The position numbers and the translations under genes were made by a program. A DNA stretch of 19,723 nt, from contig JANQIW010000050.1 in the NCBI GenBank assembly GCA_028281945.1, forward strand, positions 1 through 19,723, given 5' to 3'. Source of the stretch: Prochloraceae cyanobacterium PL24a_bin.78 (GTDB lineage: Bacteria; Cyanobacteriota; Cyanobacteriia; Cyanobacteriales; JANQIW01). Numbering within the stretch: position 1 is the first letter of the stretch; every line of letters begins with the position of its first letter. The notes beneath the pieces are model-generated. The model searched no databases. It had not been told where the DNA came from and was given only the letters and a program-made list of their open reading frames with translations. Below, one piece after another: positions 1-19,723 of the stretch.

Positions 1-174
1 TCTCCCCATTCTCCCCATTCTCCCATTCTCCCACTCTCCCACTCTCCCCATTCTCCCCATTCTCCCATTCTCCCACTCTCCCACTCTCCCCATTCTTCCC
101 ATTCTCCCACTCTCCCCATTCTTCCCATTCTCCCATTCTCCCACTCTCCCATTCTCCCCACTCTCCCCATTCCC
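1..174. repeat. Tandem array of 8-9 nt pyrimidine-rich units (YTCTCCC(C)A)n, an STRR-like simple repeat. The window starts inside it. Degenerate satellite copies lie at 201-237.
   Basis: Direct reading gives about 20 consecutive units: tctcccca ttctcccca ttctccca ttctccca ctctccca and so on. The minus strand reads (TGGG(G)AGAR)n. The same unit occurs in inverted orientation at 19557-19669. Confidence 0.95.
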
Positions 175-341
175 TTTGACAACCATCTGAGTAAAAACCA
201 TCTCCCACTCTCCCATTCCCAAGGAAACCACTCTCCAAATTCAGTATTTAAGTATAATTGTGAGAAAAATGATCTTATCAACGATCGCCATGGGTGAGAT
301 AATAGTTAAAACTAAATCATTAAAATTGGGATAGTGCTATC

Positions 342-1109
342 ATGAAAAACTTTTTTAATCAAATCACCATCAATTTAACTAGGATTAATTTAACTAGGAA
401 ATTGTCTCAAAGTTACCTCTCTTTAGGGGTATTAGTCTTAAGCACAATTTTAACCACAATCTTAACCACAACTTGCATTACTAACCCTGCTAATGCTACT
501 GGAGTATATGATTTACCTGCTGTTACTGGGGGAGATTCGGTTTGGGTAATTGATCAAGCAGACGTAATTAGTTTAGCTAGTGAAAATAAGCTCAATAATA
601 CTTTCAATAATTTAGCACAAGAAACTGGTAAGGAAGTCAGAATGGTAGCAATTCGCCGTCTTGAGTATGGGGAAACTATTGAGGGTTTAGCTGATTCTAT
701 CTTTTCTAAGTGGTATGCTTCTGAAGATTTAGCTGCTAATCAAGTTCTTATCGTACTAGATACTTTAACTAATAATATAGCTATTCGCACTGGAGATGGT
801 GCACAAAATCTTGTTACTGATGAGATTGCTTCTAGTATTACTTCTGAAACTATGACTGTGCCTATTAAAGATGGTAATCAATATAATGAAGCTTTCCTTG
901 ATGCTAGCGATCGTCTTGTGGCTGTATTATCAGGTAATCAAGATCCAGGGCCACCTGTTATTGGGGAAGTAAATGTGGAAGGTACTTATACTTCTGCTGA
1001 AGAAACTGATGATAAATCTGCTACTGTTTGGGTTATAGGCTTTTTAATTGTAGCCACCATCATTCCAATGGTGACTTATTTTTGGTATGTTGGCTTCCCT
1101 GGTAATTAG
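342..1109 (+). CDS. psb32: TPM-domain thylakoid lumen protein, Psb32 / TLP18.3-like (photosystem II repair)
   Basis: ATG ORF of 255 aa. It has an N-terminal hydrophobic signal or anchor (LSLGVLVLSTILTTILTTT). The central TPM/DUF477-type core reads VWVIDQADVIS...EVRMVAIRRLEYGETIEGLADSIFSKW...VLIVLDTLTNNIAIRTGDG. A C-terminal TM helix reads VWVIGFLIVATIIPMVTYFWYVGF. This matches the Psb32/TLP18.3 architecture. Confidence 0.75.
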   Translation: MKNFFNQITINLTRINLTRKLSQSYLSLGVLVLSTILTTILTTTCITNPANATGVYDLPAVTGGDSVWVIDQADVISLASENKLNNTFNNLAQETGKEVRMVAIRRLEYGETIEGLADSIFSKWYASEDLAANQVLIVLDTLTNNIAIRTGDGAQNLVTDEIASSITSETMTVPIKDGNQYNEAFLDASDRLVAVLSGNQDPGPPVIGEVNVEGTYTSAEETDDKSATVWVIGFLIVATIIPMVTYFWYVGFPGN

Positions 1110-1128
1110 TTTGTGATTAATTTAGGGT

Positions 1129-1512
1129 TTAATCTTGGATATATTCTGTTTCATTGATTAGAGCATACTCTGCCTTAACACATTCTCTTCCTAAATATGC
1201 TGCATGATCTAGCATTGTTATTAGAGATGGCTTGGTTTGCTCTACTATTTTTACACATAATTCTTTGGCAGTTCTTCCTGTAAATGTCATACTTGGTGTC
1301 CTTTTTACTGGTCCTTTCGCGGGAATAACTTCTCCTGTTTCAGGATCTGCTGCTAATCCTTTTTCATTTATGATGTTTGTATAGTATTCGCCACATATTA
1401 ATTCTTTTTCTCGATCTAGATATATTATGAAATATCCTCCGGGATCTAGGTCTATATGTCTTTTTGATAGTTCATCATCGATTTTTTTTAATGTTTCTGG
1501 ATCTGGTTTCAT
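1129..1512 (-). CDS. Small conserved cyanobacterial/plastid-lineage protein, DUF4346-like
   Basis: 127-aa ATG ORF convergent with psb32. Motifs LDPGGYFIIYLD and HAAYLGRECVKAEYAL...YIQD recall the DUF4346 family. The assignment is from memory only. Confidence 0.55.
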   Translation of the reverse strand: MKPDPETLKKIDDELSKRHIDLDPGGYFIIYLDREKELICGEYYTNIINEKGLAADPETGEVIPAKGPVKRTPSMTFTGRTAKELCVKIVEQTKPSLITMLDHAAYLGRECVKAEYALINETEYIQD

Positions 1513-1743
1513 TTTATTTCTCTTTATTTTTTTTTATTATAGCTTATTGAGATTATTTTTTTGTGTTGATTTATGGGAATTGATATTTTGGATTACTATT
1601 TTAGCAAGTATAGAAATCCTATGTCAGATTTAATTTCTAAAAAGTTTGGTATTTATCATCTTAACTTTGTCGAGCATTTGTGTTTTTTGTGCTATTAGGG
1701 AAAAATTTATCTACAAAATCTTTTTATAGGCGATAATGTAATT

Positions 1744-2154
1744 GTGGATTATTACTATTTTAGGTTACAAATAATTATGGATAATATATTAGCAGATATT
1801 GCTCATTATCTTTTCCAAGGTGGCATTATGAAAATTGGAGGAGAAATAGTGCAATCTCTTTGGAATAAATTTTGGGAAAAGATAAAAGATATTCCTAATG
1901 TTGATAAAGCTTTGTCAAAAGCAAAGGAAACTAAGTCAGAAGAAGTTTTCAAAGAAAAAATGTTGCCCTATATACAAATAGCAATGGAGGATGAGGATTT
2001 TGCTAATGAGATAAAAGAATTAGTTAAAAAAATTAAAAGTGAAGGTTATATTAATATAACAGGAGATCAAAATAATACTGGATTAATCAATAGTGAGAGT
2101 TTAAAAGATATAAATCAAAGTACTATTACTATAGATAAGTCAATAAAAAAGTAA
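1744..2154 (+). CDS. Small helical protein of unknown family, probably the N-terminal module of the downstream STAND NTPase (see slippery site 2145-2151)
   Basis: The ORF is open from GTG 1744. Alternative starts are ATG 1777 and ATG 1828, the latter preceded by the SD-like AAGGTGG at 1817-1823. It has a hydrophobic first segment, a K/E-rich helical middle and an N/S/T-rich tail. It ends ATA AAA AAG TAA. Confidence 0.6.
   Translation: MDYYYFRLQIIMDNILADIAHYLFQGGIMKIGGEIVQSLWNKFWEKIKDIPNVDKALSKAKETKSEEVFKEKMLPYIQIAMEDEDFANEIKELVKKIKSEGYINITGDQNNTGLINSESLKDINQSTITIDKSIKK
2145..2151 (+). promoter_or_regulatory. A_AAA_AAG heptamer in phase with ORF 1744-2154, immediately before its TAA. It is either a candidate -1 ribosomal frameshift site or the site of a 1-nt homopolymer indel.
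   Basis: The zero-frame codons are AT[A] AAA AAG TAA (2143-2154). The -1 frame (AAA AAA GTA ATT ...) is open from 2139 and is the same frame as the NB-ARC ORF (2292). That frame has no ATG, GTG or TTG between 2139 and the TTG at 2292. Confidence 0.45.
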
Positions 2155-2291
2155 TTAATATCAATAATTGGGAGATAAAAAATGAATTATTAAAAGATAA
2201 AAGACAATGGCAAAATCTTTCTATTAGCTTAAAAACTACACCAATACCAGTAGACAACTGGGTAGGTAGAGAGAAAGAATGTAGCCAAATA

Positions 2292-4874
2292 TTGGAATGG
2301 CTTCAAGATAAGAATGTAAAAGCTATCGGCATATTTGGGTTAGGAGGCATAGGGAAGTCTTCATTAGCCGTTAGGATATACAATTCAGAGATTTCTATTC
2401 CTAAAGAAAACAGATTTTGGGTAGAAGTTACTGTGAAACCAGACTTTGCCGCATTTGCTAAGGGAATTATTGCAGGATTAGGAGGGAAGCCAACATCTGC
2501 TGGGAAGATAGAAGAATTAGTGAATGAATTGGTAGCCTTTCTTAGCAAGCAGCAGTATTTTTTAGTAGTCGATAATTTGGAAACCCTTTTAGACGAAAAG
2601 CGGCGGTGGTTGGATGAAGGTTATGGAGATTTTTTTCGAGAATGGTTTCAACGTGGTAGCAATAGCATTATTTTGGTGACTTCTAGAGAAAAGCCAATCT
2701 TGTTTGATGGGAAGAAAGCAAACAATTTTTGCCTTGAATTAGGAGGTATTGGGGTAGAAAATGGAGTGGAGTTGTTAGAAAAGGAAGGTATTTATGGTGA
2801 AAAGAAAGATTTACAGGAATTTTGCGAAGAAGTGAATAGTCATCCTCTTTGTTTAAAGTTGGTAGCATCTTTTTTAAGGGAATATTGTGATTGTGATTTT
2901 AACGAGATAAAAGAGTTACAGCAGGAGGAATTAGTATACGAAGAGGCTTATGGTTTGCATCGAAATAGAGAAAATGCTTGTTTATCTTGGAGTTTAAATC
3001 AGCATTTAGAGAATTTGGATACAGTTAGCAAAAGGTTTTTAGAGTTTTTGTGCGTGTATAGATTACCTTTTGATAGTGAAGCTGCTGGAGTAATGTTTGG
3101 TAAAATTGGTGATAATCTTGATAAGATTAAGCTTAAAAAAGCATTAGGTGGATTAGTAAATCGATCGTTATTAATGAAATTAGATGGTGGTAGCTTTGAG
3201 TTTTTGTCTTTGGTAAGGAATTTTGTCATCAGTAAGTCGGAAGATTTAAGAAATGCCCATGAATTAGCGATCGATTATTATCGTAAGTATTACCCTTTTA
3301 CTTCTGATAAAGCCATTACTGATGTGGATGGATATTTGGAGTTGTTTTACCATCATTGTCAGTTAGAAGGGTATGATTCTGCTTTTGATGTGATTGAGTA
3401 TTGTTATAGTTTTTTGTCATTAAGAGGTTATTACACTAAGATAGTTGAATCTTATGAGATTTTGTTAAAGGTTTGGGAAGAAAAAGATTTTAAAGATTTT
3501 AATGCAATTAGTAGATATGTATTTACTGTTAACTCTTTGGGAAATGCTTACGAATTCTTTGGAGAATATTATAAAGCAATTAAATTTCACCAACATAATT
3601 TAGAGATAAATGCAATTATAGATAATAATCAATGGGAAGCATCCTCTTTGAATAATTTGGGAAATGCTTACAAATTTCTGGGGAAATATAACAATGCTAT
3701 TCAATCTTATCAGAAGTCTTTAGAAATAAGTAGAGAAATAGGTAATCGAAAAGGTGAAGCTTCATTTTTGAATAATTTGGGAAATGCTTACAAATCTCTG
3801 GGGAAATATAACAATGCTATTGATTATATTGAAGAATCTTTAGAGATAAATAGAGAAATAGGTAATCAAAAAGGTGAAGCTAAAGCATTGGGTAATTTAG
3901 GAAATATTTTCCAACGTTTAGGAAAACATAGTGAAGCAATTAATTATCAACAAGAATCTTTAAAGATAAATAGAGAAATAGGTAATCGTGAAGGAGAAGT
4001 ATCCTCTTTGAATAATTTGGGAAATGCTTACAAATCTCAGGGGAAATATGAAAATGCTATTGAATCTTATCAAAAGTCTTTAGAAATAAGTAGAGAAATA
4101 AAATATTTTCAAGGAGAAATTAATTCATTAAATAATTTAGGCGATATTTTTCAGTGTCTAGGAAAATATAATAAAGCAATTGATTATTACCAAGCATCTT
4201 TAGAGATAAATAGAAGAATAGAATATCGTCAGGGGGAAGCAAATTCTTTATATAATTTAGGAAATACTTACCATTGTTTAGGAGAATATCAAAACGCTAT
4301 TGAATCTTATCAAGAATCTTTAAAGATAAAAAGAAAACTAGAAAATAGTAAAGAGTTAACTGATGTATTAGGTAATTTGGGAGTTGTTTATACCTGCTTG
4401 AAAGAATATCAAAAAGCAATTGAATCATACCAAGAGTCTTTAGAAATAAGTAGAAGAATTTGCTATTGTCAAGGAGAAGTTAATTCCTTGATAGGTTTGG
4501 GAGTTAATTATAATTTCTTGGGAAAAGATAAAGAAGCAATTGAATCATACCAAGAGTCTTTAGAAATAAGTAGAAGAATTGGCTATCATCAAGGAGAATC
4601 TATATCATTATATAATTTGGGATATTTATACTACTGGTTGCAAGAATATCAAAAAGCAATGAAATATTATTTAGAGGCTTTTGATATAAGTATAGAGATA
4701 GGAGATTATTTCAAAGTAGGAATTTGTTGTTTTTATCTAGGAGATATTTTCATCAAGTTAAATCAGAATACAGAGGCAAAAAAATATTATTTACAAGCAA
4801 GAGATTTGTTTAAGGCGATGGGATTATATAAAGATGTAGAAAAATGCAATCAAAAGATTGAGGAATTAAATTAG
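2292..4874 (+). CDS. STAND NTPase: NB-ARC domain + 10-11 TPR repeats (NLR-like). The true 5' end is probably upstream of 2292.
   Basis: Walker A GLGGIGKS (aa 16-23, nt 2337-2360). Walker B FLVVDN (aa 90-95, nt 2559-2576). ILVTSR is the RNBS-B/sensor-I-like motif and HPLCLKLV is GLPLA-like. From about aa 410 there are 40-aa TPR units (LNNLGNAYKSLGKYNNAIESYQKSLEISREIGNRKGEA). The track start is a TTG with no SD, only 15 residues before the P-loop, and the frame stays open upstream to 2139 (..PVDNWVGREKECSQILEWL). Confidence 0.9.
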   Translation: MEWLQDKNVKAIGIFGLGGIGKSSLAVRIYNSEISIPKENRFWVEVTVKPDFAAFAKGIIAGLGGKPTSAGKIEELVNELVAFLSKQQYFLVVDNLETLLDEKRRWLDEGYGDFFREWFQRGSNSIILVTSREKPILFDGKKANNFCLELGGIGVENGVELLEKEGIYGEKKDLQEFCEEVNSHPLCLKLVASFLREYCDCDFNEIKELQQEELVYEEAYGLHRNRENACLSWSLNQHLENLDTVSKRFLEFLCVYRLPFDSEAAGVMFGKIGDNLDKIKLKKALGGLVNRSLLMKLDGGSFEFLSLVRNFVISKSEDLRNAHELAIDYYRKYYPFTSDKAITDVDGYLELFYHHCQLEGYDSAFDVIEYCYSFLSLRGYYTKIVESYEILLKVWEEKDFKDFNAISRYVFTVNSLGNAYEFFGEYYKAIKFHQHNLEINAIIDNNQWEASSLNNLGNAYKFLGKYNNAIQSYQKSLEISREIGNRKGEASFLNNLGNAYKSLGKYNNAIDYIEESLEINREIGNQKGEAKALGNLGNIFQRLGKHSEAINYQQESLKINREIGNREGEVSSLNNLGNAYKSQGKYENAIESYQKSLEISREIKYFQGEINSLNNLGDIFQCLGKYNKAIDYYQASLEINRRIEYRQGEANSLYNLGNTYHCLGEYQNAIESYQESLKIKRKLENSKELTDVLGNLGVVYTCLKEYQKAIESYQESLEISRRICYCQGEVNSLIGLGVNYNFLGKDKEAIESYQESLEISRRIGYHQGESISLYNLGYLYYWLQEYQKAMKYYLEAFDISIEIGDYFKVGICCFYLGDIFIKLNQNTEAKKYYLQARDLFKAMGLYKDVEKCNQKIEELN
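3536..4650 (+). repeat. Intragenic 120-bp periodic repeat (TPR-coding units) with long near-identical stretches between units
   Basis: ttgaataatttgggaaatgcttacaaat[t/c]tc[t/a]ggggaaatat recurs at about 3651, 3771 and 4011. tctttagaaataagtagagaaata and tctttagagataaatagagaaata recur every 120 or 240 bp. caattgaatcataccaagagtctttagaaataagtagaagaatt recurs at about 4417 and 4537. Confidence 0.9.
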
Positions 4875-5161
4875 ATAACAATGCAAATATCTGCCATGAA
4901 AAATTCTTCTATTCCTACCTCGTAAGAGAAATTCAATAAAAGAAGGATATCCTCCTTGCAAGGTAAATTCTTTAGGAAAATCTTGCATTAGCTTATTACT
5001 GCTTAAAGAAATATATTAAAAAGCCATGGAAAATTATCAAAAAGATTTTTTAGAGAAATATACGATAGAAGAGGTATTTCCTTGCCTTAAAGAATAACTA
5101 AATTACGAAGAAATCTCTTCATTGCTAACAACGCTAACAAGTCTTTGGAAATTTATCAATT

Positions 5162-5295
5162 ATACCAAATCCAATTTTCTTTCCTTTACTTATTAAAAAA
5201 ACTGTTTTATCTCCTACTTTTTCCCAATCTTTGCGAATAGAGAATTGAGAATTCCACCTCGCCAATAAAGCTTGTTTCATAACCAGATTTAGTAT
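5162..5295. repeat. Copy A of a roughly 135-bp dispersed or direct repeat with imperfect inverted termini (MITE-like or segmental duplication)
   Basis: The copy starts ataccaaatccaatt, runs through tttcccaatctttgcgaatagagaat and gaattccacctcgccaataaagcttgtttcataacc, and ends agatttagtat. The ends are roughly reverse-complementary (ATACCAAATCC / GATTTAGTAT). It aligns by eye along its whole length with 5488-5660, and the similarity extends about 20 nt into both flanks. Confidence 0.7.
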
Positions 5296-5487
5296 TAGGA
5301 ATTAAATATCAGCAAAAAAATTACAAAAGAATCAACAAAACAAACCTAAATAGAGAATTCCCTTCCAAGAAAACATTTACAAGTATAGACAGAGAAATAG
5401 AGAGATATAGAAATAGAGAATCTCAAGAAGAAGTTGCTTCATAGCCAAATTTGGATTTCCTTATAACTTTTTGGAAAAATATTATTG

Positions 5488-5660
5488 ATACCAAATCCGA
5501 TTTTTTTTCCTTGACTTACTTAAAAATTATTTTATCTCTTACTATTTCCCAATCTTTGCGAATAGAGAATGGATAATGGATAATGGAAATGGATAATGGA
5601 TAATGGATAATGTAGAATTCCACCTCATCAATAAAGCTGTTTCATAACCGGATTTAGTAT
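5488..5660. repeat. Copy B of the same repeat, carrying an internal (GGATAAT)n microsatellite
   Basis: The copy starts ataccaaatccgatt, runs through tttcccaatctttgcgaatagagaat[GGATAAT array]gtagaattccacctcatcaataaagctgtttcataacc, and ends ggatttagtat. A partial third left end (gataccaaatctttttgc) lies at about 5703. Confidence 0.7.
5571..5611. repeat. Heptanucleotide microsatellite (GGATAAT)5 with one GGAAAT variant
   Basis: It reads ggataat ggataat ggaaat ggataat ggataat ggataat. It sits exactly where copy A has only 'tga' between agagaat and gaattcc. Confidence 0.95.
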
Positions 5661-5988
5661 GAGGTATTAAAAACTATCAAAAGTTTGTAGTAACAAATAG
5701 ATAGATACCAAATCTTTTTGCTTTATCAATTTAACTGCAAAATAAATCACAATTTTAATCAAGGAAATACCTTTCTCAAACTAAATTCCAAATTGTTGGC
5801 ATTGGTATTTTATTTACAAGCTAGGAAATTTAGGAAACAACAAGAATTGATAATAAGGTAGAGGAATAAAATTAAAGAGATTCAAAAATGAGATAAAGAA
5901 GCAAAGATTTTCTATCAAAGATTATTCCTTCCTTTTAGAGATATACAAGAAAACAAAATATCTCCCTCATCCCTAGATAAATTTTTTA

Positions 5989-6032
5989 GGGAATGTTGCT
6001 TTAGCTAATAGGGAATGTTGCTTTAGCTAATA
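5989..6032. repeat. Perfect 22-bp tandem duplication (gggaatgttgctttagctaata x2)
   Basis: 5989-6010 and 6011-6032 are identical. The unit encodes a TPR-like LGNVALAN fragment, and 22 bp is not a multiple of 3. Confidence 0.95.
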
Positions 6033-6061
6033 ACGACTTCCTAGAATAAAATATTAATAAA

Positions 6062-7282
6062 GTGTCGATTGAATATTATCAAAAGTATTTGCAAATGGAT
6101 AAACAGATAGAGAATCCCCAGGAAAAAAATTCCCAGCAAAAAGCAATCTTATTAACTAAATTGGGAAATAGTTACCTCTTGAAAGGAGAATATCAAAAGG
6201 CAATGGAATATCATCTCAACTCATTAGACATCAAAAGGGAATTAGGAAATTTAAAAGGAGAAGCTATTTCATTAGCAAATTTAGGTATTGTCTATAAATA
6301 TTTGGGAGATTATCAAACAGCCATCAAATATTACCTAGAAGTATTAACCATAAGTAGAAAAATACCCTTTCACCAAGGAGAAATAATTTCATTAGGGAAT
6401 TTGGGAAATGCTTACTTATCCCTCAAAAATTACCAAAAGGCAATCGAATATTACCAACAGCTTTTAATCATTACTATAAAAAGAGGAAATCTACAAGCAG
6501 AAGCAATCGCATTATGTAATTTAGGTGTTGCTTTCCACTGCTTAGGGGAATATCAAAAAGCAATTCAATATTATCAAGAGGATTTAAATATTTGTCGAAA
6601 AATAGAAAATTCTCGAGGAGTTGCAATGGCATCAAGAAATTTAGGAGTTACTTACCACTCCTTGGGAGAATACCAAAAGGCAATTCAATATTACCAAGAG
6701 GATTTAGATATTTGTAGACAAATGGAAAATCACCAAAGAGAAGCAACGGCATTAGGAAATTTAGGTGTAGTTTACAATTCTGTTGGAGATTATCACAAAG
6801 CAATAGAATATCATCTCCAATCTCTAGAAATCAAAAAGAAGATTGGTTGTCGCCAAGGTGAAGCTTCATCATTAGGAGGTTTGGGAAATGCTTATTATTC
6901 CTTGGGAAAATTTCAAAAAGCAATAGAATATCACCTCCAATCTCTAGAAATCAAAAAGGAGATTAGTTGCCGTCTTGGAGTAGCTGCTTCATTAGGAGGC
7001 TTGGGAAATGTCTATTATTCCTTGGGAAAATTTCACAAAGCAATCCAGTTTTACCAACAGGTTTTTGAAATAAGCATAGAAATCCAATATCCTTTAGGGA
7101 TTGCAACTTCTTGTTTCAATTTAGGAAATTCTTTTGAAAAACTCAATTGCCAATCTCAAGCCAAAAAGTTTTTTTTACAGGCAAGGAAATTTTATCGCAA
7201 GATAAATTTGGATAAGAAGGTAGAGAATTGTGATAGTAAAATTGGCAAATTTAGAGAAGGAAAACATTTAAACACAAAATAA
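6062..7282 (+). CDS. TPR-repeat protein (9 units), paralogous to the sensor half of the NB-ARC-TPR gene and likely N-terminally truncated
   Basis: 406-aa ORF with a GTG start and no SD. It begins inside a TPR unit (SIEYYQKYL matches the AIEYYQ consensus), and TPR-like coding remnants continue upstream across stops (FLLEIYKKTKYLPHP*INFLGNVALAN). The units resemble LGNLGVVYNSVGDYHKAIEYHLQSLEIKKKIGCRQGEASS. The C-terminal cap is homologous to the end of ORF 2292-4874. Confidence 0.8.
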   Translation: MSIEYYQKYLQMDKQIENPQEKNSQQKAILLTKLGNSYLLKGEYQKAMEYHLNSLDIKRELGNLKGEAISLANLGIVYKYLGDYQTAIKYYLEVLTISRKIPFHQGEIISLGNLGNAYLSLKNYQKAIEYYQQLLIITIKRGNLQAEAIALCNLGVAFHCLGEYQKAIQYYQEDLNICRKIENSRGVAMASRNLGVTYHSLGEYQKAIQYYQEDLDICRQMENHQREATALGNLGVVYNSVGDYHKAIEYHLQSLEIKKKIGCRQGEASSLGGLGNAYYSLGKFQKAIEYHLQSLEIKKEISCRLGVAASLGGLGNVYYSLGKFHKAIQFYQQVFEISIEIQYPLGIATSCFNLGNSFEKLNCQSQAKKFFLQARKFYRKINLDKKVENCDSKIGKFREGKHLNTK

Positions 7283-7372
7283 AATTTAAACATAAATTCT
7301 TAAATCTAGTTAATCCTGTTAAAATCAAACCAAAAATATACCATCAATTAACTATTAAAAAATTTTCAAATC

Positions 7373-8977
7373 ATGAAACATATCACCTCAATACTAGGTA
7401 TTGCCATAACAGGAATCCCAATAATTGTATATGCAATGCCAGATGTTAGCAAAATTGCCCAAGAAATTACAGTCAGAATTGACGGAGTTAGTAGTGGCAG
7501 CGGTGTAATAATTCAAAAAAAAGGAGAAACTTACTATATACTCACCAATACCCACGTAATAGATAAAGTTGGAGAATACCAAGTAACTACTTCCGATGGT
7601 AAAACTCACCAAATAGATGAACAAAAGATTATAAAATTACCAAATTTAGATATTGCTATACTAACTTTCACTAGTGATTTACCCTATCCCACAGTAAAAA
7701 TAGCAAATCCAGATGCCATAAACCGAGGAGAAAAAATTCATGTAAGCGGTTGGGCACGCTCGGGAGGTAGTTTAAGACAAAGAATTTATATTAAAACAGA
7801 AGGAATCCTCACAGATACCGATTCCCAACTCCCACTAGGTAACTCATTAAGCTATACAAATTTAGTAAGAGCAGGTATGAGTGGTGGTCCAATTCTCAAT
7901 AATAAAGGACAACTAATCGGAATTAATGCTTTAGTAAGGCTAGAGCAAAATTCAGATAATATAGTATCTTCTGGAATTAGTATCAATAAAATTATGACAT
8001 GGCTAGAAGAATACGCCATAATAGAAATAAATTCAAATAGCCAAAATGCAAATAACCCACAAACAAGGCCTACTATTAACACATCAAATAACAATTATAC
8101 CTTAACCAATACCCTACAAGCCCAAGGAAGAAGCGTCAATACTCTTGCCTTAAAAGATTCCATCTTAGCAAGTGGCCAAAGTAATGGTAGTATTTCCCTC
8201 TGGAATATCACCAGTCAATCTCCCATAAAAACCTGGAAAGCCCATTCACAAGGCATTAACGCCTTAGCCATTAGCCCAAATGGAGAATATCTTGTTAGTG
8301 GCAGTGATGATAATCTCATTAAAATTTGGGATTTATCCACAGGAAAATTATTCAAAACCTTAAAAGGCCACCAAGATTCAGTCACAAGTCTTGCTTTTAC
8401 TCCAGACGGAGAAACCATTGCCAGCGGGAGTTGGGATAAAACCATTAAGCTTTGGAATATCCAAACAGGGGAGATAATACATTCATTAGAAAAACATTCA
8501 GGGTTAATTAATACCATTTTTATTAGTAATGATGGTAAATTTTTAGCTAGTGGTTCAGCCGATACAAATATTTATTTATGGGATATTCAATCAGGAGAAG
8601 TGATTAATACCTTAAAAGGACATAGTTTATCCGTCTTATCTATGGTAATGACCACTGATAATCAGACATTAGTTAGTAGCGATGGCAACGGTCTCATTCA
8701 TATTTGGAATCTTCAGACAGGTAAAGTTACTAACATTTTAGAAGGCCATTTAGATGGAGTATGGTCTTTAATTGTAACCTCCGATGGTAAAACCTTAATT
8801 AGTAGTAGTTGGGATAAAACTATTAAGTTTTGGGATATTTCTAATGCTAAATTAAGGTATACTTTAAAAGAACATTCAGATTATGTTGTGACTCTTGCTT
8901 TGAGTCAAGATGATACAACCTTGGTTAGTGGGGATTGGAATTCTCAAATTAAGATTTGGCAAATCTTGTCAAATTAA
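7373..8977 (+). CDS. Trypsin-fold (S1/Trypsin_2-like) serine protease fused to a 7-bladed WD40 propeller, with an N-terminal hydrophobic signal or anchor
   Basis: The catalytic triad is intact: His61 (ILTNTHVI, cac 7553-7555), Asp93 (NLDIAILTF, gat 7649-7651) and Ser170 (GMSGGPIL, agt 7880-7882). The N-terminus reads MKHITSILGIAITGIPIIVYA. An N/Q/T-rich linker is followed by 7 WD40 units from about aa 245 (for example GHQDSVTSLAFTPDGETIASGSWDKTIKLWNIQTGE). Confidence 0.9.
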   Translation: MKHITSILGIAITGIPIIVYAMPDVSKIAQEITVRIDGVSSGSGVIIQKKGETYYILTNTHVIDKVGEYQVTTSDGKTHQIDEQKIIKLPNLDIAILTFTSDLPYPTVKIANPDAINRGEKIHVSGWARSGGSLRQRIYIKTEGILTDTDSQLPLGNSLSYTNLVRAGMSGGPILNNKGQLIGINALVRLEQNSDNIVSSGISINKIMTWLEEYAIIEINSNSQNANNPQTRPTINTSNNNYTLTNTLQAQGRSVNTLALKDSILASGQSNGSISLWNITSQSPIKTWKAHSQGINALAISPNGEYLVSGSDDNLIKIWDLSTGKLFKTLKGHQDSVTSLAFTPDGETIASGSWDKTIKLWNIQTGEIIHSLEKHSGLINTIFISNDGKFLASGSADTNIYLWDIQSGEVINTLKGHSLSVLSMVMTTDNQTLVSSDGNGLIHIWNLQTGKVTNILEGHLDGVWSLIVTSDGKTLISSSWDKTIKFWDISNAKLRYTLKEHSDYVVTLALSQDDTTLVSGDWNSQIKIWQILSN

Positions 8978-8990
8978 ATCTTGTCAAATT
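8961..8990. repeat. Perfect 15-bp tandem duplication (aaatcttgtcaaatt x2) spanning the stop codon of the protease-WD40 gene
   Basis: 8961-8975 equals 8976-8990. The TAA stop (8975-8977) is formed across the junction of the two copies. Confidence 0.95.
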
Positions 8991-9042
8991 CAGTATTCTC
9001 AAGTATTATCAAGATAATATATAAAACTAAAACTAGGAATGG

Positions 9043-10017
9043 ATGATTGAAGTCGAGCATCTTAGTAAAATATATGGTAGTACAATAGCAATTCATGATG
9101 TAGCCTTTAATGTTTCTGAAGGGGAAATATTAGGGTTTTTAGGCCCAAATGGAGCCGGCAAAACTACTACCATGCGAATTTTAGCAGGTTATATCCCTGC
9201 TACTACCGGGACGGCCAAAATAGCAGGTTTTGATGTCCACGATCGATCGATGGAAGTGCGATCGAGAATTGGGTATTTACCAGAAACCCCGCCATTGTAT
9301 TTAGATATGACAGTGGAAGCATATTTAAACTTTGTCGCCAAAATCAAAGGAGTAAATGCAGGGGATCGTCAGAATCGAGTAAAAACAGCAATAAAAAATA
9401 CTCAGCTAGAAGAAAAACAAAAAGTAATTATCCGGAAATTATCTAAAGGCTATCGACAAAGGGTAGGTATAGCCCAAGCTATAGTTCACGATCCTCCTGT
9501 AATTATCCTCGATGAACCGACAGTAGGGCTTGATCCCAAACAAATTATAGAAGTTCGCAACTTAATCAAAAATCTGGCAGGGAAACATACTATAATTCTC
9601 TCAACTCATATTCTTCCAGAAGTAAGTATGACTTGTAATCGAGTTGCCATTATTAATAAAGGAAAAATAGTAGCAACAGATGCCCCAGAAAATTTGATGC
9701 AACAACTTTCAGGGAGTTCAGGTTATCTAATAGAGGTAGAGGGAGATTGTTCTGTTATCAAACCCGAACTTGAGGGAATTTTAGGTGTTTCTAAGGTAGA
9801 AATACAACCATTAGAATTGAATAAACGTTCTTTAGTCCAAATAAATTTATCAGCAAATAAAGAACTTGGGAAAGAAATTGCTGCTATGATTGTAAATGCA
9901 GGACTAGGATTATATGAAATGCGACGTAATCGTCCAACTTTAGAAGACGTATTTTTAGAATTAACTACTACTGAAAAAGTTTTTAATGAACCCGAACAAG
10001 GAAAATCAGAACAATAA
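9043..10017 (+). CDS. ABC transporter ATP-binding protein (ABC-2 / GldA-like subfamily)
   Basis: Walker A GPNGAGKTT, signature LSKGYRQR, Walker B VIILDEPTVGLD and H-loop STHIL. The downstream operon contains an ABC-2 permease, a GldG-like protein and a DUF4340 protein. Confidence 0.92.
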   Translation: MIEVEHLSKIYGSTIAIHDVAFNVSEGEILGFLGPNGAGKTTTMRILAGYIPATTGTAKIAGFDVHDRSMEVRSRIGYLPETPPLYLDMTVEAYLNFVAKIKGVNAGDRQNRVKTAIKNTQLEEKQKVIIRKLSKGYRQRVGIAQAIVHDPPVIILDEPTVGLDPKQIIEVRNLIKNLAGKHTIILSTHILPEVSMTCNRVAIINKGKIVATDAPENLMQQLSGSSGYLIEVEGDCSVIKPELEGILGVSKVEIQPLELNKRSLVQINLSANKELGKEIAAMIVNAGLGLYEMRRNRPTLEDVFLELTTTEKVFNEPEQGKSEQ

Positions 10018-11806
10018 AAGTAAAAATAAAAAGATTAATCTCTGTCTTAATCCAGACTGTCTACACCAAAATCTAGTGAAAGCTCAAATTTGTGAACATT
10101 GTAATTGTAAATTATTATTAAAAGAGCGTTATCGTCCCATTAAATTAATAGGACAAGGTGGTTTTGGAAAGACTTTTTTGGCAGTAGATGAAGGGAAACC
10201 CTCTAAACCATACTGTGTAATTAAACAGTTTTTTCCAAAAGGACAAAAGCCTAGTGCCCTTAAAAAAGCCGCTGAATTATTTGAAAAAGAAGCAATGCGT
10301 TTGGAGCAATTAGGTAAACATCCTCAAATTCCTGAATTAATAGCATATTTTAATGAAAATAATAAACAATATTTAGTTCAAGAATATATAGATGGAGATA
10401 ACTTAGCTGAAGAATTAAAAAATAAAGGGAGGTTTAATGAAAATAAAATCAAAGTATTTTTACTGGATTTACTAAATATATTAAAATTTATTCATAAAAA
10501 CAAAATTATTCATCGAGATATCAAACCAGAAAATATAATTCGTCGAAAGCAAGATGGGAAGGTGGTTTTAGTAGATTTTGGAGCTGCTAAAGTGGCGACT
10601 GAAAAAGAATTCGGACAAGAAGGAGATCTTGCCATAGGTTCGGCAGAATATATACCTCCAGAACAAAAGGCAGGAAATGCCATATATGCCAGTGATCTCT
10701 ATAGTTTAGGAGTGACTTGTATAAATTTATTAACTAAGAAAAGCCCTTTCGATTTATATGATGATCATGAAAATAAATGGATTTGGAAAAGATATTTAGA
10801 AGAAGAACAAATAAGTTTTCGGTTAGGAAAAATTATAGATAAATTAGTATCTACAATTCCCAAGAAACGCTATAAATCTAGTCAAGAAGTTTTAGAAGAA
10901 TTAGATCCAAGTAGAGAACCTTCTCCAGAAGATCAGATTCAATTCCAGAAAATAACTTTTGAAATAGCTATACTCGAACAACAAAAAGCAGGATTATTTG
11001 GGTTAGGAACAAAATTAATATGTAATTACTCTACCGGAAAAGCCAAATCTTATCTAGAACATTTAAAAAATGGTCACATCATTGAAATGATAAAAATACC
11101 AGGAGGTAATTTCCAAATGGGATCTCCTGACACAGAAGACCAACAATGTCAACGAGAAAGTCCTCAGCATTGGGTTACAATCGCTCCCTTTTGTATGAGC
11201 AAGTATCCAATAACTCAAGAACAATGGCTAGAAGTTGCTAAACTACCTAAAATTAAGCTAAATTTAAATCCTAAACCATCTTATTTTGAAGGTGAAAATC
11301 TTCCGGTAGAGCAAATATCTTGGTTTGAAGCCATGGAATTCTGCTATCGTTTATCTAAAAAATCAGGGATGACTTATACTCTTCCCACAGAGGCTCAATG
11401 GGAATATGCTTGTCGCGCAGGTACTAACACTGAATTTCACTTTGGTTCTAATATCACCACTGATTTAGCCAATTATAATGGCACCAGTTATAAAGGTGCT
11501 CCCAAAGGCAAGGATCGTCAACAAACAACTCCAGTAGATAGCTTTTATGCTAATCCTTTTGGTTTATACGATTTGCATGGCAATGTTTGGGAATGGTGTG
11601 CTGACTATTGGCATGATAATTATAAAGATGCACCCACCGATGGTAGTGCTTGGTTATCTGGGGCTAATCCTAAAACTCCTCGTGTAGTACGTGGAGGATC
11701 TTGGTATTTTTTCCCTAGAGATTGTCGTAGTAGCAATCGAGAATTTATGAGTTCTGAAGTTCAGGATTTTAATTTTGGCTTTAGAATTGTCAGATTAATG
11801 GAGTGA
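9986..11806 (+). CDS. Zn-ribbon + Ser/Thr protein kinase + FGE-sulfatase-like (SUMF1/EgtB/PvdO family) domain fusion
   Basis: Zn-ribbon CLNPDC..(12)..CEHCNC. Kinase motifs are GQGGFGKTF, CVIKQF, HRDIKPEN (cat cga gat at 10511-10519), DFGAAK and SAEYIPPEQ. The C-terminal domain has IPGGNFQMGSP, EAQWEYACRAG, HGNVWEWC, RGGSW and GFRIV. The ATG at 9986 overlaps the ABC ATPase gene by 32 nt in another frame. Confidence 0.9.
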   Translation: MNPNKENQNNKSKNKKINLCLNPDCLHQNLVKAQICEHCNCKLLLKERYRPIKLIGQGGFGKTFLAVDEGKPSKPYCVIKQFFPKGQKPSALKKAAELFEKEAMRLEQLGKHPQIPELIAYFNENNKQYLVQEYIDGDNLAEELKNKGRFNENKIKVFLLDLLNILKFIHKNKIIHRDIKPENIIRRKQDGKVVLVDFGAAKVATEKEFGQEGDLAIGSAEYIPPEQKAGNAIYASDLYSLGVTCINLLTKKSPFDLYDDHENKWIWKRYLEEEQISFRLGKIIDKLVSTIPKKRYKSSQEVLEELDPSREPSPEDQIQFQKITFEIAILEQQKAGLFGLGTKLICNYSTGKAKSYLEHLKNGHIIEMIKIPGGNFQMGSPDTEDQQCQRESPQHWVTIAPFCMSKYPITQEQWLEVAKLPKIKLNLNPKPSYFEGENLPVEQISWFEAMEFCYRLSKKSGMTYTLPTEAQWEYACRAGTNTEFHFGSNITTDLANYNGTSYKGAPKGKDRQQTTPVDSFYANPFGLYDLHGNVWEWCADYWHDNYKDAPTDGSAWLSGANPKTPRVVRGGSWYFFPRDCRSSNREFMSSEVQDFNFGFRIVRLME

Positions 11807-11872
11807 AGCAAATTAATTTTATGTTAAATTGAATCTGTAACTACCAATTAAGTTAATTTAGGTCTTTGATTT

Positions 11873-12520
11873 ATGTTTTCAGCTATTCTGTTCGATTTAG
11901 ATGGCACCATGGTTAATACGGACCCGATTCACTTTTTAATTTGGCAAGAGATTTTAGCTGATTTCGGCATCAACGTCGATCGTCCATTTTATGATAAGTA
12001 TATCTCTGGGGGACATAATCCAGAAATAGTTAAAGAAATTTTGCCTCAATTATCAGATGAAGAAGGATTGAAATTTGCTGATGATAAAGAAGCTCGTTTT
12101 CGTCAATTGGGAACGGAATTAAAACCCCTACCAGGTTTATTAGATTTATTAGAATGGATTGACTCCTTAAACATCAAAAAAGCCGTAGTAACTAATGCTC
12201 CCAGTCTCAATGCTGAATTTATGTTGGATGCTCTAAATTTAACAGATCGCTTTGAAATCGTAATTTTAGGAGAAAAATCTCCTAAGCCTAAACCAGATCC
12301 TGCCCCTTATCAAGAAGCATTAGAGGCTTTAAATGTCTCAAATGAAAGAGTAATCGCCTTTGAAGATTCACCTTCAGGAATTCGATCGGCAGTAGGAGCA
12401 GGAATTTATACCATTGGCGTAGCAACTACTCATTTCCCAGAAAATATAATAGCACAAGGTGCATCTATGGTTATCCCAGATTTTACATCTCCTAAGTTGT
12501 GGGAATTATTAAATAGATAA
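11873..12520 (+). CDS. HAD-superfamily hydrolase (subfamily IA, beta-phosphoglucomutase/phosphatase-like)
   Basis: Motif I is FDLDGTMVNTD, motif II is AVVTNA, and motifs III/IV are KPKPDP...AFEDSPSGIRSAVGAG. Confidence 0.88.
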   Translation: MFSAILFDLDGTMVNTDPIHFLIWQEILADFGINVDRPFYDKYISGGHNPEIVKEILPQLSDEEGLKFADDKEARFRQLGTELKPLPGLLDLLEWIDSLNIKKAVVTNAPSLNAEFMLDALNLTDRFEIVILGEKSPKPKPDPAPYQEALEALNVSNERVIAFEDSPSGIRSAVGAGIYTIGVATTHFPENIIAQGASMVIPDFTSPKLWELLNR

Positions 12521-12553
12521 TTAATAGAAAGATTTACAGAATTTGATTGATTT

Positions 12554-13345
12554 ATGATAAAAAATATTATGGCTATATGCCAGAAAGAATTACTTGGCTA
12601 TTTTAGTTCCACCTTAGCTTATAGCATAATAGGGATTTTTTGGCTCATATCAGGCTTCTTTTTTTATGCAATTCTCATAGGCCCAGGGGGAATAATTCAG
12701 AGTGTAGCTTCCGCAGAACAATTAGGAATACCTATTCCTCCCATTGATGTTGCCTATGATTTTATTCAAACTTTTTATAGTATTATGGGAGTACTAAGTT
12801 TATTTATTTTACCTATACTTTCTATGGGACTTTATGCAGAAGAACGCAAACGAGGAACACTTGAACTTTTAGCAACTTCACCAATCACTAATTGGGTAGT
12901 AGCTTTAGGGAAACTTTTAGGAGTGGTAGGATTTTTTATTGTTGGAATTGCTCCTATTCTGATATATGAAGCAATTGCTTTTAGTGCCGCTAACCCACCA
13001 ATTCCACCTGGAGTGCCTTTATTGGCTATTTTTGGTTTAATTTTACTAGCCACCTCAATTCTTTCCATTGGGATGTTTATTTCTTCTTTGACTGATAGCT
13101 CGATTTTAGCAGCTATTCTTACTTTTACCCTCGTATTATTTCTTTGGATAATTGATATTATTGCTAACAATCTTGAAGGGTTTTTAGGGGATTTCTTTAA
13201 GCATATTTCTTTGTTAAATCATTACGAAAATCTGATTCAAGGTTCTTTAAATATTAGCAGTATTATTCTATTTTTAAGTTACATTTTTTTAGGGATCTTT
13301 TTGACAGCCCAATATATAGAAACTTTACGTTTTTCTCGTCAATAA
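12554..13345 (+). CDS. ABC-2 family transporter permease
   Basis: 263 aa with about 6 hydrophobic helices. It carries the EERKRGTLELLATSP motif typical of ABC-2 / GldF-like permeases, and it lies in an operon context with the ATPase and a GldG-like gene. Confidence 0.85.
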   Translation: MIKNIMAICQKELLGYFSSTLAYSIIGIFWLISGFFFYAILIGPGGIIQSVASAEQLGIPIPPIDVAYDFIQTFYSIMGVLSLFILPILSMGLYAEERKRGTLELLATSPITNWVVALGKLLGVVGFFIVGIAPILIYEAIAFSAANPPIPPGVPLLAIFGLILLATSILSIGMFISSLTDSSILAAILTFTLVLFLWIIDIIANNLEGFLGDFFKHISLLNHYENLIQGSLNISSIILFLSYIFLGIFLTAQYIETLRFSRQ

Positions 13346-13482
13346 TTAAGTCCAATTTTAATAACTTAGAAAAAATTAAAATACTCTTCTATGGAACTTT
13401 TAACTTGTATATAGAATCAAAATTACAAGACAGTTAAAAAAAATTAAAACAACCATTGAAGATCACAATTAATAGAAATACA

Positions 13483-15063
13483 ATGCAAAAATATCTCAAA
13501 TATTTGTTCTTCCTAAATATATTTTTATTAAGTGCTGCAATAGTAGCTAGATTAGTGTCTCAAAGCTGGTCAATATTTAGTATTGTCTTATTAATAGCAG
13601 GAATTATTAGCTCTATTATTTGGACATTTTATATAACATCAAAGCAAAAGTTTTGGCAATTAAGATCGACAGAAGCAGGAACAAATGCTTTAATTTCTAG
13701 CATATCAGTTATAGCAATTCTAGTATTGATTAACTTTTTAGGAGTTAATTATCTAACAGAAATAGACTTAACCGAAAACCAACTATTAACTCTTTCTACT
13801 CAAACCCAAGAAGTTGTAGAAAATTTAAAACAACCAATTAAAATCTTTCTATTTGTGCCTCAAAAAGATCAAGCAAACCAACAGTTATTAGAAAATTATA
13901 GTAGTTATAATTCTCTGTTTGAATATCAATTTGTCGATCCTGATTCTAATATTGAATTAGCCAGAAAATTTAACGTAAAATCTCTAGGAGAAGTTTATAT
14001 AGAATATGAAAACAAAAGAGAATTAGTCAAAAAAATCGATAGACTAGAAAGTATTGACGAAGCAACTTTAACTAATGCAATTCTCAAAATTCAAAGGGAT
14101 AGCAAATTATATATTTATTTTCTACAAGGCCATGGAGAAGCCACTTTAGATGCTAATGAAGGTGGGCTTTTTCAAGCAATTACTAGCTTACAAGAAAAAG
14201 GTTATATAGTAGGCACTTTAAACTTAGCAGAAACTTCCACAATACCAGAAAATACTAATGCTATTACTATTATTAATCCTCAGCGAAAATTACTCCCAGG
14301 GGAAATAACAATTCTCCAAAATTATCTAGATAATGGTGGGAATTTATTAGTAATGTTAGATGCCGAAATTAATTCTAATTTAGATACTTTGTTGGAAAAA
14401 TGGGGTATTAAATTAGATAATCGCTTGATTTTAGATGCTTCTGGCGCAGGGGCGTTATTAGGTTTAGGGCCAGCAGCTACTTTAATTACTAATTATGGCA
14501 CTCATCCCATTACAGAAGATTTCTCAGAAGGCATATCTATTTATCCTTTTGCTCGCCCTATTAATATTAATGATGTAGAAAATATCGAAAAAACCCCTTT
14601 ATTAATTACCAATCGAGATACTTGGGGGGAAAGTAATTTAGAAGGAGAAGCAGCAGAATTCAATCCTAATGAAGATCTACAGGGTCCTTTAAATATGGCT
14701 TTTGCTCTCATTCGTAACGATGAATCTTCTCAAAATTCTGACTCTAATCCTAATTCTGAAGCAAATAATACAGAAGAAAATCCTTCAAAAACTGCTAAAT
14801 CTAAATTAGTTATTATAGGTAATGGAACTTTCGCCACTAATGGTTGGTTTGAACAACAGTTAAATGGAGATATGTTTCTTAATTCTGTTAGTTGGTTAGC
14901 AGGAGAAGATGATGCAAATATTTCCATTCGTCCTAAAGAACCTAAAAACCGACGTATTAATTTACTTAATTGGCAAGCAGGAATTATTACTTGGTTAGCA
15001 TTAGTAGTGATGCCTTTATTAGCATTTACTACTGCATTAGGGATTTGGTGGCAAAGACGTTAA
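13483..15063 (+). CDS. GldG-like ABC-transporter auxiliary protein (ABC-type uncharacterized transport system family)
   Basis: It has N-terminal TM helices, a large soluble domain (FLQGHGE..., LLVMLDAE..., HPITEDF...) and a C-terminal TM helix (IITWLALVVMPLLAFTTALGIWW). I chose ATG 13483, while the ORF track uses an upstream TTG at 13456. The position after the ABC-2 permease is typical. Confidence 0.8.
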   Translation: MQKYLKYLFFLNIFLLSAAIVARLVSQSWSIFSIVLLIAGIISSIIWTFYITSKQKFWQLRSTEAGTNALISSISVIAILVLINFLGVNYLTEIDLTENQLLTLSTQTQEVVENLKQPIKIFLFVPQKDQANQQLLENYSSYNSLFEYQFVDPDSNIELARKFNVKSLGEVYIEYENKRELVKKIDRLESIDEATLTNAILKIQRDSKLYIYFLQGHGEATLDANEGGLFQAITSLQEKGYIVGTLNLAETSTIPENTNAITIINPQRKLLPGEITILQNYLDNGGNLLVMLDAEINSNLDTLLEKWGIKLDNRLILDASGAGALLGLGPAATLITNYGTHPITEDFSEGISIYPFARPININDVENIEKTPLLITNRDTWGESNLEGEAAEFNPNEDLQGPLNMAFALIRNDESSQNSDSNPNSEANNTEENPSKTAKSKLVIIGNGTFATNGWFEQQLNGDMFLNSVSWLAGEDDANISIRPKEPKNRRINLLNWQAGIITWLALVVMPLLAFTTALGIWWQRR

Positions 15064-15092
15064 TTTAAATTTAATTTAAGCCAAAATAAGTT

Positions 15093-15722
15093 ATGAAAAT
15101 TAATTCTAGTAGTTTAGCTTTATTAATTATTGCTTGTAGTTTAGGAATATTTGTTTACTTTTACGAAATTCAAGGTAGTGAAAAACGAGAAATTATTCAA
15201 ACTAATAGCAAAAAACTTTTTAATTTTACTAAAGAAGATATTCAAACATTTAGTATCTTAAAACAAGATCAAATTCTTCAATTTGAAAAAAGCGGTAAAC
15301 AACCTAAACCTTGGCAGATGAAACAGCCAAATGATACACTTGCCAGCGATGCGGCTATTTCTTTTTTATTAAATTTATTGGTTAATTCTGACAAAGATCG
15401 ATCAGTGAAAATATCTAGTCAGCAACTATCAGAATATGGCTTAGAAAATCCTTTAGCTAACATAGACATTCAACTTAAAAATGGAAAGTATCACCAATTA
15501 ATTTTAGGAAATACTAACTTTAATAATAGTTTAATTTATGCTTTAGTAGATACTTCAGATAATATCCAAACTGAATTTGAAGTATTTTTATTGCCAATTA
15601 ATTTTAAATATGCCGTAGAAAGACAGTTAGAAGAATGGCAAGAACCAGAATTAAATTCTGAAAATTTAAATCTTCCTGAAGTTAATTCACAAGATAAGGA
15701 GAATCAAAACCTACAAAATTAA
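15093..15722 (+). CDS. DUF4340-like membrane-anchored protein, the usual partner of GldG-like genes
   Basis: 209 aa with an N-terminal TM segment (LALLIIACSLGIFVYFY) and a KPWQMKQP...AD..AI..LL..L segment. It sits directly after the GldG-like gene. The family call is from context and memory. Confidence 0.6.
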   Translation: MKINSSSLALLIIACSLGIFVYFYEIQGSEKREIIQTNSKKLFNFTKEDIQTFSILKQDQILQFEKSGKQPKPWQMKQPNDTLASDAAISFLLNLLVNSDKDRSVKISSQQLSEYGLENPLANIDIQLKNGKYHQLILGNTNFNNSLIYALVDTSDNIQTEFEVFLLPINFKYAVERQLEEWQEPELNSENLNLPEVNSQDKENQNLQN

Positions 15723-15851
15723 AGACTCAAAATACACAAAAGATAACAAGGCTAGGCTTTTTAGAAAAATATTATTAGAAATCTTGAAGAGATAATTAGT
15801 CATTAGACAATTGTTATAATTAATCAAATTCAATCAAGGTAATTTGAGATT

Positions 15852-16283
15852 ATGAAGAAACCAGCAATTTTTCATCTTGCAATTCCCATTAACGATATTG
15901 CTAAAGCAAAAAGCTTTTATACATCTTTAGGATGTGAGATAGGCAGAGAAAATCCTCATGCTATTATTCTCGACTTTTATGGACATCAAGTTGTTTGTCA
16001 TATGACAAAAGATGAACTTGCCCCTCAAAAAGGTATTTATCCTCGACATTTTGGCTTAGTTTTCCATGAAGAATCAGATTGGGAAAATATTTTTGCACGG
16101 GCACAAGAGCATAATTTATCTTTTTGTCAAGAATCTAAAGTACGATTTCCTGGTAAAATAACTGAACATCGTACTTTTTTCTTAGAAGATCCTTTTTATA
16201 ACTTGTTGGAGTTTAAATTTTACCGTAATTTTGAAGCTATTTTTGGCGCACGTGAAATTGTAGAGATTGGCGATCGCACCTAG
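15852..16283 (+). CDS. VOC (glyoxalase/bleomycin-resistance/dioxygenase fold) family protein
   Basis: 143 aa. It reads FHLAIPINDIAKAKSFYTSLGCEIGRE...FYGHQVVCH...RHFGLVF...FFLEDPFYNLLEFKF, which fits the beta-alpha-beta-beta-beta module pattern. Confidence 0.7.
   Translation: MKKPAIFHLAIPINDIAKAKSFYTSLGCEIGRENPHAIILDFYGHQVVCHMTKDELAPQKGIYPRHFGLVFHEESDWENIFARAQEHNLSFCQESKVRFPGKITEHRTFFLEDPFYNLLEFKFYRNFEAIFGAREIVEIGDRT
16270..16277. other. HIP1 octamer GCGATCGC, a cyanobacterial highly iterated palindrome
   Basis: This is the only exact match in the window, inside the 3' end of the VOC gene. Near-matches with a CGATCG core occur at about 284, 906, 3261 and 9241-9265. Confidence 0.9.
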
Positions 16284-16418
16284 AGCTTAATTATCTAAAT
16301 AATATTAGGAAGAATAGTAGGAATAAAAATAAAAAATATACTAAAATACTTACTATTTTCTTTTTATTAGATAAAATTAAAATGTTTAAATATATTATCT
16401 TTAATAATTAAATCATAG

Positions 16419-17342
16419 ATGACAACAAAAGCTCACGATCAATTTGCCAAACAGTATTTAGCAGAATTACTAAAACCATTAGGAAAAGTAGAAATTAGTC
16501 GAGAAATACCAGGAGAAGCCCGTCAAATAGATCTATATTTTGGAGGAATTCAAGAGCAATCAGAATTATCACAAAGCTTAGGATTATTAGGTCAAATGAT
16601 TTCAACGGCAAGTTTATTTGAGCCTTTTCGCAATCAACCAAGTAAAAGTGAAATTCGCTCCTGTTTAATCAAACTATTTTCTCTCCAAAGTGAAATACAA
16701 CGCCAAGCCAGAAGAGAAAAAACTACAGTTAGTGAAAAAGATTTCCCCATCTTGTGGATAATTACATCTTCAGCATCTGCTGCATTACTCAATAGTTTTG
16801 GCTTCCAACCCCAACTAGATTCTTGGATAGAGGGAGTTTATTTCTTACCAGAAGCATTAAAAACAGCTTTGGTAGCAGCCAATCAGTTACCAAAAACGAC
16901 AGATACTCTATGGTTAAGAATTTTAGGCAAAGGTAAAATACAAGAAGAAGCAATTCAAGAATTGATTGATTTGCCAGAAGATTTTCCTTTAAAGCTTAAT
17001 ATTTTAGAAGAAATCGCTTCTTGGCGAGTGAATATACAATTAAAACAGAATCCAACAACAGAAGAGAGGGATTTAATTATGACTTTATCACCAGCCTACC
17101 TGAAATGGCGTGAACAAACTTTACTTGAAGGTAGACAACAAGGTATGCAACAAGGTAGTTTACAAGAGCGTCGAATAATTATCGAAAATTTACTGAAAGT
17201 TAAATTTGGTTCTTTAGATGAAAAACTGACAGAAGTTATTGATTCATTATTAGTTTTATCTTCTGAAGAATTTAGCTTAGTAATTTTTGAATTAGTAAGC
17301 TTATCTAATGAAGAAATTTTAGAGCGTTTTGGACAAAATTAA
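16419..17342 (+). CDS. Conserved cyanobacterial protein, Rpn/PD-(D/E)XK putative-transposase-like N-terminus with a DUF4351-like C-terminus
   Basis: The N-terminus is HDQFAKQYLAELLKPLGKVEISREIPGEARQIDLYF...LFEPFRNQPS. The C-terminus is LLEGRQQGMQQGSLQERRIIIENLLKVKFGSLDEKLTEVIDSL..LSSEEF. The family call is from memory. No terminal inverted repeats are evident. Confidence 0.5.
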   Translation: MTTKAHDQFAKQYLAELLKPLGKVEISREIPGEARQIDLYFGGIQEQSELSQSLGLLGQMISTASLFEPFRNQPSKSEIRSCLIKLFSLQSEIQRQARREKTTVSEKDFPILWIITSSASAALLNSFGFQPQLDSWIEGVYFLPEALKTALVAANQLPKTTDTLWLRILGKGKIQEEAIQELIDLPEDFPLKLNILEEIASWRVNIQLKQNPTTEERDLIMTLSPAYLKWREQTLLEGRQQGMQQGSLQERRIIIENLLKVKFGSLDEKLTEVIDSLLVLSSEEFSLVIFELVSLSNEEILERFGQN

Positions 17343-17402
17343 TAAATAATTCCTAAATCTAGATCTCATTGAAAGAGGATTGAATTATTGACTTATTTTA
17401 TT

Positions 17403-17804
17403 CTATCTGATTATCCATTCAGCTTTTGGAGGAGCACCTGAAATAATGTCAATGCAATCATTTTCAGTGTATATACCATAATGTATTAAGTTTTCCCCTT
17501 CACAAATACCTTGACTTGTTTGATGAAACCATTCTAGATAGTCTGAGTTATCTACTATGAATGTATTTCCTCTTTTTAGGCTTTCTTCCTCATATACAAA
17601 AGACCAATATAAAAAATAGCTTTCGTATATATGCTTATGGCTTAAATGATAATCAAATTTTATATAGAACTCTTTTTCATAGTCATGTTTAAAATATAAG
17701 TGCAATACCAACAAGCCTTCGTCATTTTGATGAAGATTTTCTAAATGCAAATTTACAAAACATCCAGTTAACGGTTCCCATTTTTTTAATACGTTTTTTT
17801 GCAT
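17403..17804 (-). CDS. Hypothetical protein, 133 aa, no recognisable family. It has possible immunity-protein-like size and context.
   Basis: ATG ORF, aromatic-rich and soluble (FIVDNSDYLEWFHQTSQG...LIHYGIYTENDCIDIISGAPPKAEW). A start-less ORF fragment ends 8 nt upstream on the same strand. Confidence 0.5.
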   Translation of the reverse strand: MQKNVLKKWEPLTGCFVNLHLENLHQNDEGLLVLHLYFKHDYEKEFYIKFDYHLSHKHIYESYFLYWSFVYEEESLKRGNTFIVDNSDYLEWFHQTSQGICEGENLIHYGIYTENDCIDIISGAPPKAEWIIR

Positions 17805-17812
17805 AAGGATTA

Positions 17813-17965
17813 TTATCTAAATCTAATTTTTATTATTTTATTCCCCTCTTGTATTTCTAGAGTGGGCAAACTTTCCCCTAATGTGCTTCCATCTCTTACT
17901 AAAACTTTTCTTCCATCAGCTAAATCCCCTCTTCTGCCAGAAAGACTAACACCAGCACTACTATA
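17813..17965 (-). pseudogene. Start-less 50-codon open frame, a possible 3' remnant of a lost upstream gene
   Basis: The minus-strand frame reads YSSAGVSLSGRRGDLADGRKVLVRDGSTLGESLPTLEIQEGNKIIKIRFR*. It is bounded upstream by TAG (17966-17968) and contains no ATG or GTG. It lies in a 288-nt gap with no other annotation. Confidence 0.25.
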
Positions 17966-18092
17966 CTATATAATTTGATCCTCAATTTTATTAAAAAAAG
18001 TAAAGAAAAGCTAAATATTTACGAATGAGTTTGATTATTTTTTCTCGTAAAAATAATATTGAACTTTTAATTAGATTTTTAATATTTAAAAA

Positions 18093-19502
18093 CTAAGAAA
18101 ATTCATGTTTTTTCAATTTAGAAGATAATTCAGACTTAATGCGATTAAGAATAGAACCTTTATCAAGAGACTCAAGAATGCGAGTAACCACCACATTAGG
18201 CCCATCAGGACCCCAACAAGCACCATTAGCCAAATAAACTTGAGTAATTTGCCCGATCGCATAAGAGGAAAAACCAGCCACTGCGCCTTGAGTAATAGCG
18301 ATAGAGAAATAAGGCAAAAGAGAAATACCCCCAGTAAGAGGAGCAGAAATACCTAAAATCCCTTTCAACGAACTCAAACCCAAAGAAGCCAACAACTCAC
18401 TAGCACTAATACCACCCATAGCCATAGCAATTTTTTGTAACAAACCCACCGCCGCCTTCTGAGTCATAGGAATCCCATAAAGATGAGACAAAGTCAAAAT
18501 CATCGCCACATCAATAATTGCCCCAGAAAACAAATCCAAAGCCGTCACAGGATTCAAAGCAATAGCCATCGCCTTAATCATCACCGCCCTACCAATCAAC
18601 TTTTTAGCAGCAGTCGCGCGAATTAACATTTTACGCTGGACTAACTTTTGATTCACCTCACCAGCACAAAGCATAGTATTGATAGCAACTAAAGATTTCC
18701 CTTCACGCTCTAAAATATCCAAAATTTTCACCTTCAAATCATCAATCTGAGATTCCCCTCGATAACGCTTAATCTTTACCCTTCCATCCTCACCCTGAAC
18801 TTTTTCCGTCACTAAAGGAGAAGCCGCCACCATCACAATTTCATCAGGAGACAGTAATTCTTTCACTCTATCGTCCTTAATTTTATGATAAATCGCCAAA
18901 CGATCCGCTTCAGGATAACGATCTATTTTGTTAAATACTAGAATCATGGGCTTACCCACATCTCTTAACCGAGAAAGAGCCTCATATTCCACCTTGCATA
19001 AATCTTCAGAAATAACAAATAGAATCAAATCCACCTGTTTAGCCATTTGAATCGCCAATCTTTCCCGTTCCTCTCCGTTAACCTCATCAATACCAGGGGT
19101 ATCAATCAATTGAATCCGAGAATTATTAAAACCTTTAAGAGTAACTTTCCTCGCCTTTCGATTTTCATTAGCATTAAAATCCCAATCAGCAACATCAGAA
19201 TCACGAGTAACACCATGAATAGCACCAGTTTGGAAGATATTTTTACCCAAAAGAGCATTAAGAACCGAAGATTTACCACGCCCTACCATGCCAAAAGCAG
19301 CAATTTGTACCACAGATTGTTCCAACTTTTCCAACATAAAAGTAAGATTATTTATTTGAATTTCTAATCCAGCCTGTTCTTGAGAAGAAAGATCCAGATT
19401 ATTAACTAAATTTTTCAAAGAATTCTGAGCTTGTTTATAATTTAACTCTTCTTGAATTTCTTCAAAACTTAAAATAGCATCTTCAAAGGAAATATTAGAC
19501 AA
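18093..19502 (-). CDS. GTP-binding protein (MMR_HSR1-type GTPase domain) with a C-terminal DUF697/YcjF-like membrane domain
   Basis: G1 is GMVGRGKSSVLNALLG, G3 is DTPGIDE and G4 is NKIDR. The C-terminal hydrophobic region reads AMAIALNPVTALDLFSGAIIDVAMILTLSHLYG... The start is TTG at 19500-19502, with GGAGG 6 nt upstream. Confidence 0.88.
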   Translation of the reverse strand: MSNISFEDAILSFEEIQEELNYKQAQNSLKNLVNNLDLSSQEQAGLEIQINNLTFMLEKLEQSVVQIAAFGMVGRGKSSVLNALLGKNIFQTGAIHGVTRDSDVADWDFNANENRKARKVTLKGFNNSRIQLIDTPGIDEVNGEERERLAIQMAKQVDLILFVISEDLCKVEYEALSRLRDVGKPMILVFNKIDRYPEADRLAIYHKIKDDRVKELLSPDEIVMVAASPLVTEKVQGEDGRVKIKRYRGESQIDDLKVKILDILEREGKSLVAINTMLCAGEVNQKLVQRKMLIRATAAKKLIGRAVMIKAMAIALNPVTALDLFSGAIIDVAMILTLSHLYGIPMTQKAAVGLLQKIAMAMGGISASELLASLGLSSLKGILGISAPLTGGISLLPYFSIAITQGAVAGFSSYAIGQITQVYLANGACWGPDGPNVVVTRILESLDKGSILNRIKSELSSKLKKHEFS

Positions 19503-19508
19503 TTCACA

Positions 19509-19513
19509 CCTCC
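19509..19513 (-). promoter_or_regulatory. Shine-Dalgarno GGAGG for the GTPase gene
   Basis: The minus strand reads tttaGGAGGtgtgaaTTGtctaat, giving a 6-nt spacer to the TTG start. Confidence 0.65.
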
Positions 19514-19556
19514 TAAAGGATAAATAATATGGTTTTCTTTAACTATGATAGACATT

Positions 19557-19669
19557 GGGGAGAATAGGAGAATGGAAAAATGGGAGAATGGGGGAATGGA
19601 AAAATGGGAGAATGGGGGAATGGAAAAATGGGAGAATGGGAGAATGGGAGAATGGGAGAATGGGAGGAA
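19557..19669. repeat. Tandem array of purine-rich 8-nt units (GGGAGAAT)n with GGAAAAAT and GGGGGAAT variants, the reverse complement of the unit at 1-174
   Basis: It reads ggggagaataggagaatggaaaaatgggagaatgggggaatggaaaaatggg...gggagaatgggagaatgggagaatgggagaatgggagg. It lies 55 nt upstream of the GTPase start. Confidence 0.95.
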
Positions 19670-19723
19670 TTTAATATATCTTCTGATTTCTTAACTTCTT
19701 ACTTTTTACTTAATCAAGGTTAA

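Follow-up and report, generated by a model that had tools for sequence, protein, structure and literature searches.

A cyanobacterial Bell-domain effector gene and its NB-ARC-TPR receptor gene, probably joined by programmed translational recoding

In the 19,723-nucleotide stretch of DNA analysed here (the window), positions 1777-4874 of the + strand probably constitute a single functional unit, in which a Bell-domain effector gene is translationally joined to the gene of an NB-ARC-TPR NLR. The arrangement of the two reading frames suggests, with fair probability, that programmed frameshifting, or stop codon readthrough in related loci, produces a free effector together with a rare effector-NLR fusion. 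Bell-NLR pairing is already known, and it is the type of junction that looks new. We also lean, by a small degree, towards the more general proposal that a cyanobacterial Bell-NLR subfamily, including a member in Nostoc sp. PCC 7120, depends for its expression on programmed recoding, by readthrough of UGA-C in most lineages and by a -1 shift at X_XXA_AAG in the remainder. One mRNA would then give an abundant free pore-forming effector and a rare fusion, and the N-terminus of the fusion would template the free effector pool.

The initial annotation of this DNA had read 1744-4874 as an NLR-like module built on a STAND NB-ARC-TPR protein, such as has been connected with defence or programmed cell death in multicellular bacteria, and this is supported. 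The ORF list, Pfam and a re-reading of the motif positions bore out its ORFs (1744/1777-2154, 2292-4874, 6062-7282 and 7373-8977, all on the + strand), its motifs and its protease triad, and the Pfam profile search that it had proposed recovered NB-ARC, TPR, Trypsin_2 and WD40. PADLOC, also proposed there, gave no system-specific match; only generic TPR models, the RT-Protease_XI protease domain and a WD40-like HEAT-ARM model were matched. The annotation had taken the combination for an unnamed one, but an NB-ARC-TPR gene preceded by a small helical ORF has already been described, as the Bell-domain/NLR pair, by Dyrka et al. (bioRxiv 10.1101/2020.01.06.895854).

The small helical ORF (1777-2154, + strand) is, by family profile and AF2 model, a Bell-domain protein and thus a putative HeLo/MLKL-like effector. 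Its likely start is the ATG at 1777 (a GTG at 1744 is the first possible start), and it encodes 125 aa before a TAA stop. The match to the family profile has an E-value of 2.8e-38. AF2, run with an alignment, predicts a five-helix bundle in residues 3-89 (helices 3-17, 23-36, 42-52, 55-69 and 73-89, pLDDT >90) followed by a disordered N/I/T/Q-rich tail in residues 93-125 (pLDDT <50). The N-terminus, MDNILADIAHYLF, opens with MDNIL and has an acidic residue at position 2; N-termini in the family are of the MEP[VIL][ST] type (compare the published 'MEPIS' description). A Bell domain is expected to span ~100 aa in a bundle of five helices, of which the first is hydrophobic, and to have an acidic residue at position 2 or 3; the protein conforms in each respect. 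A Pfam search matched no family to this ORF, and a Foldseek comparison of the model with solved structures gave no match. Among the matches listed (53; 12 of 13; the best 120 of 258), the homologues are stand-alone proteins of 84-287 aa and none is an annotated Bell-NLR fusion; the closest relative of the window protein is P0028 (58% identity). Its homology to proteins already classed as Bell appears to hold indirectly, through the shared profile family: four members of the same profile (L026, L033, L034 and L038) carry Bell-side and NLR-side motifs matching BASS8/BASS9 in Table S2 of Dyrka et al. The tail of the window protein is not recognisably any of BASS1-10, and the tails of L001, L003 and L025 are BASS9-like (DNAKGYQVxxV...G). 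Under the published Bell-NLR model, this helical N-module would be the likely executioner.

The NLR gene, as called (2292-4874, + strand), encodes 860 aa. Pfam places NB-ARC at residues 2-197 (E 1.8e-10), followed by TPR_12/TPR_1 arrays (TPR_12 E 1.4e-84; ~3624-4811), and the motifs GLGGIGKS (residues 16-23; Walker A, nt 2337-2360), FLVVDN (90), ILVTSR (127) and HPLCL (184) lie where the initial annotation had put them. Its identity to the NLRs of L021, L001, L002, L005 and L003 is 45-48%. A collinear NB-ARC/NACHT gene with TPR or WD repeats stands beside the Bell gene in the window and in 20/20 related loci, a set that includes six Acaryochloris paralogues as well as three loci with common synteny, and represents ~7-9 independent lineages.

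The small ORF and the NTPase had been described as separate elements, but they are not two ordinary genes: the frame of the NTPase overlaps the end of the small ORF. This frame is -1 relative to the Bell ORF and open from 2139, 13 nt ahead of the Bell stop, which gives a four-codon overlap (2139-2151). Reading of the sequence places a candidate -1 frameshift site at 2145-2154 (+ strand): the Bell frame ends ...ATA AAA AAG TAA, so that the heptamer A_AAA_AAG (2145-2151) is in Bell phase with the TAA directly after it. In the NLR frame there is no ATG, GTG or TTG before 2292, the first canonical start being 51 codons in, and the extension that lacks a start codon (2139-2291, + strand) encodes ...LSISLKTTPIPVDNWVGREKECSQI. 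The conserved peptide TTPxxxxNWVGRE lies upstream of any start codon, including the called TTG at 2292, and can be aligned with the corresponding segment of L001, L002, L003, L005 and L021, as well as of P0003, a fused caspase-NLR. The junction has two of the features expected of a programmed -1 frameshift, an in-phase heptamer within the overlap and a long conserved -1 ORF without a start of its own. In phase, A_AAA_AAG occurs once in the 5,527 codons of the window, at the junction, and X_XXA_AAG heptamers occur five times, so that the chance of one falling within the four-codon overlap is ~0.4%; for any X_XXY_YYZ heptamer it is ~7%. The only candidate stimulator of slippage is the adjacent stop codon, as no GGAGG-like (SD-like) sequence was found upstream and the 63 nt after the shift site showed no structure (MFE -2.3 kcal/mol, fold z -0.06). 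The junction, the unusual feature of this DNA, had been passed over in the initial annotation.

A junction of this kind could also arise if a single base pair had been gained or lost in a homopolymer, by inactivating mutation or sequencing error, in what had earlier been a fused or in-frame gene; A_AAA_AAG would then be there by chance in an AT-rich genome, and the NLR would be a pseudogene or be made from TTG 2292 only. The GC content of ~31%, with which A-rich runs are common, fits such an origin, as do the lack of a stimulatory structure, the short source contig (19.9 kb, with no close relative retrieved) and the decayed TPR material immediately downstream, because of which gene decay must be accepted as occurring at this locus. 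A sequencing error is opposed by an independent Logan assembly of SRR20820736, which is 100% identical over 3,540 nt, A-run included. Decay is opposed by the -1 frame itself, which is intact for 911 codons and keeps all of the NB-ARC motifs, and by the position of the shift, which falls exactly at the domain boundary, in a four-codon overlap and on the most shift-prone bacterial heptamer. Among the relatives, one locus, L021, has the same solution at the equivalent place with another heptamer (G_GGA_AAG TAG, -1 relation) and an NLR that shares 65-68% identity with those from TGA-type loci, and in 14 others translation is also interrupted at the homologous position. We therefore regard an accidental homopolymer shift as quite improbable.

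In these 14 relatives (L001, L002, L005, L003, L007, L025, L027, L028, L029-L032, L035 and L037), Bell and NLR are in the same frame with one stop codon between them, and the frame beyond the stop is open into NB-ARC. L028 lies on plasmid pCC7120gamma of the model strain Nostoc PCC 7120 (Bell WP_044520337.1, NLR WP_044520336.1), and Acaryochloris plasmids are also represented. With the window and L021 they make up a recoding-type set of 16 loci. Such an arrangement could instead yield two polypeptides always, with Bell terminating and the NLR starting alone from a codon that is weak or non-canonical (here TTG 2292; ATT, ATC, ATA, CTG or GTG in relatives), perhaps by translational coupling that keeps the sensor scarce; the common frame would then be a relic of an ancestral fusion. 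Several observations agree with separate initiation: initiation at TTG 2292 could give a slightly shortened NLR, L035 has a GTG directly after its TGA that is the annotated start and fits termination-reinitiation, a GTG or TTG occurs at or near the VGR motif in L001, L002, L005, L007 and L037, and RefSeq gives all of these loci two genes.

The identity of the junction stops speaks against it, as 12/14 are TGA-C (the others being one TGA-G and one TAG-C), compared with 5/166 (3%) for the remaining ORFs of ≥200 codons in these loci. So does the reading frame of the linkers: these are 23-35 codons long and vary in length, but are always in frame, and in the 13 loci counted they contain no stops in frame versus 20 and 20 in the other two frames. 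Six loci (L021, L028, L029, L030, L031 and L032) lack any canonical start (ATG, GTG or TTG) from the Bell stop to the P-loop (Walker A), and in five of them (L028-L032) RefSeq resorts to ATT, ATC or ATA as the NLR start. Conserved peptide precedes every candidate start, and both of the -1 loci have an X_XXA_AAG heptamer exactly at the frame overlap. The relatives thus combine a leaky stop context, often UGA CUA G, with a continuous in-frame downstream ORF that bears a coding signature, as expected of readthrough. Eight loci have a candidate 5-bp hairpin starting 8 nt past the stop, with two compensatory pairs; in these eight related sequences 98.8% of cells are paired, against ≤49% in slid controls, while single-sequence fold z-scores for the hairpin are not significant.

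A further argument comes from the pairs within the family that have the canonical layout (L026, L033, L034+L036 and L038), in which the NLR has its own ATG or GTG start, the stops are TAA or TAG and the frames are variable. In all four (4/4) the Bell tail motif recurs on the NLR side (Smith-Waterman z 5.3-7.9). By the same measure this NLR-side copy is absent in 16/16 recoding-type loci (z ≤3.2), with z 0.7 for the window tail against the N-terminus of its NLR; the recoding-type NLRs would thus be left without any other coupling to Bell, because the motif that provides it is missing. The two layouts are closely related, as the NB-ARC of canonical L033 and that of recoding-type L029 are 87% identical. 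Taking these points together, we consider it unlikely that the two polypeptides are always made separately, and prefer programmed recoding.

If recoding operates, most ribosomes would terminate and release the free 125-aa Bell protein, and a small fraction would slip to -1 (in the window) or read UGA (in the relatives) to make a Bell-tail-NB-ARC-TPR fusion of ~1,031 aa. Binding of a trigger, probably a phage or other foreign protein, by the TPR array would lead the NB-ARC domains to oligomerise, and the N-terminal Bell and tail modules of the oligomerised fusion would then be clustered. These clustered modules could nucleate or template the free Bell pool; in a templated Bell protein the hydrophobic first helix would be freed, enter the membrane and kill the cell, as abortive infection or as altruistic death in the filament. 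The recoded fusion would therefore stand in for the second, NLR-side copy of the motif, and would set a high effector:sensor ratio.

The proposed product has the domain order of all-in-one NLRs (fungal HeLo-NLRs, plant CC-NLRs and 'MEPIS' Avs2), i.e. death domain-NB-ARC-repeats, but differs from them in that the fusion would be the minority product and the free effector the main one. Well-known cases of recoding include the g-t frameshift in tail assembly of phage lambda, which gives G-T, and the A1 protein of Q-beta, made by programmed UGA readthrough. [quoted passage not shown] Unlike those sites, the window has no downstream hairpin or SD-like stimulator and has a stop directly after the heptamer, and its gene is a cellular receptor of immune type rather than a replication or virion gene. 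Readthrough is commonest at UGA and is raised by a +4C (PMC5289835). The relatives resemble programmed UGA readthrough (UGA-C/CUAG eukaryotic contexts) in having UGA with a +4C, a continuous downstream ORF and a small candidate hairpin at 8 nt, whereas the window junction would be a frameshift. Our literature search found no account of programmed UGA readthrough in cyanobacteria or in immune genes on bacterial chromosomes or plasmids.

The known Bell/BASS-NLR pairs, of which Bab/Agp is a functional example (bioRxiv 10.1101/2024.11.07.622273), are similar in both partners: a protein of ~125-150 aa in which a helical Bell domain at the N-terminus (hydrophobic helix 1, acidic residue at 2-3) precedes a Q/N/G-rich tail, and, downstream in the same orientation, an NB-ARC/NACHT NLR with TPR or WD repeats, in filamentous cyanobacteria. 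In the published pairs the NLR starts from a codon of its own and repeats the motif at its N-terminus, and the genes are ≤10 bp apart in 57% and overlapping in 42% (bioRxiv 10.1101/2020.01.06.895854). The window and its 15 recoding-type relatives differ in that the NLR lacks the motif copy and often a start codon, and in being linked by an in-frame stop (mostly UGA-C) or a -1 slippery heptamer; stop codons and frameshifts go unmentioned in the main text of that paper (bioRxiv 10.1101/2020.01.06.895854). The EAD-adaptor NTP-dependent conflict systems (Kaur et al. 2020, PMC7159879) share with the window a STAND NTPase with TPRs, the taxonomic niche and a common logic, in which a small helical adaptor links the effector to the NTPase, but no EAD, Trypco, vWA-MoxR or GAP1 component was seen in the window, and its trypsin gene is not syntenic.

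Two questions are central to systems of this type: by what route the sensor passes its signal to the executioner, and what holds a lethal effector and its sensor at the right ratio. Bell-NLR pairs are bacterial counterparts of the fungal HET-S/NWD2 amyloid signalling system, and resemble the death switches of plant CC-NLRs. If the recoding reading is true, the ribosome itself would set the effector:sensor ratio and the sensor would itself contain the effector-plus-motif module whose nucleation it has to bring about. RefSeq-type annotation would systematically mis-start these NLR genes, as with the five annotated at ATT, ATC or ATA, and UGA readthrough and -1 frameshifting, both cellular and non-viral, would be interchangeable at one homologous site. 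To our knowledge, this would be the first recoding-dependent bacterial immune receptor, and the first conserved cellular stop-codon readthrough that we know of in cyanobacteria. The idea is directly testable, because Nostoc sp. PCC 7120, which is genetically tractable, has the same junction on a plasmid, and the junction is also found on Acaryochloris plasmids.

The initial annotation had drawn the unit more widely, as a five-gene cassette of helical ORF, NLR, TPR paralogues and a trypsin-WD40 executioner, a reading that we consider very improbable. In its favour, the genes follow one another on one strand at distances of 90-190 nt, trypsin-like peptidases recur in NTP-dependent conflict systems (PMC7159879), and in a single distant NB-ARC locus, L014, a trypsin-like gene is found 4 kb away. 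The shared orientation, which had been offered as evidence for a cassette, is uninformative, because every ORF in 1744-17342 is on the + strand. Composition does not set the block apart either: it had been called more AT-rich and HIP1-poorer than the DNA that follows, but GC is 0.310 in 1744-8977 versus 0.321 in 9043-17342, and the HIP1 comparison is uninformative because the whole window contains a single site (GCGATCGC, position 16270). The comparison of gene neighbourhoods that the annotation had suggested also went against it: no trypsin-like gene lies within 4-10 kb of the Bell-NLR pair in any of the related loci (0/20), so that NTPase and protease are nowhere syntenic among them, an outcome that the annotation itself had named as refuting. 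Neither an EAD nor another common adaptor domain was found by Pfam, in the protease or elsewhere in the proposed cassette, and the NLR and the TPR-only gene are set apart by a stretch of over 1 kb that is decayed and for the most part non-coding, and that contains a terminator-like hairpin (5970-5992).

The protease gene (7373-8977, + strand) encodes an HtrA/DegP-like serine protease fused to WD40 repeats (Trypsin_2 at 42-184). The triad H61/D93/S170 is at the residues given previously, and the fusion is confirmed, although Pfam scores six WD40 blades rather than the seven that had been counted. NCBIfam matches are of the Do/HtrA type and below cut-off. The protein is likely to be extracytoplasmic, because it is HtrA/DegP-like and its N-terminus, MKHITSILGIAITGIPIIVYA, resembles a signal peptide; this N-terminus and the lack of synteny (0/20) argue against its membership of the system as executioner. 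From its sequence, the gene is best read as that of an unrelated envelope protease outside the Bell-NLR system.

Between the NLR and the TPR-only gene, 4875-6061 is mostly non-coding (no ORF >47 aa). The decayed TPR paralogue that had been placed at 4925-5869 is borne out by tblastn in 5754-5840, a relic of the C-terminus of a TPR protein (E 3.6e-5), and is otherwise mostly unrecognisable (remaining matches E >0.1); blastn shows a direct repeat in this stretch (5144-5317 and 5470-5682, ~85% identity). The TPR-only ORF (6062-7282, + strand) encodes 406 aa that match only TPR families in Pfam, with no NB-ARC, and no TPR-only gene after the NLR was seen in the gene tables of the relatives. It is 43-47% identical to NLR residues ~460-907, which points to an old, diverged partial copy of the C-terminal half of the NLR, either a remnant or an accessory.

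The small ORF at 1744-2154 (its first possible start is GTG 1744) matches no Pfam or NCBIfam model. Its homologues were collected with one exhaustive HMMER run plus two profile searches, which gave 13, 53 and 258 matches (the best 120 of the 258 being listed for the last). The homologues among the matches listed are cyanobacterial, stand-alone proteins 84-287 aa long (133-156 aa in most cases); the sole exception is a 3,245-aa protein, matched in low-complexity sequence. The AlphaFold model, built with an alignment, has helices at residues 3-17, 23-36, 42-52, 55-69 and 73-89 with pLDDT >90, followed by a disordered tail, and many family members begin with MEP[VIL][ST]. Dyrka et al. (10.1101/2020.01.06.895854) described Bell proteins as five-helix bundles of ~120-140 aa with a hydrophobic first helix, an acidic position 2-3 and a C-terminal amyloid-signalling motif (BASS) of ~25 aa, next to a collinear NLR that carries the same motif N-terminally; they list ~2,350 Bell proteins below 200 aa in length. 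A 'MEPIS' N-terminus is on record for the NLR Avast2 as well as for the Bab, Bell and Hell domains. The small-ORF family matches this Bell description and the described 'MEPIS' N-terminus too. In four relatives within the profile family of the window ORF, the Bell-side and NLR-side motifs match rows in Table S2 of Dyrka et al., i.e. BASS8 (YNNYGRDQINI / GRDQINIEN) or BASS9 (DNAKGWQTKVEGGTAYI / NAKGFQTLVTGGIANI). We rejected an EAD adaptor as the identity of the small ORF, as it has no Pfam EAD match and its family fits the Bell description instead. A fold search of two Bell models against the PDB gave no significant match to either, so identity with Bab or HeLo at the level of the fold is not established. 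The closest Bell relative (P0028, 58% identity) has three tandem copies of a ~27-aa motif in its tail (GKIGDNATIQTGGNK...), which resemble the pseudorepeats that certain BASS and HET-s motifs are reported to have; the Bell tail of the window, which is shorter, lacks these repeats.

The NTPase that follows (2292-4874) has, as initially annotated, an NB-ARC domain (Pfam, residues 2-197) and then a long TPR_12/TPR_1 array. With NB-ARC matched from residue 2 onwards, the called protein seemed to lack part of its N-terminus. Its frame lies -1 to that of the small ORF and is open from 2139, and ahead of its first possible start, TTG 2292, the frame encodes VNKKVININNWEIKNELLKDKRQWQNLSISLKTTPIPVDNWVGREKECSQI; the TTPxxxxNWVGRE segment is conserved across homologues, P0003 (a caspase fused to NB-ARC-TPR) among them. 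The small ORF ends ...TCA ATA AAA AAG TAA (stop at 2152-2154), and a -1 slip at A_AAA_AAG (2145-2151) would merge both frames into a protein with a computed length of 1,031 aa. X_XXA_AAG occurs in phase five times in the 5,527 codons of the window ORFs, and A_AAA_AAG at the junction only. The Logan assembly of SRR20820736 is identical to the window across 3,540 nt, A-run included, which rules out an assembly artefact at the junction. Transcriptional slippage is unlikely, as the A-run is only 6 A in the window and only 3 in a metagenome locus with the same kind of junction (L021). Folding found no structure downstream of the window heptamer, and the candidate shift site there is without a stimulator. 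Judged from comparative sequence evidence, the window unit is a predicted Bell-NLR cell-death module, already a known kind, in which Bell and NLR are joined by what seems to be a recoding junction not described before.

All 20 related loci retrieved have a Bell ORF and then a same-strand NB-ARC-TPR gene, except one with a NACHT gene; many of these loci are related, and they represent ~7-9 independent lineages. L021 was the one useful locus from the metagenome scan, and tblastn of the window ORF against plasmids gave no match. Distant NB-ARC loci without a Bell ORF (L009-L019), among the matches listed in a genome scan with an NB-ARC alignment, served as controls only. The junctions fall into three classes. 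In the first (14 loci) there is one in-frame stop and the NLR frame is open from the very next codon; these loci come from a Leptolyngbyaceae MAG (L001), Argonema antarcticum (L002), Aerosakkonema funiforme (L005), Nodularia (L007), Coleofasciculus (L025), Nostoc sp. PCC 7120 pCC7120gamma (L028) and Acaryochloris plasmids (L029-L032, L035 and L037), together with L003 and L027. The Nostoc locus occupies ~65.5-70.4 kb of NC_003267.1. In the second (2 loci) the frames have a -1 relation and a canonical bacterial slippery heptamer forms the final two codons before the stop, i.e. A_AAA_AAG TAA in the window and G_GGA_AAG TAG in L021. The third comprises four canonical pairs (L026, L033, L034+L036 and L038), in which the Bell stop is TAA or TAG, the frames vary, and the NLR starts at an ATG or GTG of its own and bears an N-terminal extension of up to ~110 residues before NB-ARC that repeats the Bell tail motif. 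The canonical NLR carries its own copy of the motif, whereas in the recoding-type loci one copy would be shared via recoding. Comparison of Bell tails with NLR N-termini gave a match in each of the four canonical loci (z 5.3-7.9) and no match in 16/16 recoding-type loci (z at most 3.2).

The in-frame stops are followed by C in nearly every case (TGA-C 12, TGA-G 1, TAG-C 1), as against a background of 166 further ORFs (≥200 codons) from the same loci, which end in TAA (84), TGA (45) or TAG (37), with TGA-C in just 5/166. UGA is the stop codon most often read through, and a C at +4 increases readthrough (PMC5289835). The linkers from stop to NB-ARC are 23-35 codons long, and those of 13 loci have 0 in-frame stops versus 20 + 20 in the other two frames. 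ATG, GTG and TTG are absent between the Bell stop and Walker A in L021, L028, L029, L030, L031 and L032. RefSeq starts the NLRs of the last five at ATT (L028, 4481; L029 and L030, both 4472), ATC (L031, 4568) or ATA (L032, 4472), as no canonical start precedes the P-loop in that frame; these look like systematic mis-annotations due to the in-frame TGA. The NLR may alternatively be initiated independently at such near-cognate codons, and termination-reinitiation fits at L035, where the junction is TGA GTG. Selenocysteine insertion was rejected: TAG serves as the stop at one junction, another two junctions are frameshifts, and no family of the SECIS type was detected. Eight loci have a 5-bp hairpin starting 8 nt past the stop, and in an outer helix the stop codon pairs with AAGUU(A). 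Across these loci 98.8% of cells are paired overall (slid controls, at most 49%), with compensatory change at two pairs; the fold z-scores of single sequences are unremarkable.

The junction classes apparently interconvert among close relatives, to go by protein identities: the L021 NLR is 65-68% identical to TGA-type NLRs, and canonical L033 shares 87% identity with recoding-type L029 in NB-ARC. Both of the latter are Acaryochloris plasmid loci, and L033 has its own ATG and an NLR-side BASS9 motif; there seems to have been a recent exchange of NLR N-termini between these two architectures.

Neither the main text of Dyrka et al. (10.1101/2020.01.06.895854) nor that of Kaur et al. (PMC7159879) mentions stop codons, readthrough or frameshifts, and a 2026 STAND survey (PMC13581612) mentions frameshifting only in connection with phage tail chaperones. 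A full-text literature search for Bell, BASS or NLR with recoding found nothing relevant, although its coverage was limited and novelty is not thereby proven.

If the junction is recoded, termination would yield the free Bell protein, and rare slippage (in the window) or readthrough (in the relatives) would yield a Bell-tail-NB-ARC-TPR fusion. Binding of a trigger by the TPR array would cause NB-ARC to oligomerise and the N-terminal Bell and tail modules to cluster; the clustered modules could then template or recruit the free Bell pool, releasing the first Bell helix to breach the membrane. The absence of a fused member among the listed search matches argues that the free product is needed, and a downstream frame that is unbroken yet has no start codon points to a need for the fusion as well.

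Toxin-antitoxin genes (PIN, PhdYeFM, HicA/HicB, ParE, RelE) repeatedly flank Bell-NLR pairs (L001 12314-12961; L002 12828-13974; L005 9015-9739; L007 4394-5755; L036 3519-4000), a defence-island-like context. In A. marina MBIC11017 pREB4 (L030, 7167-8123) a second Bell-like protein of 318 aa lies just 3' of the pair, with an N-terminal Bell profile match (E 1.7e-26) and a remaining C-terminal part of 180 aa. Some NLRs of this clade have repeated low-complexity SPP.PLLQGEGSKS insertions in or after NB-ARC (L003 6412-7800; P0005).

The ORFs named in the initial annotation, which had joined 1744-8977 into a five-gene NLR-like cassette with a protease as candidate executioner, are all present in the window, and the NTPase motifs and protease triad (H61/D93/S170) lie at the residues first assigned. 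Pfam likewise finds TPRs alone at 6062-7282 and Trypsin_2 (42-184) with WD40 repeats at 7373-8977, and a PADLOC search of the window finds no named defence system. The cassette itself is unsupported, because the TPR-only ORF has no counterpart in the relatives' gene tables, and the protease is HtrA/DegP-like (with a signal-peptide-like N-terminal hydrophobic segment) and never beside Bell-NLR pairs: protease tblastn over 340 kb in 38 loci found a trypsin-like gene in 0/20 Bell-NLR loci. The sole match in the 38 loci, in Argonema antarcticum L014 (7485-8084), shares 35% identity with the protease domain of the window; a distant NB-ARC gene is 4 kb away, and this locus has no Bell ORF. The TPR-only ORF, 43-47% identical to the NLR C-terminal half, is an old, partial copy of it. 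The supposed decayed TPR paralog is mostly unrecognisable, likeness to a TPR-protein C-terminus being confined to 5754-5840 (E 3.6e-5). We regard the TPR relics, like the protease-WD40 gene, as bystanders. The block is not distinct in GC (0.310, against 0.321 in the operon after it; ~31% in the 19,723-nt window), its HIP1 content is uninformative, there being a single HIP1 in the entire window, and its shared orientation tells nothing, since all ORFs in 1744-17342 are on the + strand. An Rfam search of the window gave no match, and promoter and terminator scans of it gave nothing above chance. Within the decayed stretch separating the NLR from the TPR-only ORF sits a direct repeat (5144-5317 / 5470-5682; ~85% identity, blocks of ~110 + ~70 nt, period ~326 nt), perhaps a small repeated element or what is left of a tandem duplication. 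Further downstream, a gene at 9986-11806 encodes a Ser/Thr protein kinase + FGE-sulfatase fusion of 606 aa, and its start overlaps the 3' end of an ABC-transporter ATPase gene (9043-10017) by 32 nt.

Follow-up and report, generated by a model that had tools for sequence, protein, structure and literature searches.

A probable programmed -1 ribosomal frameshift joins a Bell-type effector to an NB-ARC/TPR receptor in a cyanobacterial locus

How is an NB-ARC/TPR reading frame translated when no credible start codon precedes its P-loop and the frame already stands open within the 3' end of a short upstream gene? The question arises on the forward strand of contig JANQIW010000050.1 of Prochloraceae cyanobacterium PL24a_bin.78 (19,723 nucleotides, referred to here as the window). 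Comparison of the locus (Table 1) with its relatives makes it likely that this is a Bell/NLR cell-death module, of an immune or allorecognition type, in which programmed -1 ribosomal frameshifting links the two parts.

The small ORF ends TCA ATA AAA AAG TAA. The first-pass annotation had recognised here an A_AAA_AAG heptamer in exact phase with an adjoining TAA, and a -1 frame open from 2139 into the NB-ARC region; the sequence bears out both points, and the -1 frame runs uninterrupted from 2139 to the stop at 4872–74, giving 911 codons that encode the NB-ARC domain and the TPR repeats. The same annotation delimited the small ORF as 1744–2154. Its end at ATA AAA AAG TAA stands, but its likely start is ATG 1777 rather than the GTG at 1744 from which the ORF is listed; the resulting 125-aa protein is present in identical form in public databases (P0001). 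Joined to the -1 continuation, the Bell ORF gives a predicted fusion of 1,032 aa, which replaces an earlier estimate of about 1,040 aa. We identified the same A6 run in an independent Logan assembly of run SRR20820736, which may derive from the same reads. Position 2145–2151 combines an in-phase heptamer, an open -1 ORF with a conserved extension, and conservation of site, phase and frame in homologues.

Table 1. Features of the Bell/NLR locus, in window coordinates.
Feature	Position	Strand	Remarks
Small ORF, predicted Bell domain	1777..2154	+	125 aa plus TAA; zero-frame product; from ORF list and translation
Predicted five-helix bundle, residues 3-89 of small ORF	1783..2043	+	AlphaFold2
N/Q/T/I-rich tail, residues 93-125, ..DINQSTITIDKSIKK	2053..2151	+	disordered, pLDDT <50; ends at slip site
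Last -1-frame stop TAA	2136..2138	+	upstream limit of productive-shift window 2139-2151
Slippery heptamer A_AAA_AAG	2145..2151	+	zero-frame X_XXY_YYZ phase; A 2145, AAA 2146-48, AAG 2149-51
Predicted trans-frame junction peptide			..DKSIKKVININNW..
-1-frame continuation	2151..4874	+	907 codons and a stop codon; covers linker, NB-ARC NTPase and TPR repeats
Zero-frame stop TAA	2152..2154	+	abuts heptamer on its 3' side
Conserved linker motif NLSISLKTTPIPVDNWVGR	2214..2270	+	no start codon upstream in -1 frame
NB-ARC domain, Pfam PF00931	2271..2882	+	46.1 bits against a cut-off of 23.5; residues 45-248 of translation from 2139
TTG, first canonical start in NLR frame	2292..2294	+	inside NB-ARC domain; not a conserved start in homologues
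P-loop GLGGIGKS	2337-2360	+	within NB-ARC
TPR repeat sensor region	3531..4808	+	TPR_12, E = 2e-84; at least nine TPR units

The NLR frame has the Walker A P-loop, NB-ARC domain and C-terminal repeats of an NB-ARC STAND NTPase, and its homologues at 40–45% identity are annotated as NB-ARC/TPR proteins. No ATG, GTG or TTG occurs in this frame between 2139 and 2291. TTG 2292 is indeed the sole canonical start ahead of the P-loop, as had been proposed, and initiation there would clip the N-terminal part of the domain, since the Pfam match begins upstream of it at 2271. The linker that precedes this match aligns with TSTNLITTPPN..WVGR/WVER of homologues.

The small ORF starts MDNILADIAHYLF.., with a hydrophobic N-terminal helix and Asp at position 2. 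AlphaFold2, supplied with a 52-sequence alignment, predicts helices at residues 3–17, 23–36, 42–52, 55–69 and 73–89 with pLDDT of ~82–92, and this five-helix model agrees with the published description of the Bell domain. A phmmer search with the small ORF matched only stand-alone proteins of 89–187 aa, some with BASS10-type tails; among 1.8 billion proteins the matches included P0081 (E = 3e-6) and P0082 (E = 4e-6), both with tails of this type. Our family HMM detects Bell ORFs at loci with motifs identical to BASS10 entries in Table S2 of Dyrka et al (2020; bioRxiv 10.1101/2020.01.06.895854). Pfam held no family matching the small ORF, and Foldseek and PDB sequence searches with it were uninformative. 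Because the two-gene relatives correspond to published Bell/BASS10-NLR amyloid-signalling pairs, the small ORF is, judged by homology and predicted fold, a Bell-domain executioner: it has an alpha-helical domain of ~100 aa, an acidic residue within positions 2–3 and homology to recognised Bell proteins. Its tail shares columns of alignment A2 with the YDQSTVKQVGKI.. tails of BASS10-type Bell proteins and is a putative amyloid-signalling (BASS10-like) segment; we infer both the motif assignment and the amyloid role.

The case for frameshifting is carried by the related loci. We fetched 86 cyanobacterial loci, 85 of them with an NB-ARC match, and in 71 of the 85 the NLR is immediately preceded by a small-ORF homologue. 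The two reading frames overlap in the -1 relation in 34 loci (31 non-redundant) and in the +1 relation in none; a single in-frame stop separates them in 12, and 25 have separate genes. An in-phase slippery heptamer lies within the permissible window in 30 of the 31 non-redundant -1 loci, which span many genera, and the 223 permissible codons of the -1 loci hold 31 in-phase XXXYYYZ heptamers where 2.2 are expected, and 29 of the form XXXAAAG where 0.14 are expected, although the loci are phylogenetically related and these counts are therefore not independent events. The heptamer varies in identity (A_AAA_AAG, G_GGA_AAG, C_CCA_AAG or G_GGA_AAC) and is slippery throughout. The zero-frame stop abuts it in 20 of the 31 loci (7 nt from X1 to the stop) and follows one codon later in 8 more. 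The closest NB-ARC homologue that we found, P0002 from locus L087, has the same site (GAA AAA AAG TAA), and the nearest relatives available for the window locus show identities of at most 58% for Bell and at most 45% for the NLR. In E. coli, C_CCA_AAG, G_GGA_AAG and A_AAA_AAG are the most efficient -1 motifs and A_AAG is the best tetramer (Sharma et al, 2014; PMC4066793).

The amino acids encoded in the -1 frame are conserved from directly past the heptamer onward, ahead of every start codon. Possible starts in the homologues, where there are any, lie anywhere between -36 and +1 aa of the P-loop, and database NLR proteins start with MGGxGKS, within the P-loop itself. Five non-redundant FS/RT loci (L009, L011, L018, L023 and L024) have no canonical start before the P-loop; the same holds for L034, upstream of which no Bell ORF was found. 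The NLR ORFs in the frameshift loci are intact and mostly 600–976 aa long. The first-pass annotation had set programmed -1 frameshifting beside an indel or sequencing error and had proposed a comparison of orthologous loci for a single ORF or the same split. The recurrence of the split, the -1 phase and the in-phase heptamer in 30 of 31 loci, with no +1 case, favours the programmed option on computational grounds.

Stimulatory elements are common at -1 sites and not obligatory. In the window, no SD-like motif is present within 30 nt upstream of the heptamer, and the 80 nt downstream show no stronger folding than shuffled sequences (z = +0.69), which agrees with the earlier remark that neither a convincing downstream stem-loop nor an upstream SD-like stimulator is visible; the sole candidate enhancer is the adjoining stop codon. 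Some relatives carry an upstream GGAGG at 15–21 nt or AGGAGG at 8 nt, or a modest hairpin (z about -2.2 to -2.3). Unstimulated V_VVA_AAG gives only ~0.3% frameshifting in E. coli, or at most ~3.7% with a favourable 3' context (Sharma et al, 2014).

The locus might instead consist of two independent genes, with the NLR initiated at TTG 2292, or through termination-reinitiation coupling at a non-canonical codon such as ATT (2154) or ATC, and the heptamer incidental to a conserved ..K-stop ending. We regard this as improbable. A related subclade (Nostocales BASS10) does have two separate genes with ATG starts of their own, so that a Bell protein and an NLR can work unfused and TTG 2292 could in principle give a slightly truncated NLR; L004, L067 and L072 share with the window an ATT after the stop; and overlap was reported for 42% of Bell/NLR pairs and taken as ordinary gene overlap (Dyrka et al, 2020). 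Yet no ATT or ATC is conserved beside the stop across the loci, and the -1-frame peptide upstream of the inconsistent or missing starts is conserved. The protein ending varies (GK, PK or KK, sometimes plus an extra residue) while the nucleotides stay slippery, including the wobble base of the preceding codon, and the overlaps are exclusively -1. The Bell proteins of the two-gene subclade end ..VSF*, without Lys. The arrangement that the first-pass annotation had named as telling against frameshifting, independent genes with a proper start and no heptamer, was found in this distinct subclade, where the genes do not overlap, and not in the other loci.

Two further explanations turn on the A6 run itself. 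The split could be a 1-nt indel, due to phase variation, to a recent mutation that made a pseudogene, or to an error of sequencing or assembly, in a gene that is truly or ancestrally one continuous ORF; alternatively, RNA polymerase could add one A, so that a minority of A7 mRNAs would carry Bell and NLR as one continuous frame. A7 would indeed bring the frames together, homopolymers are prone to error and mutation, and the assembly is a draft at 32% GC; one inserted A at the RNA level would give the same product, A7 runs are present in L007 and L087, and dnaX of Thermus and certain IS elements are known examples of transcriptional realignment at A runs. Efficient slippage, however, normally needs runs of about 8–9 or more. 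Neither explanation fits the family: sequencing error, phase variation and transcriptional slippage cannot account for G- and C-type heptamers that lack a long homopolymer. The 30 other loci are split at the same place, most of them with GGGAAAG or CCCAAAG, which are not indel-prone, and slippage by the polymerase is implausible where, as in most members, A3 is flanked by G3 or C3. That the X_XXY_YYZ phase is kept in these A3 members also argues against transcriptional slippage, since phase matters only to the ribosome. As to the indel, the second assembly also has A6, both flanking ORFs are intact, and +1 cases are absent; no continuous Bell-NLR ORF occurred among the 120 listed of 401 Bell homologues (116–166 aa), nor among 14 matches in the representative library, with the long match P0084 (3,245 aa, five short matched stretches) left aside. 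We consider transcriptional slippage very unlikely and the indel, which the first-pass annotation had kept in play, the least probable reading of all.

Under programmed frameshifting, most ribosomes would terminate at TAA 2152 and release the 125-aa Bell protein, an abundant free product comprising a five-helix executioner domain and a disordered, amyloid-prone tail. In a minority, the tRNA-Lys pair on AAA-AAG in the P and A sites would slip back one base on A_AAA_AAG, take GTA (2151) as the next codon and continue for 907 codons. The product would be a rare 1,032-aa Bell-tail-NB-ARC-TPR protein of canonical effector-NOD-repeat architecture. One mRNA would in this way set a fixed, low sensor-to-effector ratio, and free Bell and fusion would share an identical C-terminal tail motif. 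Triggering of the TPR sensor may then oligomerise the NB-ARC domain and cluster the fused Bell-tail modules, which would either be activated directly or seed an amyloid fold to which the pool of free Bell is recruited; membrane damage and death of the cell would follow. We infer the slipping, its efficiency and these signalling steps.

The loci with an in-frame stop form a sister class. The stop is always TGA (9 of 9 loci), in 8 cases with C as the next base, compared with TGA in 1 of 58 other Bell genes. A single TGA between in-frame ORFs suggests readthrough, and the existence of this class points to selection for a minor fusion product. Retroviruses express gag-pol either through a -1 frameshift or through readthrough of a stop codon, depending on the virus. 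By analogy only, Bell/NLR lineages would reach a minor fusion by a -1 shift (31 loci) or by a leaky TGA (9 loci), and the use of both routes in related lineages would imply that selection acts on the ratio and not on the mechanism. Unlike gag-pol, the Bell/NLR loci are bacterial and chromosomal, and they encode an executioner and a sensor instead of structural and enzymatic polyproteins.

Bell/NLR pairs with bacterial amyloid signalling sequences, including BASS10, have been described (Dyrka et al, 2020), and Bab/Agp in E. coli is a functional Bell/NLR example (bioRxiv 10.1101/2024.11.07.622273). In our set, the motif strings of the two-gene relatives are identical to those of the BASS10 pairs in Table S2 of the former study. 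The window locus resembles these pairs in its homologous helical protein of ~125 aa, whose N-terminal helix is hydrophobic, whose position 2 is acidic and whose C-terminal tail is disordered, and which is collinear with and immediately upstream of a same-strand cyanobacterial NB-ARC/TPR NLR. It differs in that its NLR has no N-terminus, start codon or second motif copy of its own and shows a -1 overlap at a slippery heptamer instead. Because the motif is present on the Bell tail only, with the second copy at the NLR N-terminus absent, we classify the locus, from its sequence, as a variant and not a canonical BASS pair. Frameshifting has no occurrence in the text of the survey, and six tail strings from frameshift loci appear in none of its tables; its pair-finding requires a motif on the annotated NLR N-terminus and would miss frameshift loci (Dyrka et al, 2020).

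The slip site is matched by known cases of bacterial V_VVA_AAG -1 frameshifting, in E. coli dnaX (A_AAA_AAG) and in orfA-orfB of IS3, IS911 and IS150: the in-phase heptamer is identical, the upstream ORF is overlapped by a -1 ORF, a zero-frame stop follows soon after the site, and a short product with a minor trans-frame fusion at a set ratio is predicted. In contrast to these systems, no SD-like or stem-loop/pseudoknot stimulator can be recognised in the window, and its gene is a predicted cellular immune or cell-death module, neither a replication gene nor a mobile element. The shift truncates the product in dnaX, whereas here it would add 907 aa. To our knowledge, conserved -1 frameshifting in non-mobile bacterial chromosomal genes is rare, with dnaX and a handful of others known, and we know of no report that an NLR-type immune sensor depends on recoding. 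We found no publication describing frameshift-linked Bell/NLR loci.

A broader reading, to which we incline with more reserve, is that, across cyanobacteria, an entire clade of Bell/NLR systems dropped the duplicated amyloid motif and makes its receptor by recoding the effector gene, through a -1 shift on V_VVA_AAG or through UGA readthrough according to lineage. One DNA copy of effector and tail would then yield both an abundant free executioner and a rare fused receptor, with motif identity guaranteed and stoichiometry hard-wired. Such a system would be the first NLR to depend on recoding and would establish a new cellular bacterial -1 family. If recoding at these loci is confirmed, it would bring to light a recoding family that is widespread, being already represented by ~30 genomes, and would explain, and allow correction of, many cyanobacterial NB-ARC/TPR annotations with impossible starts inside the P-loop. 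It would also add a way of coupling an immune sensor to a pore-forming effector, by one mRNA, a fixed ratio and a shared amyloid-type tail, beside the two-gene amyloid relay and all-in-one fusions. With its frameshift, readthrough and two-gene forms, this one family would offer a natural experiment on sensor-to-effector stoichiometry in regulated cell death.

The predicted effector-NOD-repeat order is that of the all-in-one NLRs, namely fungal HeLo/HeLL-NACHT/NB-ARC proteins, plant CC-NLRs and bacterial Avs/bNACHT, whose effectors are N-terminal. Unlike in these, the Bell effector would be joined only in the recoded minority and would also be made free in excess. Related NB-ARC-TPR proteins that lack Bell carry caspase, trypsin, CHAT or LuxR domains in frame at their N-terminus, in the effector slot.

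The window is AT-rich (32% GC), and its small ORF most plausibly starts at ATG 1777; the resulting 125-aa product exists as such in public collections (P0001). Its 3' end reads TCA ATA AAA AAG TAA, which places an A_AAA_AAG heptamer in exact X_XXY_YYZ phase directly against the stop codon. The -1 frame opens just upstream of the heptamer and encodes an NB-ARC domain followed by about nine TPR units (the NLR frame). The sole ATG, GTG or TTG in this frame upstream of the P-loop is a TTG lying within the NB-ARC match, and a start there would truncate the domain. The first-pass annotation had described the heptamer, its phase, the -1 NB-ARC frame and the lone TTG, as well as the lack of an SD-like upstream stimulator or a convincing downstream stem-loop at the slip site, and all its factual statements on the window were confirmed. 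The fusion by a -1 shift, which it offered as one option, is supported, with the predicted size corrected from about 1040 aa to 1032 aa (125 + 907); the predicted junction is ..DKSIKK|VININNWEIK.., with the trans-frame junction peptide ..DKSIKKVININNW... We folded the sequence 3' of the slip site in the window and 10 relatives in search of a stimulatory fold: the window was no better than its shuffles, and among the relatives z fell no lower than about -2.3, without a shared fold. A scan for a terminator between the small ORF and the NLR frame was negative, promoter-like matches there were at shuffle level only, and no Rfam family exceeded the threshold across the whole window.

Positions of the features identified in the window (nt)
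Feature	Position	Strand	Remarks
Small (Bell) ORF as given in the ORF list	1744–2154		GTG start
Small (Bell) ORF from its most plausible start	1777–2154		125 aa
Last stop in the -1 frame	2136–38
Open NLR frame	2139–4871		stop at 4872–74
Heptamer A_AAA_AAG	2145–2151		abuts the stop codon
NB-ARC match (PF00931)	from 2271		46.1 bits, cut-off 23.5
TTG in the NLR frame	2292
P-loop (GLGGIGKS)	2337–60
Region with no ORF of at least 60 aa	4875–6061		1.2 kb
Tandem duplication of ~325 nt	5134–5317 and 5460–5682		79–89% identical
(GGATAAT)n microsatellite	5561–5612
Similarity to the NLR ahead of the TPR-only ORF	from around 5996		upstream of the ORF's own start
Stand-alone TPR-only ORF	6062–7282	+	406 aa, GTG start, 46% identity with the NLR's TPR part
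Trypsin-like peptidase fused to WD40 repeats	7373–8977	+
Ser/Thr kinase fused to FGE-sulfatase domain	9986–11806	+

The nearest NB-ARC/TPR proteins are all cyanobacterial and share 40–45% identity with the window's NLR, and a metagenome scan for a close orthologue of the locus gave one distant fragment only. The contig carrying P0003, checked for the same purpose, begins too near its gene to reveal the upstream region. The first three genomic contexts that we looked at each contained a small ORF without a Pfam match directly upstream of the NLR. An NB-ARC alignment scan over one genome per species yielded 80 cyanobacterial loci, and the survey set comprised 86 loci, 85 with an NB-ARC match. 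Each locus was scored for the NLR frame, its opening point, the start codons in that frame and an upstream homologue of the small ORF, detected by an HMM trained on members of the family. The small ORF lies immediately upstream of the NLR in 71 loci, which fall into three arrangements. In the frameshift class (34 loci, 31 non-redundant) the NLR frame overlaps the small ORF by 10–76 nt in the -1 frame; in the in-frame class (12 loci) both share one frame with a single stop between them; and in the two-gene class (25 loci) the genes lie tens to hundreds of nt apart and the NLR begins at an ATG of its own ~99 codons before the P-loop. None of the 71 showed a +1 overlap.

The small ORF of the window gave no significant match in Pfam or NCBIfam, and a word-indexed homologue search with this single sequence found only itself. 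Exhaustive phmmer recovered stand-alone proteins of 89–187 aa, among them P0081 and P0082 as direct links (E about 1e-6), and one 3245-aa protein matched over five short stretches only; a profile search extended the family to 401 homologues, all of 116–166 aa and unannotated among the 120 listed. At two-gene loci, the small proteins end in tails such as ..NIQVSANAYDQSTVKQVGKIDANQVSF* and the NLRs begin MAEEPS..NNIEMNLTAYGNSKVTQVGQINAAEV.., and these strings are the Bell-side and NLR-side BASS10 amyloid signalling motifs in Table S2 of Dyrka et al (2020; bioRxiv 10.1101/2020.01.06.895854). Bell is described there as an alpha-helical domain of ~100 aa, analogous to HeLo, that is encoded beside NLRs and activated via paired amyloid motifs. 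The window's protein, with the N-terminus MDNILADIAHYLF.., was modeled by AlphaFold2 as five confident helices (residues 3–89) and a disordered tail (93–125). Because neither a sequence profile search nor Foldseek with this model returned a significant match in the PDB, its identification as a Bell domain rests on the sequence links and the published description. Related NB-ARC/TPR proteins lacking an upstream Bell ORF carry in-frame N-terminal caspase, trypsin, CHAT or LuxR domains, so that Bell, once joined by recoding, would fill the normal effector slot. The window's Bell protein has its closest relative in P0079 (187 aa, 58% identity). In the C-terminal tail of P0079 a ~27-aa unit (FGKIGDNATIQTGGNK.E.N.PKQLNT) occurs three times in tandem, resembling the effector-side amyloid motif repeats of fungal systems.

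The split seen in the window is shared by its relatives, and 30 of the 31 non-redundant frameshift loci contain an in-phase XXXYYYZ heptamer in the narrow interval that runs from the final -1-frame stop to the zero-frame (Bell) stop. A_AAA_AAG occurs in the window, L007, L024 and L011–13, as well as in L087, from which the closest NB-ARC homologue found (P0002) comes; G_GGA_AAG in L005, L006, L008, L009, L017 and L018; C_CCA_AAG in L014 and 16 Nostocales loci; and G_GGA_AAC in L016. The exception, L004, has G_GTA_AAG and keeps the A_AAG tetramer. Across the 223 permissible codons of this class, 31 heptamers were observed against 2.2 expected from the rate in flanking coding sequence, and 29 of the XXXAAAG type against 0.14. 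While nearby synonymous positions vary, three features are fixed: the third (wobble) base of the preceding codon, the use of GGA or CCA, and the use of AAG in place of AAA; by this comparison, what the family conserves at the slip site is its function rather than a particular sequence. The family's heptamers are exactly the top set for E. coli, for which Sharma et al (2014; PMC4066793) rank C_CCA_AAG, G_GGA_AAG and A_AAA_AAG highest in efficiency among -1 heptamers and A_AAG first among tetramers. The zero-frame stop directly follows the heptamer in 20 loci and lies one codon further in eight more. From the heptamer onward the -1-frame peptide is conserved (..GKELSPEEI.., ..PKVTNIAVFG.., ..TSTNLITTPPNLxxWVxR), upstream of every possible NLR start, and five non-redundant frameshift or readthrough loci lack any canonical start before the P-loop.

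These patterns bear on three other explanations. Translation of the NLR as an independent gene, from TTG 2292 or a non-canonical start, is conceivable for the window by itself but unlikely overall: it leaves unexplained why slipperiness is conserved at the nucleotide level, why the overlaps are -1 without exception and why some loci have no start at all. Reinitiation at ATT or ATC was considered and rejected, as no conserved candidate codon was found. Transcriptional slippage, conceivable as a source of the fusion on A6 or A7 runs, is not conceivable for GGGAAAG or CCCAAAG and would not be expected to select for ribosomal phase; we regard it as very improbable. The suggestion in the first-pass annotation of an indel in the A run, whether a sequencing error, a pseudogenising mutation or phase variation, is hardly credible given that the split recurs across relatives, most members have non-homopolymeric heptamers and the flanking ORFs are intact. 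The A6 run is identical in a second (Logan) assembly of run SRR20820736, which may share its reads with the first. Because frameshift-class NLR ORFs are long and uninterrupted, they are not decaying pseudogenes. Since most members carry GGGAAAG or CCCAAAG with ribosomal phase kept, none of pseudogenisation, sequencing error, phase variation or transcriptional slippage was accepted as the general cause.

The in-frame class shows a different stop codon usage. TGA separates the two ORFs in all nine non-redundant loci (L002/L003, L015, L021, L022, L023, L064, L070, L084, L085) and is followed by C in eight, mostly as TGA CTN. These loci span at least three NB-ARC clusters and the genera Aerosakkonema, Argonema, Phormidium, Potamolinea, Nodularia and Coleofasciculus. 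Bell stops are TAA (29) or TAG (2) in the frameshift class and TAA (26) or TGA (1) in the two-gene class, so that TGA occurs in 1 of 58 Bell genes outside the in-frame class. UGA-C is the weakest termination context known in bacteria, and here too the conserved linker sits after the stop and ahead of the first start codon. This pattern suggests candidate programmed UGA readthrough in place of the frameshift. That two different devices for recoding occur at one boundary between domains speaks for selection favouring a minor fusion product, a logic resembling that of retroviral gag-pol.

What the sequences show is the anatomy of the locus, its homology and the conserved phase and slipperiness. 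From these we infer, as the probable mechanism, programmed frameshifting at the slip site: standard decoding would yield free Bell, while a minority of ribosomes would shift -1 on A_AAA_AAG to produce Bell-tail-NB-ARC-TPR. Whereas the two-gene form has a motif on each partner, in the recoded form a single encoded copy of the tail motif would be carried by both products. Activation and oligomerisation of the fusion could cluster its tails and Bell domains, which may then trigger the free Bell pool by amyloid templating or direct co-assembly. Since the window lacks an SD-like or structural stimulator, shifting is expected to be inefficient, at some tenths of a percent up to a few percent if judged by E. 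coli; such a low rate would suit a rare sensor and an abundant effector.

The annotated N-termini of related NB-ARC/TPR proteins are erratic. Many read MGGxGKS, with the start called inside the Walker A motif, and others MGRK.., where the called start is a GTG in the conserved WVGR motif; misplaced starts occur in database proteins P0005, P0009, P0011, P0014, P0016, P0018, P0022, P0024, P0025 and others. This is evidently a systematic annotation artefact, arising because the NLR frame has no genuine start for gene callers to find.

Bell/NLR pairs and V_VVA_AAG frameshifting were each already known. We found no report in the literature linking the two, and a full-text search for frameshift or readthrough with Bell, NLR, NB-ARC or STAND returned nothing relevant. 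Dyrka et al (2020) treat Bell/NLR overlaps as ordinary and never mention frameshifting, and none of six tail strings from these loci is present in their motif tables. The main text of the GeneTack survey makes no mention of NB-ARC, TPR or Nostoc.

Within a Nostocales cluster (L026–L083), NB-ARC domains more than 75% identical accompany either the two-gene BASS10 or the C_CCA_AAG frameshift form, and the two are interleaved in UPGMA clustering, which suggests repeated switching between arrangements or coexisting paralogues. In the two-gene BASS10-type locus of Nostoc sp. P2090 (L028), the NLR (around 3070) is interrupted in frame by a stop right ahead of its P-loop (..LIGI*GIGGTGKS), which probably marks a pseudogene or a sequencing error. 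In the frameshift-class locus L011 (239–669), the Bell ORF itself is split over two frames (239–466 and 430–669), a further disruption. A Nostocales-type Bell/NLR locus with C_CCA_AAG TAA in an 'uncultured Acetobacteraceae' MAG (L055, contig CAZZZY010000779.1) probably represents a mis-binned cyanobacterial contig.

Downstream of the NLR in the window, the TPR-only ORF may, from its similarity, represent either a leftover NLR sensor domain or a distinct paralogue of one. The peptidase-WD40 and kinase-FGE-sulfatase architectures, found here beside the Bell/NLR module, are characteristic of conflict and signalling neighbourhoods in cyanobacteria.

What the first reader, a model, noticed from the sequence alone, without database searches (positions are those of the whole stretch)
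4875..7282. Tandem partial copies of the sensor half downstream of the NTPase: decay products or a silent cassette reservoir?
Seen: the 1.2-kb stretch with no ORF calls after the NTPase still translates, across stops and frameshifts, into TPR-like sequence. The distinctive C-terminal cap occurs three times in the same orientation. Copy 1 is YYLQARDLFKAMGLYKDVEKCNQKIEEL (about 4786-4868). Copy 2 is FYLQARKFRKQQELII/NKVEE (5778-5869, frameshifted). Copy 3 is FFLQARKFYRKINLDKKVENCDSKI (about 7165-7240). ORF 6062-7282 starts at an SD-less GTG inside a TPR unit, with a stop 5 codons upstream and recognisable TPR coding before that. Identical 15-20-mers are shared with the NTPase TPRs (ttgggaaatgcttac, gaatatcaaaaagcaatt). 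Inference: the 3' sensor segment was duplicated at least twice, and no second NB-ARC remnant is visible. These copies may be simple decay products. More speculatively, promoterless TPR cassettes could serve as donors for gene conversion into the expressed sensor, analogous to pilS or vls antigenic-variation cassettes.
Basis: partly seen in the sequence, partly recalled or inferred. Interest (0 to 1): 0.6.

Follow-up and report, generated by a model that had tools for sequence, protein, structure and literature searches.

The report
Decayed and surviving TPR sensor duplicates
Behind a cyanobacterial NLR-like immune-sensor gene lie two old tandem copies of its repeat "sensor" tail, one wrecked and invaded by a small mobile element and one still an intact TPR-only gene, and nothing suggests they feed sequence back into the main gene.

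Summary
The C-terminal "cap" of the NB-ARC/TPR gene (frame 2139-4874) occurs three times in one orientation, and TPR remnants lie between the copies.

About 300 nt of the "ORF-free" stretch is not TPR. It is two copies of a dispersed MITE, each splitting a TPR unit at the same position.

The key new result is a junction match. The segment 4784-5048 (cap end, stop, flank, first unit) aligns collinearly with 5807-6090 at 76% identity, far above shuffles. The locus is therefore a tandem amplification of one module, flank-TPR array-cap.

- **Copy R (4944-5890)** is dead.
- **Copy B (ORF 6062-7282)** has lost its first unit to two stops and a perfect 22-nt duplication. Its remaining 406 codons are open, match the TPR profile strongly, and show dN/dS of about 0.3. 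It is probably a live TPR-only gene.

The silent-cassette idea finds no support:
- A and B units are 62% identical, with third codon positions near saturation.
- That is no closer than A is to an unlinked paralogue.
- The longest shared word is 18 nt for A-B and 23 nt for A and that paralogue.

This is an ordinary case of gene-family turnover. No orthologue, RNA data or strain comparison was available.

The parts
2139..4874 (+). Gene A: NB-ARC plus 10 TPR units (120 nt each, from 3510) plus a C-terminal cap unit (4710-4871). It is the intact upstream reference copy.
4875..4943 (+). Junction flank J1, the non-coding stretch after A's stop. It is homologous to the stretch after the R cap.
   Evidence: 70% identity to J2 and 41-49% to the flank after B. 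Local alignment score 33 against a null maximum of 27.
4944..5079 (+). r1, the first TPR unit of dead copy R. It has two frameshifts and a stop, and is homologous to the pre-B unit.
   Evidence: nhmmer E 1.6e-6. tblastn pieces. Junction alignment.
5080..5161 (+). Left half of r2. It is not significant on its own and is placed by collinearity and by likeness to the left flank of MITE b.
   Evidence: (families D8, D9).
5162..5295 (.). MITE copy a. It has terminal inverted repeats (ATACCAAATCC... / ...GGATTTAGTAT) and no ORF.
   Evidence: At least 25 dispersed copies in the genome. Alignment of 15 copies.
5296..5351 (+). Right half of r2, a weak match to unit profile positions 69-106.
   Evidence: E above 1; collinear only.
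5424..5487 (+). Left half of r3, matching unit profile positions 1-61.
   Evidence: nhmmer E 2.4e-5 and E 3e-4 with a profile built without B.
5488..5660 (.). MITE copy b. It is 84-89% identical to copy a and carries an (AATGGAT)n array at 5568-5612. It splits r3 between profile positions 61 and 69.
5661..5716 (+). Right half of r3, matching unit profile positions 69-119 weakly.
   Evidence: E 0.13 to 2.3; collinear with the left half.
5733..5890 (+). Cap remnant of copy R, with one frameshift and two in-frame stops.
   Evidence: tblastn E 1.4e-6 against B's cap. Three-way alignment.
5891..5965 (+). Junction flank J2, the second copy of J1.
5966..6061 (+). Pre-B unit, the former first unit of copy B. 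It is disabled by TAG 5974-5976, a perfect 22-nt tandem duplication at 5987-6030 that shifts the frame by one base, and TAA 6047-6049.
   Evidence: (D16). Homology to r1 (score 97 with one 22-mer copy removed, null maximum 34).
6062..7282 (+). ORF B, 406 codons: a half unit, 8 TPR units and a cap. It is TPR-only. The start could be GTG 6062 or ATG 6095.

Best explanation
The stretch is the product of tandem amplification of one module, made of a short flank, a TPR array and the family-specific C-terminal cap. The module derives from the 3' sensor half of a Bell/NB-ARC/TPR (bacterial NLR-like) gene.

**How it arose (inferred).** A first partial duplication placed a headless TPR array about 70 nt behind gene A's stop. 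A later unequal exchange between the repeated parts added a further copy with the same junction.

**What happened to each copy.**
- The middle copy, R, died. It shrank to three units plus the cap, collected frameshifts and stops, and holds a MITE at the same position in two of its units.
- The distal copy, B, lost its first unit and its original start. The remaining 406 codons have been kept by purifying selection. B is therefore most likely made as a free TPR-only protein from GTG 6062 or ATG 6095.

**Shown:** the repeated junction, the lesions, the MITEs, the lack of A-B exchange, and the constraint on B.

**Inferred:** the order of events, expression of B, and any role for B. A role as a sensor-domain-only partner or competitor of the NLR is a guess.
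For: - **Repeated junction.** 4784-5048 aligns collinearly with 5807-6090. There are 188 matches in 246 aligned pairs. The score is 79, or 97 with one 22-mer copy removed, against null maxima of 34-36.
- **Flank.** The non-coding flank after R's cap is 70% identical to that after A's cap but only 49% to that after B's cap.
- **Caps.** All three caps are homologous.
- **R remnants.** They are significant and collinear.
- **MITE.** It splits unit r3 between profile positions 61 and 69. The family has at least 25 genomic copies with inverted ends.
- **No NB-ARC remnant**.
- **No exchange with A.** A-B units average 62% nt identity (maximum 73). A against the unlinked paralogue C129 averages 66% (maximum 75). 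Third positions of A-B are 52% identical and dS is 1.4-1.9.
- **Constraint on B.** Its units score 43-68 bits against a profile of A and C129 units, while R scores 18 or less. dN/dS is 0.28-0.37 at dS 0.5-0.95 between B's internal duplicates. Neutral divergence of 0.1-0.25 per site would leave the ORF open with P of 9e-5 to 7e-11. The R/B flanks differ by about 0.3 per site.
- **Assembly.** Confirmed by an independent contig.
Against: - No RNA, protein or strain data exist for this organism. Only the source sample holds the sequence.
- No promoter-like site stands out before B. The scan found 13 sites against 12.9 expected in shuffles.
- No Shine-Dalgarno sequence precedes either candidate start.
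- No orthologue of B was found. The best matches are 36-56% identical generic TPR proteins, nearly all with an extra N-terminal domain. Constraint therefore rests on within-gene comparisons of 40-codon units, which are noisy.
- B could have been part of a longer live gene until recently.
- R's cap is equidistant from A's and B's caps, so the order of the duplications is not resolved.
Confidence: 0.72

Rival explanations
1. Everything downstream of gene A is junk. B is a recently orphaned fragment with no function, and its open frame is a leftover from a longer gene that died only lately.
For: - B has no recognisable promoter or ribosome-binding site (sequence).
- Its former first unit carries three lesions, one of them a perfect and therefore recent 22-nt duplication.
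- No orthologue was found.
- A downstream TPR-only ORF is not a conserved feature of 20 homologous NLR loci.
Against: - All three disabling lesions fall in the first 170 nt or so of a former frame of about 1390 nt. By my own arithmetic that has a chance of about 0.002 if lesions fell at random.
- The pre-B unit no longer matches the TPR profile, while every B unit scores 43-68 bits.
- The flanks duplicated together with B have diverged about 30%. At that level an unselected 406-codon frame would be closed.
- dN/dS inside B is about 0.3.
Confidence: 0.2
2. Silent-cassette reservoir. R and B are promoterless donors that convert TPR units of the expressed gene A, as pilS does for pilE or the vls cassettes for vlsE.
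For: - Partial copies lie in the same orientation directly downstream of the full gene, without NB-ARC.
- 18-nt words are shared between A and B.
- Repeat exchange between NLR paralogues, including pseudogenes, is reported in Podospora (PMC13449251).
Against: - No A unit is more than 73% identical to any B unit. The A-B mean of 62% is no higher than A against a paralogue on another contig.
- The longest identical word is 18 nt for A-B but 23 nt for A and the unlinked paralogue. There are 12 shared words of 15 nt or more for A-B against 26 for that paralogue.
- Third codon positions are near saturation.
- R is riddled with stops and holds two MITEs, so it is not kept as a usable donor.
- Homogenisation is visible within each gene but not between them.
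- The only A-to-B joints in contigs have sides of 23-28 nt at shared motifs, below the tool's own criterion.
Confidence: 0.03
3. Three complete tandem NLR genes once stood here, and independent deletions removed the NB-ARC halves of the second and third.
For: The family is multi-copy in this genome, with a full paralogue on C129 that has the same upstream ORF. NLR genes often sit in tandem arrays (general knowledge).
Against: - Both junctions have the same structure and are homologous to each other across the cap end, about 70 nt of flank and the first unit. Two independent deletions would not recreate this.
- No NB-ARC or linker remnant was found.
Confidence: 0.05

Closest known systems
Bacterial NLR-like NB-ARC/TPR proteins of filamentous cyanobacteria and actinobacteria, paired with Bell-domain genes (Dyrka et al., bioRxiv 10.1101/2020.01.06.895854)
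   Same: Gene A has NB-ARC followed by a regular 40-aa TPR_12 array with partly high internal repeat conservation. The same C-terminal cap motif is found in homologues.
   Different: That work describes whole genes. The headless TPR-plus-cap copies behind the gene are not part of the described architecture. They were absent from 17 of 20 homologous loci examined. Two of the other three were artefacts of masked bases, and one holds only a separate TPR stretch 5.8 kb downstream.
Repeat shuffling and intergenic repeat exchange among fungal NLRs with highly conserved internal repeats, the Podospora NWD/HNWD family (PMC13449251; PMC4986451)
   Same: Both involve sensor arrays made of near-identical units, pseudogenised paralogues nearby, and the idea that repeats of dead copies can be exchanged with live genes.
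   Different: In Podospora, identical repeats are shared between paralogues. Here the best A-B unit pair is 73% identical, and homogenisation is confined within each gene.
Silent-cassette variation systems: Neisseria pilE/pilS and Borrelia vlsE/vls (from general knowledge)
   Same: One full gene is followed by promoterless-looking partial copies of its variable part in the same orientation.
   Different: Those donors share long, nearly identical framework segments with the expression site, are kept free of junk, and yield mosaics. None of this is seen here.
Tandem segmental duplication and amplification followed by pseudogene decay and MITE invasion (general bacterial genome dynamics)
   Same: The locus shows a repeated junction, collinear copies, graded decay and a mobile-element insertion inside a copy.
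   Different: Nothing essential differs. The one unusual point is that a headless copy appears to have stayed under selection.

Membership tests
Silent-cassette gene-conversion system (pilS/vls type) | Partial, promoterless copies of the variable region lie near one expressed full-length gene | tested here: inconclusive
   Two headless copies lie downstream in the same orientation. Promoter status is unknown, because the scan equals chance and no RNA run exists.
Silent-cassette gene-conversion system (pilS/vls type) | Long, nearly identical segments are shared by donors and the expression site to support homologous recombination | tested here: not met
   Mean unit identity is 62% and the maximum 73%. 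The longest identical word is 18 nt, shorter than the 23 nt shared with an unlinked paralogue.
Silent-cassette gene-conversion system (pilS/vls type) | Mosaic variants of the expressed gene occur in populations | not testable with these tools
   Only contigs of the single source sample hold the locus. No variant contig bridges A and B with 31 nt or more on both sides.
Silent-cassette gene-conversion system (pilS/vls type) | Donor cassettes are maintained rather than decayed | tested here: not met
   R has 19-30 stops per frame, frameshifts and two MITE copies. Only B is intact.
NLR repeat arrays with intergenic repeat exchange (fungal HIC NLR type) | Identical or near-identical repeat units are shared between different loci | tested here: not met
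   The best partner of nearly every unit lies in its own gene. Cross-gene maxima are 73-75%.
TPR_12-type tetratricopeptide repeat protein | The Pfam TPR_12 model is matched above its gathering score | tested here: met
   B scores 321 bits against a cut-off of 30.1, in 7 stretches.
Tandem segmental duplicate | Collinear homology extends across the non-coding junction, beyond chance | tested here: met
   Score 79-97 against null maxima of 34-36, with 76% identity over 246 pairs. The flank alone is 70% identical, against a background of 41-49%.
MITE (miniature inverted-repeat element) | Small size, no ORF, terminal inverted repeats and many dispersed copies | tested here: met
   The copies are 134 and 173 nt long. 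The ends are inverted repeats of about 15 nt. At least 25 copies lie on other contigs. A target-site duplication (possibly TA) was not established.

The most novel reading that the evidence does not exclude
B is a selected sensor-domain-only paralogue. As a free TPR array born from an NLR's ligand-binding half, it would bind the same class of ligand, or the NLR itself, and tune or buffer activation of the Bell/NB-ARC/TPR death switch. This would resemble CARD-only or pyrin-only regulators in animals. Over evolutionary time it might also serve as a rare source of new repeat units.
Probability: 0.1. Interest if true: 0.5.

Novelty: new member of a known kind. Interest (0 to 1): 0.2.

Why it matters
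The result removes a tempting but unsupported reading, antigenic-variation-like cassettes in a bacterial NLR locus. It replaces that reading with a documented history: a repeated junction proves tandem amplification of the sensor tail, one copy was caught in decay with a MITE inside, and one headless copy was apparently kept by selection.

For bacterial NLR biology, the only point worth a follow-up is whether a TPR-only offshoot is expressed and interacts with its parent sensor. Otherwise this is ordinary gene-family turnover in a single metagenome-assembled genome.

Tried and rejected
- **RNA and population data.** No RNA holder is listed. Only the source coral-metagenome sample holds the stretch, and only as contigs. 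The laid contigs gave no usable variants. The A-to-B "joints" have sides of 20-28 nt at shared motifs and were disregarded.
- **Promoter and terminator scan.** Counts equal the shuffles.
- **Rfam.** Nothing was found in 4500-7500.
- **Synteny and orthologues.**
  - The genome has no relative closer than order level, and DNA search found only the MITE and the heptamer array elsewhere.
  - Protein search found only generic TPR proteins at 56% identity or less.
  - The metagenome scan gave a best identity of 42%.
- **Linker remnant.** A profile of the NB-ARC-to-TPR linker from 18 homologues found nothing upstream of B. The scores of 2.4-4.9 bits lie below the null top of 7.1. I therefore dropped the idea that B starts at the true first unit of an NLR array.
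- **Hybrid cap.** I tested whether R's cap is 5' B-like and 3' A-like, which would pin down an unequal crossover.
- **Affiliation of r1-r3.** No clear assignment to A, B or C129 units emerged.
- **Earlier scan notes.** A word search returned nothing relevant.
Full report
**Setting.** The window is nearly a whole contig (C108, 19,877 nt) of a 4.6-Mb, 176-contig cyanobacterial genome assembled from a coral metagenome. Frame 2139-4874 encodes an NB-ARC domain followed by TPR_12 repeats. ORF 6062-7282 matches TPR families only. Both are built of exact 40-aa/120-nt units. Gene A has ten units plus a distinct C-terminal cap unit. B has a half unit, eight units and a cap. The closest paralogue, on contig C129, has thirteen units plus a cap.

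**Checking the observation.**
- The three cap copies are real.
  - A's cap ends the gene at about 4785-4868, and B's lies at about 7169-7243.
  - The middle one, at 5754-5890, matches B's cap at 53% over 32 aa (E 1.4e-6) and A's at 37% (E 5e-4).
  - The middle copy continues after one frameshift through two stops.
- A nucleotide profile of the 120-nt units finds two significant remnants in the ORF-free stretch.
  - These are 4966-5056 (18.4 bits, E 1.6e-6) and 5424-5482 (14.6 bits, E 2.4e-5).
  - The best of 200 shuffles scores 5.6 bits.
  - Further pieces at 5297-5317 and 5666-5715 are collinear but not significant alone.
- The two quoted words are true 18-mers shared by A and B.
- No NB-ARC remnant lies outside gene A.
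- A 15-kb contig from an independent assembly of the source sample covers 4551-7400 without a single difference.

Positions 5162-5295 and 5488-5660 are two copies of a small dispersed element. It has inverted ends of about 15 nt, a variable tandem-repeat core and at least 25 copies on other contigs, so it is a MITE. Copy b splits unit r3 cleanly. Profile positions 1-61 lie just before it and 69-119 just after. Copy a sits at the same unit position, and the flanks of the two copies resemble each other. Either a unit that already held the MITE was duplicated, or the element hit the same motif twice. About 300 of the 1187 "TPR-like" bases are therefore mobile-element sequence.

**The repeated junction.** The end of A's cap, its stop codon, about 70 nt of non-coding flank and remnant r1 (4784-5048) align collinearly with a second stretch, 5807-6090. 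That stretch holds the end of R's cap, the flank behind it, the stretch just upstream of ORF B and B's first codons.
- There are 188 matches in 246 aligned pairs.
- The score is 79, or 97 if one copy of a perfect 22-nt tandem duplication is removed, against 34-36 for the best of 300 shuffles.
- In the purely non-coding flank, R and A are 70% identical. Either one compared with the flank behind B gives 41-49%, which is background.

The locus is therefore a tandem array of one module (flank, TPR array, cap) with the same junction twice. That is the signature of a partial tandem duplication followed by unequal exchange. It is not the signature of independent deletions in three full genes.

The alignment also shows that the stretch just before ORF B (5966-6061) was once B's first unit, homologous to r1. 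That unit now carries TAG 5974-5976, the 22-nt duplication at 5987-6030 (a one-base frame shift) and TAA 6047-6049.

**Is there exchange with gene A?** No sign of it was found.
- Unit by unit, A-B nucleotide identity averages 62% (maximum 73%).
- A against the unlinked paralogue C129 averages 66% (maximum 75%), and B against C129 averages 63%.
- Third codon positions of A-B are 52% identical, and dS over the last five units is 1.4-1.9, close to saturation.
- Homogenisation is obvious within genes. It reaches 86% in A, 80% in B and 91% in C129, with identical tracts of 47, 24 and 74 nt. It is not seen between genes.
- The longest word shared by A and B is 18 nt. A shares a 23-mer with C129, and twice as many words of 15 nt or more.
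- The shared words encode the conserved LGNAY and EYQKAI motifs.
- R shares nothing longer than 14 nt with A.

Real donor cassettes need long, near-identical framework segments, and these copies have none.

**Is B alive?**
- With a profile built only from A and C129 units, every B unit scores 43-68 bits. The half unit at 6058-6111 scores 9, the pre-B unit scores nothing, and R scores 18 at most.
- B's internal duplicates (units 4/5, 6/7 and 7/8) have dS of 0.5-0.95 and dN/dS of 0.28-0.37.
- B's codons are rich in one-step neighbours of stop codons. Neutral divergence of 0.05 per site would leave the frame open with P of 0.009. At 0.1-0.25 per site, P falls to 9e-5 down to 7e-11.
- The flank duplicated together with B has diverged about 30% from its sister.
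- All three disabling lesions sit in the first 170 nt or so of a former frame of about 1390 nt. By my own arithmetic this has a chance of roughly 0.002 if lesions fell at random.

I therefore think the 406-codon frame has been kept by selection and is translated from GTG 6062 or ATG 6095. Against this, no promoter-like site stands out, there is no Shine-Dalgarno sequence, and neither RNA data nor an orthologue exists. The nearest database proteins are 36-56% identical TPR proteins, almost all carrying an extra N-terminal domain, so a bare TPR array with this cap is atypical.

**Comparative context.**
- In this genome, only A, B and the C129 gene belong to this TPR subfamily. The C129 gene has no TPR sequence behind it.
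- Among 20 homologous NB-ARC/TPR loci from the same order, 17 show no TPR-like sequence after the gene's stop within about 6 kb.
- Two apparent extensions are artefacts of masked bases.
- One locus (L061) has a separate TPR-like stretch about 5.8 kb downstream, probably another gene, which I did not examine.
- One locus (L070) has a second, roughly 85% identical copy of the cap about 1 kb downstream, beyond an inserted block of small ORFs.

Tail duplicates therefore recur sporadically but are not a conserved part of the system.

**Comparison with the known.** NB-ARC/TPR proteins with internally conserved repeats next to Bell-domain genes are described for filamentous cyanobacteria (bioRxiv 10.1101/2020.01.06.895854). 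In Podospora, NLR repeat arrays exchange units between paralogues, and repeats of pseudogenes stay intact (PMC13449251; PMC4986451). Its hallmark is identical units shared across loci, which I tested here and did not find.

**Verdict.** This is an ordinary case of partial tandem duplication, decay and MITE invasion beside a bacterial NLR-like gene, with one headless copy that probably survives as a TPR-only gene. The cassette-reservoir reading is not supported.

Noticed in passing
window 1744-2295; G000:C129 (minus strand, upstream of the 1040-aa open frame): The NB-ARC frame has no ATG, GTG or TTG before 2292. It lies -1 relative to the upstream 136-aa ORF, which ends ...A AAA AAG TGA. The C129 paralogue has the same layout, with T TTC CCA AAG in the overlap. 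This is a candidate programmed -1 frameshift. An earlier report of this scan (e1-3766950) already covers it.
   Followed up: partly
window 5162-5295 and 5488-5660; also C108:19777-19841 and at least 25 places on other contigs: A MITE family with ends ATACCAAATCCGGTT / AACCGGATTTAGTAT. Its core is a variable array of short tandem repeats: GAATTCC, a motif of about 31 nt, or AATGGAT here.
   Followed up: partly
window 5987-6030: A perfect 22-nt tandem duplication. It is evidently recent and shifts the frame of the former first unit of ORF B.
   Followed up: yes
G000:C129, TPR array of the paralogue (reverse-complement coordinates 24562-26334): The repeats are very highly conserved internally. 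Units are up to 91% identical in nucleotides, with identical tracts up to 74 nt. In gene A, the youngest unit pairs have dN/dS of about 1.0-1.5, as expected for a diversifying sensor.
   Followed up: partly
L070 (G370:C50:12840-23400), about 5283-5560: A distant homologue has a second copy of its C-terminal cap, about 85% identical and with an in-frame stop. It lies roughly 1 kb behind the gene, beyond a block of small ORFs, one of them PIN-like. This is another case of a duplicated NLR tail.
   Followed up: no
window 3670-4563: The independent assembly breaks into pieces of 133-435 nt inside gene A's TPR array. The unit count of A in this MAG therefore rests on short-read assembly of near-identical repeats and could be off.
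   Followed up: no
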